This document shows positions 1 to 64,000 of a stretch of 64,000 nucleotides of DNA, one piece after another. The stretch is taken from positions 2,703 to 66,702 of the forward strand of contig CANMDT010000004.1 of assembly GCA_947496715.1 (NCBI GenBank), written 5' to 3'. The stretch comes from Myxococcales bacterium (GTDB taxonomy: Bacteria > Myxococcota_A > Bradymonadia > REDH01). The notes below the pieces were generated by a model. It had not been told where the DNA came from and made no database searches. It was given only the letters and a program-made list of their open reading frames with translations. Made by a program: the position numbers and the translations under genes. Numbering within the stretch: position 1 is the stretch's first letter; the number at the start of each line of letters is the position of its first letter.

Positions 1-1436
1 CCTGCGCCCGTGCCGCCGAGTGCGATGGCGGCGTTGGTACACTGCGTGTCGTTGGTGCAGTCGGAAGCGCCGCCGCCGCCGCCCACACAGGTGCCACCGG
101 TGCAGCTCTGACCGCTGCCGCAGTCGCCATTGGAGAGGCAGGCGACGCAGGTACAGGCTACGGCGTCGAGGAGAGGTGCATCAAAGGGGCAGTCTGCCTC
201 GGTGAGCGGGCAGGCGGACGCGACGCAGGAGGCAGTGGCGTCGTCACAGACCTGGCCTGTGAGCTCGCAGTTGGTACGGCGCTGAACGGCGCTGTAGTCG
301 CAGGTGCCGCCGACGCAGGCGCCACCGGCGCGGAAGCTGACCCGAACATTGCCATCACAGCTGGTGGGCAGCGCGGGGCAGTCGAGACCGGTCGTGCACC
401 GTCCCGCGGTGGAGACACAGGCACCGGCGGTGCAGATCTCTGTGGCGGTGCAGTTATCGACGAGCGTGGTGGCAGTGCCAGCCGCGTTGCAGCGGTAGGC
501 GTCGCCGCCGTCGCAGAGGAGGGCGTTGGGGGTGCAGATGCTGGCGGCTTGGCAGACGCCGGCGGCGCAGGTTCCGCCGCCCGTGCAAGCGACGAAATCT
601 TCGGAGAGGCCGTCGGCAGCGCAGACCGCCAGGGTCCGGCCGTCGAAGCAGGAGCTGGTGCCCGGCGCGCAGATCTGGGCCTCGCAGGCGGCTCCCGCAG
701 GGCTTGCGGAGCAGACGGTTCCTGTCGGGCAGGGGTTGCGGTCGAAGGCGGAGCCATCGGCGCGGCAGATGAGGAGGTTGTTGCCCTCACAGGCCGAGGC
801 GAAGGGGCTGCAGATTTGCGGCACGATGGCGACGCAGGCGCCTGCCTGGCAGCGCTGGCCGCCTGGGCAGTCGATGTCGGCATCGCAGCCCGCAACACAG
901 CTGCCCGAGGCGAGGTCGCAGCGCTGTCCGGGCTCGCAGTCGGCGTTCCGGTCGCACACGAAACGGCAGGCGCCGTCGACGCAACTCTCGGCGTCGGCGC
1001 AGTCGGTTGCAGTCACGCAGCCGACGCAGATGCGGGCGTCGGGGTCGCAGACGGAGAGGTCGCCCGTGCAGGGGTCGGCGGGACCGCAGGCCTCGCGGCA
1101 CTGTCCGCCGCTGCAGACCTGGCCGCCGCGGCAGTCGAGGTCTACCGTGCAGCCTACGGTGGTGTCGGCGGCGGTGTCGGCGGCGGTGTCGGCGGCGGTG
1201 TCGGCGGCGGTGTCGGTTGCGGTTGTGTCGCCCGTGTTGTCGGTTGTGTCGCCCGTGTTGTCGGTGGTGTCGCCCGTGTTGTCGGTGGTGTCGCCACTGC
1301 TGAGGCCCGTGTCGGTCTCCACCTGGTCGGGGATGGATCCAGTTCGACCGCGCGAGGCGGTCTCAGTCCCGCAGCCGGAGGCGAGCGCGGTAAGTACGGT
1401 CAGCAGGGTGATGTAGCGGAGCGAGAAGGAGCGCAT
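1..1436 (-). CDS. Cys-rich secreted lipoprotein, 3'-partial (runs off window start). Signal MRSFSLRYITLLTVLTALASGC (lipobox LASGC), then (NTGDTTD)x3 and (DTAA)x4 tandem repeats, then many C..C..G.C disulfide-type modules
   Basis: Reverse translation from ATG (cat at 1434-1436) gives a clean open frame to position 1. Not in the ORF track because no stop lies within the window. The + strand ORFs 526..1416 and 549..1547 are its mirror-frame artefacts. Confidence 0.6.
   Translation of the reverse strand, partial: MRSFSLRYITLLTVLTALASGCGTETASRGRTGSIPDQVETDTGLSSGDTTDNTGDTTDNTGDTTDNTGDTTATDTAADTAADTAADTAADTTVGCTVDLDCRGGQVCSGGQCREACGPADPCTGDLSVCDPDARICVGCVTATDCADAESCVDGACRFVCDRNADCEPGQRCDLASGSCVAGCDADIDCPGGQRCQAGACVAIVPQICSPFASACEGNNLLICRADGSAFDRNPCPTGTVCSASPAGAACEAQICAPGTSSCFDGRTLAVCAADGLSEDFVACTGGGTCAAGVCQAASICTPNALLCDGGDAYRCNAAGTATTLVDNCTATEICTAGACVSTAGRCTTGLDCPALPTSCDGNVRVSFRAGGACVGGTCDYSAVQRRTNCELTGQVCDDATASCVASACPLTEADCPFDAPLLDAVACTCVACLSNGDCGSGQSCTGGTCVGGGGGASDCTNDTQCTNAAIALGGTGA
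1161..1290 (-). repeat. coding tandem repeats: (ggtgtcggcggc)x4 [DTAA] and 21-bp unit x3 [NTGDTTD]
   Basis: Directly visible periodicity in DNA. Confidence 0.8.
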
Positions 1437-1561
1437 GGCGGCACCCTGAGATGGGTCAGATTGGTTGTCCGACAGGTAGTGAGAATGGACATCGGCGGCA
1501 ATCAGATAGCACGCGGCCAGTTTGACACCCCACCTGCGCTGCGGTAGCGCGCGTAGGCGTC

Positions 1562-3135
1562 TTGGAGCCAAGCTCGGGAACAGACAGATTGCGCGGAGCC
1601 GGCGTGAGCGATCCTCAGAAGACCCAGCAGTTTGGAGCAGAGACGAGCGCCTTGGACGCCATCGGTGAGACGGTGGAGTCGGCTGTACAGCTGCCTGCCG
1701 ATCCGCTCATCGGCACGGTGTTCGACGGCAAGTATGTCATTGATGCGCTCATCGGCGTCGGCGGCATGGGCAAGGTCTACCGCGGCCGGAACCTCCGCAC
1801 CGAGCACTCCATTGCCATCAAGACGCTCATGCCGGAGCTGGTGCACGACGAATCCCTCGTTCTGCGTTTTGAGGTCGAGGCCAAGGCCGCCAGTAACCTG
1901 TCGCATCCGAACACCATCCGGGTCTATGACCATGGCAACGAGGGCAAGCTGCTCTGGATGGTGATGGAGCTTCTCGACGGGATCTCGCTCGAGCGGGCGC
2001 TTAACATCGAGCGGGCGATCGAGCCGCGTCGCCTCATCGGCCTGATGCGTCAGGTCTGCGCGTCGCTCGCTGAGGCGCACGGCAAAGGCCTGATTCACCG
2101 TGATCTCAAGCCCGACAACATCTTCCTCAACCGCGCCGGCGGCGAGGCAGACTTTGTGAAGGTGCTCGACTTCGGTGTCGCCAAACTCAAAGACCCCAAG
2201 TTCGGCAGCGAGAAGCTAACGCAGGCTGGGATGATCTTCGGGACGCCGCGCTACATGTCGCCAGAGCAGGCGCGCGCCAAGGAGCTCGATGAGCGTTCCG
2301 ACATCTACGCGCTCGGCGTGATCATGTTTGAGTGCCTTACGGGCAAGGCGCCCTTTGAGGCAGCTGACCCGATTGGCGTGCTGGTGAAACATTGCAACGA
2401 GCCCGTGCCGACCTTCGCTTCGGTGAACCCGTCGTTGGTCATCGACCCGGTCTTTGAGGAGATCGTCAGGCGCTGCCTCTCCAAGAAGCCTGAGCAGCGC
2501 CCAGCAACGGTGAAGGTGCTGCGCGCGGAGCTTGATGCGCTCGATATTCGACTAGCCTCGGGCCAGCCGGCGCCAGACAACGCCACCCGCCAGCTCGACC
2601 TCGGTGCATCGCCCGAGGAGACGCACCGTGACCAGAAAGCGCCCGACACCTTTGACCGGCTTGGAATCACCCAGCAGAGCGGCCGCCAGCCCGCCAATCC
2701 ATCCATCCTCATGAACTCCGAGTCGCACCGAGCTGCGCACGACAAGGCTCCGTTGGGGCTCATTTTAATGGGGGCGCTCGCTGTGCTGGTGGCAGGGGCC
2801 ACCGCGCTCGTCTTCTTCTCCAAGAATGACGAGACGGTTGTCGCGCCGGCACCGGCTCCCGCGGCGGTGGTTGCCCCGCCAGTCGTTGCGCCGTTGGCTC
2901 CGCCTGCGGCCTTGGCTGCGCCTTCAGGCTCCGGCTCCGGCTCCGGCTCGATGCCCGAGGCAGTTCTACCTTCTTCCGCTCCCGTCGCGGAGCCGGCTGC
3001 AGCAACGCTTCCGGCAAAGGCCGAGAGCAGCAAGGTTGGGGCAAAGGAGGCAACGCTGGCGCCTAAGGCGTCGAAGCCTGCGGTGAAGGTGGCAAAGCCC
3101 GGGCCCAACTCGGGTGTCGAAAAGGACCCCTACGA

Positions 3136-3139
<4 letters not shown>
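1562..3139 (+). CDS. Hanks-type Ser/Thr protein kinase with C-terminal TM helix and Pro/Ala/GS-rich extracytoplasmic tail
   Basis: Gly loop [37 protein letters not shown] segment [22 protein letters not shown]. Confidence 0.9.
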
Positions 3140-3909
<770 letters not shown>

Positions 3910-3964
3910 GGCTGTGATAAACTCCACGAGAGCGGGTCGCGCCCCATAGCAAATCGGTGTTGAT

Positions 3965-4729
3965 TCAGCGAGTGTCGGCGGGCGGTTGTGTGGTGACTTC
4001 GCCCGCGTGGAGGGTGCGGAGGCCATCGGCGGTCCTCACGAGGAGTCCGCCATCCTGCGCGATGCCCTCTGCGGTGCCGGAGGTGGCAGCGTCACCTTCG
4101 CCGAACCAGACCTGCCGGCCGCGGATGGAGTCGAGCTCTGCCCAGCGCGCGAGCAGGCGTTCGGGCGGTGCTGTGGTGAGCGCTTCGGCGGCGGCGACGA
4201 TGGCGTCGCGGAGCGCCGCGGCGAGGCCGTCGAGGTCGGCTTCGGTGCGGCCTGTTTCGAGGAAGAGGGAGGTGGCGCGCCCGGCGAGCTCTGCACCAAG
4301 TTCGCCTTCGTCGGCGTTGATGTTGAGACCAATCCCGATGACGACGCCGGCAAAGCGACCTCCATTGGTGACCCCCTCACAGAGGATGCCGCCGCACTTT
4401 CGCCTGCCGAAGACCAGATCGTTGGGCCACTTTAGGCCGACCGGGGCATCGTAGCGGTCGCGGAGGAGGTCAGCACAGGCGACGCCTGCGGCGAGGGGGA
4501 TGCGGGGCGCGAGTGCGAACCACTCCGGGCCGGCGAGCACGACCGAGAGGGTGAGGCCGGAGTCGGGCGGCGCCGTCCAACTCCGTCCGAGCCGTCCGCG
4601 CCCCGCGGTCTGACTGCGGGCCCGGAGCGCCCGCCCGTGGAGGCAGCCCGCGCGGAGCCACTCCGCTGCGATGCGGTTGGTGCTGTCGACCTCGTCCCAG
4701 CACTCCACAGGGGGGAGCGGCCTGGTCAT
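3965..4729 (-). CDS. birA: biotin--[acetyl-CoA-carboxylase] ligase (no N-terminal HTH, group I)
   Basis: GRGRLGRSW and KWPNDL motifs. ATGA overlap with the upstream nadC stop. Confidence 0.8.
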
Positions 4730-5610
4730 GGTGTGGAGATGGTCTCGAGCAGCGCCGCGGAGGCGTAGCTGCCGCCGATGGTGAGGCTGATGTCAGCGGC
4801 CGGCGCGGAGTGGGTGAGCCAGCCCGACGAGACATAGTCGAGACCGGCGGTACCGAGCGCCTCGATGGTGGCGAGGGTCACGTTGCCCGAAGCCTCGAGC
4901 CTGATGCGGCCGCGGTAGGTGTCTGCAATGCGCCGGAGCTGTTCTAGGGGCATGTTATCGAGGAGCATGGCATCTGCGCCTGCTGCGACGGCCTGGGCGG
5001 CCTCCTCTTCGTTGCGGACCTCTACCTCAATCATGGTGAGGAAGGGGGCGCGCGCACGGACCTTCGCGACGGCGGCAGCGATGCCACCGGCTGCGTCGAT
5101 GTGGTTGTTCTTGAGCATGGCCCCGGACGAGAGGTCGAGCCGGTGGTTGTGGCCTCCGCCCATGCGGACCGCATGCTTTTCGAGCGAGCGGAATCCCGGC
5201 GTTGTCTTGCGTGTATCGAGCAGTTTGGTCCCGCTGCCATGGAGCGCTGCGGCAAAGGTGGCGGTGGTGGTCGCAACGCCTGAGAGCTTGCGCAGAAAGT
5301 TGAGCGCCGCCCGTTCGCCGCGAAGGATGGAGCGGATGGGTCCGGTGACCGTCCCAAAGGCGCCCGTGCCGATGCGCTGGCCGTCCTGCGCGAGCCAGGT
5401 GACGGCGAGCCGCGGGTCGACCTGCTGCAAGACAGCCTCTGCGATGGTGCAGCCTGCGAGCACCAGCTCCTGCTTGGCGCGGAAGGTGGCGGAGCCGGTT
5501 GTGTCGGCGTCGAAGATGGCGTCGCTCGTGATGTCTCCGCCATGAAGATCTTCTTCGAGCGAGAGGGCGATGAGCTGTCGAACGGCGGGCGTGAGGAGCG
5601 AGGCATCCAT
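4726..5610 (-). CDS. nadC: nicotinate-nucleotide pyrophosphorylase (quinolinate phosphoribosyltransferase)
   Basis: QPRTase-like sequence (…LDTRKTTPGFR…, GGGHNHR, LLDNM). Start set at the internal ATG 5610 (MDASLL, 294 aa). Track ORF start 5844 adds a 78-aa Pro/Arg-rich extension, and ATG 5655 is an alternative. Confidence 0.8.
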   Translation of the reverse strand: MDASLLTPAVRQLIALSLEEDLHGGDITSDAIFDADTTGSATFRAKQELVLAGCTIAEAVLQQVDPRLAVTWLAQDGQRIGTGAFGTVTGPIRSILRGERAALNFLRKLSGVATTTATFAAALHGSGTKLLDTRKTTPGFRSLEKHAVRMGGGHNHRLDLSSGAMLKNNHIDAAGGIAAAVAKVRARAPFLTMIEVEVRNEEEAAQAVAAGADAMLLDNMPLEQLRRIADTYRGRIRLEASGNVTLATIEALGTAGLDYVSSGWLTHSAPAADISLTIGGSYASAALLETISTP

Positions 5611-5735
5611 GCGGAAGATCCCTTCATGCAAAGGAGTAGGCAGCCGCTCTTGCATAGCAGGGCGGGCGCCGCAAAGATCCGGCAGCGCGTGATCGGAGGC
5701 GAAGGGTGAAGCGACGCATGAGTGAGGGAGTTTGG

Positions 5736-7100
5736 ATGCCGTCCGCGGCCTTCGTGCAGTGGACCACGCTGATGCTCGTGGCCATGCCTGCGGCTGCTGG
5801 GCCGCCTTCAACGGCCGCCGCCGAAGCGTCGGAGCAAGTCGCATCCGGACCAGCCGACGCGGAGGCGCTGCAGGCGATGAGCGACCGCGTGGCAGGCGAG
5901 GTCGCGACCCTTCGAAGGCTCCCGCTCCTGCGGCCCGTGGAGCGCCGTGTAGAGGCCCGCGCGGGGCTCCGGCTCCGCCTTGAGCAGATGACCCGCGAGG
6001 AGGTGGCGCCCGACCTGCTGGAGGCCGCCGACCGGCTCCTGCACCGGCTCCGGCTTCTCCGCCCGGAGCAGCGCTATGAGCAGGTGATGCTCAAACTGCT
6101 CGGCGATGAGATCGCCGGCTTCTACGACCCGCGCGCCAAGACCTTCTTCATCCTCTCCGACATGCCGGAATCGGCGCAGGTCGGCATCATGTCGCACGAG
6201 CTCCATCATGCGCTCCAGGATCAACACTTCGGCATCGATCGCGTGCGTGGCTACGGCGACCGGGTGCAGGATGTGGGGCTCGCCACCTCCGCGCTCCTCG
6301 AGGGCGATGCGGTGGCGACGATGCTGATGTACCCGTCGGGGGAGCTCTCCGCCTCTCCGCTGCTTCTCGACAAGCTGATGTCGGCCTCGATGCAGGCCGC
6401 GGCGGCACCGGCCGGCCTCTCGGAGACCATCTGGCAGTCGCTCCTTTTTCCCTACGCGGGTGGCCTCTCCTTTGTGACCGCGGTGGCCGACGCGAGGGGG
6501 TGGGAGGGTGTGACGGAGCTCTATGCTTCGCCGCCACAATCTACGGAGCAGGTGCTTCATCCCGAGCGCTACCTCGACCGCGACGAGCCCACCTGGCTCG
6601 AGCATCCGAGCCCGCTGTCCGGGGCAGAGCGCTACGCGGTGGATGTCATGGGGGAGTGGATGGTGCGCTCGCTGCTCGGCGAGTGGGTGGGCCAGTCTGT
6701 GGCGCCCGCGGCTCTCTCACGCGCGGCGGCGGGCTGGGACGGCGACAGGCTATCGGCCTGGCGCTTCGCGGGCAGCGACCGGGAGATGGTGACCTGGCTG
6801 CTGGTCTGGGACAGCGAGGAGGAGGCCGCCTCATTCGCCAGCATGGGTCCGCTGCTGGCCACCTGGTGGACAGGCGGCGCGCCGGTGACGAGCGAGGGTG
6901 CCCACGGCAGCAGCGTCACGGCCGGTGGCACCTGCTCGGCCTTTCGGCTTGAGCGCTGGGGCGACCTCACCGCCCTCATCCTGGACGAGGGTTGCGGGGT
7001 TGCACATGAGGCGCGCGCAGCGGAGCTCTCGCGTGCTGCGGAAGTGATGCTCTGCGGTGCCGAGCGCCTCCGCTATCCGGCGGCACCCGACGGGCCGTAG
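5736..7100 (+). CDS. secreted HExxH-motif protein (putative Zn-dependent peptidase-like), function unknown
   Basis: Signal-like MPSAAFVQWTTLMLVAMPAAAG after GAGGGAG SD. Motif SHELHHALQDQH. High GC3. Confidence 0.6.
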   Translation: MPSAAFVQWTTLMLVAMPAAAGPPSTAAAEASEQVASGPADAEALQAMSDRVAGEVATLRRLPLLRPVERRVEARAGLRLRLEQMTREEVAPDLLEAADRLLHRLRLLRPEQRYEQVMLKLLGDEIAGFYDPRAKTFFILSDMPESAQVGIMSHELHHALQDQHFGIDRVRGYGDRVQDVGLATSALLEGDAVATMLMYPSGELSASPLLLDKLMSASMQAAAAPAGLSETIWQSLLFPYAGGLSFVTAVADARGWEGVTELYASPPQSTEQVLHPERYLDRDEPTWLEHPSPLSGAERYAVDVMGEWMVRSLLGEWVGQSVAPAALSRAAAGWDGDRLSAWRFAGSDREMVTWLLVWDSEEEAASFASMGPLLATWWTGGAPVTSEGAHGSSVTAGGTCSAFRLERWGDLTALILDEGCGVAHEARAAELSRAAEVMLCGAERLRYPAAPDGP

Positions 7101-7103
7101 CGG

Positions 7104-8144
7104 TTATTCGAGCGGGCCGGCGTCGAGCTGGATCTCGATGAACTTGCCGAATTCGCCGCCGATGTAGGCAGCGACATTGGCGTCACTCTTGGAGAAGCCG
7201 TCGGTGCGCTTCTCGCGGTTCACGAGGATGATCACGCCGAAGGCCCGCTCGCCTGACTGGATGGGGGCGACGAGGACCGACTGCTCTGCGAAGCCGAGCT
7301 GCTCGTTGAGCGGCGCCGCGTTTCGGACATCCTTGGCCGGCTCGAAGACGCTGATGACGCGGCCGCCCTGCACGGCCAGCGAGGCCAGACCGCGGTCCAT
7401 CGGCACGGTGTGGTCCAGCATCTTCTTGATGCCCTGACCGCGGCTCTGGGCGCAGTAGAAGGTGCCTCCGCCGTCGGAGGCGAAGAAGACGCTGGTGTTG
7501 GCCGAGGGGATAAGGCGGGCCGTCAGGTCGGCGATGAAGTCGATACCGTCCTCGATCTCCATGTTGCGCTCGAAGAGTGCGGGCAGCTCGAGGAAGGCAT
7601 CCTCGAGCGCGGCGTTCTCGTCATACGAGGCGGTCGGGGAGAGGTCGGGCTTGAGGATCTCGTGCTTCGAACTGGTGGGGCGGTTGGACTCCGAGAGGAT
7701 GCGGACGGGGCCGCCAGACTCGCCATCAAGGACCGGCGCGGGTTCGATCGGGGCGCGGCCCGTAGCGGCACCGATGGCACGGAAGGTGCCGGTATTCTTG
7801 TCCTTGAAACCGGCAGGCTTGCCGATGTGAGGCACCTGCAGTTTGTCGGTGGGGGGCCTCGAAGGAATGGCAGCGAAGGCGCCCGTGACGGCGGCCTGAA
7901 TGACCTTGGCCGAACCCTTGGCGTCGGGGATCTTCTTCACGCGGAAGGTGAGCTTGAGCCCCGGGTGCATGACGGTGGTCTCGTCCTCGCCAATCTCCAC
8001 GGCACAGCCCTCTAGGCCGGTGAAGTTGAGCGTGGTCTGCCGGATGCCGGTGATGAGCGCGCGCCGCCAGTTGTCTGCGTCAATCTGGTAGGTGGTGTCG
8101 TAGCCGCCGTCACCGCTCGCAGGAATGAAAACCTCAAAGATCAT
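7104..8144 (-). CDS. GAF-domain protein with ~190-aa N-terminal domain of unknown function
   Basis: C-terminal GAF-like region (…GRVISVFEPAKD…AFGVIILVNREKRTDGFSKSD…). Start set at ATG 8144 (MIFEVFIPASG), preceded by GAGAG. Confidence 0.7.
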   Translation of the reverse strand: MIFEVFIPASGDGGYDTTYQIDADNWRRALITGIRQTTLNFTGLEGCAVEIGEDETTVMHPGLKLTFRVKKIPDAKGSAKVIQAAVTGAFAAIPSRPPTDKLQVPHIGKPAGFKDKNTGTFRAIGAATGRAPIEPAPVLDGESGGPVRILSESNRPTSSKHEILKPDLSPTASYDENAALEDAFLELPALFERNMEIEDGIDFIADLTARLIPSANTSVFFASDGGGTFYCAQSRGQGIKKMLDHTVPMDRGLASLAVQGGRVISVFEPAKDVRNAAPLNEQLGFAEQSVLVAPIQSGERAFGVIILVNREKRTDGFSKSDANVAAYIGGEFGKFIEIQLDAGPLE

Positions 8145-8166
8145 GGTCGCTCTCTCACGAAGAAGG

Positions 8167-8412
8167 TCAGGATTTGCTGCAGCCACAGGAGCCGGAAGAA
8201 CAGCCTCCGCCAGCCGCTTCACCGTCGATGTCGTATCCCATGGCAACAAGCGCCTTCGCAGAACGATTCCTGCGCTGGTTCTCGGTGGGATCAACAGCTC
8301 CGCCGCAGCGGAGACAGCCGTAGCACCACGCCCCCGAAGGGTCTAGGTCTGCGTGCAATACGACATCGCGCTTGCATGCGGGACAGAAGGAGGTGGGGAG
8401 AGTTGTCTGCAT
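8167..8412 (-). CDS. small (82 aa) zinc-ribbon-like Cys-rich protein, C-terminal GGGCSSGSCGCSKS tail; uncertain gene
   Basis: CPAC-x17-CYGC-xx-C pattern. Sits between two co-oriented genes with 22- and 26-bp gaps. Weak SD and GC3 (~60%) well below neighbours, so low confidence. Confidence 0.3.
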   Translation of the reverse strand: MQTTLPTSFCPACKRDVVLHADLDPSGAWCYGCLRCGGAVDPTENQRRNRSAKALVAMGYDIDGEAAGGGCSSGSCGCSKS

Positions 8413-8438
8413 GAGAGGGGCCGCGGGAGCAGGTTTGA

Positions 8439-10571
8439 CTAGTTGGGGTGGCAGCCGTCGCCGCCACAGAGGTCGACAATCTCGCCTGTACGGAAGAAGG
8501 TGTCCATCTGTTCGTTGTGGAGGTCGAAGGCACGCGGCTTTCCGTGCGGGTCGCCGTTGACGGCGTCGGTCTCCGGAGGATGGTTGCCTGGCGTCGGCCA
8601 TTCGTTGCCGAAGTCCCAGAGGACAATGCCGCTACCTGCGCGTGGGTAGGCAGCCTCGGTCGCCAGCGAGACGGTGCGCTCGTCGTCGTAGTTGGCCATG
8701 ATCGGGATGCCGATCTCGGTGCGGGCCACCACCTCCATCGTGATCGGAGAGACGAGATAGTCGCCCTTGGCAGGGCCTGCGAGGATCACATGCGGCGGCG
8801 TGCCGGCATAGGGTTGCGCGGTGATGTGGCGGTAGTGGCTGACCGAGTCGGTCGAGTCCCAAAGCAACTGCACCGTGGAGAGCGCTACGGCGACGTTGTT
8901 CGGCGTGCGAAGCGCGCCCTTGAGCGCAACGAAGAACTGGTCGAAGGCGCCCGAACGGTGGAGGAAGGAGGTGAAGTTCTGGCCGGGAACGCCAACATGG
9001 CCGCGCGCAACATCGGTGCTGAGCGCCATGTAGGTGGCTCCGAGGATGCCGCCCTGCGAGATGCCCGAGTAGTACATCTCGCTGTTGTCGACCGTGATGT
9101 TGCGGCTGGTGAAGGGCTCAAAGGCAGGAGCCTGCGTCTTCATGAGCCGGCCGAGCGCGAGGAAGTTCACGATGCCCTGCTGGAGCCGGTCGGTGAGCCA
9201 GACAAAGCGGTTGAGGTCGAAGACCATGAAGTTGGCGCGACCGTAGTCCTCCTCCGCCATGCCGGCCCAGCTGGTCGAGAAGTAGATGAGGTGGTGGTCG
9301 AAGGCGACCTTGTCGATGGCCGGTCCAATGATCTCCGCACCTGAGCCGAAGAGCCCATGGCCGAACTGAACGAGCCGGTTGGGCTTGGCGGGGTCGGGAG
9401 CTCCCACGGCGGAGCGGGGGACGCGGATCCAGATCGGCATCTCCGTGGTGCCGGACGAAGTTACGCGGTCATCAGCATCGCGGCGCAGGATGTAGCCCGT
9501 CACGCCATCGGTGCCCTGGTAGAAGGTCTTCTCTTCGGTGTAGTTCGGGATCTGGAAGGTGCCCTGCATGTCGAAGGCGATGTAGGGGTTCTCCGCCCCG
9601 GAGTAGGCGGTGATCTGCGTCACGGTGAGGGCGCTGGCCGCAGGGTCTGCATCGATGGCGGCCAGCACCTCGTCGCGCATGCGTAGGATGTCGCTGTGCA
9701 TGTTCTCGCCGCTCATGGTGTTGAAGTCCCATGCAAGCGTGAGCGAGGCGCGGTCGATTCCTGCGGCCTCGAGCGGTCCGAAGACCGCCTCGTCGAAGTG
9801 GGCTGCCCGCGCTGCGACGCGATCGTCGCAGTCGATGCGGCCATCGCGAAGCGCAGCGAAGGCCGCCGACACTGCGATGGCTTGGCCGCTCGTGTCGGAG
9901 AGGTTGCGGAAGGCGACGATGTAACGGGTTGCCTCTTCGAGGATCACACCCGGACGCACAAACAGCGTCTTCTTCGCCGGATCGGGGTCCTGCGAATCGA
10001 GCTCGACGAAGTAGGGGACGCGGCTCAGCGAGCCGTCTTCAGCGACCTTGAACCAGAGCAACTTTGCATCGTCCGCGAGAGAAGGGCTGAGGTCGCGCTC
10101 GTCCGCCATACCGGTCGTGTCGAGGTTGGCGAAGCGAACCAGCAGCGGTGTGCCGACGCTGTAGCCGTCGCGGCGCGCGTAGGGGGTTGGGTCGATGTGG
10201 ATGTTCTGGAAGTTCTTGGGCAGGGTTGTCGCACCGAAGGCGAGGCGCTTGCCGGTCGCGCTGGCATCATCATCTGCGAGGTAGAGGTTGGAGGGCCACG
10301 GCATCGCGCAGTGGCCATCGTTGAGCGGGTCGCAATCCGGATTGGCCGCGTCTCCTTCCTGAGGCTCACGTGGGGCGCAGGCCTGCGCGGAGCCGTCACT
10401 GTCGCCCGTATCGGTCGTGGTGTCGGCGGCGCTGCCGCCTGTGTCGGCGCTGGTGTCGGACGAACCGTCTGGCGTCGTATCGGCTTCGGTGGTCGACTGC
10501 TTGCTGTCGTCAGAGCATCCGATGACGAGCAACGGCACGAGAAAAGCGGTCCAACGGGTTTGCAGACGCAT
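8439..10571 (-). CDS. secreted lipoprotein, alpha/beta-hydrolase fold (esterase/lipase-like)
   Basis: Lipobox LLVIGCS, acidic D/T/S linker, nucleophile elbow GISQGG. Confidence 0.8.
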   Translation of the reverse strand: MRLQTRWTAFLVPLLVIGCSDDSKQSTTEADTTPDGSSDTSADTGGSAADTTTDTGDSDGSAQACAPREPQEGDAANPDCDPLNDGHCAMPWPSNLYLADDDASATGKRLAFGATTLPKNFQNIHIDPTPYARRDGYSVGTPLLVRFANLDTTGMADERDLSPSLADDAKLLWFKVAEDGSLSRVPYFVELDSQDPDPAKKTLFVRPGVILEEATRYIVAFRNLSDTSGQAIAVSAAFAALRDGRIDCDDRVAARAAHFDEAVFGPLEAAGIDRASLTLAWDFNTMSGENMHSDILRMRDEVLAAIDADPAASALTVTQITAYSGAENPYIAFDMQGTFQIPNYTEEKTFYQGTDGVTGYILRRDADDRVTSSGTTEMPIWIRVPRSAVGAPDPAKPNRLVQFGHGLFGSGAEIIGPAIDKVAFDHHLIYFSTSWAGMAEEDYGRANFMVFDLNRFVWLTDRLQQGIVNFLALGRLMKTQAPAFEPFTSRNITVDNSEMYYSGISQGGILGATYMALSTDVARGHVGVPGQNFTSFLHRSGAFDQFFVALKGALRTPNNVAVALSTVQLLWDSTDSVSHYRHITAQPYAGTPPHVILAGPAKGDYLVSPITMEVVARTEIGIPIMANYDDERTVSLATEAAYPRAGSGIVLWDFGNEWPTPGNHPPETDAVNGDPHGKPRAFDLHNEQMDTFFRTGEIVDLCGGDGCHPN

Positions 10572-10699
10572 GCGGCGCTCCGGTCAATCTGGCAGGGAGA
10601 TGCCCCGCAGTCACAGTTGTCTCATTGTCAGAACGATGACGTTTCGTCCATTTTGGTGTGCGCCCGCCCTCCGATCGCGACAAACATTCGACGCTCCTG

Positions 10700-12802
10700 T
10701 CAACGCGGCGGCGTGAGGCCGAGCTCTACGTAGGGATCGACGATCGTCGGAGTGCCGGTCTGCAACCAGCTGTCGAGGAAGCGGAGCCAGGCGTGCGCGC
10801 CCACGCCGCTGTCGCCGATGTTGTTGTGGGTCGCGGTCCGCCAGTCAGGCGTCTCGAGGCTGCCCTCGTTGACCCAGTCGAACTGAATAGTGCCGCCCGT
10901 CGTGCCCTCGGGGAGGTTGGCCTCCACAGGCAGCGCGGTGCCGGTCTCGAGGATGCCGATCGGGCGGAGAAGGGTGCCGAGATGGGGCAGGCCGAGCGCT
11001 CGCGCGAGCGCGAAGTTGGAGACGTTGGGCACGATGTCGTCATCGAGCACATGGGCGTTGAGGATGTGCACGGGAGCGCTGCCGTCGAGCCGCTGCGTGG
11101 AGATGAAGCGGGCGAAGCTCGCCGCATCTCCGCGGTCGATCGCGGTCTGGGCGAGGGGCCAGAAGCGGGCAACATCGTTGTCGTCGGAGCCCGATGGCTT
11201 GAGGAGGCTGATGAGGGGGCTGAAGGTCTCGGAGAACTGGAGGATATCGGTGACGCGGCCGCCGCCCACGACCAGCACGCCGGCCTTCACCTCGGGCGTG
11301 AGCGCCAAAAACTCCGGGCCCATGATGCCGCCGAGCGAGACGCCCAGGTAACTGATGTTATCGGTCGCGAGGTCGGCGGCTCCATCGCCGTCGGCATCTA
11401 CGCCGCTCTTGAGCAGCTCGATCAACGCCAGCTTGTCGTAGGCGGCCTGGCGCCAGTGATCCCGCAGCACGAGTGGCTCAAACCCCGAGCCGCCCAGGCC
11501 GAAGAACTCGATGAAGGCGGCGCCGCCGCCGCCGAGCGACGCGCGGGGATGCTCGCCGTGCGCGGGCGCGTCGATGGAGATGGTTGCGATGCCCTGCGGT
11601 GCCGCGAAGTCGGCCAGGCGGCCGGCCTGCTGTCGCTCGCCGTTGAGGCCGTGGCCGAAGATGATGGTGGGGTAGGGCGCTGTCGCGGCGACGTCGGGCA
11701 GGGGCAGGTAGATGGTGGCGAGCAAATCATAGGTGCCAAGCGGCGTTGCGTCGGCGTTGACCTCGATGACCTTCGCTGCGTTCCGGAAGTCATCGGCGAC
11801 GAAGCGCACCGTGCAGAGCCGAAAGAGAGGGCCCGTTTCGCAGCCGAGCCGCTCCGTGACGGCCCGCGGACGGGAGGCGATGGAGGCTGCGATGCGGATC
11901 GCCTCGTCTGTCACAGACTGGGTCGTGAATGCCACCACCGCCACCACCGCGTCGGCCGTTGTCAGCCCTGCTGCGACGGCAGCATCGCGGTGGCGGCGCA
12001 TCGCGGCGCCCTGCCCGCCGAGGAGCGCAGGGTCTGCACCTGCGAGCGCATCGCGGAGCACCGCCGGCGCTACGATGGGCGCTCCATCTTCACCCAGCAG
12101 GCCGCGGGTAACGACGATGGAGCACTCGGTCCGTTCCGGCAGCGGTATCATGGGCCGGAAGATGACGGTCGCATCCTCCGTGATGATTGTCTCGAAGGGG
12201 TAGGGGACGAGCCGCTCGGCGTTGCCCGCGTCGAGGCAGCCGAGCAGCATCGCACTCCCCGCGGCGGCGCTGGTCTCCCCTGTCGGGACCGTCTCGGCGC
12301 GGAGCGGGTGGTTGAACTGCAGGTAGCCGCCGCCCGTGGTGCCGAATCCGTCGAGCGTCGAGAGCGCCGCGAAGAGAGGACGGAAGCTACGGGGGGTGTT
12401 GGCCACGAAGATGTTCGTCTCGGCGGTCAGCTGCACCCGCCGACCGGTCGCTGTGGTGTTGTCTGCGACTGTGTAGAGGTCGTCCGGAAAGACGGTCAGC
12501 TCGTCGCCGAACGGGCGGTAGAGCAGCGTCGGCGCGGTGGAGCAGTCTTCGGGGCATGCGGCTTCGGACTCGCTGGTTGCGCAGGCGCCGTCGCCGCAGT
12601 TAGCGCCGCCGGAACCCTCACCGGAGCCGCTGCCTGAAGCATCACTGGAGCCGGCGTCGTCCGTCGCGTCCGCGCTGCCCGCGCCGCTGCCAGCGGCGTC
12701 AAGACCGGTATCGGAGGCTGCAGTGGTGGTGTCATCTCCGCAGGCGGAGACAACAAAGAGACAGGGGAGGAGACAGCGAGCTGAGAGCCAGTTCGAGCGC
12801 AT
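10700..12802 (-). CDS. secreted lipoprotein, alpha/beta-hydrolase fold; tandem paralog of 8439..10571
   Basis: Lipobox FVVSACG (start at ATG 12802, MRSNWLS; track start 12859 is also possible), acidic GS/D linker, GVSLGG elbow. Similar layout to upstream paralog. Confidence 0.8.
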   Translation of the reverse strand: MRSNWLSARCLLPCLFVVSACGDDTTTAASDTGLDAAGSGAGSADATDDAGSSDASGSGSGEGSGGANCGDGACATSESEAACPEDCSTAPTLLYRPFGDELTVFPDDLYTVADNTTATGRRVQLTAETNIFVANTPRSFRPLFAALSTLDGFGTTGGGYLQFNHPLRAETVPTGETSAAAGSAMLLGCLDAGNAERLVPYPFETIITEDATVIFRPMIPLPERTECSIVVTRGLLGEDGAPIVAPAVLRDALAGADPALLGGQGAAMRRHRDAAVAAGLTTADAVVAVVAFTTQSVTDEAIRIAASIASRPRAVTERLGCETGPLFRLCTVRFVADDFRNAAKVIEVNADATPLGTYDLLATIYLPLPDVAATAPYPTIIFGHGLNGERQQAGRLADFAAPQGIATISIDAPAHGEHPRASLGGGGAAFIEFFGLGGSGFEPLVLRDHWRQAAYDKLALIELLKSGVDADGDGAADLATDNISYLGVSLGGIMGPEFLALTPEVKAGVLVVGGGRVTDILQFSETFSPLISLLKPSGSDDNDVARFWPLAQTAIDRGDAASFARFISTQRLDGSAPVHILNAHVLDDDIVPNVSNFALARALGLPHLGTLLRPIGILETGTALPVEANLPEGTTGGTIQFDWVNEGSLETPDWRTATHNNIGDSGVGAHAWLRFLDSWLQTGTPTIVDPYVELGLTPPR

Positions 12803-12855
12803 GGTGGCTCCGGGTGCGAGGTGTGACCGAACGGTACGCCTCGCGATCTGCCTCT

Positions 12856-13857
12856 TCAAGTTTCATCGCGTTCCGCCGGTACGGCACCCTTGGTCGCGAT
12901 GAGCGACCAGGTGATGGAGATGGCAAGCGCAGAGACGATGAAAGCGAGCGAGAGGAGCGGGCTGATGTGGATCTCCTCGATACCCAGCTGCTCTCGGGCG
13001 AAGGTCTGCACGCTGGCAAACTCACCCCCATACTCCACGATCATCTTCGCGCCGACGAAGCAGAGGACGGCCGAGATGCCATACTTCACGTAGGCAAACC
13101 GGTCTACGGCGGCCGCGAGCAGGAAGAACATGGAGCGCAGGCCAAGGATGGCGAAGATGTTGGAGGTGAAGACCAGGAAGGGGTCCTTGGTCACGCCGAA
13201 GACCGCCGGAATCGAGTCGAGTGCGAAGACGACGTCGGTGAACTCGACGAGGATGAGGGTCATAAACAGGGGTGTCGCCACCCACTTGCCGGTGTCCTCC
13301 TCCTTCCAGAAAAAGCGGTGGCCGCGGAGGATGGGGGTGGAGGGTATGAAGCGCTGCAGGAGCCGCACCCAGCGCTGCGTGTCGGCGCCATCATCCGCGC
13401 CCTCCGATTTGAAGAGCAGTTTGCCGCCAGTGTAGAGCAGGAAGACGCCGAAGATGCCAATCAGCCAGTGGAACTGATTGAGGAGCGCCGCTCCTGCGAA
13501 GATCATGATGGCGCGCAGGATAAGCGCCGAGAGGATGCCCCAGAAGAGCACGCGGTGCTGCAGGGCCGGGGGAATCTTCATCGCCGAGAAGATGAGGATG
13601 AAGACGAACATGTTGTCCATCGAGAGCGACTGCTCGATGAGGTAGCCGGCCAGGAACTCGGTGCCGTACTGGTGGCCCTCAAAGTGCCAGAGGATGCCGC
13701 CAAAGATAAAGGCAAGCGACATCCAGACGGCTGTCCAACCCGCGGCCTCCTTGGCCCCCACGCGATGGGACTCCTTGTGGAAGAGGCCGAGGTCGATGGC
13801 GAGCATGACAAAGATGAAGGTGAGGAAGCCTCCCCACATCCAAGGCGTAACGTTCAT
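12856..13857 (-). CDS. TerC/Alx-family integral membrane protein
   Basis: MNVTPWMWGGF..VMLAIDL N-terminus typical of TerC/Alx, multiple TM helices. Alternative start 13875. Confidence 0.85.
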   Translation of the reverse strand: MNVTPWMWGGFLTFIFVMLAIDLGLFHKESHRVGAKEAAGWTAVWMSLAFIFGGILWHFEGHQYGTEFLAGYLIEQSLSMDNMFVFILIFSAMKIPPALQHRVLFWGILSALILRAIMIFAGAALLNQFHWLIGIFGVFLLYTGGKLLFKSEGADDGADTQRWVRLLQRFIPSTPILRGHRFFWKEEDTGKWVATPLFMTLILVEFTDVVFALDSIPAVFGVTKDPFLVFTSNIFAILGLRSMFFLLAAAVDRFAYVKYGISAVLCFVGAKMIVEYGGEFASVQTFAREQLGIEEIHISPLLSLAFIVSALAISITWSLIATKGAVPAERDET

Positions 13858-14051
13858 CGCGGGCGAAGCAATCATGGGAACACGGGGGGCAGAGGAGAGA
13901 GAGTGAGAGGTCTAGTCGGCAGCAGAGGGGCACGCACCTTTTTTGGCCTGCAACCGGTGCCAATGGGGGGACGGGATCCGGCCCACCGGGGCAGGGCGCG
14001 TCGATGGCAGTCGCCGTTCGCGGCCAAACTCTTGATTCTCGACGGGCGAAG

Positions 14052-14519
14052 ATGCAAGAGGCGAGCATGGCCGAACTTTTTCCATCCGAGCGACTCCGAA
14101 CCCGCCTCCGCCAGGCCCAACTGCGGGGCACCTCTGCTCGGCTCGGAGTGCTGGCGGTGCTGGAGCAGACAAGCGGCCCGAAGACCCACCTCGAGGTCTA
14201 CGCGTTGCTCGCCCACACCGGCCTCGACCGCGCTACGGTCTACCGCAACCTCGTCATCCTAGCCGAACAGGGCTTCGCCTCCCGTACCGACCTGGGCGAT
14301 CACGTGTGGCGTTTCGAGCTTCTCGATGAGGGTGGTCACGAAGGGCCCCGCCATGCCCATTATGTCTGTACCGACTGCGGCGAGGTCTCGTGCATGAGGG
14401 AGGTGGAGGTGGAGATGGTCTCTCCGCCCACCCGTCCTGGAGCGCCGGGCAAAGTCTCCGAGATTCTTTTCAAGGGAGTGTGCGACAAATGCGACAACCA
14501 ACCTTCGGTTCTCGGCTAA
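14052..14519 (+). CDS. Fur-family metalloregulator (Fur/Zur/PerR-like)
   Basis: Winged-helix N-terminus, HAHYVCTDCGE and C-terminal CDKC metal sites. ~155 aa from ATG 14052 (alternative ATG 14067). Confidence 0.8.
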   Translation: MQEASMAELFPSERLRTRLRQAQLRGTSARLGVLAVLEQTSGPKTHLEVYALLAHTGLDRATVYRNLVILAEQGFASRTDLGDHVWRFELLDEGGHEGPRHAHYVCTDCGEVSCMREVEVEMVSPPTRPGAPGKVSEILFKGVCDKCDNQPSVLG

Positions 14520-15370
14520 GCCTCCTCGCCCGGTTCGGTCTCTCTTTCAGTCTTCTTCTCGGCCTCGGCTGCGAAGAGGATGCACCGAGCGAGGACGCGA
14601 CCGAGCCTGTCGCGACTGAGCCTATCACCATCCGCTTTGCGGCCGTCGTCGGCGAACTGCCGTGGCGCTGCGGGCAACTCTATCAGAATCTGGGGAGCAC
14701 AGCGGCGAGTGTACAGCCGCAAGACCTCCGCTTCTTCACCCACGGGTTCGAGTTGGTCCGCGCCGATGGCTCTACCTCGCCAATGCTGCTGGACGACGTG
14801 CCGAACTGGCAGGCAAAGCAGAACGCTCTGCTCGACTTCGAAGACGGCGCCGGCAAGTGCGACACGGGGACCCCGGATACGCGGGCAGAGGTGACCGGGA
14901 AGGTCGAGCCGGGCGACTACGTCGGCCTTCGCTTCTCGGTCGGTGTCTCCTTCGCCGAGAACCACAAGAATGCAGCGGTTGCTCCTGCGCCGCTCGCCCA
15001 GAGCGCGCTCAGCTGGAACTGGCAGCAGGGCTACATCTTCCTCCGCTTTGAGGGCGGCACACCGGCAGGTCGCTACGAGGTACACATGGGCAGTACAGGT
15101 TGCGCTGGCACAACAGGCAACATCACCAGCTGCGCCCGCCCCGACCGACCGGTTGTGTCGTTCGCCGCCTTCGATCCCGCCACGCAGACCGTCATCTTCG
15201 ATGTGAAGCAGCTGCTCGCCGACTCCGATCTCACCCGCAACGCCGGAGACAGCATCGGTTGTGCCTCTGCCGCCTCGGACCCCGACTGCGAAGGACCCTT
15301 CGGTCATCTCGGTCTCGACCTTGCGACTGGCGCGGTGGTGGAGGGACAGGATGTCTTCCGTGCGGAGTAG
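14489..15370 (+). CDS. MbnP-like / 'metallo-mystery pair' Cys-motif periplasmic lipoprotein
   Basis: Lipobox LLLGLGCE. Multiple conserved Cys (WRCGQ, GKCDTG, GCAGTTGNITSC, GCASAASDPDC) and conserved Trp (WNWQQGY). Immediately precedes and overlaps a di-haem peroxidase gene by 20 nt. Overlaps fur-family gene by 31 nt. Confidence 0.7.
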   Translation: MRQPTFGSRLSLLARFGLSFSLLLGLGCEEDAPSEDATEPVATEPITIRFAAVVGELPWRCGQLYQNLGSTAASVQPQDLRFFTHGFELVRADGSTSPMLLDDVPNWQAKQNALLDFEDGAGKCDTGTPDTRAEVTGKVEPGDYVGLRFSVGVSFAENHKNAAVAPAPLAQSALSWNWQQGYIFLRFEGGTPAGRYEVHMGSTGCAGTTGNITSCARPDRPVVSFAAFDPATQTVIFDVKQLLADSDLTRNAGDSIGCASAASDPDCEGPFGHLGLDLATGAVVEGQDVFRAE

Positions 15371-16517
15371 GCTCGGCGTGTTGGTCATGTTGTTCCTCCT
15401 CGCGGCATGCAACGAGGGGGCGAGCGACGAGGGGGCGGGCGAAGCTGGAGCCAGGAGCTGGGTTCCCGACGGGTTCCCGGCTCCTGTCGTGCCTGCGGAC
15501 AATCCCATGACCGACGAGAAGGTCGATCTCGGCCGTCACCTCTTTTACGAGAAGCAGCTCAGCTACAACGGCACGCAGTCCTGCGGCTCCTGCCACCAGC
15601 AGGCGCTCGGCTTTGCGGACGGCCTGCCGCAAGCGGTGGGTTCCACAGGTGAGGTCCACCCGAGGAACGCCATGGGGCTCACCAACGTGGCCTACGCGCA
15701 GCGGCTCGGCTGGGGTCATCCTACGCTAAACCTGCTCGAGCAGCAGGCACTCGGACCCATCTTCGGCGAGGATCCGGTTGAGATGGGGATGAGGTCGCAC
15801 GAGGCGGAACTCACCGCGCGGCTCGCTGCTCGGCCGCTCTACGTGTCGAAGTTTGCCGCGGCCTTCCCTGGCGAGGCTGCTCCCATCACGCTCGACAACG
15901 CGCTCAAGGCGATCGCGAGCTTCGAGCGGACACTCATTTCTGCCGACTCTCGGTACGACCAGTTTGTCGCCGGCGACGAAGCAGCCATGAATGCCTCCGA
16001 AAAGCGGGGCATGGATCTCTACTTCGACGAAGTGACCGAGTGCTTCCACTGCCACGGCGGCTTCAACTTCTCGGACGCCACCGACTTCGCCGGAAGCGTC
16101 TCTGCGACGCCTGCCTTTCACAACACCGGACTCTACAACCTCAACGGTTCCGGCGACTACCCGAGCCGCAACGGCGGTATCTTCGAGATCACGGGCAATC
16201 GGGAGCAGATGGGGCAGTTCCGGGCACCAACGCTGCGGAACATCGCCGAGTCGGGGCCCTACATGCATGACGGAAGCGTTGCGGACCTCGAGGGGGTCAT
16301 CGACCATTACGCAGCAGGCGGTCGCACCATCGAGAGCGGGCCCAACGCGGGGGCGGGCTACCTCAACCCCTACAAGGATGGCTTCATTCGGGGCTTCGCC
16401 ATCTCGGATCAGGGCAAGGCCGACCTGGTTGCCTTCCTTAAGGCGCTGAGTGATGAGTCCTTTCTCACCAACCCGGCCTTTTCGGATCCCTTCGCAGCAG
16501 AGGGTTCGGCGCAATGA
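15351..16517 (+). CDS. MbnH-like di-haem cytochrome c peroxidase family lipoprotein
   Basis: Two CxxCH haem motifs (CGSCH, CFHCH). Lipobox LLAAC. GGAGGG SD 5 nt upstream of ATG 15351. Confidence 0.85.
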   Translation: MSSVRSRLGVLVMLFLLAACNEGASDEGAGEAGARSWVPDGFPAPVVPADNPMTDEKVDLGRHLFYEKQLSYNGTQSCGSCHQQALGFADGLPQAVGSTGEVHPRNAMGLTNVAYAQRLGWGHPTLNLLEQQALGPIFGEDPVEMGMRSHEAELTARLAARPLYVSKFAAAFPGEAAPITLDNALKAIASFERTLISADSRYDQFVAGDEAAMNASEKRGMDLYFDEVTECFHCHGGFNFSDATDFAGSVSATPAFHNTGLYNLNGSGDYPSRNGGIFEITGNREQMGQFRAPTLRNIAESGPYMHDGSVADLEGVIDHYAAGGRTIESGPNAGAGYLNPYKDGFIRGFAISDQGKADLVAFLKALSDESFLTNPAFSDPFAAEGSAQ

Positions 16518-17254
16518 GGGTGGCCCGTTTGCGCCTGCTCGGGGTGCTGTTCCTGGCGGCTTGTGAGGAGGCGGCCGAGGCCCCGGAGGCACCCCCAGTG
16601 GCAGACCTCTTCGTGGCGCACGCACCGCTAGACGCCCCGCCGGTGGTGGTGAACGACCTCGGCTACCGCGTTGAACTCGACCGCTGGGTGACGGTATCGG
16701 CAAGCATCGAGCTGCGGCCCTGCGAAGCATCGGCCGCGCTCTTCTGGCGGCTCGTCGGCGGAACGGCTGCTGCCCATGTCACCCCGACCCTCTATCGTGC
16801 GGGTGGGTCGGCGCAGCCCCGTGACCTGCTCGGTGCCGGCGCAGCGACCCTCTTCGGGCAGCTCACGCCGCCGGCCGGTGACTACTGCCAGGTGCGCTAT
16901 GCTTCGAGCCCGGCCGACGCAGACATCGAAGGGTCGGGAGGCGGCGCCTCGCTGCTCGGCAAGAGCATGGTCATCTCGGGCCGCTATACGCCCCCTGGCG
17001 GTGAGGCTTCGGTCCCCTTCTCGCTGGCGACGACGCTTGGAACCCGCGTGGACCTGCCGGAGATCGCCGCGACATCCGAAGCGCCGCTCTTCACGCTTCG
17101 CTCGGGCGAACAGCTCACCGTGACGGTAACGCTCGACCCCGCGGCGATGTTCGACGGCATCGACTTCGCGCTGCAGGGGCCTGCCCAGGTGGAGAGCCAA
17201 CTGGTCTTTAACCTTGCGCGCGGCATGCAGCTGGCGCTGGTGGCGGCGCCCTAG
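16514..17254 (+). CDS. lipoprotein of unknown function, third gene of the MbnP/MbnH-like operon
   Basis: Lipobox FLAAC. ATGA overlap with upstream stop. High GC3. Confidence 0.6.
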   Translation: MRVARLRLLGVLFLAACEEAAEAPEAPPVADLFVAHAPLDAPPVVVNDLGYRVELDRWVTVSASIELRPCEASAALFWRLVGGTAAAHVTPTLYRAGGSAQPRDLLGAGAATLFGQLTPPAGDYCQVRYASSPADADIEGSGGGASLLGKSMVISGRYTPPGGEASVPFSLATTLGTRVDLPEIAATSEAPLFTLRSGEQLTVTVTLDPAAMFDGIDFALQGPAQVESQLVFNLARGMQLALVAAP

Positions 17255-17285
17255 GGTCAGGGTACGCACCGGATTTGTGGCGAAT

Positions 17286-17309
17286 CGCGCTTCAGAATTC
17301 TGACGCGAG
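17286..17309 (+). promoter_or_regulatory. imperfect 24-bp palindrome centred on GAATTC (cgcgcttcaGAATTCtgacgcgag), followed by GC hairpin 17330-17350
   Basis: 20/24 symmetric positions. Lies between the mbnPH-like operon end and LVIVD lipoprotein start. Confidence 0.3.
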
Positions 17310-17457
17310 ATGAAGGTCGGTTGGCTGTCGCGCCGGTCTCTTGGCGGCGCCTGCAGTAGCGACGGGGGCTGGCGTGGGCGATTGTCGCCGATCGGTTGAC
17401 TGGCACGGGATTTGCTCTATCTCTCGCGACACCCACGCATCCCTCCGGAGTTCTCCC

Positions 17458-20400
17458 ATGTATGCTCCCCTCGACCGTTTCAAGCTGCTCGGCGGCTCAC
17501 TCCTCGCGCTCCTCCTCGCACTCACTGCTGGCTGTGCCTCCGACTCCGCAGATGCGCCCATCGTCAACGACGAAGATTCGCTGGGCTCCGGCGCAGACTT
17601 TGTGCGGAACCCTTCCAGCTTCGTCTCCGCGGAGGGCGCGGCCGGCGACCAGGCAGCCAACCGGGGCGATGAGTCCCTCGATGCCGGCACCGGCGCCCCA
17701 ACGGATGACGCTGGCGGCGGGACCACCCGGACGGTCGAGGAGGGCGACATCTACCGCGTCCTTGCCGACCAGAAGATCCTCAACCTCAACAGCTATCGCG
17801 GCCTGCAGGTCATCGACATCGCGAATCTTGAGGAGCCCACCGTCATCTCCCGACTGCCCATCACCGGCACCCCCGTCGAGATGTATGTCGTCGGCGACCG
17901 CGCCTTCGTGCTCATGAACAACTGGCGGGGCTACTACGGCAACCGGAGCGATATCCGTGTCGAGACGCAGGAGGGCGGCCTCGTCCTCTCCGTCGATCTC
18001 TCCGACCCGCTCAACCCGGTCGAGCTCGGCCGCGCCTTCGTCCCCGGCTTCATCCAGACGAGCCGGCTGACCCGTGAAGGCGATGTCGCCGCGCTCTATG
18101 TGGCCGCCAACGAGTACGGGAACTTCGACCAGCCCGACGGCACCGTTCAGTGGGAAAACCGGACAGTTCTCAAGAGCTTCGATGTGAGCGGCGCAGCCAT
18201 CATCCCGAAGTCGGAACTCAACCTCGGCGGTTATGTCGCTGCACTGCAGGCGACCACGGAGGCCCTCCTCGTTTCGCGCTTCTCATGGACGGGCTCGTCG
18301 CCGAATAGCACCGTCTCGGTCGTCGACATCTCCGACCCGGCCGGCAACATGATCGCCGGCGACGAGGTCGAGGTCTCGGGCCAGGTCTGGAACAAGTATA
18401 ACATGGACCTCTACGAGGGCGTGCTGCGTGTTGTCTCGGGTCGCACCTGGGGCGGTGGGACCAACGCCAACCATGTGCAGACCTGGAACGCTACTGACCT
18501 CGGCAACCTCACGCCCATCGATGAGGCCACCTTCGGCGATGGCCAGCAGCTGTTTGCCACCCTTTTCCTTGGCAACAAGGCCTTCTTCGTCACCTACCTG
18601 CGGGTCGACCCCTTCCACGCCTTCGAAGTCGCGCCAGATGGCATGATTACCGAGCGCGCGGAGTACATTGTCTCCGGCTGGAACAACTACTTCCGCCCCG
18701 TCTTCAATGACAGCCGCCTCATCGGCATCGGCATGAACGACGTGGGCGGCACGACGATGGCCGTCAGCCTCTACGACATCGACGACCTCAGCAACCCGGA
18801 GCCGCTGATCAGTCGCGACGAGGTCTCTGCGAACAACAGCTGGTCGGAGGCGGTCTGGGATGACCGCGCCTTCTCGGTCCTCGAGGATGTTGTCTCCGTG
18901 GAGGGCTCGGGCGGCGTCACCGAGACCGGCCTCGTCCTACTCCCCTACTCGGGCTGGGATTCGGCCTACACCACCTACCAGTCGGCGGTGCAGATCTTCA
19001 CCTTCTCGAACAACACGCTCACCCGCCGCGGTGTCATGAACGAGGGCAACCCCGTTCGTCGCTCCTTCCTCGCCGCGAATGACACTACTGCCAACCTCGG
19101 CGAAGAGGAGCTCTCGACCTACGACACCTCCGATCCGAACAACCCTGCCGAGCTCGGCCGCGTGGAGCTGGCTCCGAACGCGACAGGCTCGCTGGTCTTC
19201 GGCGACTACGGCGTCCGCCTCATCGACAACGGCGCGGCCTCCTGGTGGTATGCCAGCCGCGGCGTCCGTCCTGATGCCCGCGTGGAGATCGTGCCGCTGT
19301 CGGCCGGCATCGACCTCGGTGCCGCAGTTGCCACGCTCGACGTGCCCTCGGGCGCGCAGCTCGAGCGTGTCGGCAACCTCATGGTTGTTGTCTCGGCCGC
19401 CTACGAGAGCCTGCCAGAGTACCCCTACTACAGCACGACGACCACGCTGAAGGCCTTCGATCTGGCTGACCCGACTGCGCCCCTCGCGCTCGGCACGCTC
19501 GAGACCGACGCCATCCCCGCCGACACCTACGGCGGCTACTACGGTGGCCCCGGCATGGTCGATTGCATGGACTGCGGTCGCGGCTGGTACGGCACCTCCC
19601 TCCTCAGCCGCACCCATGCCACCTCCAAGGCGCTCACCTTCGTCCGCTCCACGCAGGAGCAGGAGTCGCTCGGCATGGTCCACACCTGCAACAGCTACCC
19701 CACCGCCACCGCGTCGCCCGGCTGCAGCTCCGAAGACCTCGCCTCCTGCGAGTGGCTCTCTGGCGGCCGCACCTGCAACACCAATGAGGCCGGCGAGACC
19801 GTCTGCACCGGCGCCTACTACCGCTGCGGCTACGACGCCGACAGCTCGTACAGTTGCACCGAGGTCGAGGCCGCCGAGGTGGCCGTCTCGACCAGCTGCT
19901 ACGACAACGAGCAGTTCCGCTACTGGAACCGCTACCGGGCCTTCGTGGTCAACTTCGAGCAGCCCTCCAACCCCGTGCTTGAGCCGGTCCTTGAGATGTC
20001 GTCCGGCGAAGAGGGCGTGGCCACCGTCGCCGAGGGCGACACGCTCTACTACTCCTTCAAGGTTCCCTACGACGTCGAGGGCGACCCCCGTCCCTACGCG
20101 CGCTACTTCTTTCGCACGCTCGACCTCTCGCAGCCCTCTGAGCCCCTGCTGTCGGCCGGTGTGAATGTTCCCGGCCAGGTCCTCGATATCTCGGGCGACT
20201 ACCTCTTCACGCAGGACACCGTCTACGGCGACGCCATCATCGAGACCTCTCTCGCCCGCGTCCGCCTGTTCGAAGGCAGCGCCTATCTCATGAACCGGCT
20301 CCGGCTCCCCGACCAGCAGGTAGAGGCCGTGCAGCTCGACGGCCGCGGCAACCTGCTGGTCAGCCACCGCGACTCCTGGTGGAGCACTGTCACCTCGGGC

Positions 20401-20709
20401 GGCCCCGGCAGCGACATGCAGAAGCTCTCCATCTTCGACGTGAGCCTGCGCGAGCTGGCCTCGGTCAACGTCGACGCCTGGGCCACGCTCAGCGGCGCGC
20501 AGGACGGTCGCGCACTCTTCCAGGTCCCGGGCGGCCTCATGGTCGTCAACCTCGACACGCCCGCGAACCCCTTCCCGCAGGCCTACTTCCCGACGGCGGG
20601 CTGGCCGCAGAAGATCGATATCGCCGGCGACCGCGCCTATTTTGCGGCCGGCCGTTACGGCATCTACGACTTCGATCTTAACACCTACAACCTGCTGCCG
20701 CTCCTCTAG
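17458..20709 (+). CDS. large beta-propeller lipoprotein with LVIVD-type repeats
   Basis: Lipobox LTAGC. Recurring (V/I)xDxSxP motifs (LQVIDIANLEEP, VSVVDISDP, STYDTSDPNNP, KAFDLADPTAP, LMVVNLDTPANP, YGIYDFDL). Start at ATG 17458 after GGAG. Confidence 0.8.
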   Translation: MYAPLDRFKLLGGSLLALLLALTAGCASDSADAPIVNDEDSLGSGADFVRNPSSFVSAEGAAGDQAANRGDESLDAGTGAPTDDAGGGTTRTVEEGDIYRVLADQKILNLNSYRGLQVIDIANLEEPTVISRLPITGTPVEMYVVGDRAFVLMNNWRGYYGNRSDIRVETQEGGLVLSVDLSDPLNPVELGRAFVPGFIQTSRLTREGDVAALYVAANEYGNFDQPDGTVQWENRTVLKSFDVSGAAIIPKSELNLGGYVAALQATTEALLVSRFSWTGSSPNSTVSVVDISDPAGNMIAGDEVEVSGQVWNKYNMDLYEGVLRVVSGRTWGGGTNANHVQTWNATDLGNLTPIDEATFGDGQQLFATLFLGNKAFFVTYLRVDPFHAFEVAPDGMITERAEYIVSGWNNYFRPVFNDSRLIGIGMNDVGGTTMAVSLYDIDDLSNPEPLISRDEVSANNSWSEAVWDDRAFSVLEDVVSVEGSGGVTETGLVLLPYSGWDSAYTTYQSAVQIFTFSNNTLTRRGVMNEGNPVRRSFLAANDTTANLGEEELSTYDTSDPNNPAELGRVELAPNATGSLVFGDYGVRLIDNGAASWWYASRGVRPDARVEIVPLSAGIDLGAAVATLDVPSGAQLERVGNLMVVVSAAYESLPEYPYYSTTTTLKAFDLADPTAPLALGTLETDAIPADTYGGYYGGPGMVDCMDCGRGWYGTSLLSRTHATSKALTFVRSTQEQESLGMVHTCNSYPTATASPGCSSEDLASCEWLSGGRTCNTNEAGETVCTGAYYRCGYDADSSYSCTEVEAAEVAVSTSCYDNEQFRYWNRYRAFVVNFEQPSNPVLEPVLEMSSGEEGVATVAEGDTLYYSFKVPYDVEGDPRPYARYFFRTLDLSQPSEPLLSAGVNVPGQVLDISGDYLFTQDTVYGDAIIETSLARVRLFEGSAYLMNRLRLPDQQVEAVQLDGRGNLLVSHRDSWWSTVTSGGPGSDMQKLSIFDVSLRELASVNVDAWATLSGAQDGRALFQVPGGLMVVNLDTPANPFPQAYFPTAGWPQKIDIAGDRAYFAAGRYGIYDFDLNTYNLLPLL

Positions 20710-20807
20710 CGGGTCGGCCCTTCGCGGGTCGTGCTACTTGCCTCCAACGCCGAAACGGGCGAGGTGGGCAGACCGCGCCATTCGCTTGTTGGTTTTTGGA
20801 GTCTTCC

Positions 20808-23800
20808 ATGCTCAAGCCGATTGAGGCCCTCGCCTCCCTTCGCCTCTCCTCGCTTTCTCAAGGTTTCGCCCTGGCGCTGCTGGCTGCCTGCGGCACGACG
20901 CCGACCGCAGTTGGGGTCGCCGGCGGCGATGAGGACTCCGGCACGGATGTTTCGGGCGATGGCTCCTCCTTTGCCGACGGCTCGGGGGATGCGGGCTCAG
21001 GCGATGCCGGCTCCGACGTGGATCCGGATGGCACGCCCGACGGCTCCGGCCTGCCTGACCCGGGATGCGGCAACGGCGTATGGGAGAGCACCGAGGCCTG
21101 CGATGACGGCAACAGCATCGCCGGCGACGGTTGCGAGCCCGACTGCACCATCTCTGCCGGTTCGCCCTGTGCGCTCTGCACAAGCTCTGCCGAGTGCAGC
21201 GCGCCGACCTCTCTCTGCGCGCAGCTCAGCCGCCCCGCCTTCTGCCTGGCGGCATGCGACGACGCCGGCGGCTGTGCGGCAGGCTTTACCTGCGAGGCCG
21301 TCCCGCTGGCTGGCGATTTCATGCCCATGCCGCCGCTTGTCTGCGTGCCCGAAGACCGCTGCGTCCGGTTCTGCGACGATCCTGACAACGACGGCATCTG
21401 CGCACCCGATGACATCTGTCCGGCCGGCGACGACCGCCTGGACAGCAACGGCAATGGCATCCCCGATGGCTGCGATGGCCCGGTTGGCGGCGAGGTCTGC
21501 ATCAACGGCGTTGACGATGATCGCAACGGGCTCATCGACTGTGCCGACCCGGTCTGTGTGGGTTTGGAGGAGTGCGTGGGAGTCTTCGAGAACTGCGTGA
21601 ACGGGCTTGATGACGACGGCAACGGCCTCATCGATTGCGCGGACCCCTTCTGCTTCGGCATCCCCGACTGCGGCGCATCGACGGAGCTCTGCAACGACTT
21701 CCTCGACAACGACCTCGACGGCCGCGCTGACTGCGCAGATCCCGACTGCGCGGGCGACCGCAACTGCCTCTTGGTAGAGATCTGCGACGACGGCTTCGAT
21801 AACAACCGTGATGGCTTCGTGGACTGCTCCGACCCCACCTGCAGCGGCACCGATGCATGTGTCGGTATCGAGATCTGCAACGACTTCCGCGACAACGATC
21901 GCGACGGCTTGGTTGATTGCGCCGACCGGGACTGCGCGCTGCAGCCAGGCTGCGTTGTCGCGGCGGAGATCTGCGGAAATGGTCGCGACGACGACCGCAA
22001 CGGCCTCGCGGATTGCGCCGATCCGGCCTGCATTGGCACGACAAGCTGCCTACCCTCCACGGAGATCTGCGATGACCTGATCGACAACGACGGCGACCGG
22101 CGCATCGACTGTGGCGACACCGATTGCGCCGCCGATCCTGCATGCCCCACCGGTCCTCAGAGCTGCGTCGCACCCATTGAAATCACCGACTTCGGCGTCA
22201 GCACCGGCGCCACCTCGACCGGTCGGAGCAGCGCAGCCGGCAGCTGCGCGGATAGCAGCGGCACGGAGGCCGTCTTCGCCTTCACCGCACCGACCACCGG
22301 CCCCGTCTGCATGCGCACGCGCGGCTCCTCTTTCAACACACTGCTGTATGCCCGGAGCACCTGCGCCAACGCTGCATCGGAGATCACCTGCAACGACAAC
22401 GGTCGTAACCTGCAGAGCGAGATCTCGCTCAGCGCCGTTGCCGGACAGACCTACTTCATCTTCGTGGATGGCGTCAGCGGCGCGACCGGCAGCTATGTGC
22501 TCGCCGTGACGGAGGGCGCCTGTCCTGCGCTGGGCTTTGAAAACTGCACCGACGGCATCGACAACGACTCGGACTTCTTTGCGGACTGCGCCGACACCGA
22601 CTGCTTCTCCACCAGCACCTGCATCAGCTCCGCCGAGGTCTGCACCGACCGGGTCGACAATGATCGGGATGGGGCTCTCGATTGCGCCGACACCGACTGC
22701 GCCGCCAACCCCGCCTGCCTGCCGCCCGGAGCGGAGGTCTGCAACGACCTCTTCGACAATGACCGTGACGGAGCCACAGATTGCGCCGATAGCGACTGCA
22801 CGGCCAACCCGCTCTGCATCCGGCCACCGGAGACCAACTGCACCAACCGGACCGACGATGACGGCGACGGCGCCGTCGACTGCTTCGACACCGACTGTTT
22901 CGGCTCGGCGAGCTGCGACGTCTTTGAACTTTGCGCCGACGGCATCGACAACGACAGCGACACGCTCGTCGACTGCGCAGACAACGAGTGCGTCGGCGCT
23001 CCCAACTGTGTGACCGTCTCGCAGACCTGCGCGGCTCCGAACGTTGCGACCACCTACGGCCGCTACTCGGGCCTGACATCGCGCCTGGCGAACGAGAATG
23101 TCCCCTCCTGCGTGGGGTCGACGGCCCCCGAGTCTGTCTGGCGCTTCACACCGCCCGAGAGCGGGCTTGTCTGCGTGACGACCGCAGGCTCCACCTACGA
23201 CACCGTCCTCTTTGCGCGGAACAGCTGTGGTGGCGCAGGGACCGACCTTGCCTGCAACGATGACACCGGCGGACTTACCTCGCAGGTTCAGTTCACCGTG
23301 ACCGCGGGCGTCGATGTCTTCCTCATGGTGGATGGCTTTGCTGCGCTCGGCGGTACCTACCGGCTCAACATCACCGGCGGCGCCTGCGGGAGTGGGGTGG
23401 GGGAGACCGCCTGCACCGACCGCATCGACAACGACCGTGACGGCGCCATCGACTGCGCCGACCCGGACTGTGCGGGGACCGCCGCCTGCGCAGTTCCCAG
23501 TTCGGAGACCAGCTGCACCGACGTCGTCGACAACGATCGTGACGGCGCCATCGACTGCGCCGACCCGGACTGTGATGCCGACGCGGCCTGCGCGCTGCCG
23601 GCGAACGAACTCGATTGCGGCGACGGCCTCGACGATGATGGCGATGGCCTCACGGACTGTGACGACAGCGACTGTCTCGCCGATCCCCTCTGCGTTCCGG
23701 CCGTTGGGACCTGCGATGCGCCTCTGACCCTCAATCCGTTCGGAACCAACACAGGAAACCTGGCGGAGGGGGCGAACGTCGCGGCGGGCAGCTGTGGCGG

Positions 23801-24092
23801 CCTCGACGGCAACGAGCAGGTCTGGGGCCTCGATCTAGCCTTCCCGCTCCCCTTCAATGTTGCGGCCTGTGTTACGGTCCGGAGCGACGCCTTCAGCCCC
23901 GTGCTCTACTACGGCACCTCGACCTGCGGCGCCGTGGGCTCCGAACTCGCCTGCAGCCCCTCGGCTGATGGCCTGTCGGCCAGCCTGGAGGTCACGGTCG
24001 GCCCTGGCGACACCCTGTCGCTCTTCGTCGACTCGCTCGATGGTGGCGCCGGAGCCTACGACCTGTCGGTGAACATCGGCGCCTGCCCCTAG
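20808..24092 (+). CDS. giant Cys-rich lipoprotein: Myxococcus cysteine-rich repeat + arrays of MopE-type motifs + three PPC-like Cys-framed domains
   Basis: Lipobox LLAAC. CGNGVWESTEACDDGNSIAGDGCEPDC. ~25 repeats of C.D..DND.DG..DC.D.DC. Three ~125-aa domains ending …YFIFVDG..GA.G.Y.L.V..GACP. ATG 20808 after TGGAG. Confidence 0.8.
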   Translation: MLKPIEALASLRLSSLSQGFALALLAACGTTPTAVGVAGGDEDSGTDVSGDGSSFADGSGDAGSGDAGSDVDPDGTPDGSGLPDPGCGNGVWESTEACDDGNSIAGDGCEPDCTISAGSPCALCTSSAECSAPTSLCAQLSRPAFCLAACDDAGGCAAGFTCEAVPLAGDFMPMPPLVCVPEDRCVRFCDDPDNDGICAPDDICPAGDDRLDSNGNGIPDGCDGPVGGEVCINGVDDDRNGLIDCADPVCVGLEECVGVFENCVNGLDDDGNGLIDCADPFCFGIPDCGASTELCNDFLDNDLDGRADCADPDCAGDRNCLLVEICDDGFDNNRDGFVDCSDPTCSGTDACVGIEICNDFRDNDRDGLVDCADRDCALQPGCVVAAEICGNGRDDDRNGLADCADPACIGTTSCLPSTEICDDLIDNDGDRRIDCGDTDCAADPACPTGPQSCVAPIEITDFGVSTGATSTGRSSAAGSCADSSGTEAVFAFTAPTTGPVCMRTRGSSFNTLLYARSTCANAASEITCNDNGRNLQSEISLSAVAGQTYFIFVDGVSGATGSYVLAVTEGACPALGFENCTDGIDNDSDFFADCADTDCFSTSTCISSAEVCTDRVDNDRDGALDCADTDCAANPACLPPGAEVCNDLFDNDRDGATDCADSDCTANPLCIRPPETNCTNRTDDDGDGAVDCFDTDCFGSASCDVFELCADGIDNDSDTLVDCADNECVGAPNCVTVSQTCAAPNVATTYGRYSGLTSRLANENVPSCVGSTAPESVWRFTPPESGLVCVTTAGSTYDTVLFARNSCGGAGTDLACNDDTGGLTSQVQFTVTAGVDVFLMVDGFAALGGTYRLNITGGACGSGVGETACTDRIDNDRDGAIDCADPDCAGTAACAVPSSETSCTDVVDNDRDGAIDCADPDCDADAACALPANELDCGDGLDDDGDGLTDCDDSDCLADPLCVPAVGTCDAPLTLNPFGTNTGNLAEGANVAAGSCGGLDGNEQVWGLDLAFPLPFNVAACVTVRSDAFSPVLYYGTSTCGAVGSELACSPSADGLSASLEVTVGPGDTLSLFVDSLDGGAGAYDLSVNIGACP

Positions 24093-24102
24093 CAGTCGGG
24101 CG

Positions 24103-24119
24103 GGAGAAACATTTTCTCC
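24103..24119 (+). repeat. perfect AT-rich inverted repeat GGAGAAAcatTTTCTCC (7-bp stem, 3-nt loop) 10 nt after stop of 20808..24092, followed by GATTGTTTG
   Basis: Read directly; stands out in a 70% GC background. Weak terminator or protein-binding palindrome. Confidence 0.4.
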
Positions 24120-24125
24120 GATTGT

Positions 24126-24154
24126 TTGCACAAATCTGGCCGTTAAGGTTCAAT
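24126..24154 (+). promoter_or_regulatory. candidate sigma70-like promoter (TTGCAC-N17-TTCAAT) for second Cys-rich paralog
   Basis: Lower-GC intergenic spacer between the two paralogs. 38 nt upstream of ATG 24193. Confidence 0.3.
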
Positions 24155-24192
24155 CGTCGGTTGATACCCCATCTCTGTCGATTGGAGCATGC

Positions 24193-27100
24193 ATGTCTTC
24201 GCGAATCCCTCTCCTGCTTTGGCGCGCCGGCTCGGTTCTGCTCTTCTCTTGGCTGGCCGCTTGCGGCACCAGCGCCGGTGGCGCTGCGAGGGTTGATCCC
24301 ACCCTGGTCGACACGGGTGGGTCGGGGGATGGCTCGTCCGACACCACGGGCGACACCTCTCCGGATGGATCGGGGACGGTGGATGGCTCTTGCGGCAATG
24401 CCGTCCGCGAGCTCGGCGAGGCCTGCGACGATGGCAACACGACCGGCGGAGATGGCTGTGAGGCCGACTGCACCGTCACCAGCGGCGCCGCCTGTGCGCC
24501 CTGCGCGACCTCGACCGACTGCGGCTCTGTTGCCCCGCTCTGCGGCGCCGTCGGCGCCGCGACGGCCTGTCTGGCGAACTGTGATGCGGCCAGTGGCTGC
24601 GGTGATGGCTTTGTCTGCTCGCCCACCACGGTCGACGGCGTTGATCGTGCCGCCTGCATTCCCGCGACGGGTTCCTGCGCGGCGAGCTGCGCCGATGCGG
24701 ATGGCGATACCATCTGCGATCAGGACGACATCTGCGCGGCCGGCGATGACCGCATCGACACCGATGGCGACGGCACGCCCGACGCCTGCGAGGGCATCGA
24801 ACTCTGCACCAACGGCATCGATGATGACACCAACGGCCTCGTGGACTGCTTCGACGCCGCCTGCGCTGCCGACGCCTCCTGCGCAATCGTCAGCCGCGAA
24901 GTCTGCGCCAACCTCATCGACGACGACCGCAACGGCCTGACCGACTGCGCCGACCCGATCTGCTCGTCGGAGCCGGGCTGCGTGGTTCTGGCGGAGATCT
25001 GCGGAAACGGCATCGACGATGATGGCAACGGCCTTGCTGATTGCGCCGACGCCGCCTGCGGCAGCGAGCCCGGTTGCATCATCATCTCACTCGAGGTTTG
25101 CGACAACGGCATCGACGACGACGGCAACGGCCGCATCGACTGCGCCGATCCCGCCTGCTCCACCGACCCCGGCTGCGTGGTGCTCGGCCCCGAAATCTGC
25201 GGCAACGGCCTCGATGATGATCGCAACGGCCGCATCGACTGCGCCGACGGCGCCTGTGCAACCGATCCGAGCTGTGTCATCGGGACCGAGATCTGCGGCA
25301 ACAGCATCGACGACGACCGGAACGGCTTCACCGACTGCGGCGACGTCGCCTGCTCGGCCGACCCATTCTGCGCCCCCTCCAGCGAGATCTGCGACGACCT
25401 CGCCGACAACGACGGCGACCGCCTCATCGACTGCGGCGACCCGGACTGCGCCGCCGACCCCGCCTGTCCCACCGGTCCCCAGCTCTGCACCAGCCCCAAC
25501 CTCTTCGGCCCCTTTGGCAGCCGCACGGGTGCTACCTCTACGCTTGCCAACAACCAGGCCGGCAGCTGCGCCGTCAGCGACGGCCCCGAGACGGTCTACT
25601 CCTTCACCGCGACGGCGGCCGGCACGCTCTGCGCCCGCACCTTCGGCTCCTCCTACGACACCGTCCTCTATGTGCGCACGGCCTGCACCAACGCTGCTTC
25701 CGAGGTGGCCTGCAACGATGACGCCACCTTCAGCCAGCAGAGCCAGCTCGCCTTCACGGCCGTCGCCGGACAGCAGTACTTTTTCTTCGTTGACGGCTTC
25801 ACCGGCGCCTCGGGCAGCTACGCGCTGACCCTCTCTGCCGGCGCCTGCCCGGCCCGCGCCCGCGAGATCTGCACCGACGGCGTCGACAACGACTTTGACC
25901 TCTTCACCGACTGCGCCGATACCGACTGCGACGCCGACCCCGCCTGCATCATCGCGCCGGAAGACTGCCAGGATGGTCTCGACAATGACCGCGACACCTT
26001 CGTGGACTGCGACGATGCCGACTGCTCCACCTTCCCGACCTGCATCCCCGAGGCGCTCTGCGACAACGGCATCGACGACGACGACGACGGCGACGTGGAC
26101 TGCTTCGACCTCGACTGCCTCGGCGATATCGCCTGCCCGACCCTCGAAATCTGCGACGACTCCGCCGACAACGACGGCGATGGCCTCATCGACTGCGACG
26201 ACCCGGAGTGCATCGCCACGCCCGGCTGCGCGATCGCCGCGCAGACCTGCGCAGACCCCAACATCACGGACGGTTACGGCTCTTTCTTCGGGCTGACCGA
26301 CGCGCTTGCAGACAACTACGACCCCGGCTGCGCACGCTCCGCAGCCCCCGAGGCGGTCTGGCGCTTCAACCCGCCCGCGACCGGCACGGTCTGCATCAAC
26401 ACCAACGGTTCGGTCTACGACACTGTGCTCTACGCGCGCTCCAGCTGTGGAAGCACCCGCGACATCGACTGCAACGACGACACGCTGGGCCAGCAGTCGG
26501 AGATTGAGATCGATGTCACCATCGGCACCCCTGTCTACCTCTTCGTCGACGGCTTCAACAACAGCACGGGTGACTACCGCCTCACCATCGCCGCGGGCGC
26601 CTGCACCGCGCGCGTGGAGACGCTGTGCACCGATGGCCTCGACAACGATGGCGACAGGAACACCGACTGTAATGACAACGACTGCGATGCCGACCCTGCC
26701 TGTGCCCCCGTGCCGGAGACGATCTGCAACGATGGCGTCGACAACGATCGCGACGGCCGTACCGATTGCTTTGATGCCGATTGCAACGGTAACCCGGCTT
26801 GCGTCGAGACCATCTGCAACGACGGACGCGACAACGACAACGACGGCAACACCGACTGCAACGACACCGACTGTGCTGCCGATCCCGTCTGCGCGCCCTT
26901 CGCCGGTACCTGCACGATTCCGCTGATCCTCAACCTCACGGGCTCCAACACCGGCACCATCCAGGACGTTGGCTCCAACCGCACGGGTACCTGCGGAGGT
27001 GACGCAACGCCCGAGCAGGTCTGGACGCTTGCTGCGCCCGTCACCACAGCGTCGGAAATCTGCGTGACTGTCAACGCGACCGGCTTCACGCCGATCCTCC

Positions 27101-27273
27101 ACTACCGCGACGACACCTGCACCCAGCGCTCCGGAGAGCAGGACTGCGTCAACGGAACGGGTTCAACGGCGTCGATGACAGTAGTGCTTCAGCCTGGCGT
27201 GGTGCCCTACATCATCGTCGACGGCGGCCCCGGCGCCTACACGGTTACCACCGCCGCGGGCGCCTGCCCGTAG
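24193..27273 (+). CDS. giant Cys-rich lipoprotein, tandem paralog of 20808..24092 (same domain grammar)
   Basis: Lipobox WLAAC. Same Myxo Cys-rich repeat, MopE-type motif arrays and three PPC-like domains. TTGGAG SD. Confidence 0.8.
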   Translation: MSSRIPLLLWRAGSVLLFSWLAACGTSAGGAARVDPTLVDTGGSGDGSSDTTGDTSPDGSGTVDGSCGNAVRELGEACDDGNTTGGDGCEADCTVTSGAACAPCATSTDCGSVAPLCGAVGAATACLANCDAASGCGDGFVCSPTTVDGVDRAACIPATGSCAASCADADGDTICDQDDICAAGDDRIDTDGDGTPDACEGIELCTNGIDDDTNGLVDCFDAACAADASCAIVSREVCANLIDDDRNGLTDCADPICSSEPGCVVLAEICGNGIDDDGNGLADCADAACGSEPGCIIISLEVCDNGIDDDGNGRIDCADPACSTDPGCVVLGPEICGNGLDDDRNGRIDCADGACATDPSCVIGTEICGNSIDDDRNGFTDCGDVACSADPFCAPSSEICDDLADNDGDRLIDCGDPDCAADPACPTGPQLCTSPNLFGPFGSRTGATSTLANNQAGSCAVSDGPETVYSFTATAAGTLCARTFGSSYDTVLYVRTACTNAASEVACNDDATFSQQSQLAFTAVAGQQYFFFVDGFTGASGSYALTLSAGACPARAREICTDGVDNDFDLFTDCADTDCDADPACIIAPEDCQDGLDNDRDTFVDCDDADCSTFPTCIPEALCDNGIDDDDDGDVDCFDLDCLGDIACPTLEICDDSADNDGDGLIDCDDPECIATPGCAIAAQTCADPNITDGYGSFFGLTDALADNYDPGCARSAAPEAVWRFNPPATGTVCINTNGSVYDTVLYARSSCGSTRDIDCNDDTLGQQSEIEIDVTIGTPVYLFVDGFNNSTGDYRLTIAAGACTARVETLCTDGLDNDGDRNTDCNDNDCDADPACAPVPETICNDGVDNDRDGRTDCFDADCNGNPACVETICNDGRDNDNDGNTDCNDTDCAADPVCAPFAGTCTIPLILNLTGSNTGTIQDVGSNRTGTCGGDATPEQVWTLAAPVTTASEICVTVNATGFTPILHYRDDTCTQRSGEQDCVNGTGSTASMTVVLQPGVVPYIIVDGGPGAYTVTTAAGACP

Positions 27274-27363
27274 TGTGACTGGCGGCACTGCGCCGCCTAC
27301 TTGCCTCCAGATCAGCGAAGCAATAGCGGGTTGGCATCAGTTCTTCTCTCGACGGAGTTGGCG

Positions 27364-30300
27364 ATGCCGACCTTCTTTTTGCCCCGCGCCTCCGGCGCTT
27401 CCTCGCTCCGAGCAACCCTGTTGCAACTCGTTCTGGCGTTGGCGCTCCTTGTGCCGGCAGCGGGACGAGCAGCGACCATCACAGTCGATACCCTGCTCGA
27501 CCCCGCGCTCGACCTTGCCTCGCCCACCTCGCTGCGTGAAGCAATCACGGCCGCAAACGCGCTCGCCGGCGACGACATCATCGACCTCCGCGGCCTCTCC
27601 GGTACGCTGGTGATCTCGCAGGCGACGGCGCTGCCCGCGATCACCTCTAACGTCCAGATCCTTGGTCCAGGTGCAGATGTGCTCACCGTAGACCGGACGA
27701 GCGCCACCGCCTTCGGTCTGCTCTCCATCAGCGCCGGGACCGTGTCGATTTCAGGCCTCAGACTCAGCCGCGGAAGCCGAGCAGATGGCGGAGCACTGCT
27801 GGTCTCGGGGGGCGCGGTCACAGTCACCGGCTGCCACCTCCTCAACAACGCCTCGACGGGCATCATCGCCACCTCAGGGGGCGGCGCCATCCGCCTCAAT
27901 GGGGGCACGCTGGCCCTCTCGCAGAGCACCGTCTCGGGCAGCGTGGCGGCACGCGCCGGCGGCGCCCTCTATCTTGCAGCGGGCACGGCGACGCTCACCA
28001 ATGTGACCCTCTCGGGGAACACCGCCACCACGGGCGGAGGCGTCAACATCGCCGACAATGTGGCTGCGATCTTTGCTGCCAACTTCTCCACCTTCGCGCT
28101 CAACGCCGGCGCGACGTCGAGTGGCCTGCTCAATGCAGGGCGCGGTAGCTGCAACGTGAACTCCGTTGCCATCACCGGCAACACCGGCGCTGCGCTGCAG
28201 GCCTCTGCATCTTGCACATCCATCCAGAGCTACCTCTCTGCCACAGGCGGGCTGCTCGGTGCGCTTGCTGCCAACGGTGGAACGACGCCCACCCACCTGC
28301 CCGCTGCGGGCAGCCCCCTGATTGATGCAGCCAGCGCTGTCGTCCTCATTGCCCAGGACCAGCGCGGCGCTGCCCGTCCGCTCGATGGCGACGGTGACGG
28401 CGTTGCTGCGCCCGACATTGGCGCGGTGGAGTTCGGTGCGGTGCCTGTCATCAACCTCGGCGGCGGCCCCGTCACCTACACCGAGAACCAGGCCGCAGTC
28501 GCGCTGGCAACCTCCGCCACCGTCACAGACGCCGACACGGCTGCGCTCGCCACCGGCCGCCTCTCGGTCTCCTATGCAGCGGCAGGCCTGTTGACCGACC
28601 AGCTCACGCTGGGTGCAGGCTCGGGCACCGGCGCAGTTACACTTGTGGGCACCTCGGTCCGGGTCGCCGGCGTTGCGGTTGGCACCCTCGCAGGTGGCGC
28701 CAACGGCGCAAACCTGACCATCGTATTCCACGCCGCCGCCACCCTCGCCAGGGTCAGCGCGGTGGTCTCTGCCATCTCCTTCGCCGCGACCGGCGACAAT
28801 CCCACACCCAGTGACCGGACCATCCGATACACGCTCACGGACGGGCAGGGCGGAACCAGCCGCACGGCAACACGGACCGTCACGGTCGTCGCTGTGAACG
28901 ACCCGCCCCGGCTGGTGGCCGGTGCCTACGCGGCGGGCGCAGAGAATGCGGTGATGACAATCCCGCTGACGCTCGCAGACCCCGACACGGCGGTAGGTTC
29001 GCTCACGCTCGATGCAGCGTCGCTCACGCCGGCGCTCATGGATGGCGCCAGCTTCCTCTTCACGGGAGCCGCCGCCGCCCGCACGCTCGACATCACCCCC
29101 ATCCTCAACGCCAATGGCAATGGCGTCGTGACCGTGACCGTTTCAGACGGCAGTGCGACGGCGACGCTCGACCTCCCCGTCACCTTTGTCGCTGTGAACA
29201 GCCCGCCGGTTGCCAACCCGCTGAGCATTACGGTCAACGAAGACGGCGCCCGCAGCTTCACGCTGACCGCCTCCGACCCCGACGGTGGCCTGCTCGCCTA
29301 CATCGTCCGCACGCCGCCCGCCCATGGCACACTCTCCGGGCTCCCACCCAACCTCGTCTATCGACCGGAGCCCGACTACTTCGGACCCGACACCATCTCC
29401 TTCCAGGTGGTGGATGATGCCGATGCGCTCTCCAACCGGGCAACCGTCACCATCAATGTCGTGGGTGTGAACGACGCACCCGTCGCGCTGGCCTCCTCGG
29501 TTGATACGACCGAAGACGCGCCAGCCTCATTCACCTTTGCCGCGACCGATGTGGACGGCGACCCGCTCACCTTCGTCCTCGATGCAACCCCGACGCTTGG
29601 CACCGTCACCGCCGTCGCCGGCTTGCAGGCGAACTTCGCGCCCGCCCCCACTCTCTCTGGCGAGGAGCAGGTTGCCTTTCATGTGACAGATGGCCGGCTC
29701 GACTCCGCCCCCTCGACCCTCACGCTCCGCGTCGCTGCTCTGAACGACCTCCCGGTTGCCGCGCCCCTCGGTGTGACCGTCCGCGAAGACAACGCGGTGA
29801 CCGTCGCGCTCGTCGGAACCGACGCGGAGGGCGATGCCGTCACCGTCCAGCTCGATGCGCAGCCAGCCCGCGGCTCGCTCGAGGTGGCCGCCTCAGGCGC
29901 CCCCAACTTCACCTACCGCCCCGATGCCGACTTTTTCGGCGCCGATAGCTTCACCTTCTCGCTCTGCGATGCCGCCGGCTGCGGCTCACCCGCCACCGTC
30001 TCGCTTACCGTTACACCGGTGAATGATGCGCCGGTCCTCGGGCTGGTGCCAGACGTAGATATGCTCGAGGACGGCTCTGCAACCTTCAGCCTTGCAGCAA
30101 CCGATGTGGATGGCGACCCGCTCACCTTCTCGGTGGTGACCGAGCCGAGCGATGGCACGCTGACGCTGGTCGACGCAGCGACGGGCGAACTGACATTTGC
30201 TCCTCCGGCCAACTTTGTCGGCACGCTCTCCTTCGCCTGGCAGGTCTCCGACGGCAGCGCGACGGCCGGGCCAGACACCGTCGAGATCCGGGTGGCGGCG

Positions 30301-31635
30301 GTGAACGACGACGACGACGGCGACACCATCCTCGACAACGACGATAACTGCCCGCTGCTCGCCAACACTGCGCAAGAAGACAACGACGGCGACGGGCAGG
30401 GCGACGCATGCGACGCCGACGACGATGGCGACGGACTGCCGGATGGCTCGGACAACTGCCCGCTCGTCAGCAACCCGACACAGGCCGACACAGACCGAGA
30501 CGGGGTGGGCGATCTCTGCGATGCCGACATCGATGGCGATGGAACGCCTGCCGTTGACGACTGCAACGATCGCGACCCTGCGATTGCGACCCCGCGGGGC
30601 TACTTCCTCGACCTCGACTTTGACGGCGTGGGTGAGGCCTCCTCCTCAGAGCAGTGCTCCGCCGCGGCGCCACCCGGCTTCTCCCCCCTCACCGGCGACA
30701 ACTGCGAGGGGCTCAGCAATCCCGAGCAGGCCGATGCCGATGGCGACGGTCTCGGCGACCCATGCGACCTCGACAACGACGGCGACGGGGTCACCGACGC
30801 TGCGGACAACTGCCTGGGCCTTGCAAACGCCAATCAGGCCAACCTCGACGGCGACAGGCTCGGCGACGCCTGCGACGACGACGTCGACGGCGACGGCCTC
30901 CCCAATGAGGCCGACAACTGCCCCGCCGCGGAGAACGCCATCCAGGCCGATGCCGACCTCGACGGGCTCGGCGATGTCTGCGACCCCGACGATGACGGCG
31001 ACGGCGTGCGAGATGGCAACGACAACTGCCCTTTGGTCGCCAACGCGGACCAGGCCGACAGCGACGGCGTTCCCCCCGGCGACGCCTGCGATGGCGACCT
31101 CGACGGTGACGGCGTCGCCGATGCCGACGATAACTGCCCCCGCGTAAGCAACGCAGATCAGCTCGACTTCGACGCAGACGCACTCGGCGATGTCTGCGAC
31201 CCCGACGACGACGGCGATGCACGGCTCGACAGCGTCGACGACTGCCCCTTTGAGCCGGCCGTCACCCCCACAGGTTGCCCCGCCGACGCCGATGTCATCG
31301 CCGACACGACCGTGGAGGACACGGGAGCCGACACGACCGTCGAAGACACCACCGACACCACTGTCGAAGACACGACCGACACGACCGTGGCGGACACCTC
31401 AGACATCTCCCTCGACACCACCGGTGACGGTGGCGCCGACGCCAACCCCGGCGACGGCATCGACTTCGATGCGCCCGGCGACGGCTCCGGCAACGGCGTC
31501 GACCTCCTCGACAGCTCCACCCGCGGCAAGTCCAAGTCCTCCGGTTGTGCCTGCTCCGCCGCTGGCGCGGCGCTCGACCCATCTTGGCTCCTCGTCGGCC
31601 TGGCACTTCTTCCGCTGCGCCGGCGGAGAAAGTAG
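27364..31635 (+). CDS. MYXO-CTERM-anchored adhesin-like protein: choice-of-anchor-Q-like beta-helix, six ~95-aa VNDAP tandem repeats, TSP type-3 Ca-binding repeats
   Basis: Signal peptide. SLREAITAANA…GAARPLDGDGDGVAAPDIGAVEF. Repeats ending VNDAP. D.D.DG.GD.CD.DDDGDG…DNCP…Q.D.D repeats. C-terminal SSGCACS..AALDPSWLLVGLALLPLRRRRK. Confidence 0.85.
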   Translation: MPTFFLPRASGASSLRATLLQLVLALALLVPAAGRAATITVDTLLDPALDLASPTSLREAITAANALAGDDIIDLRGLSGTLVISQATALPAITSNVQILGPGADVLTVDRTSATAFGLLSISAGTVSISGLRLSRGSRADGGALLVSGGAVTVTGCHLLNNASTGIIATSGGGAIRLNGGTLALSQSTVSGSVAARAGGALYLAAGTATLTNVTLSGNTATTGGGVNIADNVAAIFAANFSTFALNAGATSSGLLNAGRGSCNVNSVAITGNTGAALQASASCTSIQSYLSATGGLLGALAANGGTTPTHLPAAGSPLIDAASAVVLIAQDQRGAARPLDGDGDGVAAPDIGAVEFGAVPVINLGGGPVTYTENQAAVALATSATVTDADTAALATGRLSVSYAAAGLLTDQLTLGAGSGTGAVTLVGTSVRVAGVAVGTLAGGANGANLTIVFHAAATLARVSAVVSAISFAATGDNPTPSDRTIRYTLTDGQGGTSRTATRTVTVVAVNDPPRLVAGAYAAGAENAVMTIPLTLADPDTAVGSLTLDAASLTPALMDGASFLFTGAAAARTLDITPILNANGNGVVTVTVSDGSATATLDLPVTFVAVNSPPVANPLSITVNEDGARSFTLTASDPDGGLLAYIVRTPPAHGTLSGLPPNLVYRPEPDYFGPDTISFQVVDDADALSNRATVTINVVGVNDAPVALASSVDTTEDAPASFTFAATDVDGDPLTFVLDATPTLGTVTAVAGLQANFAPAPTLSGEEQVAFHVTDGRLDSAPSTLTLRVAALNDLPVAAPLGVTVREDNAVTVALVGTDAEGDAVTVQLDAQPARGSLEVAASGAPNFTYRPDADFFGADSFTFSLCDAAGCGSPATVSLTVTPVNDAPVLGLVPDVDMLEDGSATFSLAATDVDGDPLTFSVVTEPSDGTLTLVDAATGELTFAPPANFVGTLSFAWQVSDGSATAGPDTVEIRVAAVNDDDDGDTILDNDDNCPLLANTAQEDNDGDGQGDACDADDDGDGLPDGSDNCPLVSNPTQADTDRDGVGDLCDADIDGDGTPAVDDCNDRDPAIATPRGYFLDLDFDGVGEASSSEQCSAAAPPGFSPLTGDNCEGLSNPEQADADGDGLGDPCDLDNDGDGVTDAADNCLGLANANQANLDGDRLGDACDDDVDGDGLPNEADNCPAAENAIQADADLDGLGDVCDPDDDGDGVRDGNDNCPLVANADQADSDGVPPGDACDGDLDGDGVADADDNCPRVSNADQLDFDADALGDVCDPDDDGDARLDSVDDCPFEPAVTPTGCPADADVIADTTVEDTGADTTVEDTTDTTVEDTTDTTVADTSDISLDTTGDGGADANPGDGIDFDAPGDGSGNGVDLLDSSTRGKSKSSGCACSAAGAALDPSWLLVGLALLPLRRRRK
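31309..31400 (+). repeat. short coding tandem repeat (DTTVEDT units) near adhesin C-terminus
   Basis: gacacgaccgtsgaagacacs periodicity. Confidence 0.6.
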
Positions 31636-31716
31636 CGCGCAGCCTGTCGCGGAAAGGTTGCAGGACTGCGACGGTCGTGCCAAACATCGGGCCGATTCCC
31701 CGTCGGAGAAGCCTAC

Positions 31717-33753
31717 ATGTCCAGCGAAGCTGTTGCCTCTGCGCCCCATGGTGCGCTCCCCAATCTCGCTGAGGTTCCGGAAGAGATTCGGGACCAAGTC
31801 TGGCTCGACACCTACTATCAGGGCGACTCCGTCAGGCAGCTGACGGTCCGCGCCGTCGTCATGGGCTCCATCCTCGGCATGATGATGTCGCTCTCCAACC
31901 TCTACATCGGTCTCAAGACCGGTTGGGGCCTGGGCGTCGCAATCACCTCCTGCATCCTCTCCTACGCCATCTGGACCGTCTTCTTGAAGTTCGGCTGGGC
32001 CAAGCAGCCCATGTCGATCCTCGAGAACAACTGCATGCAGTCCACCGCGACCAGCGCGGGCGTCTCGACGGGCGGAACCATGGTCTCCGCCATCGCGGCG
32101 CAGCTCATGCTGACCGGCGTCCACATGAACTGGAAGGTCCTCATGGCCTGGACGGCCTTCCTGGCCTTCCTCGGCGTCTCGATGGCCATCCCCATGAAGC
32201 GCCAGCTCATCAACCGCGAGCAGCTCAAGTTCCCCAGCGGCATCGCCGCCGCAGAGACGCTCCGCAGCCTCCACGCCGCCGGCGGAGAGGCGCTCATCAA
32301 GGCCCAGGCCCTCTTCTGGTCCATGGGCATCGGTGCGGTGCTCCAGTGGTGGCAGAGCGGCATGGGCGGTCTGGTGCAAACAATGCTTTCGCCCAGTGAG
32401 AAAGTTGCACCGCTCGGTGCTCTTGTCATGCAATGGGGTCCGATGCCGAAGATATCCAGCATGCTTCAGTCGCTGGGGCTATCCGCGGAGAGCATTCGGT
32501 TCCCCCTCACGCTCCCGATGGAGCTCGAACTTCATGCGAAGCTCTTCGGAAAGGACGTCTCGAAGCTCGGATTCGTCTTCCCCGTCGACCCCCTCATGAC
32601 GGCGGCCGGCATGATTGTCGGCATGCGCACCTCGCTCTCGATGGTCATCTCGGGCTTCGCCCTCTTTGGAATCGTTGGCCCCTGGCTCGATGACTCCGGC
32701 GTACTCCGCGAGATGCACGCCTCCGGTGCCCTCTCCTCTGCGACGCTCTCGGGCAGCGCCATCCGCAAGTGGGGCCTCTGGACCGGCTCCTCCATGATGG
32801 TTGCTGCCGGCCTTACCGCGGCGCTCTTCCAGTGGAAGTCCATGCTGGCCGGCATCTCCAAGCTCGGCGCGCTCTTCTCCGGCAAGAAGCAGGTTGCTGC
32901 GCACGACCCCATCGCTCACATCGAGGTCCCCAACTCCTGGTTCGTCATCGGCACCGGCATCTCGGGCCTTGGCTGCATCATCATCATGTATACCGAGTGG
33001 GACATCCCGCTCCACTGGGGCATCGTCGCCGTCGCGATGGCCTTCGTGCTCTCGCTCGTCGCCTGCCGCGCCACGGGTGAGACCGACACCACGCCCATCG
33101 GCGCCATGGGCAAGGTCACGCAGCTCTTCTACGGCGCCATGATCCCCAACCAGCCCATCCCCAACCTGATGACGGCCGGCGTGACCGCCGGCGCCGCCGG
33201 CGCCGCCGCCGACCTCCTTACCGACCTCAAGAGCGGCTACCTCCTCGGCGCCAACTCGCGCCAGCAGACCATCGCGCAGAGCATCGGCATCATCAGCGGC
33301 ACGCTCGCCATCGTTCCTGCCTGGTACCTTTTCGTCCCCGACGCCAGCGCCCTCGGCACCGCCCAGTTCCCCGCCCCGGCCGCCGAGGTCTGGAAGAGCG
33401 TCGCCGAGCTGCTCAGCCGCGGCATCTCGACCATGCACCCGACCATCCTCAAGGGCATCATCTTCGGCGGTTCGCTCGGCTTCCTCCTCACACTCACAGA
33501 GGGCCTCGCCCCCAAGAAGTTCCGGAGCTACCTGCCCTCCGCCACAGGCCTCGGCCTCGGCATGGTCATCCCCTTCGGTAACAGCTTCTCCTTCCTCCTC
33601 GGCGCGCTCATCACGCTCATCTGGACCAAGCTGAACGAGGCCTCCTGCGAGCAGAAGATGGTCCCCATCGCATCGGGCATCGTCGCCGGTTGCAGCCTCA
33701 TGGCGGTCTTCATCATGATCCTGCAGGCCGCCGGGTTGCTCCCGCTCGGGTAG
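31717..33753 (+). CDS. OPT-family oligopeptide transporter
   Basis: Polytopic membrane protein with N-terminal …SNLYIGLKTGWGLGV… and C-terminal …MVIPFGNSF…, typical of the OPT family. Confidence 0.85.
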   Translation: MSSEAVASAPHGALPNLAEVPEEIRDQVWLDTYYQGDSVRQLTVRAVVMGSILGMMMSLSNLYIGLKTGWGLGVAITSCILSYAIWTVFLKFGWAKQPMSILENNCMQSTATSAGVSTGGTMVSAIAAQLMLTGVHMNWKVLMAWTAFLAFLGVSMAIPMKRQLINREQLKFPSGIAAAETLRSLHAAGGEALIKAQALFWSMGIGAVLQWWQSGMGGLVQTMLSPSEKVAPLGALVMQWGPMPKISSMLQSLGLSAESIRFPLTLPMELELHAKLFGKDVSKLGFVFPVDPLMTAAGMIVGMRTSLSMVISGFALFGIVGPWLDDSGVLREMHASGALSSATLSGSAIRKWGLWTGSSMMVAAGLTAALFQWKSMLAGISKLGALFSGKKQVAAHDPIAHIEVPNSWFVIGTGISGLGCIIIMYTEWDIPLHWGIVAVAMAFVLSLVACRATGETDTTPIGAMGKVTQLFYGAMIPNQPIPNLMTAGVTAGAAGAAADLLTDLKSGYLLGANSRQQTIAQSIGIISGTLAIVPAWYLFVPDASALGTAQFPAPAAEVWKSVAELLSRGISTMHPTILKGIIFGGSLGFLLTLTEGLAPKKFRSYLPSATGLGLGMVIPFGNSFSFLLGALITLIWTKLNEASCEQKMVPIASGIVAGCSLMAVFIMILQAAGLLPLG

Positions 33754-33855
33754 TATGATGGAGGTTGGCGCTCACACCCGGACCGAGGCGGAGCCTTGCA
33801 CGGTTGCAGTGTCGCCTCCGCATTCTTGCGCGGTCACTGCCAACCGGAGGGCACC

Positions 33856-34803
33856 GTGAGCCGCGTCCTTATCACAGGTGGGCGTGGTCTTGTTGGAAGG
33901 CCCACGGTGGCGGCGCTCCTCGCGGCAGGCCATCAGGTTGTCTCCGTTACCCGCTCGCCCCGCGTCGGAGCGCCCGATGTTGCGCTCACCGAAGTCTCCG
34001 TTGGCGACCTCGGCGCAACGAACGATTGGACGCGGCTCCTCCGCGGCGTTGATGCGGTCGTCCACCTCGCGGGGCGTCGACCGCACGCAGACGACGAGGG
34101 CACCGACGCCATCGCCTCTTTCTACCAGGTCAATGTGCAGGGCAGCGCCCGACTGGCCGCCGCAGCACGCGCTGCCGGCGTCTCCCGCTTCCTCCATGTC
34201 AGCACCCTGAAGGTCCACGGCGAGACCTCCGACGGACCCCTCACTGAGCTCAGCCCCACTCGCCCTGAGAGCCCCTACGCCTCCTCGAAGCTCGAGGGCG
34301 AGGAGGCCGTCCGCGACGCACTCAAGGGCAGCCATGTTGCGCTGACCATCCTCCGGCCTCCCATGATCTACGGGCCCGGTGTCGAGGGTCATTTCGAGCG
34401 CCTGCTCATGCTCGCCGCCCGCGGGGTGCCGTGGCCGCTCGGTGCCCAGGACAACCGCCGCAGCCTGGTCGCTGCATCGAACTTTGCCGACCTGCTCGCC
34501 CACCTCGTCACCCAGACGCCGGAACAGGATACGCTGCTCGTCGCAGAGGGGTCACCGCTCTCCACAGCCGAGCTCTTCCGGCTGCTGCAGCGTGGCTTCG
34601 GACGGCGCGAGTGGTCGCTTCCCTTCGACCTCTCACCGCTCCTGCGAACCGCCCGCTTCTCGCCGGTAGACGGGCTCCTCGAGCGGTTGCTCGGCTCGCT
34701 GGAAGTCGACGCCGGCCGCCTCTTCGACGCCACCGGATGGACGCCTCCCGCTACCACCGAAGAGGCTCTTGCGGCCACCGCCCGCTGGTATGCGGCACGA
34801 TGA
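33856..34803 (+). CDS. NAD-dependent epimerase/dehydratase (SDR family)
   Basis: Rossmann ITGGRGLVG, catalytic YASSK. GTG start 33856 after GGAGG (track start 33796 adds a Cys/His-rich leader). Confidence 0.8.
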   Translation: MSRVLITGGRGLVGRPTVAALLAAGHQVVSVTRSPRVGAPDVALTEVSVGDLGATNDWTRLLRGVDAVVHLAGRRPHADDEGTDAIASFYQVNVQGSARLAAAARAAGVSRFLHVSTLKVHGETSDGPLTELSPTRPESPYASSKLEGEEAVRDALKGSHVALTILRPPMIYGPGVEGHFERLLMLAARGVPWPLGAQDNRRSLVAASNFADLLAHLVTQTPEQDTLLVAEGSPLSTAELFRLLQRGFGRREWSLPFDLSPLLRTARFSPVDGLLERLLGSLEVDAGRLFDATGWTPPATTEEALAATARWYAAR

Positions 34804-34819
34804 AAGGGCAGCGTAACTG

Positions 34820-35851
34820 ATGGCAGACGCCCTCTCCATTGCGTTGCTCGCGCTCACGGTCGCGGCCGTCGCCACGGTCTGTTTGCTCCTCTTCGAGAAG
34901 AGCGTGGCGCGGTTCGCTGCGATGCCGCGGCGTGCCTCTGCCGGTCGCCCGGGCGCGGCGGTACCCGTTGCTGCGGGGCTCGTGGTGGCGGCTGTCGCGC
35001 TCTCAGCAGGTAGCCTGCTCAATGCCCCGTTGACACCTCCAGCCTGGCTGCTCGCAATCGCCATCGGTGGCATCCTCAACGCACTGCTCGGCGCCGCAGA
35101 TGATCTCTTCGACCTCTCCGCACTCCTGCGTCTCGTCATCCACTTGGCGATTGGCTGGTCGGTGCTCCTGCTCCACGGTGTGCCGTCGGACCACTTCCAG
35201 TTCCTCGGCTGGGAGCTGCCACCGCTGCTGCTCTGGGTCATCCTCCCCCTCTACATCGGCTGGTGGACCAACCTCTTCAACTTCATGGACGGACTCGATG
35301 GCATGGTCGCCCTCCAGGCCGCCGCGATCGCGCTCTGGGCCTGCTTCATCGTGTCGGGCGATGGAGCCCCCGAAGTGGCCCGCTACTTTGCCTGCTTCGG
35401 CGCCAGCTTTGCAGCCTTCCTACTCTTCAATTGGGCCCCCGCGAGGCTCATGCTCGGTGATTCCGGCTCCACCTTTGGTGGCTTCGCAATCGCCATGCTG
35501 ACGCTGCTGGCAGACCGGATGCAGACCATGCCCTTGGCAGCCAGCCTCATCCTCACCGCCGGCCTCTGGGTCGATGCTACCTACACGCTCCTGCGACGTG
35601 CGAGCCGCGGCGAGCGACTCCACATCGCCCATCTCGACCACGCCTACCAGCATGCCGCCGCAGAAGGTCAAAGTCACCGGCGCATCGCCGGCGGCTATGG
35701 GCTTTTCACGCTCCTCTGGCTGGGACCGCTCGCCCTGCTCGCTGCCCGCTACGACCACCTCGCGCTGCCGCTCCTCCTCCTGGCCGTCGCGCCCCTGGTC
35801 TGGTTCTGTGTTCGCCTGCACGCCGGCGTGCGCGCAGGCGCGAATCGCTAA
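34820..35851 (+). CDS. polyprenyl-phosphate HexNAc-1-phosphate transferase (glycosyltransferase family 4, WecA/WbpL-like)
   Basis: Multi-TM; conserved NLFNFMDGLDG motif. Confidence 0.8.
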   Translation: MADALSIALLALTVAAVATVCLLLFEKSVARFAAMPRRASAGRPGAAVPVAAGLVVAAVALSAGSLLNAPLTPPAWLLAIAIGGILNALLGAADDLFDLSALLRLVIHLAIGWSVLLLHGVPSDHFQFLGWELPPLLLWVILPLYIGWWTNLFNFMDGLDGMVALQAAAIALWACFIVSGDGAPEVARYFACFGASFAAFLLFNWAPARLMLGDSGSTFGGFAIAMLTLLADRMQTMPLAASLILTAGLWVDATYTLLRRASRGERLHIAHLDHAYQHAAAEGQSHRRIAGGYGLFTLLWLGPLALLAARYDHLALPLLLLAVAPLVWFCVRLHAGVRAGANR

Positions 35852-35948
35852 CCTCGTTCCCTTTCCCGCAGCATGCAGGTAGGAATCGCGCAAGTCAGCG
35901 GATGGCTGCAAGCCGCACCCGACCAACCCACCCTCTCCTCGGAGCGCC

Positions 35949-36809
35949 ATGCGCCGCGACCGCACCTTCCTTGCCTCCACGCCCTTCACGCGCAGCGACT
36001 ACGCCAGCATCGTGCAGACCACCTACCCGGGTGCCCACGACGGAGACTACCGAAGCCGCGTCAAGGCGCTCGTCGCACAGGCAGAGGCCTCTTGGCCCGC
36101 CTGCCCTCGCTTCTCCTACACAGAACAGGAGCATGGAAACTGGAGCCTCGTCTCACAGATCCTCATCCTGCTCCAAGACCGCTACTCCTGCGCCCCCTTC
36201 CTCCATGGTCGCGAGCTGCTGCAGCTCTCCCTCGACACCATCCCGCAGCTCGACGATGTCAGCGCACGCATGGAGTCCATCACGGGGTTCATGCTCGCAC
36301 CCGTCGGCGGGCTCCTCGACAAGGGCGAATTCCTCGCCATGCTCGCGCAGAAGGTGATGCGCTGCACCCCCTACATCCGACACCCATCCTATCCCTTCTT
36401 CACGCCTGAGCCCGACATCATCCACGAGCTCCGCGGCCATGCACCCATGTTCCTGCACCCAGAATTCGTAGAGATGTCGGTCCGCATCGGTCGCGCCGCC
36501 GGGCGTGCCGTAGAGACGGGCGACCAGAAGATGCTCGACCTCATCGGGCTCTTCTACTGGTACACCGTGGAGTATGGGCTGGTGAAGCAGGACGGCGAAG
36601 TGAAGATCTTCGGCGCCGGCAACAACGGCGGCATCCAAGACCTCCTGCGCTCCATCGACCCGACCATCGAGCACCGCCCCTTCTCGCTCGATGCGGTCCG
36701 CGATCTTTCCATCGACTACGATGCCCCGCAGGACCTCTTCTTCGTCGCAGAGTCCTTCGAGCAGGTGCTCGACTACGCCGACCAGCTTGTCACCGCCGCG
36801 CACGCCTGA
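35949..36809 (+). CDS. phhA: phenylalanine 4-hydroxylase (bacterial aromatic amino acid hydroxylase)
   Basis: PEPDIIHELRGHAP iron-binding motif, LFYWYTVEYGL…IFGAGNNGG. Confidence 0.85.
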   Translation: MRRDRTFLASTPFTRSDYASIVQTTYPGAHDGDYRSRVKALVAQAEASWPACPRFSYTEQEHGNWSLVSQILILLQDRYSCAPFLHGRELLQLSLDTIPQLDDVSARMESITGFMLAPVGGLLDKGEFLAMLAQKVMRCTPYIRHPSYPFFTPEPDIIHELRGHAPMFLHPEFVEMSVRIGRAAGRAVETGDQKMLDLIGLFYWYTVEYGLVKQDGEVKIFGAGNNGGIQDLLRSIDPTIEHRPFSLDAVRDLSIDYDAPQDLFFVAESFEQVLDYADQLVTAAHA

Positions 36810-36818
36810 GGCGACGCA

Positions 36819-37703
36819 CTACGGGAAGGGGCCGCCGGAGCACTCGCCGTCGAGGCAGGACTCCTGATGCAGCCCAACGCTGCCCGCGCCGACAATGACG
36901 TAGGCCGCCGCTGTCGGAGGCGCGGCGCCGCCGCAATAGACAGGTGACCGTGTTGCCACAGCCAAACCAGTAGGCGTGCTGAAGACTCCCTGAACCGTCA
37001 GCGCCGGGTTGTCTGATTGCGTCACCTGGGCCACTACCTCGATGCTCCAGTCGATGTCGGTGATCGCGGTGGCGGGGTCCATGCAGGGGAGCATCGCGCG
37101 GAGCTCTGCCTCGGTCGTGGCAACGGCAAACGAGGTGCCGCTGTCAAAGGTCATCATGCAGCTGTCTGGGGTGGTCCAGAGCCGATAGGGCTGCGCGGTG
37201 GCCGGATCGTAGACTCCGCATGGATCGCAGACCGAGCGCTGCGACGCGGGTGCGATGCCGAGGCAGCCCATGTAGCAGCTGTTGCAGTAGAGGTTTCCGT
37301 CGGTTCCGCAGATCTGGAACTCGGGGGCAGGGCAGCCAACGCCGCAGCCGAACAGGCAGTCATCCACATCCACGTCGGTGTCGTCGACGTTGGTGTCGGC
37401 GGTGTCGTCGACCGTGGTATCGGCGGTGTCATCGACCGTGGTGTCGGCGGTGTCGTCGACGTTGGTGTCGGCGGTGTCGTCGACCGTGGTATCGGCAGTC
37501 TCGTCAACGTTGGTGTCTGCGGTGTCATCAACGTTCGTGTCGGCGGTGTCATCAACCGAGGTGTCGGCGGTGTCATCAACCGAGGTGTCGGCGGTATCCG
37601 AAGCTCCGCTCCCCTCCGTATCACCCGCCGGCAGCTCCACGGTCTCTTCGGCCACACAGGCGGCCAGCGCCAGCATCCAAACACTCAAAACAACTGTGCG
37701 CAT
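36819..37703 (-). CDS. lipoprotein with 10x (DDTADT[SNT]V) acidic tandem repeat and a Kazal-like Cys domain
   Basis: Lipobox LALAAC (ATG 37703). …CPAPEFQICGTDGNLYCNSCYMGC… resembles Kazal PVCG(S/T)DG.TY.N.C. Confidence 0.65.
   Translation of the reverse strand: MRTVVLSVWMLALAACVAEETVELPAGDTEGSGASDTADTSVDDTADTSVDDTADTNVDDTADTNVDETADTTVDDTADTNVDDTADTTVDDTADTTVDDTADTNVDDTDVDVDDCLFGCGVGCPAPEFQICGTDGNLYCNSCYMGCLGIAPASQRSVCDPCGVYDPATAQPYRLWTTPDSCMMTFDSGTSFAVATTEAELRAMLPCMDPATAITDIDWSIEVVAQVTQSDNPALTVQGVFSTPTGLAVATRSPVYCGGAAPPTAAAYVIVGAGSVGLHQESCLDGECSGGPFP
37370..37610 (-). repeat. 24-bp coding tandem repeat x10 (DDTADTxV) inside Kazal-like lipoprotein gene
   Basis: gtcgtcgacgttggtgtcggcggt-type units repeated. 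Confidence 0.8.
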
Positions 37704-37752
37704 CGCAGACCTCCAACTCGTTTCGGAGGTCACTCTCGCCGCCATCATCATC

Positions 37753-38421
37753 TCAGTCAACCACGGTCGGCGCCTCGCCCTCTTGGCCCTTGGTCAGGAT
37801 GCGCATGAAGTCGTTTCGGCTCATCTCCTTGGCACCCAGCGAGGCGAGGTGCTCGTTGTGAACCTGGCAGTCGATCAGGTCGAAACGGCGCTCAAAGAGG
37901 ATCCGCTGCATCTCGAAGAAGGCGAACTTCGAGGCGTCCGACTCCGTGTGAAACATCGACTCGCCCGAGAAGACCTTGCCGGTCGCCAATCCGTAGAGCC
38001 CGCCCACCAGTTTGCCCTCTCGCCAGGTCTCGAAACTGTGGGCAATGCCCTGCTTGTGAAGCTCGGTGTAGACATGCCGGATCTTCGGCGAGATCCAGGT
38101 GCCGGGTTGCCCCTCGCGTGGCACCTTCGAGCACATCTTGATGACCTCCGCGAAGGCCGTGTTGATGCGCAGTTCAAACCTCCCTGAGGTTAGAATCTTT
38201 CGCATGCTCCGCGAGATGTTCGCGCCGCCCGGCCGAAGCACCATGCGCTTCGCCGGCGCGTACCACAGAAGCATGCGGCCCGACGGCCAGGGGAAGATGC
38301 CTTCACGGTAGGCTGCGGCGACGCGGTCTGGGTCGAGGTCGCCACCGAATGCGAGTGTGCCGTCACGGTCGGCTCGGTCGACCGGCGGAAAGATATGTTC
38401 AGGTCCAAGCTGGTATGGCAT
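37753..38421 (-). CDS. aat: leucyl/phenylalanyl-tRNA--protein transferase
   Basis: Full-length L/F-transferase-like sequence (…YREGIFPW…, …WISPKI…, GESMFH). Confidence 0.85.
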   Translation of the reverse strand: MPYQLGPEHIFPPVDRADRDGTLAFGGDLDPDRVAAAYREGIFPWPSGRMLLWYAPAKRMVLRPGGANISRSMRKILTSGRFELRINTAFAEVIKMCSKVPREGQPGTWISPKIRHVYTELHKQGIAHSFETWREGKLVGGLYGLATGKVFSGESMFHTESDASKFAFFEMQRILFERRFDLIDCQVHNEHLASLGAKEMSRNDFMRILTKGQEGEAPTVVD

Positions 38422-38512
38422 CGTACTTCAAGGTTGCGGGAGCGGAGCGAAGCGGCCAAGACTGGCCCCAGACTCCACCCTACACACATTGGAGTCTCCC
38501 TCTCTCACAAAG

Positions 38513-40573
38513 ATGCAGGCGATGACGATGGGGTCCCCCAATTTGCCCGGTCATGGGCGCGTTTCTACCAACCTCGCATGGCTCGTCGCCGGTCTGCTCC
38601 TGCTCGCGGGCTGTCGATCTTCGTCCGACACGGCAGCTCCCTCCGCTGCGCCAGCCGCGCAGCTCGTAGACCCCACCGCCCGCCCCATCGTTGTGGCACC
38701 ACTCCGCGGCGAGCGCCCTGACAGCTGGATCCGCTCGCTCCCCGAACGGCCGGCCATCGTCCTCGCGGTCGACCTCCGCTCGCTCATGGCTACCGTCATC
38801 GACGGCCCCTGGAACCTGCTCGGCCTCTCTCAGGACCGGTATGCCGGTGCTGTCGCAAAGTGGGTCGGCAAGTTCGACAGCCGCCCCGACCTGGCGAACG
38901 CCGTCAAGCAGCTCCGCTGGGAGGCCGCCTCGACCGTCGTCCTCGCCGCATGGGGCGCAGAGAAGGGCGGGGCAGAGAGCACACTCCTGCTCACCGAGCC
39001 CGCTGCGCTCGACCTCCCGCTCCGCGATGGCGGCCCGCCCGCTTCGCTCACCAACACCCGCTTCCGCGCAGCGCTGCGGGGCGGCCAACTCCTTGTCGGC
39101 GACGGCCCGGCCTTCGAGGCGGCGCTTGCAGTGCATGCCGGTTTCAACCCCGAGGCACGCTGGCCCGAGGGCTGGGCCAAGCTCCCCGCAAAGGCCTTCG
39201 CCACCCTCTGGCTCGACCCCTCCGTCCCCGCACCCAAGTCCCTCGCCGAGCTCCAGAAGGGCCACCAGCTCATCGCCGCCGGCCTCTCCTCCGACGGCAG
39301 CGCGATCCTTCTCCACAGCGCACAGCAGCCCTGGCTTGCACCCGCAACAGCCCGCGGCTTTGAGATGGGGCGTTCGCTCATCGAGTCACAGCGGGTCGAC
39401 GCGACGCCTACCAGCAAGCCCCTCTGGGACTACGCCGACCTCCTCCATCGGGCCATCTGGTCACGCGTCGCGCTCTCCACCGACGGCGGCGTAGAGCAGC
39501 TCCGACTCCTCCCGCCAGCCTGCGGAAATGCCGCAAACAACCTCACCATCGCGGCCATCGTCGCCACCCTCATTCAGCGCTCCTCGCTCGGACCGCTCCC
39601 CGCCGGCCCCTTCGTTACCCCGACTGTCCGACTGCAGGACGACTGCTCCGGCATCGCCGGGCCTGCACCCCGCCTGCCCCGCTCGCTCGTCTCGCTCGCC
39701 TCCGCAGAGACAAAGGGCGGCGCCCTCTTCCTCCTCGCCGACAGTGGCGCGCTGCTTCGAGCTCACCTTCCCAGCCTCTTCGGTCTGCTCCCATTCACCC
39801 TCCACACCGACGAACTCACCCATGCGCTTGGCGCCAACCCCTTCGGCCTCCGCGGCTGGGGCGACAGCGAGGGCTCCGGCGCTTTTTTCATCGAGCAGGC
39901 CACAAATGCCAGCGTCGCCGTTCTCCACCCGGGCGCGGCCGAGCTCCCCTGGGTCAAGTCGCTGACGGCCGGCCTCGACACTGCCACCGACAAGCGTCGC
40001 GGCTGGATTGCAGCCCGCGGCGAACCCTCCATCGCAACGCGGCTCGCAGCCCCGCCCTCGCCGGCCAGCAGCTGGAGCCGCGGCGCTACGCTGCCGCCCG
40101 CCGACGCCCTCCTCGCGCTCATGCTCAACCGCACCTACCTCGCCGCCATCGTCTCCTACGCGGCCCGCCCCGACCTGCAGCAGGCCCTCGCCCGCGCGGA
40201 GGTCGTCGCCTTCTCGCTCCGCGCCGACCTCTCGCCCGTGCTCTCGGTCTGGCTCCCCACGGGCGCAGCCGACGCAGCTTCGCTCCTCCATGACGCCGTC
40301 CAGGAGGGCGTCGCCAAGGCCACGCACAGCGCCGACGAGGAGGGCTCTGCAGGCGCCACCGTCGCCGACGCCCTCAAGCTCGTCACGGTAGAGGCGCTCG
40401 ACGACCACCGCCTCCAGCTCTCGCTCTCGCGCGGAGGCCCCTTCGTCATGGCGGCGGCTGCCATGCTCGCAGCTCCCATCGTCGCAGAGGTCTACGGCCT
40501 GGCAGGCCGCATCAGCGCAGCGGCGGTCGCGCCCAAGGCCGCAAAGCCTCCGGCACCGCCTACCCGCCCCTAG
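38513..40573 (+). CDS. Ala-rich lipoprotein of unknown function
   Basis: Lipobox LLLAGC after ATG 38513 (track start 38357 would overlap aat). High GC3. Confidence 0.6.
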   Translation: MQAMTMGSPNLPGHGRVSTNLAWLVAGLLLLAGCRSSSDTAAPSAAPAAQLVDPTARPIVVAPLRGERPDSWIRSLPERPAIVLAVDLRSLMATVIDGPWNLLGLSQDRYAGAVAKWVGKFDSRPDLANAVKQLRWEAASTVVLAAWGAEKGGAESTLLLTEPAALDLPLRDGGPPASLTNTRFRAALRGGQLLVGDGPAFEAALAVHAGFNPEARWPEGWAKLPAKAFATLWLDPSVPAPKSLAELQKGHQLIAAGLSSDGSAILLHSAQQPWLAPATARGFEMGRSLIESQRVDATPTSKPLWDYADLLHRAIWSRVALSTDGGVEQLRLLPPACGNAANNLTIAAIVATLIQRSSLGPLPAGPFVTPTVRLQDDCSGIAGPAPRLPRSLVSLASAETKGGALFLLADSGALLRAHLPSLFGLLPFTLHTDELTHALGANPFGLRGWGDSEGSGAFFIEQATNASVAVLHPGAAELPWVKSLTAGLDTATDKRRGWIAARGEPSIATRLAAPPSPASSWSRGATLPPADALLALMLNRTYLAAIVSYAARPDLQQALARAEVVAFSLRADLSPVLSVWLPTGAADAASLLHDAVQEGVAKATHSADEEGSAGATVADALKLVTVEALDDHRLQLSLSRGGPFVMAAAAMLAAPIVAEVYGLAGRISAAAVAPKAAKPPAPPTRP

Positions 40574-41910
40574 TTGCCCGAACCGGAACCCTCGCCGCAG
40601 TCTTCAGGCGGCGCCGGGATCTGCTCGGCATCGTTGCAGGCATCGGCGAGGAAGGTGGCCGAGAGGAAGTCGGTCGCCCGCTGGAAGGCAAAGGTCGAGG
40701 GCGCCAGGCTCAGACTGATGGGCTCGCTCGCCTGGCCGGTCACGTTGCCGCAGGCAAAGTTGCTGTCGCGGAAGCTGGCATCCACAAAGTTGATGTCGGC
40801 GAGGATGTCGCGGCCCGTGAGTGAGTTGGCCTCGCCCACGATGCGCAGCCCGGCAACCGTGAGGTTGAAGCTTCGGTCGTCGCCGATGGTCACGCCGGTC
40901 ACCACGATGGCCGCGCCAACGGGCTCCCGCGCCCCGGTCGGCCGCGGGGTGCGGCTGCCGTCGTCGGCGATGATGTCGTCGGTCGCCAGCGGCTGGAAGG
41001 TGAAGGAGTAGTTGCCCGAGCCGTCGGCCGCGACCTCGGTGGAGATCAGCAGCGGGTGTTCATCGCGACGATCGAGCGGAAACACATTCACGCCGAGCAG
41101 GTAGGTGCCAACCGCCTCGAAGGGGGCGGGCGTGCAGCCCTCGCAAATCTCCGCCGGAGCCGGAATCTCTGCTGCGTCGTTGCAGTTGTCGGCCAGGAAG
41201 GTGGCAGAGAGGAAGTCTGTCGTCCGCTGGAAGGCGAAGGTCGAGGGCGCGAGGCTCAGGCTGATGGGCTCGCTGGCCTGTCCGGTCACATCGCCACAGG
41301 CGAAGTTGCTGTCGCGGAAGGTAGCATTGACGAAGTTGATGTCGGCAAGGATGTCGCGGCCGGTGAGCGAGTTGGCCTCGCCCACGACGCGCAGCCCGGC
41401 AACCGTGAGGTTGAAGCTCCGGTCGTCGCCGATGGTCACGCCAGATACCACGATGGCGGTACCAACGGGCGCGCGGGCGCCGGTCGTCCGCGGCGAGCGG
41501 CTGCCGTCGTCGGCGATGATGTCGTCGGTGGCCAGCGGCTGGAAGGTGAAGGTGTAGGAGCCCGAGCCGTCCGCTTCGATCTCTGTCGAGATAAGAAGCG
41601 GATGTTCGTCGCGACGGTCGAGCGGGAAGACATTCACGCCCAGCAGGTAGGTGCCGACGGGATCGAAGGGAGCCGGCGTGCAGGTCACGCCGCTGCCCGA
41701 GCCCGAGCCCGTATCGGCGCCCGTGTCGATGGTCGTATCGCCGTTGCCGCTGTCCTGCGCCGCGTCGGCTGCCGCCGCAGCACGGGCCTCATCGAACTCC
41801 CCAAGCCGCCCCTCAGGGTCGGGCGTCGTACAGCCGGTGAGCGCGCTCACGACGGAGAGCAGCAGCGCAAAGAGGGAAGGAGTCAAAGCAGTCGCAACGC
41901 GCAGATTCAT
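40570..41910 (-). CDS. lipoprotein containing two ~93%-identical 177-aa domains (recent internal tandem duplication)
   Basis: Lipobox SALTGC (ATG 41910). Two copies of CTPAPF..VGTYLLGVNVFPLDRRDEHPLLISTE…FACG.VTGQASEPISLSLAPSTFAFQR.TDFLSATFLAD.CNDA. Confidence 0.7.
   Translation of the reverse strand: MNLRVATALTPSLFALLLSVVSALTGCTTPDPEGRLGEFDEARAAAAADAAQDSGNGDTTIDTGADTGSGSGSGVTCTPAPFDPVGTYLLGVNVFPLDRRDEHPLLISTEIEADGSGSYTFTFQPLATDDIIADDGSRSPRTTGARAPVGTAIVVSGVTIGDDRSFNLTVAGLRVVGEANSLTGRDILADINFVNATFRDSNFACGDVTGQASEPISLSLAPSTFAFQRTTDFLSATFLADNCNDAAEIPAPAEICEGCTPAPFEAVGTYLLGVNVFPLDRRDEHPLLISTEVAADGSGNYSFTFQPLATDDIIADDGSRTPRPTGAREPVGAAIVVTGVTIGDDRSFNLTVAGLRIVGEANSLTGRDILADINFVDASFRDSNFACGNVTGQASEPISLSLAPSTFAFQRATDFLSATFLADACNDAEQIPAPPEDCGEGSGSGN
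40590..41655 (-). repeat. 531-bp direct tandem duplication (2 copies, ~90% nt identity) inside lipoprotein gene
   Basis: Track ORFs 40574..41011 and 41105..41557 translate to near-identical peptides. Real-frame protein shows two 177-aa copies. Confidence 0.8.
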
Positions 41911-42010
41911 GGCATGCCTCGGCGGCGGGTGTATCGCGCTGCATCGCACAGTTCTTGACGAACTGCAAAACAACGCGGAAGGTTCGACCGCTCTTGGAGA
42001 CTCCCGCAAC

Positions 42011-42027
42011 GGGTCTCTGCGAGACCC
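42011..42027 (+). promoter_or_regulatory. perfect 17-bp palindrome GGGTCTCtgcGAGACCC in the divergent intergenic region, 20 nt upstream of FadL-like start
   Basis: Read directly. Same 7+3+7 geometry as the 24103 hairpin. Confidence 0.4.
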
Positions 42028-42046
42028 TCTGTCGCTACGGAACCAC

Positions 42047-43513
42047 ATGACGAACTCCGTCCTCTCTCGCACCCTGGCCTCTATCTCGCTCCTCGGCCTC
42101 GCCGCAGTGGCGCTCCCGCAAACCGCCAGCGCGAGCGGCTTCGCAGTGGCCCGTTTCGGCGGCGCCCACGGCAACCCCGTCGATAGCCACCCCGCCTCCA
42201 TCTACTACAACCCCGCAGGCCTTCTCGGGCAGGCTGGCCAGCGCTATTACCTCGACGTCACCTGGGCCCAGCGCAACGCCACCTACGAGCGCGACCTCGA
42301 CGGCACGGTTCAAGACAATATCCGTGCCGACGACCCCGCGCTCTTGGCCGCCAACGGCGGCACCGGCACCCTCTCCAACCAGGTCATCTCGCCCATGTTC
42401 GGCGCGAGCGGCAACATCAACCCCAACTTCGCCTGGGGCGCCGGCTTCTTCGTCCCGTTCGGTGGTGCCGCCGCCTGGGACAAGGTCGACGCCAACGCCC
42501 CCAACCCCTACCCCGGCGCCATCGACGGCCCGCAGCGCTGGTTCACCATCGACGGCACCCTCAAGACCATCGGTGTCGCTGTCGGCGGCGCCCAGCGCTT
42601 GCCCGCCGCCCACCTCACGCTCGGCCTCTCCGCCAACCTCTACCAGACCTCCATCGACACCCTCCGCGCCCGCGTCTCGGCCAACACGGACGACGTCTAC
42701 AACGAGGGCCGAAGCCGCATCGACGCCAAGGGCATCGACTGGGGTATCGGCGCAGGCCTCATCTGGGAGCCCCGCCCGAACGACCTCTGGGTCGGCCTCA
42801 GCTACCAGTCACGCCCCAACCTCAACGGCGAGATGGTCCTCAACGGCGAGCTCACCAACGTGTTTGGCGACGAGCCCGAGGTGAACAAGGTCATCCTCAC
42901 ATCGACGCTCCCCGACGTCATCCGGCTCGGATTCAAGAAGCGGATCAACGGTCGCGACGAACTCCGCCTCTTCGGCGACTTCACCCGCTGGAGCACCTTC
43001 GACCAGCAGTGCCTGGTCAACGAAGATGTCCTCGATGGCGCCGACCCCTTCAAGTTCTGCGCCACCAACCCTGACGGCTCGGCTGTCAACCCGGCGAACG
43101 AGCCACGGATCGCCGTCAACCTCTTCCGCCGATGGGAAGATGCATGGGGCGTCCGCTCGGGCTACTCCCACTACCTTGCTGACGGCACCGAGCTCTTCGC
43201 CGACCTCGGCTACGATGCCAACGCCGTCCCCGATACCGCCCTCGAGCCCTCGCTCATGGACATGGACAAGGTCAGCGCCGGCCTAGGCGCCACCTTCGCC
43301 CTCATGCCCACGCTCGACATCTCGGTCTCCGCCAACAACATCTTCTACGCCGACCGCTCCACCAAGGCGTCGGACTTCGACGCTCCCACCGACCCGAGCA
43401 AGAGCCCCAATCCCGCGGGCGACTTCGCCCAGAACGTCTTCTTCATCAACGTGGGCCTGCTCTACCACACGGCCCCGACGGTCGCAGCGGCCGTGACGGC
43501 AGAAGACCTCTAA
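42047..43513 (+). CDS. outer-membrane beta-barrel transporter, FadL/OmpP1/TodX-like
   Basis: Signal peptide …ALPQTASA/SGFAVARFGGAHGNP…SIYYNPAGL typical of the family. C-terminal aromatic-rich beta strands. Confidence 0.7.
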   Translation: MTNSVLSRTLASISLLGLAAVALPQTASASGFAVARFGGAHGNPVDSHPASIYYNPAGLLGQAGQRYYLDVTWAQRNATYERDLDGTVQDNIRADDPALLAANGGTGTLSNQVISPMFGASGNINPNFAWGAGFFVPFGGAAAWDKVDANAPNPYPGAIDGPQRWFTIDGTLKTIGVAVGGAQRLPAAHLTLGLSANLYQTSIDTLRARVSANTDDVYNEGRSRIDAKGIDWGIGAGLIWEPRPNDLWVGLSYQSRPNLNGEMVLNGELTNVFGDEPEVNKVILTSTLPDVIRLGFKKRINGRDELRLFGDFTRWSTFDQQCLVNEDVLDGADPFKFCATNPDGSAVNPANEPRIAVNLFRRWEDAWGVRSGYSHYLADGTELFADLGYDANAVPDTALEPSLMDMDKVSAGLGATFALMPTLDISVSANNIFYADRSTKASDFDAPTDPSKSPNPAGDFAQNVFFINVGLLYHTAPTVAAAVTAEDL

Positions 43514-43528
43514 GAGGCCCGCTCCGGG

Positions 43529-44503
43529 CTAGCGGCCCCGCGGAATCTGCTGCGGGTAGTGCACACCCGATTGACGCCAGCGCGCTGCCTCCGCCACCGG
43601 GATCGAGGCCTGGTCCCACGCCACCGCCGACCGGCCGCCAAAGCCCGTACGAATCCAAGGGCGGGCGCTGTCGAGAGACATGCCACGCCAGTGAAAGTGG
43701 CTCGCGGCATAAGGGTCGGGCACGCCAGCCTCCAGCCAGCGCGCGGCCTCCTCCGGGCCGATGCCGGCAAGGTACCACTGGCCAGCTGCATAGGGCGCGA
43801 ACCCGCGCGCCGTCCAGGCGGTTACTGCCTCGTCGCGGATGCCCGCCTCCTTGAAACCGAAGGCCTCCGAAGGCTCCAGCCGCAGATAGTCGAGGTCCAG
43901 AATTCGATGGCTGAAGGCCAGCGGAAGCAGCAGCGTCTCGTCCAGCAGCTGGCTCACAAAGGCCGCGGGGATCTCGTCGTGCCGCATGAACCAGTCCCAC
44001 AACTTCTGCGACCGAACCACGAGGTCTCGGTTGGCGCCCACGTGTGGCTGCCAACGCTGCACCACCTCTGGCGCGCGCACCCGCGCTCCGTACGACACCA
44101 ACCCCTGCACAAACAGGTCGCGCGACATCGCCTCATGGCTGGCAGCTGCAAGCCGGAAGGCCAGCGCCCCACGGTCCCGCATCAGGTTCTCGCGCGACGA
44201 CTTGCTCGACACCTCGCGAAGGCTCCACACCAGGTGGCCCCGGTGCGTGTTGAGCATGGCCTCTGCGAGCTGAACATCGGCCTCGCTCGCCTGCTCTCCA
44301 GCGAGCCAGAAATCTCCCGACTCCCAGCGCTCCCGCCAGGCCGTCAGGTTCTCCACCGCCCTCCGGCACTGCGCCATCGTCGGGTTCAGCTCGCCCGTGG
44401 CGTCTGTGCTGCCCAGCAGCGTCAGGAGCGTCGTCATCCCCTGGTAACTCGACCAGAGCACATTCAGCAGCGCATGCGTTCGGTAGAGGGCGTCGGCAGT
44501 CAA
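43529..44503 (-). CDS. hypothetical cytoplasmic Trp/His-rich protein
   Basis: High GC3 throughout. TTG start at 44503 with GGTGA upstream (first ATG at 44437). No signal peptide. Confidence 0.5.
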   Translation of the reverse strand: MTADALYRTHALLNVLWSSYQGMTTLLTLLGSTDATGELNPTMAQCRRAVENLTAWRERWESGDFWLAGEQASEADVQLAEAMLNTHRGHLVWSLREVSSKSSRENLMRDRGALAFRLAAASHEAMSRDLFVQGLVSYGARVRAPEVVQRWQPHVGANRDLVVRSQKLWDWFMRHDEIPAAFVSQLLDETLLLPLAFSHRILDLDYLRLEPSEAFGFKEAGIRDEAVTAWTARGFAPYAAGQWYLAGIGPEEAARWLEAGVPDPYAASHFHWRGMSLDSARPWIRTGFGGRSAVAWDQASIPVAEAARWRQSGVHYPQQIPRGR

Positions 44504-44592
44504 AAAATCACCAAGATGGATAGCGGCAGAAGGCGCTCTCGATCTGCCCCGATTGGAGCATCCTCGTCAACTGAGATGCGGGCTTCCGGCAA

Positions 44593-46635
44593 CTAGGCCA
44601 CCGTCGGATGGATCGAGGTGCGGCTGTCGATTGCCGAAGCCTTGGAGCCGCCCCGCAGATTCACATGCAGCACCTCCGAGATGACGCCGGTGTCGTCGCC
44701 AAGCCCAAGATACTGATGCGCCGGTACCGAGTTCCGGAGCATGAAGCCGAACAACTTCAACCTGAGCGCGACCACTGGGCTCTTGCCCTTGTAGTGAAGG
44801 TGATCCTGGCCCACGAGGACCAGCCACCGCTTTGCGCTCCCCGGAAGGCGGAGTTTGTTCTTTTCCTTCCTCAACGCCAGCGCCTTCCGCACCGACGGGG
44901 TCTCCATATAGCCGTAGTGAAGCCGCAGCGCGACCACCGAGCCGAGCACTTCGTCGCGGCAGAACTCCACAAACTCCACCCGCTCGTCACGGACCACCAC
45001 GGGCCGCTTCTCCTGAACGACTGTCACGAAGATGATATGCCGCGGCGTGATCCCGAACCGCTGGTGAAACAACTTCAGCACTGCCGGTACGTGGTCATCC
45101 AAGCTGTCGATAGGCTTGCTGCTCATGACCACGACCGACCGCTTGCTCTGGACCCAATCGTTCTCTCGCCGCCGCATCATCATCTCCCGCACGGTCTCCG
45201 GCTCCAACTGCTCTTCGATGCCGGTAGCCACCTCCGCGCGGCCCCACTTCCAGGTGGTCATGACTGCGAACACGATGATGCCGAGCACACACGGAATCCA
45301 GCCCCCATCCGAGAACTTGAGACTCGCGGCCGTCAGCAGGACCAGATCGAGGAGAAGGAAGCTGCCGAACAAGGCAGTCGCTCGTGCGAGCGACCAACCC
45401 CAGATGGCTTGCGAGACCGCCCACATGCCCATGGAAGTGACAGCCATCACGCCGCAGACCGCAAAGCCATAGGCTGCTGCCAGCGAGCTGCTCGTCTGGA
45501 AGGTGATCGTGAGCAGAATGCAGCCCACCGCGAGTGCCCAGTTGACGGCCGGCAGGTAGACTTGGCCCATGTGTTCATCGCTCGTATGGGCAATCTTCAG
45601 GCGCGGAAACAGGCCCAGTGCGATGGCCTGCCGCGTCACGCTGAACGCGCCGGAGATGAGCGCCTGCGAGGCAATCACCGTGGCCATCGTCGCAAGTGCC
45701 ACCATCGGCAGCAAGAGGGCCTTCGGCACCATGCTGAAGAAGAGGCTGTTGTTTTGAACATCCAGACCGCTGTTGGCGATCGTGAGCCCACCGTGGAGCC
45801 AGGCCCCTTGGCCCAAGTAGACGAGAATCAGCGCCGGGAACGGTATCGCCAGCCATGCAAGTCGCGTCGCTCGCCTGCCGAAGTGACCGAGGTCGGCATA
45901 CAGCGCCTCGCACCCGGTGATTGCCAGGACGGCTGTCGAAAGCGCTACGAGCGACCCATGGATACCGCAGTCCATCAGGAAGCGAATGGCATTCAGCGGG
46001 TTCACTGCATGCAGAATGTAGGGGTCCTTCGAGATTCCATAAACGCCCAGCGCTGCGAGCGAGAGGAACCAAAGCAGCACTACCGGGCCGAACCAGACAC
46101 CAACTTTGCCCGTGCCCTTCGATTGAACTGCAAACAACCCAACGATGATGCCGACAGCAATGTAGACAACATAAGGTTCGGCAGCATTGGTCACAAACTT
46201 GAGGCCTTCGACGGCCGAAAGCACCGAGATCGCCGGCGTGATGATCCCTTCGCCGTACAAAAGACCGGCTGCCAGAACGAGCGCAAACTGAATGAAACGT
46301 CGGGTCTTTCGATTGTCGCCGCTCAGGAGCGCGTGAAGCGCAAAGCCACCTCCCTCTCCCTCGAAGTCGGCTCGAAGCACGAAGGTCACATACTTGAGTG
46401 ACACCACGAGAAAGAGGCCCCAGATGATCAAGCTGGTGGCTCCCATCACATTCTGCGGCGAGAGCGCCACACGATGCAGACCGAAGAACAACTCCGACAT
46501 CGTATAGAGCGGGCTCGTGCCGATATCGCCGAAGACGACGCCAAGCGCGCCTAGGCAGAGCCCGGCCAGCGCCTTGTTGCTCATGGCATGGGTTCCATGG
46601 CTGGTCTGCCCAGCGCCGCTTTCCTGTTCCGACAT
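44593..46635 (-). CDS. kup: KUP/HAK/KT family potassium uptake transporter
   Basis: GDIGTSPLY motif, 12 TM-type N-terminal domain plus cytoplasmic C-terminal domain. Start at ATG 46635 or 46584. Confidence 0.9.
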   Translation of the reverse strand: MSEQESGAGQTSHGTHAMSNKALAGLCLGALGVVFGDIGTSPLYTMSELFFGLHRVALSPQNVMGATSLIIWGLFLVVSLKYVTFVLRADFEGEGGGFALHALLSGDNRKTRRFIQFALVLAAGLLYGEGIITPAISVLSAVEGLKFVTNAAEPYVVYIAVGIIVGLFAVQSKGTGKVGVWFGPVVLLWFLSLAALGVYGISKDPYILHAVNPLNAIRFLMDCGIHGSLVALSTAVLAITGCEALYADLGHFGRRATRLAWLAIPFPALILVYLGQGAWLHGGLTIANSGLDVQNNSLFFSMVPKALLLPMVALATMATVIASQALISGAFSVTRQAIALGLFPRLKIAHTSDEHMGQVYLPAVNWALAVGCILLTITFQTSSSLAAAYGFAVCGVMAVTSMGMWAVSQAIWGWSLARATALFGSFLLLDLVLLTAASLKFSDGGWIPCVLGIIVFAVMTTWKWGRAEVATGIEEQLEPETVREMMMRRRENDWVQSKRSVVVMSSKPIDSLDDHVPAVLKLFHQRFGITPRHIIFVTVVQEKRPVVVRDERVEFVEFCRDEVLGSVVALRLHYGYMETPSVRKALALRKEKNKLRLPGSAKRWLVLVGQDHLHYKGKSPVVALRLKLFGFMLRNSVPAHQYLGLGDDTGVISEVLHVNLRGGSKASAIDSRTSIHPTVA

Positions 46636-46816
46636 GTTGCTCTGGTAGAGAAAGTTACGTTTGCGCAGGCCGCCCCTTCGCGTCACTGCTCCCACAGGCT
46701 CACCTCCGCTTTGATTCGCGGGCGCCGAGCGTAGATCGCGGCTGCTAGCACCCGCTCTGCGCCGGAGCAAGCAGCCCCATCAGCGCCAGCCGCTGCCTCC
46801 CGCGACCACATCTGCA

Positions 46817-46844
46817 TTGACGCAACTTCCTCGCTTGGTATCAT
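46817..46844 (+). promoter_or_regulatory. sigma70-like promoter with extended -10 (TTGACG-N16-TGgTATCAT) upstream of FHA-DUF4388 gene
   Basis: TTGACG at 46817-22, TATCAT at 46839-44 preceded by TGg, ~48 nt upstream of ATG 46892. Confidence 0.45.
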
Positions 46845-46891
46845 CCGCAAGCCCTTCTGGGGCGACTGCCACCCACGCTTCGGGTCACGCA

Positions 46892-47857
46892 ATGGTCGAT
46901 TGGGTCCTTCGCTTCATCTCCGGCAAATACCAGGGCGGAGAGTTCCCTCTTGTGGAGGGAACCGAGTACTTCGTCGGGCGCAGCAGCGACTGCGCACTGG
47001 TGCTCGTCGAAGACATGATCTCCCGCCAGCACGCCAAATTCGTGGTCGGAGACGGCGGGGTCACGCTTGTCGATCTCGGCAGCACCAACGGCTCCTTTGT
47101 CAACGGTGAGCGGGTCAACTCCCAGCAACTCCGCGAAGGCGATCGCATCCTCTTTGGGACCTCGATCATCCGTCTCATCGCAGCCTCTGCCGCGAACGGA
47201 GTCGCGGTTCAGCAGCCCCGTCAGCAACAGTCCGCAACCCAGTCGACGCTCCTCGGCAGCAAGCCTGAAGAACTCACCTCGCCCCCGCAGCGGCCCGCCG
47301 GCGGAACCGTGAGCGGACTCATGTCCGGACTCCTCGAAGAGGTCTCGCTCTCCGACCTCCTCCAGCTCTTCTCCTCTGCCCGGAAGAGCGGCCTCCTGCG
47401 CATCCAGACCGATGACGACGGCGCCGCCATCTACCTGCGCGACGGTCGCGTCATCCACGCCGAGATCACCAGCCGCCCCGAACTCTCGGGCGAGCGTGCT
47501 GCCTACAGAGCCCTCACCTGGAGCCGCGGCACCTTCGTCCTCGAGCCGCCCGCGCAGCGCACCTTCGCCTCCGAGATGCAGATGAGCACCGAGGCGCTCA
47601 TGATGGAGGCCATGCGCCTCATGGATGAGCGCAACAACCTCGGCAGGGGAGCCCCCGCGCTCACAGACAGCCTCCTCCTCGCAAAGCCGCTCCGTGGCCG
47701 GCTTGCCGACCTCTCCGCAGACCAACTCGACCTGCTGCAGTCGGCACTCGAGGCCGATACCGTTGAGCACCTCATCATGCAGCTCGGCGGCGACGAGATC
47801 GAGACGCTCCAGCACCTCGGTCAGCTTATCACAGCCGGCTTCCTCGCCCGACGATAG
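46892..47857 (+). CDS. FHA-domain protein with C-terminal DUF4388-type domain
   Basis: FHA: …FPLVEGTEYFVGRSSDCALVL…ISRQHAKF…GSTNGSFVNGERV. DUF4388-like: LSDLLQLFSSARKSGLLRIQTDDDGAAIYLRDGRVIHAE. Confidence 0.75.
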   Translation: MVDWVLRFISGKYQGGEFPLVEGTEYFVGRSSDCALVLVEDMISRQHAKFVVGDGGVTLVDLGSTNGSFVNGERVNSQQLREGDRILFGTSIIRLIAASAANGVAVQQPRQQQSATQSTLLGSKPEELTSPPQRPAGGTVSGLMSGLLEEVSLSDLLQLFSSARKSGLLRIQTDDDGAAIYLRDGRVIHAEITSRPELSGERAAYRALTWSRGTFVLEPPAQRTFASEMQMSTEALMMEAMRLMDERNNLGRGAPALTDSLLLAKPLRGRLADLSADQLDLLQSALEADTVEHLIMQLGGDEIETLQHLGQLITAGFLARR

Positions 47858-48060
47858 CGCGCGGTCGACTTTCCCGAGTCCGCAACCACCTGCCACGCTA
47901 GCAGGCTGCTACGGCACGAGGCCTCTGACCTCGAGGCGCCGCGTTGCGTCAAGCGCAGCCCACACTTCTGCCTATCCCCGCCTCCGCAGCCTCGCTAGCC
48001 TGCCGCACGCAGCCCTTACGGCTCACGCTGCCATGCCGCGGCGCCGGCTCCGGAGCTCAG

Positions 48061-49611
48061 ATGATGAAACTCGTGATTGGTGACCAGCCGCTGACCTCCG
48101 CAGAGATCGAGGCCGTGCTCTTCGGCGCCGCGAAGGTGGAACTCTCCGCCGCCGCCGCGCTCCTCATCGACCGCTCCGCCGACATCGTCGCCCGCGCTGC
48201 CCGCTCCGGTCAGACAGTCTATGGCGTCACCACCGGCTTCGGCTCTAACCGCGATACCAGCATCTCTCCGGACGATGCCGAGCAGCTGCAGCACCGGCTC
48301 GTAGTCTCTCATGCCTGTGGCGTCGGCAACCCGCTGTCGCAGGTCGTCGTCCGAGGCATGATGCTCCTGCGGGTCAAGGCCCTCTCGCGGGGCTTCAGCG
48401 GAATCCGTCGCACGACCCTGCAGCGCCTCATCGACCTCCTCAACGCCCGCATCCATCCTGTTGTCCCCGAGCGCGGGAGCGTCGGTGCGAGCGGCGACCT
48501 CTGTCCCCTCGCACATGTCGCCATCGCCCTCATCGGCGTCGGCGAGGTCGACACGCCCACCGGTCGCACGACGGCGCTCGCGGCACTTGCCGCCGCGGGA
48601 CTCGAGCCCGTCCGACTTACCTACAAGGAGGGGCTCGCCCTCCTCAACGGTACCCAGTCCATGACCGCGCTGGGCCTCGTCACCACCCTCCGCGCCCGAC
48701 GCATCTTTGCGCTCGCCGACGCCGCCTGCGCCATGTCGCTCGAGGCGCTCGCAGGCCGCATCGAGGCCTTCGACCCTCGCGTCCAGGCCGTCCGCGGCCG
48801 TCCCGGCCAGATCGCCGTCGCCTCCCGCGTGCGCCGCCTCACCGCAGGGAGCGAACTCGTAGGCTGCACTCCCGGCCAGGTCGAAGGCAAGCGCGAGTTC
48901 GTTCAAGACCCCTACTGCCTCCGCTGCGCACCCCAGGTGCACGGCGCGGCGCTCGATGTCCTCGACCATGTCGAGACGCAGCTCCTCATCGAGGTCGACG
49001 CGGTCACAGACAACCCCATTATCTTTCCCGACAACGAAGACATCCTCTCCGGCGGCAACTTCCACGGACAGCCCGTCGCCATGGCGCTCGACTACCTCAA
49101 GCTCGCGCTCGCAGACCTCTCCAGCATCTCGGAGCGCCGCACCGCACGCCTCGTCGACAAGTCACTGAGCGAGGGCCTGCCCGCCTTCCTCGTCAGCAAC
49201 CCCGGACTCAACTCCGGCATGATGATCCCACAGTATGTCGCCGCCGCCCTCGTCTCCGAGGCCAAGACCCTCGCGGTCCCCGCCTCCACAGACAGCATCC
49301 CGACCTCGGCCAACATGGAGGATCATGTCTCCATGGGGCAGCACGCAGGCAGGCAGGCGCTCGCCATCCTCGAAATCCTCGAGCAGGTCGTCGCCATCGA
49401 GCTCTTCGTTGCCGCCCAGGCCCTCTCGCTCCGCGCTCCCCGCCGCCCCGGCGCAGGCACCGCCAACCTGCTCGCACAGATCCGCGCCCACGTCCCGCAG
49501 CTCGAGGACGACCGCTACCTCTCGCCCGACCTCGCCCGTATGCTCGACCTCGTCCGACACCACCTCACGGTACCGGACGCGCCCGACCCTACCCGCGACC
49601 CTTCAGCGTAG
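48061..49611 (+). CDS. hutH: aromatic amino acid ammonia-lyase family (histidine ammonia-lyase-like, MIO cofactor)
   Basis: GSVGASGDLCPLAH (Ala-Ser-Gly MIO triad). GGAG SD before ATGATG at 48061. Confidence 0.8.
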   Translation: MMKLVIGDQPLTSAEIEAVLFGAAKVELSAAAALLIDRSADIVARAARSGQTVYGVTTGFGSNRDTSISPDDAEQLQHRLVVSHACGVGNPLSQVVVRGMMLLRVKALSRGFSGIRRTTLQRLIDLLNARIHPVVPERGSVGASGDLCPLAHVAIALIGVGEVDTPTGRTTALAALAAAGLEPVRLTYKEGLALLNGTQSMTALGLVTTLRARRIFALADAACAMSLEALAGRIEAFDPRVQAVRGRPGQIAVASRVRRLTAGSELVGCTPGQVEGKREFVQDPYCLRCAPQVHGAALDVLDHVETQLLIEVDAVTDNPIIFPDNEDILSGGNFHGQPVAMALDYLKLALADLSSISERRTARLVDKSLSEGLPAFLVSNPGLNSGMMIPQYVAAALVSEAKTLAVPASTDSIPTSANMEDHVSMGQHAGRQALAILEILEQVVAIELFVAAQALSLRAPRRPGAGTANLLAQIRAHVPQLEDDRYLSPDLARMLDLVRHHLTVPDAPDPTRDPSA

Positions 49612-50932
49612 CGATCGCCTCCGACCAGGGCAGCGTCACCTGCTCGCCTGTGCCCATGCGACGCAGCCCCACCGTCTGAGACTCCGCCTCGCGAAGCCCC
49701 AGAATCGCCACCATGGGGGCGCCGATCGACTCCGCATGCTTGAACTGCTTCGGCAGCTTGGCCACCTCGGGATAGACCTCCACAGAGATCCCTGCGCTCC
49801 GCGCCAGCTTGGCAAACGCCAGCACAGCCGCCAGCGCCTCAGGAGCCCGGTCGAGCTGGCTCACCATCAGATCCGCGCCCTCGGCCAGCTCCGGGAACAT
49901 ACCCCGCTCCTCCATGATCAGCATGATCCGCTCAAACCCGAGCGCAAAGCCGACGGCAGGGATCTCCTCCTTGCCGAACATCCCGATGAGCCCATCGTAG
50001 CGACCGCCGCCACCCACCGAACCCGCAAGGTCGGGAAGGGCGATCTCGAAGATCGGACCGGTGTAGTACGACAGCCCGCGCGCGAGACTCAGGTCGAAGT
50101 CCACACCGCCAGTTGCGAGCGGCGCCCGACCAAGCAGCGCAAACAGCGCCTCGAGATTCGCACAGCCCGCCTCTCCCGATGGCGACCTGCCGGCAAAGGC
50201 GGCGGCGACCTCAGCGAGCGTAACGCCTGGCTTCAGGAGCGAAGAAAGCAGCTCCCACGCCTCCGCGCCGACACCCAACGATGCCAGCTCGCGCTGAACA
50301 CCCTCCAAGCCAATCTTATCCAGCTTGTCGATCACCGTGATGACCGCGATGCCCTGCTCCGCCGGCAGACCCAGCAGCTCCACCAGACCACTCAAAATCC
50401 GGCGCTCGTTCACACGAACCCGGAAGTCAGTGAACCCGAGCGCCCCCAGCGCACCCGTCACGGCCGAGATGACCTCGTATTCGGCCACCAGGGAGCGACT
50501 CCCGACAAAGTCGACATCGCACTGGTAAAACTCGCGCAGCCGACCGCGCTGCGGGCGATCGGCACGCCAAACCGGCTGCATCTGGTACCGCTTGAACGGG
50601 CGCGGGAGGCTACTCGCATGCTCCGCCACCACGCGCGCCAGAGGCACCGTCAGGTCATACCGCAGGCCGAAGTCGGCGAGCTCCTTGCCGCCATCCTCCA
50701 CCGCCCGTGTGAGCGCCTCGCCCCGCTTCATCACACGGAAGATCAGCTGGTCACCCTCCTCTCCATACTTGCCCAGAAGCACCTCAAGCCGCTCCATCGA
50801 CGGCGTCTCCAGCGGCACAAAACCATGCAGCCGGTAGACCTCACGGATCTGCTCCATCACAAACCTGCGCCGCGCCACCGCAGCCGGCAGAAAATCTCGC
50901 ATGCCGGGCGGGGCAGAAGTCACAATTGCCAT
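49589..50932 (-). CDS. hisS: histidine--tRNA ligase
   Basis: Class II aaRS motifs (…MRDFLP…, FKRYQMQPVWRADRPQRGRLREFYQCDVD, GGGRYDGL). Start at ATG 50932 (MAIVTS). Confidence 0.9.
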   Translation of the reverse strand: MAIVTSAPPGMRDFLPAAVARRRFVMEQIREVYRLHGFVPLETPSMERLEVLLGKYGEEGDQLIFRVMKRGEALTRAVEDGGKELADFGLRYDLTVPLARVVAEHASSLPRPFKRYQMQPVWRADRPQRGRLREFYQCDVDFVGSRSLVAEYEVISAVTGALGALGFTDFRVRVNERRILSGLVELLGLPAEQGIAVITVIDKLDKIGLEGVQRELASLGVGAEAWELLSSLLKPGVTLAEVAAAFAGRSPSGEAGCANLEALFALLGRAPLATGGVDFDLSLARGLSYYTGPIFEIALPDLAGSVGGGGRYDGLIGMFGKEEIPAVGFALGFERIMLIMEERGMFPELAEGADLMVSQLDRAPEALAAVLAFAKLARSAGISVEVYPEVAKLPKQFKHAESIGAPMVAILGLREAESQTVGLRRMGTGEQVTLPWSEAIATLKGRG

Positions 50933-51079
50933 CGGTCCTCTCCATCCGTGAGAATACGCGGCGACTCTAGCCTGTTGCCGCAACCTGCCAAGCCTTGTTC
51001 GAACGCCTGCGAATCTTGCCATCAGCGAACCGCAGCCGTATCGCCCGCCACCAACTGCACCGCCTACGAGACGACCAGC

Positions 51080-52939
51080 ATGCACCGCTTTTCGGGTCAC
51101 TCCCTCTCCCTGCTCTTCGCGCTCTGCTTCGCGCTCACCGCCTGCAAGCAGGAACCCCAGACTGCGCCTTCCGTGCCGGCCCCGGTTACAACCCCCGAAG
51201 CGCTCACGGCAACGCCGGAGGTCTTTCCGCCCGCACCCTGCGACGAGACCAACGCGCTCCTACGGCGCCCCGCAACCGCCACCGGCGCCTCGGTCGACCT
51301 CACGCAGCTGACCGACCTCCTCAACACCCCGGGCGAGGTACCCGCCGAGGCCGTTGCCAAGCTAAAGGCCGCCGGGCCGGCTGCCGCTCCCCTCGCAGAC
51401 CTCATCGCCTCGCGCATCGTCGCGGCACCCCCAGAAGAGGCGGCCCGACTCCTCGATGCACTGGCCAGCATCTCCCCCGAGGCGGTCGTTACCGTCGCCT
51501 CCAAGCTCATCGACACGGGCGCCGCCGAGCCGTCACGACTCAAACTCTCACTCGCCGCCTCTTCGCTCATCTCCATCGGTGAGCAGGGCTTCATCGCCTT
51601 CCTCGGCCGAGCCAAAGACGAGGCGCTCATCACCCCACCCATCCGCATCTCGCGCATGGAGCGCATGTCGAGCTACCCGCTGCCGGCCTTCGAACTCCTC
51701 TTCGGCAACAAGCGATTCTGCAGCATGAACCCCGACGACGCAGGCTGCCGTGCGCTCCTCCGCGAGCTGTTGATAGCCCGTCCCGCCCTCCTCCCGCCCT
51801 CCGACCAAGACTCCGCCCTGGTTCGGCTCCTGCGCACCGAGGCAGCCCTGCTGCGCGGTGAGCCCGCCGCCGCCGCCTGGAACCAGCTCCTCCTCGACAA
51901 GCAGCTCACGCCCGAAGCCCGCATGAACTCCTTCGAGTTCGTCAACCACTTCCTGCCTGCGGCTGTCGCGATCCCGGCTGCCCTCAACCTCTTTCGCCAA
52001 CCGCCCTCCATCCGCTCAGAGCGCGCCATCGCGCTCTGGCTCATCGCCCGCTCTGGCGCCCTCCGCGACCCCGCGCTCCTCGCGCAGCTCGATGCCCCCC
52101 TCACCGAAACCCCCGACCACCTCGTTGCGCGCGCGCTCGTGAGGCTCTTCGCTGGCGACCCTGCCCTCGCAACCGCCAGCGCAGAACAGCTCCGAGTCTT
52201 CGGTGCCGCCGAGCGCAATGATCTCGCCGCCCTCGCACAGCTCGCGCTCCTCAAACTCGGCAAGTACTCCCTCCTCACCCACACCTCGCTCTCCAAGCAG
52301 GCCGACGCCTGGACTGCGCTCATCGCCGCAAAGGATGCCGCCGCCATGATGGCCCTTCGCGCCGGAGCGCTCAAAAAGACCAACGAGGTCATGAGCGCCG
52401 ATGCCGCCATGCTCTGGGCCGTTGGACGCGAGCAGGAGCTCGCCCGCCACCTCGCTGCGGTCACCGACCCCGGCGCCCGCCCCGACGCCCTCCTCCTCGC
52501 CGATCGGCTCGGCACCGCCGGCGCTGCGGTCGTCGCTTCGCACATCTCCGCCAACCCCGCTCTCGCCGAGGCCGACGCAGTCGCGGCACTCACCGCGACG
52601 CTCACCGCAGACCAGGCAAAACCTTGGATCGATGCTGCGATTGCAAACCCGCGCTACGAGATTGCAGCTCTCAAACTCGCTGCACGCTTCGGCTATCTCC
52701 CCCGCCAGGAGAACCTCATCCCCATCCTCCTGCGCGACCGTGACGGCCGCAAACCCGGCGTCATCCGGCAGGTCGATGCCACCCGCTTTGCCCAAATCCT
52801 CCTCATCCGCCAGCCGCAGCTCAGCCGTGAGCGGCTCGCCGCCTCCAGGCGCCAACTCGCCCCCTCCGATGCCGGATTCGCTGCGATCGGACTCGTCCTC
52901 TTCGCGGCTACCACCGATTGCGCTCCCCCCACCGAGTAG
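51080..52939 (+). CDS. Ala/Leu-rich helical-repeat (HEAT-like) lipoprotein of unknown function
   Basis: Lipobox FALTACK at ATG 51080. Track ORF 49235..52939 is this frame read through hisS antisense without stops. Confidence 0.6.
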   Translation: MHRFSGHSLSLLFALCFALTACKQEPQTAPSVPAPVTTPEALTATPEVFPPAPCDETNALLRRPATATGASVDLTQLTDLLNTPGEVPAEAVAKLKAAGPAAAPLADLIASRIVAAPPEEAARLLDALASISPEAVVTVASKLIDTGAAEPSRLKLSLAASSLISIGEQGFIAFLGRAKDEALITPPIRISRMERMSSYPLPAFELLFGNKRFCSMNPDDAGCRALLRELLIARPALLPPSDQDSALVRLLRTEAALLRGEPAAAAWNQLLLDKQLTPEARMNSFEFVNHFLPAAVAIPAALNLFRQPPSIRSERAIALWLIARSGALRDPALLAQLDAPLTETPDHLVARALVRLFAGDPALATASAEQLRVFGAAERNDLAALAQLALLKLGKYSLLTHTSLSKQADAWTALIAAKDAAAMMALRAGALKKTNEVMSADAAMLWAVGREQELARHLAAVTDPGARPDALLLADRLGTAGAAVVASHISANPALAEADAVAALTATLTADQAKPWIDAAIANPRYEIAALKLAARFGYLPRQENLIPILLRDRDGRKPGVIRQVDATRFAQILLIRQPQLSRERLAASRRQLAPSDAGFAAIGLVLFAATTDCAPPTE

Positions 52940-52947
52940 GCTCCATC

Positions 52948-54324
52948 ATGTCCAACGCGCTCTCCACCCTCCTTCACGCCAGCCGCCCCCAACACCTGCA
53001 GCAGCTGACGGATCTCCTCACCATCCCCAGCATCTCCGCGAAGGCCGAGCACAACGCAGACACCGCCCACTGCGCCGACTTCGTCGCCGATGCGCTCCGC
53101 AATGCCGGACTCCACACCGAGGTCATCCCGACCCCCGGCCACCCCGTCGTCTACGCGGAGTGGCTTGGCGCCCCCGACGCCCCCACCGTCCTCATCTACG
53201 GCCACTACGATGTGCAGCCGGTCGAGCCCCTCGAAGAGTGGCGCAACCCGCCATTCTCGCCCACCATCGAAGGCGACAACATCGTCGCCCGCGGCGCTAC
53301 CGACGACAAGGGCCAGATGTTCGCCCACGTCCTCGCCGCCCACGCGCTTATCACCGCCAATGGCAAGCTCCCCTGCAACGTGAAGTTCATCATCGAGGGC
53401 GAAGAAGAGATCGGCAGCCCCAACCTCGACCCCTTCCTCCGCGACCACCGCGACCGCCTCGCCGCCGATGTCGTCCTGATCAGCGACACCTCCATGTGGT
53501 CCCCCGGCCGCCCCGGCGTCACCGTCGGCCTCCGCGGCCTCACCTACGTCGAAATCCATGTGCAGGGCGCGACCCACGACCTCCACTCCGGCCTCTATGG
53601 AGGCGGCGTCGCAAACCCCATCAACGCCCTCAGCCGCATCATCGCCGGACTCCACAACCCCGATGGCTCGGTCGCCGTCCCCGGCTTCTACGACAACGTC
53701 CAGCCGCTCACCCCCGAGGAGCGCGCCGAGTTCGCTGCGCTCGGCCACGACGAGGTCCAGTTCCGAGCCGAGATCGGCGTCGCTGAGTCGCCCGGAGAGG
53801 CCGGCTACACCCTCCTCGAGCGCATCACCGCCCGCCCCACACTCGACTGCAACGGCATCTGGGGCGGCTACACGGGGGAGGGCGCAAAGACCGTCCTTCC
53901 CGCCTCCGCGCACGCCAAGGTCTCCTGCCGGCTCGTCGCCAACCAGACCTCCGAGGAGATCGAGGCCAAGCTCCGCAACCATGTCCTCGCCAACCTGCCG
54001 CCCGGCGTCACCGCCCGCGTCGAACTCCACCACGGCGCCCCCGCCTTCCTCGCCGATCGCGCCGTCCCCACCATGATCGCCGCCACCAACGCCCTCAAGA
54101 CCGTCTGGGGCGTCGACCCCGTCTTCATGCGCTCGGGAGGCAGCATCCCCGTCGTCGCAAGCTTCAAGTCAGAGCTGGGCCTCGACTCCATCCTCATGGG
54201 CTTCGGCCTCGCCGACGACAGAGCCCACTCCCCCAACGAGAAGTTCTCCATCACCTCGTTCTACCAAGGAATCGAGGCCTCCGCGCAGTTCATGCTCGAA
54301 CTCGCAAAGCTCCCGAAAAAGTAG
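52948..54324 (+). CDS. M20-family metallopeptidase (dipeptidase/ArgE-DapE-like)
   Basis: YGHYDVQP, GATDDKG, EGEEEIGS motifs. Confidence 0.85.
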   Translation: MSNALSTLLHASRPQHLQQLTDLLTIPSISAKAEHNADTAHCADFVADALRNAGLHTEVIPTPGHPVVYAEWLGAPDAPTVLIYGHYDVQPVEPLEEWRNPPFSPTIEGDNIVARGATDDKGQMFAHVLAAHALITANGKLPCNVKFIIEGEEEIGSPNLDPFLRDHRDRLAADVVLISDTSMWSPGRPGVTVGLRGLTYVEIHVQGATHDLHSGLYGGGVANPINALSRIIAGLHNPDGSVAVPGFYDNVQPLTPEERAEFAALGHDEVQFRAEIGVAESPGEAGYTLLERITARPTLDCNGIWGGYTGEGAKTVLPASAHAKVSCRLVANQTSEEIEAKLRNHVLANLPPGVTARVELHHGAPAFLADRAVPTMIAATNALKTVWGVDPVFMRSGGSIPVVASFKSELGLDSILMGFGLADDRAHSPNEKFSITSFYQGIEASAQFMLELAKLPKK

Positions 54325-54352
54325 CGCTCGCCTCGGCGACCGCCTCCGCCGG

Positions 54353-55696
54353 TTAGGGCGTAACCGCGGGCGGCGGCGTGCCGCTCTTCTGGTAAAGCAC
54401 CCAGACGAGGCCAAGCAGCAGAAGCGAAAGCACCGCCAGGCCCGCCACGATGATGTAGAGCACGGTCGGATTCAGCCCACCCGGAGCCGCGAGCGGCGTC
54501 CCCACTCCCTTCACTGCGCCCACCGAGCCAGAGATCGACGGCGGTGTGTTCCGCTTCGCCATCGATGGCATCGAGGTTGAACTCGCCGAACCGGGCGTGC
54601 CGGCTGCAGCAACCGCCGCTCCACCACCGCGGCGCGCCGCGTTCGTGCGTGCCACATCCAGTACCAATGCCAGCTGACGCGGGTCGAGCACCGTGGTCCG
54701 AACCGTCGTCTCCGAACTCAGCTCGCTCTCCAGCGTCTCCAGATCCGACAAGAACTCCATGGCGTTGCCATATCGGTTCTTCGGGTCCTTCTCGAGCGCC
54801 TTGAGGATAATGCGCTCCATCTTCGGATGCACAGGACGCTTCCCCACCTTGCTCGGCGGCTTCGGTGCATCGTAGACATGCGAGGCAAGCACGGCGACCG
54901 CAGCGCTGCTCTTGAATGGAACTTCGCCCGTTACCATCTCGTATAAAATTACGCCCAGGCTGTAGAGGTCGCTCCGACCGTCCAACTCCTTCGCTTGCGC
55001 CTGCTCGGGGCTCAGATACTCCGGCGTGCCATACACAACGCCCGCCTGCGTAAGCTTCTGCTGCTGCTTGCCGTCCGGCTCCTTCACCTTCGCGATGCCG
55101 AAGTCGAGCACCTTAACGTAGTCATCCGCCCCGCGGAACTTCGTCAGCATGATGTTATCGGGCTTCAGGTCGCGGTGCACGATGCCGATCTCGTGCGCCT
55201 CGCTCAGCGTATGCAGCACCTGCCGCATGATCCCAATCACGCGGAGCTCGTCCATCTTCGAGCCAGCCTCCATCACGTCTCGGAGCTGCTGGCCCTCCAC
55301 GAACTCCATCGCAAGGTAGAGCATGCCTTCCGGCGTCCGACCGAAGATGAACACTCGGATGATGTTCGGATGGCTCAATCGCGCGATAGCCTGCGCCTCG
55401 CGGTTGAACCGCTTCACCAACTCCTCGTTCCGAGCAGCGTGACCGTGCAGAACCTTCACCGCAATCCGCTGCCCGATCGCAGGATTCTCCGCCAGATAGA
55501 CGGCGCCCATGCCGCCTTCGCCCAACTTCTTCTTGATGATGTAATCACCAAAAAGCGTCGTACCGACCAAGTCGTCCTGGTCTACCTGCGTTGCCGGCGA
55601 ATCCCGCTCAGGCATCGGCACCAGACCCGAACCGTCGTCGGGGCAAAAGAGTGCCTCTTCATTGAATCTACGACCGCAGTGCGGACAGACTTTCAT
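54353..55696 (-). CDS. Hanks-type Ser/Thr protein kinase with N-terminal zinc ribbon and C-terminal TM anchor
   Basis: CPHCG…[64 protein letters not shown]. Start at ATG 55696 (TTG 55714 alternative). Confidence 0.85.
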   Translation of the reverse strand: MKVCPHCGRRFNEEALFCPDDGSGLVPMPERDSPATQVDQDDLVGTTLFGDYIIKKKLGEGGMGAVYLAENPAIGQRIAVKVLHGHAARNEELVKRFNREAQAIARLSHPNIIRVFIFGRTPEGMLYLAMEFVEGQQLRDVMEAGSKMDELRVIGIMRQVLHTLSEAHEIGIVHRDLKPDNIMLTKFRGADDYVKVLDFGIAKVKEPDGKQQQKLTQAGVVYGTPEYLSPEQAQAKELDGRSDLYSLGVILYEMVTGEVPFKSSAAVAVLASHVYDAPKPPSKVGKRPVHPKMERIILKALEKDPKNRYGNAMEFLSDLETLESELSSETTVRTTVLDPRQLALVLDVARTNAARRGGGAAVAAAGTPGSASSTSMPSMAKRNTPPSISGSVGAVKGVGTPLAAPGGLNPTVLYIIVAGLAVLSLLLLGLVWVLYQKSGTPPPAVTP

Positions 55697-55847
55697 GGCT
55701 GCGCCATCGCTCAAGGGTGTTCGAGTCCTCTACCACGCGCAACCTCCCAGTTTCAAGAACCGTCGGACGATACTTGTCGCACACCGCGCTTCGACGCTAT
55801 CCTCACCAAATAGTCGTCTTTCGCTCTCCTCGCCCGTCGGCTCGGCC

Positions 55848-56798
55848 ATGACCCCTTCCCACGACCATGCCCTCGCAGAGGCCCTCCGGCTCCTGCTCGA
55901 AAGAGCCGACGACTACGAAGGCCGCACGCGAGGAACCGAACTGCAACGTCCGCAGCTCCTACTCGCGGAACTTCACATCACCGCTCCCACCGATTCCGGA
56001 CGCACCGCGCTTGAGCCGCACCCCGACCTTGCGCCGGAACCCCTGCGTTGCATCGGCTGCGGTACCGAGAATCCGCCTGGCGCCAGGTTCTGCGGAGACT
56101 GCGGTCTGTCACAGCAGGCTCCCCCTGCAACCCCGGCACCGCCCGCCGCGCCCCTCTCCCGCTTCCAGCTCCTGCAGCTCCGAGACGACGGCTCCGACGG
56201 CTCCGCAACCCAACTCCCGCTCGCCGAACTCTTCATCGGACGAGAAGGAGACCTCGCCTTTCCGGCAGACCCGCTCCTGTCGCCGAAGCACGCCAAGCTC
56301 ACCGTCACCGATGACGCCGTCCGCATCGAAGACCTCCACTCGCTCAACGGCACCTTCCTCAAACTCCGCAACGAACACCGACTTCAGCTCGGCGACACGC
56401 TCATCCTCGGCCGCCAGCTCCTCCGCTTCGAACGGGTCGAGCAGGTCGCCGACCCACGCGCCCGCGGCGCCGACGGCACCCGTTTCATGGGCTCGCCCAG
56501 CCCGAGCGCCTCCTTCCGACTCGTCCAAGTCGGCGTAGGCGGCGTAGCGCAGAACGCCTACCTCCTCTACGACACCGCCACCTCCATCGGGCGAGAGCGG
56601 GGCGACCTCGTCTTCCCCCGCGACCGCTTCATGTCTGGCAAACATGCCGAGGTCGTCGCGCGAAGCGACGGCCACTACTACCTCGTCGACAAGGGCAGCT
56701 CCAACGGCACCTGGCTCAAGCTCTGGGAGCCCGTCGACCTCTCCCACGGCGACCGCATCCTCGTTGGTCAACAGACCTTCCGGGTCGAGGCCTCGTGA
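55848..56798 (+). CDS. zinc-ribbon + dual FHA-domain protein
   Basis: CIGCGTENPPGARFCGDCG. Two FHA units (…GREGDLAF..P.LSPKHAKL…SLNGTF… and …GRERGDLVFPRDRFMSGKHAEV…GSSNGTW…). Divergent from the kinase gene. Confidence 0.75.
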   Translation: MTPSHDHALAEALRLLLERADDYEGRTRGTELQRPQLLLAELHITAPTDSGRTALEPHPDLAPEPLRCIGCGTENPPGARFCGDCGLSQQAPPATPAPPAAPLSRFQLLQLRDDGSDGSATQLPLAELFIGREGDLAFPADPLLSPKHAKLTVTDDAVRIEDLHSLNGTFLKLRNEHRLQLGDTLILGRQLLRFERVEQVADPRARGADGTRFMGSPSPSASFRLVQVGVGGVAQNAYLLYDTATSIGRERGDLVFPRDRFMSGKHAEVVARSDGHYYLVDKGSSNGTWLKLWEPVDLSHGDRILVGQQTFRVEAS

Positions 56799-57601
56799 GC
56801 CGCTCACTGCCCCTCGGCCTGGCACTCTGCCTCGCCCTGGTTGGCTGCGACGACCTCACCTTCGGCTCATCGGTCGGAGGCGTTCAGGAGTCCGCTCCCG
56901 CCACCGCCGGGTCGGTCAAAGCCGTCGGCCTCATCCTCCAACGAACCGCGCCTGGCGGCGGCCATCTGGTCGAGGCGCAGCTGCAGCTCGTCAACCCCGG
57001 CGCCGTTGACCGCACGGTCCCCATTGGCGACCTCCGACTGCTCATCGGCGACCAGCCCCTCACCCTCTTCGCCGTCGCCAACAACTTCTACCAGTCTGCC
57101 AGTACCGATAACTTCGGAACCCTCGCGGCCGGCACCTCCATCACCCTCTCGCTCGTCGCGGCGCTCCCCTCCGGCGCGACCACCCTCACCGCCGAACTCC
57201 AGCTCCCCGCTGCCCCCACCCTCAGGCTCCCCGCAACGGCCGAGCCACCCGGAACCGGCCAGAGCACCGCCATCGAACTCCTCGGCGCCGACCGCGGAGC
57301 CCTCGCCATTGTAAGCCCCTACAACGGCTGGGGAAACGCCGTAACCTACGACCTCCTCGCCGATGCCGGCGCAGGCGCAGCCACGAGCGCACGCATCGAC
57401 CGCTGGCTCCTTGCCGCTTCGGCCTTCACCGGCCCCGACGAGTATCTGCCGGCTGCCGCCTTTCCCGCCTCCGGTGACTACTGGGTCGAAGTCGTCGCGC
57501 TCAGCCCCGTCTACGGCACAACGGTGACAGCCGCAGGTTGGGCCTCAGGCTCCTGGTTTGCGGCCGGAAACGCGACGGGCGCGCCCCTCCAGGCCCCCTA
57601 G
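56795..57601 (+). CDS. lipoprotein of unknown function (GTG start overlapping upstream stop, GTGA)
   Basis: Lipobox LALVGCD. Ala/Gly-rich. Confidence 0.55.
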   Translation: MSRSLPLGLALCLALVGCDDLTFGSSVGGVQESAPATAGSVKAVGLILQRTAPGGGHLVEAQLQLVNPGAVDRTVPIGDLRLLIGDQPLTLFAVANNFYQSASTDNFGTLAAGTSITLSLVAALPSGATTLTAELQLPAAPTLRLPATAEPPGTGQSTAIELLGADRGALAIVSPYNGWGNAVTYDLLADAGAGAATSARIDRWLLAASAFTGPDEYLPAAAFPASGDYWVEVVALSPVYGTTVTAAGWASGSWFAAGNATGAPLQAP

Positions 57602-59613
57602 CGGCCTTCGAGATTCAGGCCGCCAGCATAGGCATACGAGACGTCGCAGTCATACCCGTATGCATACAGCCCGAAGGCCTGCCCGCCCGTCACCGTGTGC
57701 ACGCCGTCAGGCACGCCCTGCTTGTAGACGTCCCACTGGCGACCACCCGCCGTCAGACGGCTCGTCGGACTTACCGCAAGAGGGTTCCCATCGATGACGA
57801 TGACCGTCCCCGTCGGTGCAACCAGGCTCAAGAAGTCCTGCGTGTAGTTCGCCGGTATCAGCAAAATGTAGTTGTCGCGGAACTGCCGCGTCGGCACCGC
57901 CATCAACATCGCAGGGTCGCCCACACCGGTCCCGCTGCAGGTCGCGGGAATCGCGCAGTTCTGCTCTGGTGTATCCGGAATGAAGGGAGGAAAGCCCTCC
58001 TCCCCCCGCACGCAGGTCGCGTTCGCTGGGCTCGGGTAACTCGAACCGACCATCATCTGGGTCAGGCTGATCGGCCCCGTTGCACTGAGCGCAAAATCGA
58101 GCGTTGTCGCGAACTCGATCACCTCACCTCCGCCAAGCGTCCGGCCGCTCACACCCGCGATCACCGGATCGGTCTGAATCGTCGTGCCCGGCGTCGAAGC
58201 AATGATCCGCCACACGTCGCTCTCCGTCCCACGCGGCTTGAACTTGATACCCAGATAGTCCGTGTCCCAGCTCGCCACGGGAATCATCTGCTCCTCCACA
58301 TGGTCGCAGTAGGTCACATTCGCAGGCACATTCGCGCACTCGTTACCCGAGAAGACCGCCACCGAACGGGTCGAAGTCACCCGCGTCCCCGTCGGGTCCC
58401 CCGTCGCGCCATCCGCCCGCATCGCCAGCACCTCGCCTTGAGCAAGCTCAAACGTAGCGCTGCCTCCCGCACCAATCCCGGCCACCGAACCACCTGCCTG
58501 AAGGCCCGACCGCGGGGGCGCCGTGATCGTCACCGAGGTGGTCCCATCCGCGACCGCCACCACCGCAAAGTAACTCGCGCCCGCCGGACCCGCCGGCCAT
58601 CCCGCCACCAGGTATTCGTTGCCGAGCGCTGTCGCAGGAAGCAGCAACGATGCATCGTTGGAGAACACGCCGGAGTTGTTCAACGGATTGAACTGGTGCG
58701 CAATGATCGGCCCGGTGCTCTGCACCCGGTAGCTGTTCATCGACCGGCTCGTCCCGATCACATCCCGCTGCGGAAGTTCGACGGACTGCAGTGATCCGGC
58801 GGCGATGCTCACCGTCTGTGAGAACCCCTCCGGCGTCGTCACCGTTGCAGTCACCCCCCGGGTGCCCGCATTCGACAGCGTGATCGCATACTGCTGCGCA
58901 TCTGCCCCCGACGGGTCCGACGCATCCGAGTAGTTGTCCAGGTCGAGCGCGTAGAAGTCGCAACCAACATAGGTCTTCGCGTCCCCGGCACATGGGTCAA
59001 CACAGACGCCCGCCGAACAGCCGAACTCACAGGCCTCCTGCACCTCGGTCGCCGTCCCCTCAGCGTTGCACTGCACCACCGAGTCGCCCTGGCATCCCCG
59101 AACACCGGCGATGCAGACATCCGTCGTACAGGCTCCCGCCAAACAGTTCGGTGTCTCTACGGGGCAGGCCGACCGCTCGATGCCGGTACCACTGCTCGGG
59201 CAGATGCCGAGCGAGCGCGGGTCGAGGCAGCCCACCGTCGTCCCGGGGATGCAGATGCTCGACGCATCCACGCAGGAGCCGGCGGCGCAGGCTTGACCGG
59301 TCGCGCAGGGCTGTGCCGCCTCGCTCCCGTCGATCTGACAAATGAGGAGCCCAGTTCCGTCTGCGCTGCAACGAATCTCGCCAGCACTACAGGGCCCCAC
59401 GGGAACATCGCTGCCCGTGTCCAACGCACCTGAACCCTCGTTTCCGTCGACGCTCCCGGAATCCACAGTGCCGATATCCGGCCTGCCCGTGTCGCGGGTC
59501 GACCCGCCGCCACCGCTCGCCCTGCCTACGCTCTCTGCTGTGCAGCCTGCGAGGGCTACACCGGTCATCAGCAACAGCAGCGAAGCGTTCCATCCTCGAG
59601 GCATCGTCAGCAT
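57598..59613 (-). CDS. secreted lipoprotein with N-terminal disulfide-rich (EGF-like) modules and large C-terminal beta-rich domain ending …YAYAGGLNL
   Basis: Lipobox VALAGC. Many C..G.C…C modules. C-terminal region resembles IgGFc-binding-protein N-terminal-type beta domain. Confidence 0.65.
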   Translation of the reverse strand: MLTMPRGWNASLLLLMTGVALAGCTAESVGRASGGGGSTRDTGRPDIGTVDSGSVDGNEGSGALDTGSDVPVGPCSAGEIRCSADGTGLLICQIDGSEAAQPCATGQACAAGSCVDASSICIPGTTVGCLDPRSLGICPSSGTGIERSACPVETPNCLAGACTTDVCIAGVRGCQGDSVVQCNAEGTATEVQEACEFGCSAGVCVDPCAGDAKTYVGCDFYALDLDNYSDASDPSGADAQQYAITLSNAGTRGVTATVTTPEGFSQTVSIAAGSLQSVELPQRDVIGTSRSMNSYRVQSTGPIIAHQFNPLNNSGVFSNDASLLLPATALGNEYLVAGWPAGPAGASYFAVVAVADGTTSVTITAPPRSGLQAGGSVAGIGAGGSATFELAQGEVLAMRADGATGDPTGTRVTSTRSVAVFSGNECANVPANVTYCDHVEEQMIPVASWDTDYLGIKFKPRGTESDVWRIIASTPGTTIQTDPVIAGVSGRTLGGGEVIEFATTLDFALSATGPISLTQMMVGSSYPSPANATCVRGEEGFPPFIPDTPEQNCAIPATCSGTGVGDPAMLMAVPTRQFRDNYILLIPANYTQDFLSLVAPTGTVIVIDGNPLAVSPTSRLTAGGRQWDVYKQGVPDGVHTVTGGQAFGLYAYGYDCDVSYAYAGGLNLEGR

Positions 59614-59805
59614 TGTCGGCTCCTGTGGGCGTGGTTCGAAACACCACTGTAACGAATTTCACCGAGCCGCTGCGAAATTTTCGCTCACCAACCCTGCAGA
59701 TCGCCAATCCCAATCGACCCTGCTGTCATCGTTGACGAAACGCTCTTCGCGCTGCATCATAGGGTGCACACCACTGAAACGCTGCACTCACAACGGCATG
59801 ACATC

Positions 59806-60114
59806 ATGACGAAGAGCGAACTTATCGAGCTATTTGCCGAACGCGCCCGAATCCCCAAAAAGCGGGCCGAGGAGGTCGTGCAGTGCATCCTCTCCGCCAT
59901 GGGCGATACGCTCGCGCAGGGGAACCGGATCGAGATCCGAGGCTTCGGCTCCTTCTCCCTCAACCAGCATCGTGCCTACGTCGGCCGCAACCCCAAGACC
60001 GGTAACGAAGTCCCCGTCGAGGCAAAGCAGGCCGTCCACTTCAAGGTGGGACGCGAGCTCCGCGACCTCGCCAACCAGTCTGGCGTGAAGAACCCCAAGT
60101 CGGGCGACCGCTAG
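59806..60114 (+). CDS. ihfB: integration host factor beta subunit (HU/IHF family)
   Basis: MTKSELIE…RIEIRGFGSFSL…GRNPKTG…HFK.G.ELRD closely matches enterobacterial IhfB layout. Confidence 0.85.
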   Translation: MTKSELIELFAERARIPKKRAEEVVQCILSAMGDTLAQGNRIEIRGFGSFSLNQHRAYVGRNPKTGNEVPVEAKQAVHFKVGRELRDLANQSGVKNPKSGDR

Positions 60115-60119
60115 CCTGC

Positions 60120-62450
60120 TCAGGGGCCCGGACGATGGCGCCACAGCGTCACGCCGCACCCTGTCGCAGCCCCAACCGTATCTGACGAGGTATCGCCCGA
60201 CACCGTAGGGCAGGGCGTTGCCAAGTAGGCGCTCGTCCCCGGCCGTGTCGCATCCAGCGTCCCGAGCCGGATGCTTCCATCGCCCTCCGCGAACCAGAGC
60301 GCCACGCCCCGGCTACCCGAGCGCCAACCCATCAGGCCGCCGCGACCGAACAGCCCGTTCGCCGTGTCGCTCCGAACCCCCGCAGCAGCACCCGCGATCG
60401 TGGCCCCAACCTGCACGCCTGCAACCGTGTCGCCGCTCCACAGCCCCGCTCCCGCGTCCATCACCGATAGCAGCGCCGCACCGTTCCAGCGCAGCCCCAC
60501 TGCACCCGCGCTCGCGCTCGGCCCGGCCACGCGACCGCCGAACTGCCACCCCGCGGAAAGCTGGTACCAGGCCACCTCCACGCCACTACTCAGCGCCACC
60601 CGATCTCCCGCCAGAGCCAGCGCCCCGAAGCGGCCCGCCAGCCGAACCGGAGAACCCACCAACGAGACCATGCCGCCTACCACAACATAGGCCTGCGCCA
60701 CCGCCTCGCTCTCCGTCACAAACACCAGCCAGCCCAAGCCCGCTTCGAACGATACAACCCCAGATAGACCCGTCTCAAACGCCGTTACCTCCCCATCGGA
60801 GACCCAGCCTCGAAGGCTCCCCTGCGACGAAACAGAAAACACCGCACCTTCCTCACCGCGTGCCACAAAGTCAGCGTTCGCACCATCGCGCAGCACCGCC
60901 GTCACGCCGCCCTCCGCCCGCTCCCTAACCGTCCACGCGCCAGCGGTACCGGCAGCCAACAACCAGCCTCCGTCGACGCTCACGAGGTGGCGCGGCGTCA
61001 AATCCACGCGGCTCCCTGGCGCGACCGAAACCTGCGCCCCGGTCGCCGTCGCCACCGAAACCTCCGAAGACGTCGCCATCAGCCACTGCGAAGCGCCCGG
61101 CCCGAACGCACGCGCTCCAGCCACGCCCGTGGGCGCCGCGAGCAACTCTACGCCACCTATGCCACCCGCTGAGAGACGAGAAATCGCCCCGGTCGCATGC
61201 AACACGCGGAAGCCACCGCCACCGGTACCGATCGAAACGCCATCTGAAGATCCGAGTGCGAAGTCAGTCGCGACCGGTCCCGCGCCGGCATCCGACACCA
61301 GCCGAACGCTGCCTCCGCCCGAACCGCTGGCCCGCATCAGCATGGCCACTACCAGCCGGCCCGACTGCATCATCGACGCCTGTGCAATGGCCTCCGTTAC
61401 ACCGTCGCCCAAGACGCTACCGCTGCCGAGCGCCAGAGCAGTGCCAGTCGCCGACAACACCAGCGCGCGGCACCCGCCGTCGCGGCCGCTCGCGTAGCCG
61501 CTCGCGCCGTCATCGCTCACAGCCAGACCCAGCACATCGCCACCCGTAAACGGATTCACCGAGCCGAGGAACCGATAGGTCCCCGACACCTCCTCAAACG
61601 CCTGCACCGTCCCGGGGTCCGCGCTCGACACCAGCACCCGACCCAAACTCGATGCAATGTCCGTCGGAGGCCGGCTCAGCCGCACGGGCGCCGCGCCCTC
61701 GTCGAACACAAAGGGCGCCCCGATTGGATGCCGGTAGATCAGCCCCGTTCCATCGGCCAAGCTCTCCATGCCGAGCAGCAGCGTCGCTCCCACCACCTCC
61801 GCAGAAACCGTCCGCGCTTCGGCCCGCCCGAAGGCGCCTACCGGTATCGGGCTTGCGCCGGTCTCGTATAGCTGCGCCCCTGTGTCGCCCCACGCCACAA
61901 CATGCGTCGCGTCCACCTGCGTGAACCCAGACACCGACAGCCTGCTCAACCAGTGCAGCGGAGCGCCCACCGAGAACTCGCAGCCATCCTCATACAGCCC
62001 GTTCAGGTCGCGGTAGCCAGCTTCTATGCACCGCTGAACGCTGCAGCGAAAGTCCGCTCCGCACAGCCCCTCCGCCATCGGAGCACCGCTGCAGGCCTCG
62101 CCGCAGCTTCCGCAGTTCGACGCATCCCAAACCACGGTCGGATCCGCACCATCCACAAGCCCGTCGCAGTCGTTGTCCGCGCCGTCGCACACCTCCGGCC
62201 GCGGAACACAGGTTGAGTCCACCTCGGTGTCCGCCTCCGTGTCCTGGCGAGCGTCAAACAGCTGCTCCGTGTCTGCGATCGCTCCGGTATCCAACTCCGT
62301 GTCTGCCTCAACAGCACTGTCCGTTTCGGCGTCACCCGCCGCATCGGAGTCAGCCTCCAAAAACGCCTGGCTGTCAAAATCCAGCGTCGCCGCACAGCCC
62401 GCTGCCTGCAACGCAGCGAGCGCCAACAGCCACTTCGCGCCTCGTCCCAT
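60120..62450 (-). CDS. Gly/Ala/Ser-rich lipoprotein with one MopE-type motif (CDGADNDCDGLVDGAD…NCGSCGEAC)
   Basis: Lipobox LQAAGC after ATG 62450. Start overlaps upstream stop by 1 nt (TGATG). Confidence 0.65.
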   Translation of the reverse strand: MGRGAKWLLALAALQAAGCAATLDFDSQAFLEADSDAAGDAETDSAVEADTELDTGAIADTEQLFDARQDTEADTEVDSTCVPRPEVCDGADNDCDGLVDGADPTVVWDASNCGSCGEACSGAPMAEGLCGADFRCSVQRCIEAGYRDLNGLYEDGCEFSVGAPLHWLSRLSVSGFTQVDATHVVAWGDTGAQLYETGASPIPVGAFGRAEARTVSAEVVGATLLLGMESLADGTGLIYRHPIGAPFVFDEGAAPVRLSRPPTDIASSLGRVLVSSADPGTVQAFEEVSGTYRFLGSVNPFTGGDVLGLAVSDDGASGYASGRDGGCRALVLSATGTALALGSGSVLGDGVTEAIAQASMMQSGRLVVAMLMRASGSGGGSVRLVSDAGAGPVATDFALGSSDGVSIGTGGGGFRVLHATGAISRLSAGGIGGVELLAAPTGVAGARAFGPGASQWLMATSSEVSVATATGAQVSVAPGSRVDLTPRHLVSVDGGWLLAAGTAGAWTVRERAEGGVTAVLRDGANADFVARGEEGAVFSVSSQGSLRGWVSDGEVTAFETGLSGVVSFEAGLGWLVFVTESEAVAQAYVVVGGMVSLVGSPVRLAGRFGALALAGDRVALSSGVEVAWYQLSAGWQFGGRVAGPSASAGAVGLRWNGAALLSVMDAGAGLWSGDTVAGVQVGATIAGAAAGVRSDTANGLFGRGGLMGWRSGSRGVALWFAEGDGSIRLGTLDATRPGTSAYLATPCPTVSGDTSSDTVGAATGCGVTLWRHRPGP

Positions 62451-63388
62451 CACGGCCTCCATGTTGCAGACAGACCGGCCGCCGTCGGCGCAAGCAGCGG
62501 AATAATCGCCACCGCAGGGCTCTCGCCTCCGGCCTCGCGCTCCCACCACCAGAGCAGCCCGGTCGCCACCGCGCCAAGCGCAGCCACGCCATACGACGCA
62601 TTCGACAGCGTCGCCGCGCTGCGGCCATCCGCCTGCTCACGGTCGAACCCCACACGATCCACGCCAGCCTCGGCCAGCCTGTCGGCCTCGTCGAAGTGCC
62701 CGGCCGAAACGAAGTAGTATCCTACCCCGACCGCTGCTGCCGCCGCCGTCACACCGGAGCCAATCCACCAGCCTGGAAGACCTCCCTCAGCCGCCACAGG
62801 CGCAAGGACAATCGAGACAACGAGGCTCTCTCCGGCCGCCACCGTCACAGTCTCCCGCCACGGAACATACCCTGGCGCCTCCGCCTCCAGCAGGTGGACG
62901 CCAGGACCCACAGATACGCTCCCGGGCAGCGCGAGCGCGTGACCGCCATCCACCCGAACCCGCGCCCCTTCCGTGGAGGCTCCGAGCCTCATCTCAAGCT
63001 CCGCCTGTCGCGCAGGCGCCGCCGAATCCTTCCGCGGCGCTGCTGCCGCCGGCTCCGCAAACGCCGCCAACCTGAGCAGCGCCACTTCTGCATCAGCTCG
63101 CAGCGACGCCTCTGCCGATCCTGCGGCCAAACGATACCAAGTCACCGCCTCTCGACCCATCTCCGCCCGCTCGTAGGCCAGCGCCGTGTTGTAGGCCAGC
63201 CGATCCTCTGGCTCCAGCGCGTAGGCCTGCGACAGGTAGGCCGCCGCCGACGCATACCGCCCCGCCTCAAACGCCTCCACGCCTCGCCCGAACAGCAGCT
63301 CGGCCTCTGTCGGAGCCTTCGGAGCTGCGCCAACACCCGCAGGCGCCGCAGCGAGCAAGACGGCCAATGCAAAACTACTCGCTCTCAT
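62450..63388 (-). CDS. TPR-repeat + PEGA-domain protein with C-terminal TM segment
   Basis: Signal peptide MRASSFALAVLLAAAPAGVGA. TPR-like AYNTALAYERAEMGREAVTWYRLAA. PEGA-like GARVRVDGGHALALPGSVSVGPGVHLLEAEAPGYVPW. Confidence 0.6.
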   Translation of the reverse strand: MRASSFALAVLLAAAPAGVGAAPKAPTEAELLFGRGVEAFEAGRYASAAAYLSQAYALEPEDRLAYNTALAYERAEMGREAVTWYRLAAGSAEASLRADAEVALLRLAAFAEPAAAAPRKDSAAPARQAELEMRLGASTEGARVRVDGGHALALPGSVSVGPGVHLLEAEAPGYVPWRETVTVAAGESLVVSIVLAPVAAEGGLPGWWIGSGVTAAAAAVGVGYYFVSAGHFDEADRLAEAGVDRVGFDREQADGRSAATLSNASYGVAALGAVATGLLWWWEREAGGESPAVAIIPLLAPTAAGLSATWRP

Positions 63389-64000
63389 CGGCGCTCCCTT
63401 CAGCTCGCTGTCGCGCCTCGTAGGCAGCACGGTGGCCGTCGGCACCCGAACCATCTCCACGCTCCTCTGCCTCAGCAGGGCGCTCCACCGCGCTCCCCAC
63501 CTTCCTTGACGCAAGCCGCGTCAGATTCTCATACACCGTGATGAGCGGAACGCCGTGAATCCCCATCGTCCCCGACGGTGCCTGCGTGCCGTAACGGCTC
63601 CAAGCATCCTCCTGTGCAAACACCAGCGCCTTCTGCACATCGAACAACAGGTAGTCCGCGTTCGCATAGTCCCACGTGGCTCCCACATCCGGCCGCAACC
63701 ACCCCTCCTGTTTGTACATGTCGTAGGCCCCCCAGGTGGTGTCGTGCCAACCCACCTTGGCCCCCTTCACGGCATGCTCATTCACCCACGGCAGCGACTG
63801 CCGCGACGCATAGCCCCAGAACTGCCGCATCGTCCGATGATCGGCCGCGCCCGTCACTCCGCCGATCACCTCGTTGTAGTAGGAGATCCCAAACGGGTGA
63901 CTCCACACCGAAGCCCAAATCGGAGACGGAGCGTAGACCAGCAACAGCAGCCCGAGCGCAAGCCACTGCCCCCGAACGCCTCCGCCTGCCTCGCGAGCCA
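63375..64000 (-). CDS. membrane protein, 5'-partial (open to window end); possible GT-C-type glycosyltransferase C-terminal region
   Basis: Frame stays open upstream of the track's TTG 'M' at 63944 (…QWLALGLLLLVYAPSPIWASVWSHPFG… TM helix) to position 64000. High GC3. Confidence 0.5.
   Translation of the reverse strand, partial: AREAGGGVRGQWLALGLLLLVYAPSPIWASVWSHPFGISYYNEVIGGVTGAADHRTMRQFWGYASRQSLPWVNEHAVKGAKVGWHDTTWGAYDMYKQEGWLRPDVGATWDYANADYLLFDVQKALVFAQEDAWSRYGTQAPSGTMGIHGVPLITVYENLTRLASRKVGSAVERPAEAEERGDGSGADGHRAAYEARQRAEGSADESE

Follow-up and report, generated by a model that had tools for sequence, protein, structure and literature searches.

A Fur-family regulator gene heads a lineage-specific MbnP/MbnH operon whose fourth gene encodes a recurrent lipoprotein

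The stretch of DNA analysed here (the window, 64 kb) encodes an operon of four overlapping, co-directional genes on the plus strand: a Fur-family regulator, an MbnP, an MbnH, and a lipoprotein of an unannotated family that we call P4. The operon is lineage-specific. Its MbnP/MbnH pair is of an already known kind, and the Fur gene as first cistron is new. Most likely, a module for metal handling has here been rewired locally and includes an accessory partner of putative MbnP fold. We give a probability of roughly 0.6 to a reading in which autoregulation by a Fur-subfamily repressor, a copper MbnP matured by MbnH, and an accessory P4 are united in this one operon. MbnP/MbnH pairs are spread far beyond methanotrophs, and P4 provides a lead to their role outside methanobactin operons, as a recurrent third partner predicted to resemble an MbnP without the WxW motif.

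Four genes coupled by overlapping start and stop codons

The first-pass annotation of this DNA had proposed a Fur/MbnP-like/MbnH-like/lipoprotein operon packed by overlaps of 31 nt, 20 nt, and ATGA, and we recovered all four reading frames with these same values. The regulator stops at 14519, 31 nt inside mbnP, whose start codon at 14489 falls within the last CxxC codons of the regulator. MbnP ends at 15370, 20 nt into the MbnH gene (start at 15351), and MbnH ends at 16517, sharing an ATGA with the start of P4 at 16514. Orthologous contigs at 73–92% identity preserve all three overlap lengths (31, 20, and 4 nt). Since the regulator stop lies inside mbnP, there is no space for a terminator between these two genes, and a scan of the operon interior revealed neither a sigma-70-like promoter nor a terminator. 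Such tight overlaps imply that the four genes are probably co-transcribed.

The regulator gene (14067..14519, +) keeps the end originally given to it, but probably not the start at 14052. The most likely start is the ATG at 14067, favoured by a Shine-Dalgarno sequence (AAGAGG/AAGGAG) conserved 6–7 nt 5' of it in all five orthologues and by the usage of gene callers, which choose this codon; the identical 150-aa sequence is already on record.

The operon is delimited by its neighbours. The upstream limit is marked by a divergent gene of the TerC/Alx family, described below, and the downstream limit by a sigma-54-type promoter, TGGCACGGGATTTGCT (17401..17416, +), which fits TGGCAC-N5-TTGCW with zero mismatches and is invariant in five orthologous loci. 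The next gene, encoding a beta-propeller lipoprotein (17458-20709, +), lies behind this conserved promoter of its own and was for that reason rejected as a member of the operon. The block 17285-17303, which contains the palindrome TCAGAATTCTGA, is also invariant in the five orthologous loci.

The pair belongs to the MbnP and MbnH families

The 293-aa product of the second gene (14489..15370, +) scores 240.7 bits with TIGR04052 (cut-off 140) and 122.5 bits with PF20243 (cut-off 27), which bears out its proposed placement in the MbnP family, and aligns to the solved MbnP 7L6G with E = 8e-45. Its WNW motif, W176-N-W178 (15014-15022, +), had been correctly spotted; it matches the WNW of 7L6G and is invariant in 16 homologues. 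The 'four Cys pairs' reported with it must be corrected to seven Cys: one in the lipobox and six that are invariant (C61, C124, C205, C215, C258, and C267; alignment A4), making three possible pairs. His159 and His199 are invariant in the same alignment. With its family scores, WNW, and six Cys, the protein thus shows both the MbnP similarity and the conserved Trp and Cys whose lack would have spoken against the assignment. Two residues before WxW, Leu174 takes the place of the best-conserved Met, found in 7L6G and in 10 of the 16 homologues; if this Met is a copper ligand, the metal site would differ in the clade.

The third gene (15351..16517, +) encodes a MauG-like di-haem enzyme of 388 aa that is matched by PF03150 and scores 480.4 bits with the MbnH model TIGR04039 (cut-off 362.85), against 162.5 bits with the MauG model TIGR03791, well below the cut-off of 443.85. 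Both of its expected CxxCH haem motifs were located: CGSCH (residues 78–82; 15582-15596, +) and CFHCH (residues 231–235; 16041-16055, +). The TIGR04039 score and the adjoining MbnP set it apart from an ordinary CCP devoid of a P-like partner. Its best solved relative is BthA of Burkholderia thailandensis (6E1C, E = 6e-108).

All three structural proteins had been described as lipoproteins. Judged by eye for a signal peptide ending in [LVI][ASTVI][GAS]C, this is the case for MbnH (L-A-A-C, within LLAAC) and P4 (L-A-A-C, within FLAAC), which have canonical lipoboxes. It is less clear for MbnP, whose G-L-G-C is non-canonical here, whereas the orthologue in locus L001 has a canonical V-A-G-C.

A distinct subfamily of Fur-like regulators

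The regulator scores 48.7 bits with PF01475 (FUR; cut-off 23.1), and its residues 8–144, with the winged-helix and dimerisation domains of the family, align to Fur 9ire (8e-11) and PerR 4i7h (1e-8), its best matches in the PDB. Its scores with the NCBIfam equivalogs are all far below the cut-offs (47.6 for 220 with Bacillus-type Fur, 38.3 for 180 with PerR, 29.9 for 167 with Zur), and therefore assign it to none of these effector classes. It carries an HxH motif, H96-A-H98 (14352-14360, +), before the first half of a structural Cys4 zinc site made of C101-x-x-C104 (CTDC, 14367-14378, +) and C139-x-x-C142 (CDKC, 14481-14492, +), and these motifs are invariant across 121 members of its subfamily. 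The group is further marked by GDHVWRFE (14295-14318, +) as its signature and by one more invariant Cys, Cys109 (14391-14393, +). In the 121 sequences, the subfamily's invariant Cys occupies the position of a Glu in Fur and an Asp in PerR. These features point to a distinct subfamily within the Fur family, itself uncharacterised.

The association of this regulator with MbnPH is rare, as the first-pass annotation had supposed when it called a Fur gene in first position unusual. A neighbourhood survey identified no Fur-family reading frame beside 19 further MbnPH pairs taken from genomes in GTDB, nor in 109 metagenomic P4 loci. Relatives of the regulator at approximately 50% identity occur in Planctomycetes as stand-alone genes. 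The Fur gene is part of an MbnPH operon only in a narrow clade of uncultured, Myxococcota-like 'deltaproteobacteria' of freshwater lakes, and the full Fur-MbnPH-P4 order is likewise limited to this one clade, within which P4 identity is at least 57%. Because the regulator reaches no equivalog cut-off, we propose only tentatively that the operon responds to metal. We know of no Fur-family protein that senses copper, and the signal may thus be other than copper.

A conserved element in the shared control region

The operon and the TerC/Alx gene are separated by a common control region of 191 bp. The latter (12856..13875, −) encodes a metal-homeostasis membrane protein identified by TIGR03718 (397.5 bits vs 246.4) and PF03741; it is syntenic in loci L001–L006 and may be co-regulated with the operon. 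An Rfam search of 12500-17800 at E≤1 returned no riboswitch or other RNA, and therefore no yybP-ykoY riboswitch for TerC.

Directly upstream of the regulator, a 37-nt element (14022..14058, +) is unchanged across five orthologous loci that have otherwise diverged in their intergenic sequence (alignment A2). It includes an inverted repeat, CTTGATTCT-N10-AGATGCAAG (14031-14058, +), which has a single match in the window where 0.07 are expected. The first-pass annotation had suggested looking for a Fur/Zur-box palindrome. No such box emerged: even the closest resemblance to a canonical Fur, PerR, or Zur box within 13876-14066 does not exceed what shuffled sequence gives, and there is only the non-canonical conserved repeat. 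The latter may be the operator through which the regulator controls its own gene, or else a 5'-UTR hairpin by the ribosome-binding site (the element folds as RNA at −21.7 kcal/mol, z = −2.3). Because the repeat overlaps the ribosome-binding region, it could be kept for translation rather than for repressor binding.

P4 is a widespread family and a recurrent neighbour of MbnPH

The fourth gene (16514..17254, +) encodes the 246-aa P4 lipoprotein. Its signature comprises the lipobox Cys17, Cys70, AxAH88, PPxGxY124-C125, ADxD(A) at 134–137, Gly156, and FDGxDF at 213–218. The structure predicted for P4 has a two-beta-sandwich arrangement to which MbnP is most similar, with the WxW missing, which suggests a resemblance to the MbnP fold. 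In sequence searches, P4 and 69 relatives gave no match to PF20243 or TIGR04052, and hhalign comparisons of P4 with MbnP reached probabilities of 1–20%, with small alignments that are not significant. Conserved Trp residues, and with them a WxW, are absent from the family; the segment aligned to the motif reads (M)xGxS(L/M). Matches of the P4 profile among PDB sequences amounted to signal-peptide noise, a Pfam analysis of longer family members found no fusions, and tblastn searches of PLSDB plasmids with P4 and P0015 had no matches. The family includes at least 571 clusters, whose database entries are named 'hypothetical protein' and lack a database model; a homologue search with the P4 alignment (A3) added three new members only.

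We searched metagenomes for P4 loci using a hand-built degenerate DNA pattern, and all 109 matches lay inside P4-family reading frames. MbnP and/or MbnH adjoin P4 in 68 of the 83 assessable loci: P4 precedes a co-directional MbnP-MbnH in 59, the order is MbnP-MbnH-P4 in 7, and the arrangement is divergent in 2. One lineage supplies 57 of the 68 linked loci; when loci were clustered at 50% identity, P4 was linked to MbnPH in 12 of the 22 assessable clusters. Independent examples are provided by L053, L054, and L055, and other P4-MbnPH loci have copper-related neighbours (DUF1775/YcnI, SCO1, YHS). These neighbourhoods show that P4 recurs beside the pair in many lineages outside the clade, in line with, and well beyond, the earlier remark that an extra conserved lipoprotein occupies the fourth position.

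In the other 10 of the 22 clusters P4 lies away from MbnPH, so its function is not strictly dependent on MbnH. There it is paired with X300, a putative outer-membrane barrel of approximately 300 aa, whose gene precedes that of P4. X300 proteins carry a CxxCxxGDPTL motif besides a signal peptide, and a single member has a marginal score of 22.3 bits with the barrel family PF13557. The P4 proteins of these metagenomic lineages belong to the same family and have the same signature residues. The regulators in these lineages are two-component systems, and the X300 gene was not found in the window. This putative CxxC barrel is a lead to a second candidate partner.

Comparison with known systems

The closest parallel is the 'metallo-mystery pair' of methanobactin operons, as in Methylosinus trichosporium OB3b (7L6G). 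In both systems the P gene directly precedes a co-directional H gene; they also share the WxW, six Cys and two His of MbnP, the two CxxCH of MbnH, and scores above the curated cut-offs. Methanobactin operons also encode methanobactin, the TonB-dependent transporter MbnT, and the sigma/anti-sigma pair MbnI/MbnR (PMC3621798), none of which is near the operon of the window. The latter differs in having Fur first, P4 last, and three lipoprotein-like secreted proteins, as well as the Leu for Met substitution before WxW. BthA is a MauG-like di-haem enzyme, like the MbnH of the window, and its bis-Fe(IV) state is stable (PMC6405878). Its gene is described as adjoining one for a putative purple acid phosphatase (PMC6405878), whereas the neighbour of MbnH here is a bona fide MbnP. 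In methanotrophs, the copper protein MopE/CorA, located at the surface or in the periplasm, uses kynurenine as a ligand; it is copper-repressed and encoded beside a CorB-type di-haem peroxidase (PMC3621798, PMC11951088). The pairing of the gene for a copper protein, putative in the window, with that of a di-haem peroxidase is common to both systems, but the fold and family of MopE/CorA differ from those of MbnP, and there is neither a Fur gene nor P4.

Proposed working of the operon and its alternatives

The regulator would most likely repress its own operon by way of the inverted repeat (14031-14058), with the divergent TerC/Alx gene as a possible second target. By analogy with the Methylosinus proteins, MbnH would use peroxide-derived oxidising equivalents to turn a Trp of the WxW of MbnP into kynurenine, which would then make a copper site (the chemistry of the pair is given in PMC11951088, summarising Manesis et al. 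2021). P4 would act as a membrane-tethered accessory partner of both proteins, with a predicted MbnP-like fold lacking the WxW, and most likely as a metal-binding or relay/docking protein through its Cys pair, His88, Tyr124, and Asp cluster. A more ambitious version, which we consider unlikely, would have P4 derive from MbnP and serve as a third periplasmic component of metal acquisition that passes metal from X300 or the environment to kynurenine-MbnP, with the regulator representing a new Fur class that senses Cu(I) or thiol-reactive compounds, its Cys replacing the Glu/Asp ligand.

Since MbnH-type enzymes react with H2O2, the operon could instead respond to peroxide, its regulator working like PerR or mycobacterial FurA to induce MbnH when this co-substrate is present. 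In the furA-katG and furS-cpeB operons of actinobacteria, a Fur-family repressor gene comes first and is co-transcribed with that of a haem peroxidase under its control. They share with the window the position of the Fur-family cistron before a haem peroxidase gene and set a precedent, but they encode cytoplasmic catalase-peroxidases with a regulator of another subfamily, and no MbnP or P4. The PerR scores of the regulator come near those of Fur (38 vs 48 bits in NCBIfam; 1e-8 for PerR 4i7h), and an invariant Cys in place of the regulatory-site carboxylate could be redox-active. Yet the regulator is far under every PerR equivalog cut-off, 13876-14066 has no PerR box, and the TerC/Alx neighbour and the copper-related genes at other P4-MbnPH loci speak for metals. 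We thus regard a peroxide response as possible but rather doubtful. A single Fur-type repressor is in any event translationally coupled to MbnPH, and its effector would show which signal, metal or peroxide, the pair answers.

Two further alternatives concern the fourth gene. MauG-family enzymes modify partner proteins. P4 has an MbnP-like predicted fold and invariant Tyr, Cys, and His residues and is often encoded next to MbnH, and it might be a second MbnH substrate that gains a different protein-derived cofactor, e.g., at Tyr124-Cys125, Cys70, or His88. The family's lack of a conserved Trp or WxW, and of an adjacent MbnH in about half of its lineages, makes this quite improbable. Finally, P4 could be a lipoprotein with no relation to the pair, or the regulator a general one, either merely lying beside MbnPH in an arrangement devoid of functional meaning beyond that of the pair itself. 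Synteny within a clade this narrow says little by itself, and the stand-alone Fur genes found elsewhere would fit this view. We nevertheless find it very improbable, because all four genes are coupled through overlapping start and stop codons, with no terminator space inside the regulator/mbnP overlap, and because P4 adjoins MbnPH again and again, in 12 clusters less than 50% identical and with three different gene orders.

The operon and its MbnP/MbnH pair

As claimed by the first-pass annotation, four ORFs on the + strand overlap successively by 31, 20 and 4 nt: a Fur-like regulator gene (up to 14519), an MbnP-like gene (14489-15370), an MbnH-like gene (15351-16517) and a fourth gene (16514-17254) encoding a 246-aa lipoprotein, hereafter P4. 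Orthologous contigs keep the four-gene set with identical overlaps. The regulator had been given a start at 14052, but its start is probably the ATG at 14067, giving 150 aa. This codon is preceded by a Shine-Dalgarno sequence (AAGAGG/AAGGAG) in 5/5 orthologues, is the one chosen by gene callers, and matches an exact 150-aa regulator product on record. The start codon of mbnP falls within the stretch encoding the second CxxC of the regulator, so that the two genes are physically interlocked.

HMM searches bore out the identity of the pair, both proteins exceeding curated cut-offs. The MbnP-like protein scores 240.7 bits with TIGR04052 (cut-off 140) and also matches PF20243; the MbnH-like protein, which has two CxxCH motifs, scores 480.4 bits with TIGR04039 (cut-off 362.85) and far under the cut-off of the MauG model. 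The closest solved structures agree: MbnP 7L6G (E = 8e-45, with WNW within the alignment) and BthA 6E1C (E = 6e-108). In place of the four Cys pairs initially proposed for MbnP, we counted one lipobox Cys and six invariant Cys.

This pair is described as conserved far beyond methanobactin producers and as having an unclear function (PMC3621798). MbnH is reported to convert a Trp of the WxW motif into a kynurenine, which makes up a copper site with one His, one Met and a water molecule (PMC11951088). Two residues ahead of WxW, 7L6G and 10/16 homologues have Met, and the window has Leu174 (15008-15010); a Leu is common to the window's clade, both copies at locus L012, and locus L024. If the replaced Met is the copper ligand, Leu174 could mark an altered MbnP metal site.

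The regulator

The regulator truly belongs to the Fur family (48.7 bits with PF01475), having HxH, two CxxC and a winged-helix domain, and it falls far below the cut-offs of every Fur, PerR and Zur equivalog model. A search at E<=1e-5 gave 765 relatives; among the matches listed, the best outside the window's clade are ~45-60% identical and include Planctomycetes. Gene context was inspected for three relatives, each of which stands alone, away from any MbnPH. Across 121 sequences, many from Planctomycetes, the invariant positions are P38, H41, GDHVWRFE, H96, H98 and five Cys, the fifth of which, C109 (14391-14393), aligns with the regulatory-site Glu of Fur 9ire and Asp of PerR 4i7h. From these alignments, the protein appears to represent an uncharacterised Fur subfamily.

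A Fur gene as first cistron is indeed unusual. There is no Fur-family ORF in 19 other MbnPH loci of GTDB genomes (tblastn, phmmer and a Pfam neighbour survey), nor in 109 metagenomic P4 loci; among the loci sampled, the Fur-led operon is thus confined to the window's clade. The regulators at P4 loci elsewhere are two-component systems, and those of methanobactin operons are MbnI/MbnR (PMC3621798).

Control region and operon boundaries

The regulator gene has a 191-bp intergenic region in common with a divergent TerC/Alx-family gene (12856-13875, - strand; TIGR03718, 397 bits). Genes of this class are usually controlled by riboswitches, yet no Rfam family, including yybP-ykoY, was found in this region, so the TerC/Alx gene may be under the control of the Fur-like regulator. 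The suggested upstream Fur/Zur-box palindrome was not recovered, as the 191 bp hold no canonical Fur, PerR or Zur box. By phylogenetic footprinting, 37 nt (14022-14058) are unchanged across 5 loci, between diverged flanks, and contain the inverted repeat CTTGATTCT-N10-AGATGCAAG. This repeat could be an operator; alternatively, it could fold into a hairpin in the RNA, adjoining the ribosome-binding site, with a predicted energy of -21.7 kcal/mol (z = -2.3). The region also holds a conserved T-run, CACCTTTTTTGGCCTGC (13936-13952), and a conserved GTCTAGTCGGC (13911-13921), which may be promoter elements for the TerC or the Fur gene.

Downstream, the operon ends with P4, because the next gene, encoding a beta-propeller lipoprotein (17458-20709; PF09826), has its own sigma-54-type promoter 41 nt upstream (TGGCACGGGATTTGCT, 17401-17416), invariant in five orthologous loci. 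Equally invariant is a block about 100 nt further upstream, TCGCGCTTCAGAATTCTGA, starting at 17285, whose perfect palindrome TCAGAATTCTGA (17292-17303) is a likely enhancer-binding-protein site.

P4 defines a family with a predicted MbnP-like fold

P4 matches nothing in Pfam or NCBIfam and is a 'hypothetical protein' in the sources that give it a name. A word-indexed search returned only 14 close relatives; a full HMMER profile search gave 571 representative clusters at E<=1e-3, of which 169 reach E<=1e-10; lengths are about 230-280 aa throughout, and 0/70 members matched any Pfam or NCBIfam model. The lipobox Cys, C70, C125 and G156 are invariant, and AxAH88, Y124, ADxDA and FDGxDF nearly so. 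The family and its link to MbnPH appear undescribed: we found neither in Pfam 2025, NCBIfam release 20 or the searchable literature, the two most relevant primary papers excepted.

AlphaFold2, run on 70 diverse sequences, predicted two beta-sandwiches (pLDDT 89.5) most like MbnP, with a top Foldseek probability of 0.93 coinciding with the highest TM-score. Profile-profile comparison with MbnP was not significant with small alignments; with large ones it gave 20% probability and E = 0.0011, collinear over 216 columns. We lean towards P4 being a very divergent protein of the MbnP fold. It lacks the WxW and C-terminal Cys of MbnP and lies outside the MbnP family as defined.

Recurrent association of P4 with MbnP/MbnH

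In a Myxococcaceae MAG (locus L053) the gene order is P4-MbnP-MbnH, and at L054 and L055, where the P4 members show 25-28% identity, it is YHYH-P4-MbnP-MbnH, close to a two-component system and a DUF1775/YcnI gene. A degenerate DNA pattern encoding PPxGxYC-x8-ADxDA, run on metagenomes, hit 109 loci, 109/109 inside P4-family ORFs. P4 is directly upstream of MbnP on the same strand (with MbnH where the contig reached) in 59 loci, follows MbnH as in the window in 7 and is divergent from the pair in 2; another 15 were assessable and had no adjacent pair, and 26 were not assessable. The linked loci come mostly from one marine-sediment lineage; clustering at 50% identity gave 12 linked, 10 unlinked and 7 not assessable clusters.

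Copper-related neighbours occur at distant P4-MbnP-MbnH clusters. In L054 and L055 (L054:6390-7940, 12787-13428; L055:7065-7940), the cluster is preceded by the YHYH-domain protein (PF14240) and by the two-component system, which is divergent and of OmpR type, with DUF1775 (YcnI-like) near, and SCO1 and YHS proteins lie near other such clusters; DUF1775, SCO1 and YHS support a copper context.

A gene that we call X300, absent from the window, occurs at no fewer than 10 of the 15 unlinked loci as well as in the large lineage of linked loci; it adjoins P4 with or without MbnPH (L063:53-943; L072:11469-12377; L130:2025-2948; L161:5590-6513; others). Annotated to no family, its ~300-aa product has a signal peptide and a CxxCxxGDPTL motif; for one member there is a marginal match to the outer-membrane barrel PF13557 (22.3 bits).

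A proposed locally rewired module

The MbnP/MbnH pair is known, and the Fur-led, P4-terminated operon is a new arrangement around it. The evidence best supports a locally rewired MbnPH module, in which a repressor of the Fur subfamily would be coupled in translation to its targets and would probably autoregulate the operon, MbnH would mature MbnP, and P4 would be an accessory lipoprotein serving in metal binding, relay or docking. The main rival concerns the signal, since the regulator could instead sense peroxide like PerR or FurA, which would suit MbnH, an H2O2-consuming enzyme. P4 might also be a second MbnH substrate, but this is less likely because about half of the P4 lineages lack an adjacent MbnH. 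We regard the locus as a helpful way into a question still under study rather than as a system of an entirely new kind.

Other genes in the window

Upstream of TerC, two clade-syntenic lipoproteins of ~710 aa (8439-10571 and 10700-12859, both - strand) have Asp/Ser/Thr-rich linkers and no Pfam match; the second has a sub-threshold VolA/Pla-1 phospholipase match (75.7 bits, cut-off 384). A 1098-aa protein (20796-24092, + strand), besides weak matches to PPC and DUF4215, carries acidic double-disulfide repeats (NF033662, 352 bits, 15 stretches).

Follow-up and report, generated by a model that had tools for sequence, protein, structure and literature searches.

The closest described counterparts of the protein analyzed here are the MYXO-CTERM proteins of M. 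xanthus, whose prototype is TraA and which are processed by MrtX. MrtX cleaves the MYXO-CTERM in both M. xanthus and E. coli, the conserved Cys residues are required for this cleavage, and the proteins rely on a type II secretion system (T2SS) to be displayed at the surface. Signal peptides are present in all 35 M. xanthus MYXO-CTERM proteins, the majority of which are predicted to be adhesins or hydrolases (PMC11980579). The myxosortase gene is single-copy and unlinked to those of its substrates (bioRxiv 10.1101/2023.06.07.544157). MtsC (MXAN_1334), covered by model NF047638 as a 'cell-cell cohesion MYXO-CTERM protein', has been implicated in cohesion, S-motility and development (PMC11980579). 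Furthermore, another system that combines a C-terminal tag with a T2SS has a beta-helix passenger, RbtA (Rhombotarget A) of Acinetobacter baumannii (PMC12643943). Here we compare with these systems a gene found in a 64-kb window, the whole stretch of DNA that was analyzed.

The gene, at 27364..31635 on the + strand, as are all features given below, is single and intact, with 1,423 codons plus stop and a product of 1,423 aa. The enclosing ORF is 27301-31635, and the ATG at 27364 within it is preceded by a Shine-Dalgarno sequence, GGAG (27354..27357), seen directly in the sequence with a 6-nt spacer. With a GC3 of 0.80, this is the sole ORF there with coding-like codon-position GC; overlapping ORFs in other frames and strands fail this filter. 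Completeness is further supported by two 100% identical proteins (P0001 and P0002), each from an independent metagenome contig, and by orthologues colinear with the protein down to 51% identity. The full architecture is found in only nine 90%-identity clusters, all metagenomic. The mature product, computed at ~134 kDa and pI ~4.05 with 203 acidic residues, is a large, very acidic, probable surface protein made of known modules and the lineage's standard C-terminal sorting tag. A preliminary description of this DNA had proposed a gene of this size with a beta-helix/choice-of-anchor-Q N-terminal region and a MYXO-CTERM-like tail, lying directly after paired Cys-rich lipoproteins and sorted by an enzyme encoded outside the window; all of these points agree with the results given here.

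The protein resembles the M. xanthus MYXO-CTERM proteins in its N-terminal signal peptide, its large adhesin-type ectodomain, its disordered region before the tag, and its tripartite tag of two-Cys signature, helix and Arg cluster. It differs from TraA in having an unrelated ectodomain and no TraB-like partner in the adjoining gene, and from the M. xanthus tags in its signature, GCAC instead of GCGC or FCC. Where M. xanthus has MrtX, the present protein comes from an uncultured freshwater lineage whose myxosortase may be of the MrtX, MrtC or MrtP type. In our view a myxobacterium-like organism (Myxococcota or Bradymonadales) probably displays this large protein on its cell surface, where, sorted by the MYXO-CTERM pathway, it would serve Ca2+-dependent adhesion or cohesion.

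Hydropathy and orthologue conservation predict a Sec-type signal peptide at aa 1-36 (27364..27471), with R8 and R16 in the n-region, the h-region LLQLVLALALLV, a hydropathy peak at aa 15-37 and a predicted cleavage between GRA and ATITVD. In all orthologues a variable hydrophobic N-terminus closes with a small-x-Ala site, and conservation begins exactly at the predicted cleavage site, A(A/V)T(I/F)TVD. This conserved layout is what would be expected of a functional signal peptide, and a lipobox, looked for in it, is absent. The structure model then gives a right-handed parallel beta-helix at aa ~37-288 (27472..28227), with GGA(I/L) rungs and a 'PTSLREAI' cap helix at its N-terminal end. It is followed by a choice-of-anchor-Q region at aa 297-357 (28252..28434; NF041518, 59.4 bits vs a cutoff of 25), modeled with low confidence, whose motif is NGGTTPTHLP...SPLIDA...DQRGAARP...DIGAVEF; DQRG..R and D.GA.E are invariant in distant homologues. 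The best surface-protein analogue of this head is RbtA (PDB 9cdv, 9cdu), which differs in its length of 617 aa, its GlyGly-CTERM tag and its rhombosortase protease. The A1 profile does not recover RbtA by sequence, so homology between the two is not established.

The beta-helix fold is also common to many polysaccharide lyases, hydrolases and epimerases, and the protein might be a surface-tethered enzyme acting in one of these ways on exopolysaccharide or prey glycans, with the Ig-like and thrombospondin type-3 (TSP3) modules only as spacer and the MYXO-CTERM only as anchor. We consider this unlikely. Identity to the enzymes is 8-19%, profile searches of the protein gave no match to enzyme family models, and the non-enzymatic adhesins PfbA, Vag8 and RbtA score like the enzymes in the fold comparison. 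Furthermore, the residues invariant across homologues inside the beta-helix proper are Gly, Asn, Thr and Ser, as is typical of structural rungs and not of a catalytic Asp/Arg/Lys constellation, and homologues bear the Chlamydia Pmp-type repeats typical of adhesins.

Behind the head stand six Ig-like units (NF012211 tandem-95, 213.5 bits vs a cutoff of 90, E=2e-64, 6 stretches; Big_9 PF17963, 170 bits, 5 stretches). Units 1-5, of 91-100 aa each (aa 512-980; 28897..30303), are Ig/cadherin-like tandem-95 domains (Big_9, Cadherin_4/5) with Big_9 scores of 27.8 to 64.6 bits per unit; the canonical ones, units 2-5, have pairwise identities of 27-47%, and unit 1 is degenerate. Unit 0 (aa 366-511, ending in VNDPP; 28459..28896) gives only marginal family matches and looks like an enlarged tandem-95/Big_9-like unit: it aligns to units 1-5, carrying an insertion of ~45 aa. 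Structure prediction, suggested earlier as a check of the repeats, gives it a beta-sandwich with one helix (model residues 327-480, pLDDT ~83). Six repeats of ~95 aa, each ending in VNDAP or VNDPP, had been proposed; the number stands, but unit 0 has 146 aa and only three of the six boundaries (VNDPP511, VNSPP611, VNDAP702, LNDLP795, VNDAP886 and VNDDD980) fit. The giant tandem-95 and bacterial cadherin-like adhesins are alike in having Ig-like units of ~95 aa that meet at VNDAP-type boundaries. Here, however, there are only six units, with a beta-helix head on one side and a TSP3 base on the other, and anchoring is by MYXO-CTERM instead of T1SS/RTX or other anchors. The unit 0 domain was also found in 3,425 representative clusters, as a widespread repeat family without a Pfam model.

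The TSP3 array occupies aa 981-1305 (30304..31278) and was defined by PF02412 (168 bits vs a cutoff of 25, E=2e-50, 8 stretches), structure matches and repeat register. Where about eight units had been described, the TSP3 repeats themselves were confirmed, but strict register yields seven canonical 36-aa units (aa 994-1064 and 1112-1291), a two-Cys cap closing the array (aa 1292-1305) and a 47-aa two-Cys insert, DDCNDRDPAIATPRGYFLDLDFDGVGE...QC...PPGF (aa 1065-1111; 30556..30696). This insert takes the place of one unit, is kept in all orthologues, has a pLDDT of ~35 and gave no match in a family-model search. The array is 27% Asp with 18 Cys, and all orthologues share most of its Asp, the predicted Ca2+ ligands, and every Cys (80/86 Asp, 18/18 Cys). 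Its sequence matches the TSP-2, COMP and TSP-1 crystal structures (E ~1e-45), and Foldseek with the predicted structure also finds thrombospondins (E ~1e-15, 40-53% identity). Shared with the thrombospondin/COMP signature domain (PDB 1yo8, 2rhp, 3fby, 1ux6) are the 36-aa repeats, the DxDxDGxxDxxD loops, the paired Cys of each unit and a predicted calcium-wrapped 'wire' without regular secondary structure. In contrast to these eukaryotic proteins, the array has the insert in place of a unit, there are neither EGF repeats nor, at the C-terminus, an L-lectin-like domain around which the wire could wrap, and the protein is bacterial and would be lipid-anchored.

The order of TSP3 array and MYXO-CTERM is common to MtsC. 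However, the protein scores 294 bits over three stretches with NF047638, below the equivalog cutoff of 350, and has ~980 aa (beta-helix and six Ig-like units) beyond a model of 428 positions. When only the TSP3 part served as query, >4,500 TSP3 proteins were matched, in which the array is combined with a wide variety of other domains; the similarity is therefore generic, reflecting the common TSP3 array.

Between array and tag lies a linker rich in Thr, Asp, Glu and Gly and predicted to be disordered (aa 1306-1392; 31279..31539; pLDDT ~33). Inside it, a 24-nt tandem repeat (31301-31388, 3.5 copies by TRF) encodes (DTTVEDTT)n, and repeat copy number and linker length vary among orthologues. Such a disordered stretch of ~90 aa before the tag, together with the extreme acidity of the mature protein, would also suit a released matrix or Ca2+-buffering protein, shed by linker cleavage or secreted unanchored, and forming a Ca2+-crosslinked structural component instead of a cell-bound adhesin. 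Some of the TraA and MXAN_4924 protein is released from the cells, and a cut within the disordered region beside the MYXO-CTERM has already been proposed. We nevertheless find this quite improbable: the tag, including Cys and Arg cluster, is strongly conserved down to 51% identity, which argues that anchoring matters, and shedding would add to surface display without replacing it.

The MYXO-CTERM tag itself (aa 1393-1423; 31540..31632) reads SGCACSAAGAALDPSWLLVGLALLPLRRRRK and consists of an SGC1395AC1397S signature, the hydrophobic helix WLLVGLALLPL and RRRRK, with a terminal helix predicted at aa 1407-1422. TIGR03901 gives 26.5 bits on the tail alone and 19.8 in a full-length scan, slightly below the cutoff of 20, and the six orthologue tails that were tested all exceed this value (21.8-32.1 bits). 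On the orthologue tails two other tag models stay below their own cutoffs, JDVT-CTERM with 6-16 bits vs 27, and GlyGly-CTERM with 13.2 and 15.4 bits vs 15.5 on the two listed (P0003 and P0005); neither model is listed at E<=0.001 for the window's own tail. The succession SGC(x)CS, D-x-S-W-L-L and RRRR is conserved down to 51% identity, and C1397 aligns with the sole Cys of P0009. A conserved Asp-Pro ahead of the hydrophobic core and a Pro within it are atypical, since typical MYXO-CTERM helices, according to Haft, contain neither charged residues nor Pro; in TraA, a verified substrate, this spacer also includes D and P (PMC11980579). That the protein is no myxosortase substrate, its helix being an uncleaved membrane anchor or part of another Cys-containing tag system that leaves it in the inner membrane facing the periplasm, would fit the full-length score, these atypical residues and the assumed status of host phylum and host myxosortase, but is very improbable given that the tail alone passes, MYXO-CTERM is the best-scoring tag model, the GCxC signature and RRRR are conserved, a periplasmic location makes little sense for a 134-kDa adhesin-type ectodomain, and the gene neighbourhood is of a myxobacterial kind.

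Judged by homology with M. xanthus, a MYXO-CTERM protein of this kind would be exported by the Sec system through its signal peptide, with the C-terminal helix retaining it temporarily in the inner membrane. The conserved Cys in SGCACS would be lipidated, a housekeeping myxosortase encoded elsewhere in the genome would remove helix and Arg tail, and the folded, lipid-anchored protein would reach the outer face of the outer membrane via the T2SS. The host genome is assumed to encode both a myxosortase and a T2SS, along with other MYXO-CTERM proteins; singleton MYXO-CTERM hits outside Myxococcota are regarded by Haft as false positives (bioRxiv 10.1101/2023.06.07.544157). A dedicated system, archaeosortase/exosortase-like or similar, had been suggested. 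Myxosortase is a CPBP-type glutamic intramembrane protease, not an archaeosortase- or exosortase-like enzyme. No CPBP gene was found within the 64-kb window, as expected for a single-copy housekeeping gene unlinked to its substrates.

At the surface, judging from the domain types, the lipid anchor would be connected through the flexible, acidic linker, whose length varies, with a disulfide-stapled TSP3 wire expected to bind roughly two dozen Ca2+ by homology to thrombospondins. The six Ig/cadherin-like domains would form a stalk, and the beta-helix and choice-of-anchor-Q module at the tip would probably act as binding head. The protein would most likely function in Ca2+-dependent adhesion or cohesion to other cells, matrix polysaccharide, or prey or substrate surfaces, for which MtsC, a TSP3 and MYXO-CTERM protein involved in cohesion, provides a precedent; the name 'adhesin' is likewise deduced from the domain types.

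The products of the two genes directly upstream are paralogues (48% identity), each with a LAAC lipobox and a Cys content of ~9%. The contiguous ~14-kb block of surface proteins described earlier exists: its four large genes span 17341-31635, share a strand and are separated by 86-100 nt. It is kept only in close relatives at 72-81% identity. The block is absent around the 51% orthologues, and thus represents lineage synteny and not a family-wide operon. Among the neighbours, an MXAN_0977-type MbnH and the acidic double-disulfide lipoproteins are of myxobacterial type, and the nearest genomes are labelled uncultured delta proteobacterium. A search with Kup recovered no close relatives bearing a name; the MAG labels and gene families point to an uncultured freshwater myxobacterium-like host.

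The gene lies in a forward-strand open reading frame at 27301-31635, and we read it from the ATG at 27364, which has GGAG 6 nt to its 5' side, giving the product of 1,423 aa that the preliminary description had proposed. A longer form starting from the TTG at 27301 was rejected: it is without a Shine-Dalgarno sequence, its extension is unconserved and its n-region would be over-long. The window has a GC content of 67%, and many spurious ORFs overlap the region in other frames; a coding-type codon-position GC was found across the region only in the frame of this gene (GC3 = 0.80), and by this measure the antisense and out-of-frame ORFs were judged to be high-GC artefacts. Two of the 90%-identity protein clusters (P0001 and P0002) hold a 100% identical protein from two independent metagenome contigs, and seven more clusters of full-length, colinear orthologues share 51-88% identity with it. 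The identical copies on independent contigs, the colinear orthologues and the coding-type codon-position GC together indicate that the gene is real and under selection. These nine clusters (P0001-P0009) were the only ones among 5.8 billion in which the full architecture was seen. The mature protein, of about 134 kDa with a pI of about 4.05, is a mosaic surface protein whose modules and sorting tag are all of known kinds, and the domain models, the unit analysis and the conservation bore out nearly every structural detail of the preliminary description.

Hydropathy, charge and the small-x-Ala site, analyzed manually, predict a signal peptide at aa 1-36, whose n-region contains two arginines, with a hydrophobic core of 14 residues and cleavage at GRA|ATITVD; inspection of the N-terminal sequence revealed no lipobox. 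Conservation supports this prediction, as in every orthologue a variable hydrophobic N-terminus ends in small-x-Ala and strong conservation starts exactly at A(A/V)T(I/F)TVD, the predicted mature N-terminus. The predicted beta-helix head that follows, tentatively of the pectate-lyase-like right-handed type (PF13229, cutoff 25.9), carries a choice-of-anchor-Q motif at aa 297-357 (28252-28434, + strand; NF041518, 59.4 bits against a cutoff of 25), a stretch modelled with pLDDT < 50. Homologues at no more than 29-36% identity still keep its residues DQRG..R and D.GA.E unchanged, and this conservation suggests that they may form a functional site. The protein reads PTSLREA, with Thr in place of the Cys of the CSLREA motif, as do all nine orthologues, and a search of aa 1-380 against NCBIfam, even at E<=10, returned nothing besides choice-of-anchor-Q and left the CSLREA model unmatched. 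With the motif cysteine replaced and no model match, we rejected an identity as 'CSLREA N-terminal domain', under which JGI lists several homologues.

The head is part of a block of about 480 aa, comprising the beta-helix, the choice-of-anchor-Q region and the first of the repeats described below, which many large but unrelated proteins carry as a whole at 28-36% identity. When a profile of this N-terminal module was searched against PDB sequences, a ciliate Pmp-repeat protein was the sole match. Rhombotarget A of Acinetobacter baumannii (RbtA) was not found in that search; consequently a kinship at the sequence level was discarded, and the beta-helix is shared with RbtA at the level of the fold. 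That the whole protein is a surface-tethered polysaccharide-active enzyme would suit this head, since the beta-helix fold is common to many lyases, but our searches found no enzyme model or catalytic signature, and we prefer an adhesive role. The importance of the protein would rise if a function were assigned to the choice-of-anchor-Q beta-helix head.

Six Ig/cadherin-like units occupy aa 366-980, and their boundaries read, in order, VNDPP, VNSPP, VNDAP, LNDLP, VNDAP and VNDDD. Multiple units of about 95 aa and a score of 213.5 bits over six stretches (NF012211, cutoff 90) identify them as tandem-95 repeats, as expected from the preliminary description; the first unit, which we number 0, is a 146-aa variant, unit 1 is a degenerate copy, and the four after it (units 2-5) are canonical tandem-95/Big_9 domains. 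This unit 0 beta-sandwich (aa 366-511; 28459-28896, + strand) looks like a Big_9/tandem-95 unit enlarged by an insertion of about 45 aa, and the NCBIfam tandem-95 model covers just its last 30 aa. No Pfam family reached threshold on unit 0 or on any of five short proteins that consist of 3-5 copies. An exhaustive phmmer search retrieved 3,425 representative clusters, of which 1,712 had E<=1e-10 and 352 had E<=1e-30; the arrays hold as many as about 47 copies, in proteins as long as 7,924 aa. Unit 0 could define a large family of repeat domains, as yet without a model, in the giant surface proteins of bacteria, and may merit study in its own right; an HMM family for the 146-aa repeat would lead to better annotation for thousands of such proteins.

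The stalk is followed at aa 981-1305 by a thrombospondin type-3 (TSP3) array, in which seven units of 36 aa keep a strict register, a 47-aa insert with two Cys replaces one unit, and a two-Cys cap is also present. The TSP3 identity proposed initially was upheld by PF02412 (168.4 bits against 25, in eight stretches, above the gathering threshold) and by matches in the PDB; the count of about eight units was not, seven being canonical and one replaced by the insert. Human TSP-2, COMP and TSP-1, as seen in their crystal structures, match the array with 40-53% identity (E ~1e-45 by sequence and ~1e-15 by fold), and the array was modelled as a confident 'wire' with no secondary structure. Asp makes up 27% of its residues; across orthologues down to 51% overall identity, 80 of the 86 Asp positions stay D or N and all 18 Cys are invariant. 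The insert (aa 1065-1111; 30556-30696, + strand), DDCNDRDP...YFLDLDFDGVGE...QC...PPGF...GDNC, sits exactly at the place of a TSP3 unit and is kept in all nine orthologues. Its model is of low confidence, and neither Pfam nor NCBIfam matched it; it may resemble the MopE-type 'putative metal-binding' Cys motifs. The alignments to thrombospondin and COMP span the type-3 repeats only. The signature of that family consists of EGF repeats before the wire and a C-terminal L-lectin-like domain, whereas here a disordered linker and a sorting tag follow the array; being without the EGF repeats and the L-lectin-like domain, the protein was not considered a member of the thrombospondin/COMP family.

Among NCBIfam models the strongest match, with 294.1 bits against an equivalog cutoff of 350, was to NF047638, which describes MtsC (MXAN_1334), a 'cell-cell cohesion MYXO-CTERM protein'. 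This match is restricted to the TSP3 region, and the present protein has 1,423 aa with an N-terminal extension of 980 aa, compared with an MtsC architecture of about 430 aa. A search with the C-terminal half retrieved over 4,500 TSP3 proteins of bacteria, diverse in their partner domains and some of them with MYXO-CTERM, and no named MtsC stood among the best 120. Orthology with MtsC was rejected on the below-cutoff score and these generic TSP3 matches. MtsC nevertheless offers a precedent, described in PMC11980579, in which TSP3 and MYXO-CTERM occur together in a protein with a part in cohesion, S-motility and development.

Between the array and the C-terminal tag lies a disordered linker rich in Thr, Asp, Glu and Gly (aa 1306-1392), part of which, (DTTVEDTT)n, is encoded by 3.5 copies of a 24-nt tandem repeat (31301-31388, + strand). 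The linkers of orthologues differ by whole repeat units, P0003 having fewer and P0004 more, so that the length of the linker between anchor and ectodomain evolves by repeat slippage. The tail itself (aa 1393-1423; SGCACSAAGAALDPSWLLVGLALLPLRRRRK) has a predicted terminal helix at aa 1407-1422. In a scan of the full-length protein the MYXO-CTERM model TIGR03901 gave 19.8 bits, nominally missing the curated cutoff of 20 bits (TIGR03901.2), whereas the last 60 aa alone gave 26.5 bits and six orthologue tails 21.8-32.1 bits. The tail therefore matches the model, as the preliminary description had anticipated, and the full-length shortfall probably stems from scoring within a long, compositionally biased protein. 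This is a practical pitfall, as a tag in such a protein can slip under an HMM cutoff and yet pass clearly when scored alone. JDVT-CTERM scored 6-16 bits on all six orthologue tails against a cutoff of 27, and GlyGly-CTERM, listed for two of them, reached 13.2 and 15.4 bits with a cutoff of 15.5; neither matched the tail encoded in the window at E<=0.001. A match to the 'Myxosortase-dependent M36 metallopeptidase' (NF038112, 147 bits against 1500) was discarded, as it covers only the shared repeat and tail regions.

According to PMC11980579 and the Haft preprint, MYXO-CTERM proteins are defined by an invariant Cys (often two), a transmembrane helix, an Arg cluster at the extreme C-terminus and an N-terminal signal peptide. 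All these features have a counterpart here, the helix being a predicted one with one deviation. The motif SGC1395AC1397S lies 27-29 residues from the C-terminus, C1397 being invariant in orthologues and C1395 present in all but P0009, and an RRRRK cluster occupies the extreme C-terminus. The deviation concerns a conserved D1404-P1405 (Asp-Pro/Leu-Ser) before the 11-residue hydrophobic core and P1417 within it, whereas the typical helix has no charged or Pro residues according to the Haft preprint. The experimentally verified substrate TraA has D and P in the equivalent spacer (PMC11980579), and for this reason we counted the Asp/Pro deviation neither as a match nor as a failure of the helix feature.

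The best-supported reading is that the protein would be exported by Sec, delivered through a type II secretion system (T2SS), processed by a myxosortase and anchored to lipid at the cell surface. From the anchor outwards, the flexible acidic linker would lead to a Ca2+-loaded, disulfide-stapled TSP3 wire, beyond it to the six-domain Ig-like stalk, and finally to the beta-helix head at the tip. The analysis shows how the gene is built, which domains it encodes, which residues are conserved and that the tag fits its model; how the protein is processed and where it is located, and that it binds Ca2+ and adheres, we infer from the pathway known in M. xanthus and from thrombospondin structures. A role in Ca2+-dependent adhesion or cohesion is probable. 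A shed matrix protein is a rival reading. If the host had no myxosortase, the tail could alternatively serve as an uncleaved membrane anchor. None of the approximately 40 window ORFs scanned encodes a CPBP protein, a myxosortase or T2SS components. The preliminary description had already placed the sorting enzyme outside the window; its suggestion of an 'archaeosortase/exosortase-like or similar' enzyme has to be replaced, as the literature gives a glutamic intramembrane protease of the CPBP/Rce1 type, unrelated to exosortases. Haft argues in the preprint that myxosortase is a housekeeping gene which is present in one copy and lies apart from all of its substrates, so that its absence from the window is expected. 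No second protein with a MYXO-CTERM tail was found within the 64 kb.

The direct value of the finding is modest: it adds a well-documented MYXO-CTERM substrate-type protein of an uncultured freshwater lineage, and it places the sorting tag on a 'head, stalk, calcium wire, linker' design. A more ambitious proposal, which we hold to be improbable, would have the nine-cluster family act, in a freshwater lineage of uncultured myxobacteria, as its main Ca2+-dependent adhesin for cell-cell cohesion or contact between kin, with a head module made up of the choice-of-anchor-Q beta-helix and the unmodelled 146-aa unit 0, with DQRG..R / D.GA.E of this head as a new ligand-binding or catalytic site and with the copy number of (DTTVEDTT)n in the linker tuning the reach of the head from the cell.

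The nearest genome matches come from MAGs of freshwater lakes that carry the label 'uncultured delta proteobacterium': ErkenSummer_bin-2361, matched at 94% over a partial contig, and Ki3-D3_bin-0810, matched at 51%. Leaving aside cluster P0391, which is 100% identical to it, the Kup potassium transporter of the window (44593-46770, - strand) has its best relatives at 72-76% identity, and beyond these the matches fall to about 50% identity in mixed phyla, so that Kup gives no clear taxonomic placement and points to a source lineage poorly represented in public genomes. The types of neighbouring genes, which include an MXAN_0977-type MbnH di-heme enzyme, two lipoproteins with acidic double-disulfide repeats, Ser/Thr kinases and FHA proteins, are consistent with Myxococcota and are not proof of it.

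The gene closes a series of four large secreted-protein genes arranged head to tail at 17341-31635 with gaps of 86-100 nt, and the preliminary description had correctly recognized a block of large surface proteins with a pair of Cys-rich lipoproteins directly before this gene. The two genes immediately upstream are paralogues. These two encode lipoproteins of 1,098 and 1,026 aa (20796-24092 and 24193-27273, both on the + strand), with 48% identity and a LAAC lipobox each, about 9% Cys, 18% acidic residues, 14-15 NF033662 'acidic double-disulfide repeats' and weak PPC-like segments, and the pair stays beside the gene described here in relatives at 72-81% identity. In orthologues of the same identity range the block persists, as do the genes downstream of it for an OPT transporter, an epimerase, a GT4 and an aromatic amino acid hydroxylase. 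In the 51% orthologues this arrangement is not retained and the genes follow a KefB-type gene, and with these other neighbours a family-wide conserved functional operon was rejected; the block represents lineage synteny, in which a functional link is putative. A scan of 17000-34000 gave 0 promoter-like and seven terminator-like sites, no more than in shuffled sequences, and the operon structure was consequently inferred from strand and from the 81-100-nt gaps. The product of the first gene of the run (17341-20709, + strand) has 1,122 aa and a beta-propeller domain (PF09826); the N-terminus read from the listed TTG start is without an obvious signal peptide, which makes the true start uncertain. 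Upstream of it, an MbnH-family di-heme enzyme (15261-16517, + strand; TIGR04039, 480 bits against 363) overlaps by 4 nt the gene for a 246-aa lipoprotein (16514-17254, + strand) with a LAAC lipobox and no family match, and the two may represent MbnH with a partner in a setting other than that of methanobactin.

The 64 kb encode two Ser/Thr protein kinases and two proteins with FHA domains (1562-3139, +; 46817-47857, +; 54353-55714, -; 55662-56798, +). Such a density of kinase/FHA signalling is typical of myxobacteria and lends soft support to the host assignment. Two further large putative surface proteins lie at 57598-59613 and 60120-62549, both on the - strand, one of them with an IgGFc_binding domain (PF17517, E=1.6e-64) and the other with a sub-threshold MopE-type metal-binding motif.

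Follow-up and report, generated by a model that had tools for sequence, protein, structure and literature searches.

Calycin-type β-barrels, a group that includes lipocalins, avidins, FABPs and nitrobindin as well as the Bacteroides lipid-binding lipoproteins BT_2261 and BT_2262, are the closest described likeness of the protein domain analyzed here, which, at about 170 residues, is predicted to fold as they do into an eight-stranded up-and-down barrel, with a short helix toward its C terminus. With bacterial lipocalins, the protein also shares a lipid anchor, and its first strand carries a G-x-aromatic motif (GTYLL) that loosely resembles the lipocalin G-x-W, with Tyr or Phe in place of Trp. 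However, it differs from lipocalins in having no sequence match to their Pfam models or to PDB chains. The domain model departs from other calycins in a β-hairpin between strands 3 and 4 and in two disulfide-competent Cys pairs, and the whole protein departs from them in the family-specific motif PDPEGRFDEF of its N-terminal tether and in carrying two barrels in tandem.

Three further comparisons place this locus. TbpB and LbpB are likewise lipoproteins on a long, flexible tether at the N terminus, with two homologous barrel modules in tandem and an adjoining outer-membrane β-barrel partner, but the protein in our window has neither a sequence or specific fold match to them nor their handle domains, its partner is FadL-like rather than TonB-dependent, and its modules are 89% identical, whereas the lobes of TbpB are highly diverged. 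The neighboring gene belongs with the FadL/TodX channels (it matches PF03349) and is not an orthologue of Escherichia coli FadL; we know of no described FadL system with a dedicated barrel-lipoprotein partner, and a literature search for a partnership between FadL and a lipocalin-like lipoprotein returned only papers on Treponema OMPs and nothing relevant. Finally, tandem domain duplication by unequal recombination is a generic process in bacterial envelope proteins, and the case described here resembles it in being in frame, in spanning a whole domain, in its conserved junction and in the purifying selection that followed; the sole difference is that one small family has undergone it in at least six lineages. 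The duplication event itself is routine, an ordinary domain duplication.

Layout of the locus

The window is a 64,000-nucleotide stretch of a metagenome-assembled contig from an uncultured freshwater predatory bacterium of the Bradymonadia (Myxococcota). Its relevant features are as follows.

40570..41910, minus strand: lipoprotein coding sequence, 446 aa plus stop
41830..41910, minus strand: predicted signal peptide with lipobox L-T-G-C and Cys27 (from sequence)
41683..41829, minus strand: tether, aa 28-76, opening with the conserved post-lipobox motif TTPDPEGRLGEFDEA
41149..41682, minus strand: repeat copy 1, aa 77-254, predicted β-barrel domain with four Cys
41137..41148, minus strand: inter-copy junction, four residues, ICEG
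40603..41136, minus strand: repeat copy 2, aa 259-436, predicted β-barrel domain (AF2 model of aa 255-446, pLDDT 93.7)
40570..40602, minus strand: C-terminal tail DCGEGSGSGN plus stop
41911..42046, no strand: divergent intergenic region, 136 nt
41939..41986, no strand: 48-nt block with 100% identity, candidate shared promoter/operator
42047..43513, plus strand: FadL/TodX-family outer-membrane channel gene, 488 aa, divergent partner (PF03349)
38528..40573, plus strand: convergent predicted lipoprotein gene (LLAGC), 681 aa, no family match

The lipobox, MNLRVATALTPSLFALLLSVVSALTG-C27, conforms to the pattern [LVI][ASTVI][GAS]C of Lgt/LspA substrates and is kept across the protein family, and a GAGG ribosome-binding site lies 6 nt 5' of the ATG. 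The tether bears C-x(0-2)-PDPEGRFDEF, a hallmark of the family, and continues as an acidic linker of Gly, Ser, Asp and Thr; residues 35-51 are a predicted helix in the full-length model (pLDDT 61.5). Between the copies, the junction NCNDAAEIPAPAEICEG followed by CTPAPFEA does not vary in any of the two-domain orthologues, and the paralogue P0010 shares it. At its C-terminal end, the gene overlaps by 4 nt the stop of the convergent 681-aa gene, which keeps its syntenic position on every long contig (in L012 it encodes 722 aa) and is a putative member of the system.

A sequence-only reading of this DNA had described an in-frame tandem duplication in a lipoprotein gene, with a period of 531 bp and two 177-aa copies at ~93% protein and ~90% DNA identity. 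The duplication is there and is in frame, but its dimensions need revision: the period is 546 nt (182 aa), the alignable copies are 178 aa each, and they are identical at 158/178 residues (88.8%) and at 461/534 nucleotides (86.3%). The blastn self-match of the repeat is far above chance (E=0.0); Tandem Repeats Finder missed it, the 546-nt period being longer than its maximum of 500. The 73/534 differing sites are distributed 15/6/52 over codon positions 1/2/3 with the frame intact, and the longest run identical between the copies is 33 nt. Each copy had also been credited with a conserved Cys pair. In fact, each has four Cys, in CTPAPF, FACG, NC/AC-NDA and EIC/EDC, of which only two are kept family-wide, that of FACG and that of the motif ADxCNDA near the C-terminal end (where copy 1 has NC and copy 2 has AC). 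The motif FPLDRRDEHP does occur in both copies, as had been noticed, and is placed by the model in the loop between strands 1 and 2.

A barrel domain shared by a family of lipoproteins

From a 96-sequence alignment, AF2 produced a model of the domain with a pLDDT of 93.7 and a pTM of 0.88, comprising eight main strands, a short C-terminal helix and a β-hairpin inserted between strands 3 and 4, for which the best Foldseek matches were lipocalins and nitrobindin. On this confident model, the domain is predicted to be an eight-stranded up-and-down calycin-like β-barrel. The full-length model, built from 15 sequences, was poor (pLDDT 61.5) and was left out of the fold search.

Searches of Pfam, NCBIfam and PDB sequences with the protein, one copy, its relatives and a family profile yielded nothing meaningful, and the domain has no described function. 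The lipocalin models PF00061 and PF08212 had no match at E<=0.1 to the whole protein, one copy or 13 relatives, and the lipocalin SCR1 motif G-x-W is absent from strand A, which reads G-T-Y-L-L here and G-x-Y/F-L-L in the family consensus. The family comprises 616 cluster representatives at E<=1e-3, mostly single-domain Myxococcota lipoproteins, and 120/146 representatives among the matches listed have the single-domain length of 200-299 aa. A lipobox and the PDPEGRFDEF motif are common among its members, and conservation is confined to Gly, Pro, Cys, Gln, Asn and Phe positions, with no catalytic-type residues conserved. As judged from sequence comparison, the domain defines an undescribed family with no Pfam entry.

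The FadL-family neighbor and the intergenic region

The lipoprotein gene was correctly read as divergent from a FadL-like gene. That neighbor matches PF03349 at E=2.8e-21, with 75.9 bits against a cut-off of 29.7 and profile positions 9-392 of 421 covered, but falls below the cut-off of NF007988, the E. coli-type FadL equivalog (11.7 bits vs 585). It is also below the cut-offs of TIGR03519 (22.9 bits vs 90.55, E=5.1e-5) and PF11751 (17.4 bits vs 22.3, E=0.0033), and phmmer found no match to PDB chains at E<=0.01. The pairing of lipoprotein and FadL genes is kept in every orthologous locus down to 40% identity, about five distinct lineages having been examined. The two genes lie side by side in divergent orientation and not as an operon, and the locus of the two-domain paralogue P0010 has no FadL gene.

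Within the intergenic region, the 48-nt block shows 100% identity between lineages that share only 72-86% identity in their coding flanks; it holds CTTGACGA and a 6+5+6 inverted repeat, CAGTTC-N5-GAACTG, at 41949-41965. The perfect palindrome that had been reported between the genes is weak evidence of anything: besides that 6+5+6 repeat, the region has the 8-bp GGCATGCC, which abuts the start codon, and a 7+3+7 inverted repeat in the FadL leader (42011-42027). The latter is not conserved as a hairpin, since four related loci carry uncompensated changes that disrupt its 7-bp arms. Scanning 40400-42200 for consensus promoters and terminators gave no match.

Possible roles of the lipoprotein

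We tentatively propose, as a possibility only, that the lipoprotein supplies ligand-binding barrels that work with the FadL-family channel. Tethered to a membrane by its N-terminal lipid and a flexible acidic linker of roughly 50 residues, the protein would probably bind a small hydrophobic ligand in its barrels and probably act with the divergent channel, for example by capturing and presenting fatty acids or lipids; with a second barrel, there would be twice as many capture sites, or sites with a longer reach. FabB/F and FabI/L are missing from Bradymonabacteria, which have many copies of fadL and are reported to depend on exogenous fatty acids (PMC7460792). A capture partner for FadL would suit a clade in which fatty-acid synthesis is reported to be incomplete and fadL genes to be numerous.

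An alternative is that the FadL-like barrel is a dedicated translocon or anchor that exposes or holds the lipoprotein at the cell surface, where it would serve as an adhesin, receptor or prey-contact protein. Models for such an arrangement exist in the FadL-like PorV/PorP of type IX secretion and in Slam with its barrel-containing surface lipoproteins, and bilobed surface lipoproteins built from duplicated barrels, such as TbpB, are known. In other phyla, export or sorting signals sit just after the lipidated Cys, and here a strongly conserved motif directly follows that residue; the sub-threshold matches of the neighbor to TIGR03519 and PF11751 represent a weak similarity to PorP/SprF. However, Toluene_X/FadL is the best and the sole above-threshold family for the neighbor, no type IX or Slam (DUF560) component lies near any examined locus, and the paralogue P0010 has no adjacent barrel gene. 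We regard a translocon or anchor role as unlikely.

A duplication of intermediate age

The sequence-only reading took the duplication to be young or else homogenized by gene conversion, and the evidence largely refutes both. Aligning the two copies in the window and computing dS, as that reading had proposed, gave dS=0.51, dN=0.058 and ω=0.11, with similar values in four other strains. Across the five strains, copy-to-copy dS is 0.47-0.59, which exceeds the 0.21-0.39 between two-domain lineages in the flanking FadL and 681-aa genes and is lower than the 0.67-0.81 to the single-domain outgroup (L015/L026); these are NG86 estimates compressed by strong GC3 bias (the very distant L012 reaches only 0.67), and the bootstrap of the copy clades is only moderate, so the relative ages are approximate. 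Flank identity to other two-domain loci is 86.3-95.5%, and the two-copy gene, with its junction unchanged, is present in every lineage sampled at 86-95% flank identity. A recent strain-level duplication would be marked by a copy dS far lower than that between lineages and by presence/absence variation among close strains; the copy dS is instead the higher of the two, and the only close single-copy forms are hybrids on short contigs, described below, which may not be real.

Signs of concerted evolution are similarly lacking, both clustering of a strain's own copies and an excess of long identical tracts. In a nucleotide NJ tree, a strain's own two copies grouped in 0% of 300 bootstraps, whereas orthologous copies formed a copy-1 clade (52%) and a copy-2 clade (73%), with the outgroup at 100%. 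We looked for conversion tracts by the longest identical run and by dispersion of differences, using codon-shuffle permutations, and detected none in the window strain, where differences are evenly spread (longest-run P=0.39). The longest-run test was not significant in any of six strains (P=0.11-0.49), nor was the dispersion test in 5/6. The exception, L019 (P=0.011), also shows a mixed pattern of diagnostic sites, but its copies are 86.9% identical in nucleotides, no closer than those of other strains. Other observations that lean toward youth or conversion are that the window copies retain 86% (nt) and 89% (aa) identity, that diagnostic-site painting finds some copy-1-type sites at nt 207-233 of copy 2 and that the two domains of P0007 cluster together at the amino-acid level. 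Set against an inter-copy dS of about 0.5 in every strain and the same two-copy gene in lineages at only 86% flank identity, they leave this reading very improbable.

Orthologues mark the other limit of age. Near orthologues carry two diverged domains, as an ancient duplication had been expected to show, but single-domain orthologues occupy the same locus at 73-78%, 59% and 40% identity, and four of them (L015, L026, L027 and, on a contig of 154 kb, L012) share the FadL / 681-722-aa / aat synteny. Since these distant same-locus orthologues have one domain, the duplication appears from sequence to be lineage-specific and of intermediate age, neither recent nor ancient at the level of the family.

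We consider it very likely that a single domain duplicated once in the ancestor of the two-domain group and was then held under purifying selection. The tandem duplication of this disulfide-containing domain would predate the divergence of the two-domain lineages, whose flanking DNA today differs by 5-14%, and postdate their split from relatives that keep one domain at the same locus; both copies would then have diverged independently under strong constraint (dN/dS about 0.1). The very few fixed amino-acid differences make the copies look like two equivalent working modules, neither of them decaying.

Recurrent duplication in the family

In P0052, P0054, P0055, P0056 and P0067, the protein's own two domains are mutually closest, at 57-73% identity. 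This pattern points to independent tandem duplications in at least five other lineages and to recurrent duplication in the family. A converse history, with the two-domain form ancestral, single-domain members arising by repeated loss and concerted evolution mimicking recent duplicates, would also produce two-domain proteins in at least six lineages with the copies within each protein most alike. Some members of 500-625 aa do contain extra, barely recognizable repeats, and the hybrid proteins described below make deletion by inter-copy recombination at least possible. Yet 120 of the 146 listed representatives are of single-domain length, the linkers are wholly different between two-domain lineages, the copies are nearer to each other than to the same-locus single-domain outgroup, and the concerted evolution that this history needs is not seen in the window clade. 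We judge an ancestral two-domain form to be highly improbable.

Copy number and hybrid forms

The tandem in-frame repeat is real and is no assembly artifact. The identical 446-aa protein (P0001) was assembled on seven independent contigs from different samples, up to 66-76 kb, and dozens of contigs, produced by different assemblers, encode variants of 444-446 aa. Close single-domain versions also exist (P0011-13 and P0022-29), each on one contig of <=2.9 kb. These proteins of 262-264 aa are exact hybrids of a copy-1 head and a copy-2 tail from two-domain alleles, with 0 mismatches between P0027 and the P0034 hybrid and 1 nt mismatch between L007 and L009; the best-matched flanks are those of L007 and L024, at 99.4-100% identity to L009/L023 and L022/L008. 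We considered the close single-domain proteins as ancestral alleles and rejected the idea on their exact head/tail structure and on flanks that nest within the two-domain clade. They are either deletions or assembly collapses, and the longest stretch of identity between the copies may be where deletion hybrids form.

That the repeat or its copy number is an expansion or collapse error has a negligible chance of being right: the window does come from a metagenome-assembled contig, and the hybrids indicate that assemblers, or nature, make a collapsed form, but the two-copy form was recovered many times independently (MEGAHIT k141, scaffolded and JGI assemblies), including contigs as long as 76 kb, the 73 differences and 33-nt longest identical run allow 150-nt reads to be placed uniquely, and the differences fall mostly at third codon positions in an intact frame.

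Significance

Our best explanation joins the single duplication under purifying selection to the work of ligand-binding barrels with a FadL-family channel and, taken as a whole, we hold it to be fairly probable. As an evolutionary case, the locus offers a clean, datable example for which metagenomes supply copy, junction, outgroup and paralogue alike, and in which the same domain has been duplicated in tandem repeatedly. A new family entry in the domain databases would be justified by hundreds of unannotated lipoprotein clusters and a confident barrel model. The family and its FadL-family neighbor, in a predatory clade, are a concrete and testable candidate for the capture of exogenous lipids.

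A broader and more speculative idea, which we think is probably wrong in this full form, is that the Myxococcota-wide lipoprotein family, recognizable by its lipobox, its PDPEGRFDEF tether motif and a disulfide-bonded calycin-like barrel, is a dedicated, SusD-like partner of FadL-type channels that captures hydrophobic nutrients for them. The number of barrels (one, two or three) would be tuned by repeated rounds of tandem duplication, and perhaps also by deletions that arise through recombination within populations. If it were true, fatty-acid-auxotrophic predatory Bradymonadia would harvest the lipids of their prey through the lipoprotein–FadL pair.

A tandem duplication in a divergently transcribed lipoprotein gene

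The longest minus-strand ORF at this locus spans 42201..40570, with the true start at an ATG at 41910 that has GAGG upstream. The gene and its neighbours are as follows.

41910..40570, minus strand: lipoprotein CDS of 446 aa, N-terminus MNLRVATALTPSLFALLLSVVSALTG-C, a classical lipobox
42047..43513, plus strand: FadL/TodX-family gene (PF03349, 75.9 bits, E = 2.8e-21)
38528-40573, plus strand: predicted lipoprotein of 681 aa (LLAGC), convergent with the barrel-lipoprotein gene and overlapping it by 4 nt
36819-37760, minus strand: 313-aa ORF in which 8-aa DDTADT(S/N/T)V units repeat in tandem ahead of a Cys-rich tail

Seed extension returned a direct repeat of 546 nt start to start, and at a self-offset of 182 residues aa 77-254 pair gap-free with aa 259-436. 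The in-frame tandem repeat described in the sequence-only reading is therefore real, as is the divergent FadL-like neighbour, although the figures given for the repeat (531 bp, ~93% amino-acid and ~90% nucleotide identity) were somewhat off: the copies share 158 of 178 residues (88.8%) and 461 of 534 nucleotides (86.3%), and each has four cysteines rather than a single conserved pair. Tandem Repeats Finder, which handles periods of ≤500 only, missed the 546-nt repeat. Differences between the copies fall 15/6/52 across codon positions 1/2/3, and the resulting dS of 0.51, dN of 0.058 and ω of 0.11 (Nei-Gojobori) show that purifying selection maintains both.

The two-copy structure is not an assembly artefact. 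Seven contigs, from separate samples and up to 66-76 kb long, encode the identical 446-aa protein, and dozens of others, from various projects and assemblers, encode variants of 444-446 aa. The copies share no identical stretch longer than 33 nt, so short reads can place them unambiguously. Among the six loci from other contigs that encode the identical protein (L001-L006), only L005 carries gene DNA identical to that of the window; the remaining ones must differ synonymously only. The aat gene (leucyl/phenylalanyl-tRNA protein transferase) of L001 (9507-9608), a locus otherwise 99.85% identical, lacks ~128 nt relative to window positions ~38175-38404 and is called as 127 rather than 222 aa, a difference that stems from a strain deletion or from a gap in the assembly.

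Age of the duplication

A homologue search retrieved two-domain proteins of 439-446 aa (71-100% identity), all with an invariant junction (...NCNDAAEIPAPAEICEG/CTPAPFEA...), and one-domain proteins of 248-270 aa (40-91% identity). We compared the DNA of 15 loci, and the orthologous ones are all alike: lipoprotein and FadL genes transcribed divergently, then a convergent gene for 681-722 aa and, after it, aat. Over as much as 13 kb of flank, two-domain loci diverge from the window by 4.5-13.7%; for single-domain locus L015 the figure is 21-28%. Between copies, dS is 0.47-0.59 in five strains, exceeding the 0.21-0.39 between the window and other two-domain lineages in the FadL and 681-aa genes, and either copy stands at 0.67-0.81 from single-domain loci L015 and L026; NG86 dS levels off early in so GC3-rich a genome, reaching just 0.67 against L012, a locus of 40% identity, and the age ordering is therefore more reliable than the magnitudes.

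A nucleotide neighbour-joining tree grouped first copies (52% bootstrap) and second copies (73%), with the single-domain outgroup apart at 100%, and copies from the same strain paired in 0 of 300 replicates. In every strain, long identical tracts were no commoner than codon-shuffle permutation predicts, and differences were clustered in L019 only (dispersion P = 0.011; window, P = 0.39 and 0.23). Taken together, flank divergence, dS ordering, tree, permutation tests and shared junction indicate a single duplication after the L015/L026 split and before the two-domain radiation, the copies then diverging independently. A recent origin, as first proposed, finds no support, since copy dS exceeds that between lineages and related two-domain lineages share the gene and its junction; nor does homogenisation by gene conversion, given the tract and pairing results. 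This is an ordinary, lineage-specific tandem domain duplication of intermediate age.

Some single-domain sequences, at first sight a sign of copy-number polymorphism, lie close to two-domain alleles (P0011-13 plus five or six more, 262-264 aa). Diagnostic-site painting resolved every one into a copy-1 head and a copy-2 tail. L007 differs from the two-domain L009 allele by one nucleotide mismatch, with the crossover within a 38-nt run common to both copies, and proteins P0027 and P0034 show zero amino-acid mismatches. Their flanks nest in the two-domain clade, with up to 100% identity to L009 or L022, so these forms are derived, not ancestral. Either de Bruijn-graph collapse, by way of the longest k-mer run that the copies share, or RecA-mediated unequal crossover would produce this head/tail pattern; each close form has turned up on just one contig, 1.1-2.9 kb in length, in contrast to the long contigs that carry two-domain forms.

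An undescribed barrel family

Neither the whole protein, one copy, its relatives nor a family profile matched Pfam, NCBIfam or PDB sequences. An exhaustive profile search at E ≤ 1e-3 assembled 616 cluster representatives, and 120 of the 146 newly listed ones are 200-299 aa long. Most members start with a lipobox and, directly behind it, the conserved motif C-x(0-2)-P-D-P-E-G-R-F-D-E-F (in the window, CTTPDPEGRLGEFDE); the strict form is present in no fewer than 75 of the 145 complete N-termini (P0054-P0199), with clear variants in many more, and the motif is a possible sorting or partner-binding signal. Family-wide conservation is confined to Gly, Pro, Cys, Gln, Asn and Phe (FQPL, G-x-ANP-x-TG, CG), and none of these positions looks catalytic. 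Genome-collection matches bear the MAG labels Bradymonadia bacterium (Lake Mendota), 'uncultured delta proteobacterium' (Lake Erken) and Deltaproteobacteria bacterium, and more distant members 'Myxococcales bacterium' names.

A confident AlphaFold2 model of copy 2 (96-sequence alignment; pLDDT 93.7, pTM 0.88) shows eight main strands plus a small hairpin insertion, ending in a short helix, with FPLDRRDEHP in the strand 1-2 loop; the modelled domain is a calycin-like eight-stranded barrel. Foldseek ranked lipocalin-type prostaglandin D synthase, nitrobindin and other lipocalins highest, none at E ≤ 0.001. We do not call the domain a lipocalin because lipocalin sequence models and the G-x-W motif are unmatched.

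Five further two-copy proteins exist in the family (P0052, found with P0017 as query, P0054, P0055, P0056 and P0067). In a neighbour-joining tree of domains the two copies within each protein are nearest neighbours (57-73% identity) amid single-domain relatives, and the five linkers are unrelated. In a dozen longer members (500-625 aa), further repeats, barely recognisable, come after a single clear domain. These pairs and long members show that the barrel has multiplied in tandem on many occasions and over a range of depths; of the duplications sampled, that of the window clade is the youngest. A two-domain paralogue, P0010 (L016 326-1645; also L017 and L018), has the same junction and a different signal peptide, at a locus unrelated to that of the window and without FadL; its copy 2 has diverged strongly in the C-terminal half (RDILAD to RETPLD, EPI deleted), which suggests relaxed selection or a new function.

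Conserved pairing with a FadL-family gene

Two intergenic elements stand out.

41939-41986: 48-nt block CTGCATCGCACAGTTCTTGACGAACTGCAAAACAACGCGGAAGGTTCG (plus strand) in the lipoprotein/FadL intergenic region, inverted repeat CAGTTC-N5-GAACTG inside
42011-42027: inverted repeat GGGTCTC-TGC-GAGACCC in the FadL 5' leader, alternative pairing with upstream GAGACTCCC

The 48-nt block is 100% identical in lineages with coding flanks only 72-86% identical, and its core CTTGACGA is kept even in L027 and L012 (59% and 40% identity). Such invariance suggests shared regulation of the lipoprotein and FadL genes, the block probably being their common promoter/operator; a consensus sigma-70 scan found no promoter. 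The leader repeat is probably not functional: one arm carries an uncompensated T>G in L019, L023, L025 and L007; L015 and L026 lack the repeat.

The 681-aa predicted lipoprotein, which has no family match, is syntenic in every long contig, including L012 (722 aa), under strong constraint (ω 0.08-0.13). In the 313-aa ORF the repeat region self-matches and the tail has weak Kazal-like similarity (E about 0.02); counterparts on related contigs are 273-294 aa, which suggests that repeat number varies between relatives. At L012 4023-7758 the FadL-family gene is succeeded by an uncharacterised 158-aa ORF and then by a neutral/alkaline ceramidase (PF04734), the ceramidase having no counterpart in the window.

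The divergent lipoprotein/FadL pairing is kept from 100% down to 40% protein identity, and the window protein is lipid-anchored, with a ~50-residue tether and two equivalent barrels under selection. Bradymonabacteria are reported to be without FabB/F and FabI/L and to have fadL in many copies, and a proposed source of their fatty acids is prey (PMC7460792). From that report and the fold class, we tentatively envision that the barrels could bind a hydrophobic ligand and work together with the FadL-family channel. Somewhat less likely still is the main functional alternative, in which, by analogy with PorV/PorP or Slam, the FadL-like barrel would anchor or export the lipoprotein; the neighbour shows sub-threshold PorP/SprF similarity, and the motif behind the lipobox could be a sorting signal. 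The ceramidase at L012, the most distant orthologous locus, offers a further link to lipid metabolism. Overall, this barrel family is sizeable and undescribed, and the family together with its FadL link is the part worth following up.

Follow-up and report, generated by a model that had tools for sequence, protein, structure and literature searches.

Kinase/FHA pairs are the best-understood Ser/Thr signalling route in bacteria, and to our knowledge almost all mechanistic work on them comes from Actinobacteria and Pseudomonas. Myxococcota have very large kinomes, the wiring of which is little understood. Among described systems, PpkA-Fha1-TagQRST of P. aeruginosa presumably likewise combines a membrane kinase, an FHA protein and an outer-membrane lipoprotein that are encoded together, and Anabaena FraH is, we believe, similar in carrying an N-terminal zinc ribbon and a Pro-rich linker ahead of its FHA domain. 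In Rv1747 of M. tuberculosis, the kinase encoded next door, PknF, phosphorylates T152 and T210 of the linker, altering the relation between the FHA domains, which makes PknF/Rv1747 a precedent for a tandem-FHA module controlled via its linker threonines by an adjacent kinase (PMC8339232). The locus described here is like PknF/Rv1747 in that a Hanks kinase gene lies beside the gene for a two-FHA protein with a Thr-bearing linker.

The gene pair comes from chromosomal DNA of a predatory-type genome of the Bradymonadia (Myxococcota), and we analyzed it within a window, the whole stretch of 64,000 nucleotides. The genes and intergenic features that concern us are as follows.

54353..55696, minus strand: PknB-like Ser/Thr kinase gene, 447 aa, Pfam Pkinase, start ATG at 55696 (MKVCPHCG)
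55774..55803, plus strand: promoter-like TTGTCG-N18-TATCCT within the 151-bp divergent intergenic region, the sole exact match in the window
55848..56798, plus strand: zinc-ribbon dual-FHA gene, 316 aa, Pfam FHA
56795..56798, plus strand: GTGA overlap of the fha stop TGA with the lipoprotein GTG start, read directly
56795..57601, plus strand: lipoprotein gene, 268 aa, with signal peptide and lipobox LVGC at 56795..56848
57598..59613, minus strand: IgGFc_binding-domain lipoprotein gene, 671 aa, Pfam PF17517 (E 1.6e-64)
59806..60114: IHF-beta-like gene, 110 bits in NCBIfam against a cut-off of 115

The kinase and FHA genes lie on opposite strands and diverge across a 151-bp gap (55697..55847). 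Open reading frames in the program-made list at 54353..55714 (minus), 55662..56798 (plus) and 56795..57601 (plus) match the three genes proposed in an earlier, sequence-only reading of this DNA, and the same 447-, 316- and 268-aa products are called on independent metagenome contigs, so those gene coordinates are right. The neighbourhood is conserved core chromosome (HisRS, M20 peptidase, IHF-like gene, CoaX, BirA) and no variable island, with orthologs present across the class. Both the kinase and the FHA reader are intact and apparently active. The scanned window genes included no PP2C phosphatase. We favour the view that the two genes form a chromosomal Hanks-type kinase/FHA-adaptor signalling pair of a Bradymonadia bacterium, at a probability of roughly 0.55.

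A candidate promoter for the FHA gene had been proposed at 55768..55797; the motif does occur in the divergent gap, 6 nt away from that position. It agrees with consensus at only 8 of 12 positions, and a sigma-70 scan with a 9/12 threshold found no promoter. The promoter-like block is invariant in five close relatives, and the stretch downstream of it varies.

The kinase contains the following parts.

55631..55687, minus strand: N-terminal zinc-knuckle-like motif CPHCG-x9-FCPDDG, aa 4-22, Cys3 plus Asp
54758..55543, minus strand: catalytic domain, aa 52-313, with G-loop, IAVK, HRD, DFG and SPE
55040..55057, minus strand: KLTQAG of the activation loop, invariant in 22 orthologs
54683..54700, minus strand: RTTVLD post-kinase Thr cluster, aa 333-338, a putative autophosphorylation and FHA-docking site
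54392..54463, minus strand: C-terminal TM helix, aa 412-435, then a 12-residue tail, from hydropathy of the window sequence and homologs

Its Pkinase domain scores well above the Pfam gathering cut-off (175.2 bits versus 31.7, E 2.3e-51) and has the full catalytic motif set (GEGGMG at 59-64, IAVK at 78-81, HRDLKPDN at 174-181, DFG at 198-200 and SPE at 229-231), placing the protein among the Hanks-type (eukaryotic-like) Ser/Thr kinases. The nearest solved structure is PknB (E 3e-58). The PknB/Stk1 PASTA kinase family (NF033483) was rejected, with 330 bits against 450 over the kinase part only and 12 residues past the TM helix. The catalytic domain is predicted to face the cytoplasm, with a C-terminal tail anchor in the inner membrane and about 12 residues outside. 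Thus the CPHCG…CPDDG start and the terminal TM helix noticed at first are both present, and the description of the kinase as a soluble partner does not fit a protein tail-anchored by that helix. Nor is the N-terminal motif the zinc ribbon it had been taken for, as it is Cys3-Asp and not Cys4. Kinase orthologs begin MK[VI]CPxCG, and the form CxxC...CxxD is found in 94 of the 120 closest homologs, with the fourth position occupied by D in 75, by E or H in 19 and by C in none. Four Cys/His ligands are not found at the kinase N terminus (Pfam zf-C2HC_2, 19 versus a cut-off of 27). In a scan of 1.18 M aa of six-frame ORFs, the motif was restricted to these kinases. This family-wide Cys3-Asp/Glu knuckle is offered for study as a putative metal-binding element. 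Past the catalytic domain, [KR]T[TAS][VIM][LI]D is kept in 22/22 aligned kinase orthologs, the segment taking the form T(K/R)TT(V/I)LD.

The FHA protein is made up of these segments.

55869..55901, plus strand: N-terminal acidic-helix motif ALAEALRLLLE, aa 8-18, family form xxLxxALL[ED]AL
56049..56105, plus strand: putative zinc ribbon CIGCGTENPPGARFCGDCG, aa 68-86, Cys4
56199..56435, plus strand: FHA domain 1, aa 118-196, Pfam Yop-YscD_cpl/FHA
56472..56498, plus strand: inter-FHA linker motif DGTRFMGSP, aa 209-217, with Thr211 as candidate phospho-acceptor
56580..56768, plus strand: FHA domain 2, aa 245-307, Pfam FHA

That this protein joins a putative zinc ribbon of four cysteines to two complete FHA domains held up on inspection. 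The ribbon cysteines C68, C71, C82 and C85 are kept in 89-90 of 91 sequences, and the ribbon falls just below the Pfam cut-offs (PF13240, 22.1 versus 25; PF12773, 23.1 versus 27.3). PF00498 matches two stretches with 86.5 bits against a cut-off of 20.7, and each FHA domain has all five canonical phosphothreonine-binding residues: G131, R132, S145, H148 and N167 in FHA1, kept in 89-91 of 91 sequences, and G248, R249, S263, H266 and N286 in FHA2, invariant in 91/91. The protein, with its Cys4 ribbon and two FHA domains, is cytoplasmic as read from the sequence. Its acidic-helix motif is common to kinase-linked and unlinked Bradymonadia homologs. Between the domains, the linker is conserved as DGTR(Y/F)MGSP, with T211 and P217 in 91/91 sequences, G210 in 89/91, and M, Y, L, I or F at +3 from Thr211 in 90/91. 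This invariant linker motif with Thr211 and the conserved post-kinase Thr segment are new here.

By analogy with PknB/FhaA-FhaB and PknF/Rv1747, the pair might work as follows. The kinase would autophosphorylate on the activation-loop Thr of KLTQAG and on the RTTVLD cluster, and one FHA domain would dock onto these phosphothreonines. The kinase could then phosphorylate the adaptor, for which Thr211 in DGTRFMGSP, with a hydrophobic residue at +3, is the best candidate site, though it could instead be a structural residue. The other FHA domain would bind pThr211, switching or oligomerising the adaptor. Since the 26-residue linker is short, this binding would probably occur in trans. Partner specificity of the kinase and the FHA protein is uncertain, because Myxococcota have many kinases and the window itself encodes one further kinase and one further FHA protein.

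We surveyed the neighbourhoods of 80 genome loci with an FHA homolog, seeking kinases within 6 kb. In 14 loci, the FHA gene directly adjoins that of an orthologous kinase, 55-98% identical to the one in the window: eight have the genes divergent (L013-17, L019, L021 and L078) and six have them in tandem, fha followed by kinase (L018, L020, L022, L030, L038 and L040). Two more divergent loci are L098 and L100. Conserved synteny, on which the proposed pairing had been made to depend, is thus found in a sub-lineage of Bradymonadia and absent from the other 66 of the 80 loci. In the FHA tree, the lineages with a linked kinase take basal, interspersed positions among the Bradymonadia, a pattern suggestive of an ancestral linkage and subsequent losses. 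The pairing looks selected, as far as gene order can tell, and confined to part of the class.

The adjacency could instead reflect inherited gene order with no dedicated partnership, the FHA protein being a core Myxococcota adaptor that serves several kinases or none and the neighbouring kinase having other substrates. We regard this as rather unlikely. The FHA family has a wide distribution, with 317 relatives in the genome collection, and the 66 loci with no kinase within 6 kb keep the FHA invariant residues, so the FHA protein does not depend on having a kinase gene alongside. The best kinase homolog of Lujinxingia-type genomes, TMQ3 and OY969087 adjoins ABC-transporter genes and is unlinked to fha, and the other kinase and other FHA protein of the window also sit more easily with loose wiring. 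Much of the conserved adjacency falls within a generally syntenic block (HisRS, a 619-aa protein, M20 peptidase, IHF-like gene) and could therefore in part reflect inherited order; within window-like blocks, the kinase and M20 peptidase genes are kept side by side to about the same degree as kinase and fha. Simple inheritance would not readily explain why the pair survives inversion from divergent to tandem, or why it outlasts full replacement of both flanks in L030, L038 and L040, where kinase-fha gaps are only 74-268 bp. Furthermore, 14 of the 20 kinase matches in the flanks of the 80 loci directly adjoin fha. A less probable account would give the FHA protein its main link to a nucleoid and translation neighbourhood (rpmB - fha - IHF-beta-like), for instance by regulating an IHF/HU-type protein in a phospho-dependent way, and treat the kinase and lipoprotein genes as later insertions. 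Of the 80 loci, 26 have a same-strand IHF/HU-family gene no more than 600 bp downstream and 33 have one within 6 kb, rpmB is divergent upstream of fha in Lujinxingia-type loci, and L078 has the order kinase - fha - IHF directly; in the window, leaving aside the lipoprotein and IgGFc_binding genes, the IHF-beta-like gene is next after fha. However, this link consists of adjacency, with neither overlap nor operon evidence, it is compatible with the kinase as writer, and several kinase-linked loci (L020, L022, L030 and L038) have no IHF gene near fha.

The remaining alternatives would assign the kinase to known specialised systems. A role in anti-phage defence, with a kinase of PD-T4-6 or MADS type and the neighbours as accessories, is suggested by PADLOC PD-T4-6 and mad6 profiles that match the kinase domain with E values down to 9e-95 and by 178 bits to NCBIfam MAD6. 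We consider it very improbable and rejected the family assignment: every Hanks kinase domain matches such profiles, the MAD6 score falls far short of a cut-off of 460 and that for BREX PglW (98) of one of 990, PADLOC matches none of the FHA, lipoprotein and IgGFc_binding proteins, and the conserved core-chromosome setting, class-wide orthologs and vertical inheritance argue against it. A T6SS-style threonine phosphorylation pathway (PpkA kinase, Fha/TagH and a TagQ-like lipoprotein) would use the same three ingredients, namely a membrane kinase, an FHA protein and a lipoprotein, and TIGR03354 (TagH) matches FHA2 weakly with 38.5 bits. We give this even less credence, as the TagH score is far under the cut-off of 120, the kinase has no domain in the periplasm, and T6SS genes were seen neither among the scanned window genes nor among inspected representatives of recurring neighbour clusters; assignment to TagH/Fha was likewise rejected.

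The lipoprotein gene overlaps fha by four nucleotides, as had been reported from the sequence. The same 4-nt overlap occurs in L014-L016, L096 and L098 and is kept down to about 28-36% lipoprotein identity. The lipoprotein has an L-V-G-C lipobox (MSRSLPLGLALCLALVG-C18) matching the bacterial lipoprotein pattern [LVI][ASTVI][GAS]C at motif level, with Cys18 invariant in 14/14 homologs, and after the signal peptide it consists of two beta-sandwich (FN3/Ig-like) domains in a tiny lineage-specific family. Its gene is convergent with the IgGFc_binding gene, their stop codons overlapping in CTAG (57598..57601), and the IgGFc_binding protein has an LAGC lipobox. The IgGFc_binding gene is the usual companion of the lipoprotein gene, which it adjoins at 15 of the 16 loci with a lipoprotein-family gene, and in 14 of the 16 the FHA gene is adjacent or the kinase/FHA pair is one gene off; in L101 and L102, neither an FHA nor a kinase gene adjoins the lipoprotein and IgGFc_binding genes. 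Both proteins are extracytoplasmic, and within this lineage their genes accompany the kinase/FHA pair. At every locus, the lipoprotein gene comes directly downstream of an FHA, a kinase (L100) or an IgGFc_binding gene (L017-L019, L101/L102), so coupling to fha is one of three arrangements. Because it always comes second behind one of these genes, co-expression is most likely what links it to the pair. Its inclusion in a signalling unit therefore stands as far as the overlap kept in relatives goes, and fails on any specific tie to the FHA gene. Being exported, the lipoprotein is beyond the direct reach of a cytoplasmic FHA reader, and it would be at best an indirect envelope effector, the role first given to it. 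Direct FHA-domain recognition of either the lipoprotein or the IgGFc_binding protein is unlikely.

A bolder reading, which we consider unlikely, is that the four neighbouring genes of these predatory Bradymonadia encode a single trans-envelope device. The IgGFc_binding protein and the tandem-FN3 lipoprotein would form a surface complex that reports cell-surface or prey contact, and the signal would reach the tail-anchored kinase via its TM helix and short periplasmic tail. Phosphothreonines written by the kinase would assemble dual-FHA adaptor oligomers through Thr211, with the kinase Cys3-Asp/Glu knuckle and the adaptor N-terminal segment as a dedicated docking pair. Knuckle and segment are both present at 10 loci, both absent at 3 and mixed at 2.

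A kinase with an FHA adaptor is an ordinary kind of bacterial signalling pair. This locus is a compact case conserved within one lineage, with three defined candidate sites: the activation-loop Thr, the RTTVLD cluster and linker Thr211. If the pairing is not true, the locus is one more annotated kinase beside one more FHA protein.

Compared with known systems, the favoured kinase/FHA-adaptor pair is like M. tuberculosis PknB with FhaA/FhaB (FipA) in combining a membrane kinase with a small FHA adaptor. FhaB/FipA (NF049868) is the best NCBIfam match of the FHA protein, although its 75.4 bits lie below the equivalog cut-off of 125 and the assignment was rejected. Unlike that system, the kinase here is without PASTA domains and has an extracellular part of about 12 residues, the FHA protein combines a zinc ribbon with two FHA domains, and the gene order is different, with no PP2C, RodA or PbpA genes. 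GarA and OdhI are the nearest solved FHA domains by sequence (GarA FHA versus FHA2, E 4.5e-8) and supply the concept of an FHA domain that binds a phosphothreonine within the same protein. They differ in that each has one FHA domain and an ETTS phospho-motif near the N terminus; the OdhI/GarA family (NF041660) was rejected at 43.9 bits against a cut-off of 200, with no ETTS-type motif in the FHA protein. PpkA-Fha1-TagQRST differs in its T6SS context and in a kinase with a periplasmic sensor domain. FraH, as we understand it, has a single FHA domain, belongs to another phylum and has no demonstrated adjacent kinase. The locus shares with the Rv1747-type module two FHA domains, a conserved linker Thr and an adjacent kinase. 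In Rv1747 the FHA module is fused to an ABC transporter, whereas here it has no such domain and stands alone with a zinc ribbon, and the linker is much shorter, at about 26 aa, with one invariant Thr that is here a putative phosphosite. If the pairing is true, the locus adds a stand-alone tandem-FHA adaptor to the Rv1747 paradigm.

The locus consists of four closely packed genes, encoding a kinase, a zinc-ribbon protein with two FHA domains (gene fha; we call its product the adaptor), a lipoprotein, and an IgGFc_binding-domain lipoprotein, arranged as follows:

54353..55696, minus strand: kinase gene, 447 aa
151-bp gap between the kinase gene and fha
55848..56798, plus strand: fha, 316 aa
56795..57601, plus strand: lipoprotein gene, 268 aa; its GTG start shares GTGA with the fha stop
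57598..59613, minus strand: IgGFc_binding-domain lipoprotein gene, convergent with the lipoprotein gene; the stops overlap as CTAG

The sequence-only reading had described a kinase, a 151-bp gap, fha, and a lipoprotein gene coupled through GTGA. The coordinates confirm this layout, as do gene calls on ~20 independent metagenome contigs with identical proteins, which reproduced the 447-, 316-, and 268-aa products. Overall, that reading stood, with three small corrections needed. The CTAG overlap (57598..57601) leaves no space for terminators between the two lipoprotein genes, and the same overlap is found in L014-L016 (L numbers denote related genome loci). The window has a G+C content of ~67%, and its nearest genome records are Bradymonadia (Myxococcota) MAGs. 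Housekeeping genes surround the locus (HisRS, M20 peptidase, an IHF-beta-like protein, CoaX, BirA, and Aat), which is core chromosome rather than an island.

The kinase scored 175 bits against Pfam Pkinase, has the complete set of catalytic motifs, and finds its nearest solved relative in M. tuberculosis PknB (E 3e-58). We rejected PknB/Stk1 equivalog identity, as the NCBIfam score of 330 falls short of the 450 cut-off and the kinase has no PASTA repeats. The catalytic domain is followed by a conserved segment, a low-complexity Ala/Pro/Ser linker, a hydrophobic helix (aa 412-435), and a final 12 residues. Because this helix is single and so few residues lie beyond it, the kinase is tail-anchored, virtually without an extracellular domain; the earlier view of it as a soluble partner thus fails. 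By sequence, it is an active-looking, cytoplasm-facing, tail-anchored Hanks-type kinase. Two threonine-containing elements, KLTQAG in the activation loop and a T(K/R)TT(V/I)LD cluster, are kept in 22 orthologs. Literature searches yielded no paper about this family or about kinases of Bradymonadia.

The kinase N terminus, MKVCPHCGRRFNEEALFCPDDG, was originally taken for a zinc ribbon. The motif is indeed ribbon-like, but its fourth ligand is Asp. The pattern CxxC-x10-Cxx(D/E)G, which we call the knuckle, occurs in 94 of the 120 closest kinase homologs. Of these 94, 75 have D at the fourth position and 19 have E or H; none has Cys. A search through the six-frame ORFs of related loci, 1.18 million residues in all, found the knuckle only at the N termini of these kinases; it is missing from the FHA-paired kinases of L030, L038, and L040 and from that of L021. 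A second Hanks kinase in the window (1562..3139, plus strand) has no N-terminal knuckle.

The first element of the adaptor is ALAEALRLLLE, a short acidic helix motif; across the Bradymonadia family, variants of it are found with or without an adjoining kinase. A Cys4 ribbon (CIGCG...CGDCG) and two FHA domains follow. The claim of two complete FHA domains held up in an alignment of 91 sequences: G-R, S-x-x-H, and N are nearly invariant in both. The four Cys of the putative zinc ribbon are kept in 89 to 90 of the 91. The second FHA domain is nearest by sequence to GarA/OdhI (E 4.5e-8). FhaB/FipA was the best NCBIfam model for the protein; all NCBIfam equivalog models scored under their cut-offs. 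The 26-residue linker between the domains includes DGTRFMGSP, in which Thr211 and Pro217 are invariant (91/91), Gly210 is kept in 89/91, and a hydrophobic residue occupies the +3 position in 90/91, conservation on par with the phosphothreonine pocket. By sequence, the adaptor is cytoplasmic and has two competent FHA domains. The window also encodes a second FHA protein (FHA plus DUF4388/PatA_N; 46817..47857, plus strand). Going by resemblance at the N and C termini, it has apparent orthologs in L020 and L022, where their genes lie one or two genes upstream of the fha-kinase pair.

To follow the neighborhood across genomes, we detected 317 FHA relatives with a profile from a 13-sequence alignment (a 19-sequence alignment was too diverse) and fetched 80 of the genome loci encoding them. 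Homologs of six local proteins were located by tblastn, neighboring genes were called and clustered, and a neighbor-joining tree of the FHA proteins was built. The immediate neighbor of fha is an orthologous kinase (55-98% identity) in 14 of the 80 loci, and these account for 14 of the 20 kinase hits found anywhere in the flanks. The two genes diverge, matching the layout of the window, in L013-L017, L019, L021, and L078, and are tandem (fha then kinase, gaps of 74-268 bp) in L018, L020, L022, L030, L038, and L040; the last three have flanking genes with no relation to the window's. Within a Bradymonadia sub-lineage, the two genes have therefore stayed adjacent despite inversion and altered surroundings. 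Conserved synteny is nevertheless partial, as no kinase lies within 6 kb of fha in the other 66 loci. Many of these read rpmB(-) fha(+) IHF/HU(+), while others have different conserved neighbors; in Polyangia, tandem FHA paralogs lie close to an RpoD-like gene. Lineages with a linked kinase are basal and interspersed in the FHA tree, and an ancestral linkage lost several times fits this pattern.

Several further arrangements were seen. In Lujinxingia vulgaris, strain TMQ3, and MAG OY969087 (L093-L095), the closest kinase homolog has a CPxC...CPDDG knuckle, is not FHA-paired, and stands at the head of two consecutive ABC-transporter ATPase/permease gene pairs. Tandem paralogs of the zinc-ribbon dual-FHA gene occur in L080, L082-L090, and L092 (Polyangia and related Myxococcota MAGs), several of which have a small lipoprotein-like gene and the RpoD-like sigma factor gene after the paralogs.

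The main alternative to a working pair is that the kinase and the adaptor are neighbors by inherited synteny, without a dedicated partnership. In its favor, the FHA family is fully conserved without adjoining kinases, and much of the linkage sits in a syntenic block. In most window-like loci, an M20 peptidase gene (52918..54324, plus strand, in the window) lies beside that of the kinase, usually convergently (L013-L018, L021, L022, and L078; L020 with one gene between). This adjacency is kept about as well as that of kinase and fha, so synteny arguments call for caution. For a tie between the adaptor and the IHF-like gene, adjacency is the only indication: an IHF-beta/HU-family gene (59806..60114, plus strand, in the window) lies within 6 kb of fha in 33 of the 80 loci and directly downstream on the same strand in 26 (L023-L079 range). 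In related loci rpmB is often divergently upstream of fha, and in the lineage of the window the IHF-like gene is separated from fha by the lipoprotein and IgGFc_binding genes, as if these had been inserted. A defence role is unlikely, since PADLOC matches of the kinase were judged generic to kinase domains and the locus is core chromosome. As for a T6SS-type phosphorylation pathway, no gene pointing to it was seen among the window genes scanned or the recurring neighbor clusters with inspected representatives. No PP2C phosphatase was found among the window genes scanned.

The lipoprotein carries a typical signal peptide and a lipobox whose Cys18 is invariant in 14/14 sequences, and it matches nothing in Pfam or NCBIfam. 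Word-indexed search found 8 close homologs, and no more than 9 turned up when 1.84 billion representatives were searched exhaustively with a profile; the family is thus tiny and restricted to its lineage. The lipoproteins of L017-L019 were not found by a profile of window-clade lipoproteins alone, and homology of these and other distant members was set via intermediate sequences (P0172-P0177). AF2 gave a pLDDT of 33 with 9 close homologs and 82 (pTM 0.79) after 5 distant ones from the exhaustive search were added. The latter model is confident and has two beta-sandwich (FN3/Ig-like) domains. Its gene occurs in three arrangements:

Arrangements of the lipoprotein gene
Type I: fha then lipoprotein, 4-nt overlap, convergent IgGFc_binding gene; window, L014-L016, L013 (partial), L096/L097, L098
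Type II: IgGFc_binding then lipoprotein, abutting (4-nt overlap to 8-nt gap); L017, L018, L019, L101, L102
Type III: kinase then lipoprotein, 70-bp gap, no IgGFc_binding gene; L100

The lipoprotein gene is therefore always second behind one of three partners. It is nearly always in this neighborhood, and no single pairing is obligatory. The proposed fha-lipoprotein coupling is real as a 4-nt overlap in the window, L014-L016, L096, and L098, but is one of three arrangements. Type I lipoprotein identity falls to ~36% in L096/L097 and ~28% in L098, which also has a divergent kinase. L021 has Type I gene order; its lipoprotein start is not fixed and the overlap not established. In L018, IgGFc_binding, lipoprotein, fha, and kinase genes are all co-directional, and L101 and L102 read IHF, IgGFc_binding, lipoprotein, then HisRS, with neither an FHA nor a kinase gene between. 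In L020, L022, L030, L038, L040, and L078, the kinase-fha pair is present and the lipoprotein absent. A tie of the lipoprotein to IgGFc_binding alone is countered by L100 and by L098/L096, in which the window-type overlap is kept at ~28-36% identity. The IgGFc_binding protein had no sequence relative in the PDB.

A candidate promoter had also been proposed for fha. The motif exists as a single occurrence, but at 55774..55803, 6 nt from the position first given; it matches 8/12 consensus positions, and a sigma-70 scan at a 9-of-12 threshold found no promoter. It lies inside a ~50-nt block invariant in five relatives, upstream of a 5' leader that is variable with indels; this lends mild support to the block as a putative regulatory element, but all five relatives are close ones.

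Elsewhere in the window, a lipoprotein gene (40570..42201, minus strand) upstream of a FadL/TodX-type outer-membrane gene (41651..43513) is internally duplicated: 300-nt direct repeats (40604..40903 and 41150..41449; 87% identical, 546 nt apart) encode two copies of a ~180-aa domain. Four very large secreted or lipoprotein genes (~1000-1450 aa) stand in a row at 17341..31635 (plus strand), with beta-propeller, cadherin-like, bacterial Ig, and thrombospondin type-3 repeat domains; such proteins are typical of the Myxococcota surface repertoire. The IHF-like gene is followed at 60120..62549 (minus strand) by a gene for a protein of 809 aa that has a MopE-like CDGxDNDCDG motif; homologs of this protein (clusters c25/c26) occupy the equivalent position in related loci.

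The phospho-signalling unit that had been proposed is thus supported in part: it keeps its active-looking kinase, its FHA adaptor, and their adjacency, but the lipoprotein is not an obligatory member. Nor does the lipoprotein serve as an envelope effector read directly by the FHA protein: lipoproteins are exported, so a cytoplasmic reader could not act on them directly, and the link to the pair is at most co-expression or an indirect envelope connection. Within the pair, one FHA domain would dock on autophosphorylated kinase threonines, candidates being those of KLTQAG and the T(K/R)TT(V/I)LD cluster. The kinase may then phosphorylate the adaptor, most plausibly at Thr211, and the other FHA domain would recognize pThr211.

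The nearest precedent for the pair is PknF/Rv1747, where the kinase of the neighboring gene phosphorylates threonines in the linker that joins two FHA domains (PMC8339232). With this locus, the well-known kinase/FHA type gains a new, uncharacterised member. Four features are specific to the family: the Cys3-Asp/Glu knuckle and the tail anchor of the kinase, a zinc-ribbon tandem-FHA adaptor that stands alone and has an invariant linker Thr, and a tandem-FN3 lipoprotein restricted to the lineage. They make the locus a neat system for experiments, not an unexpected find.
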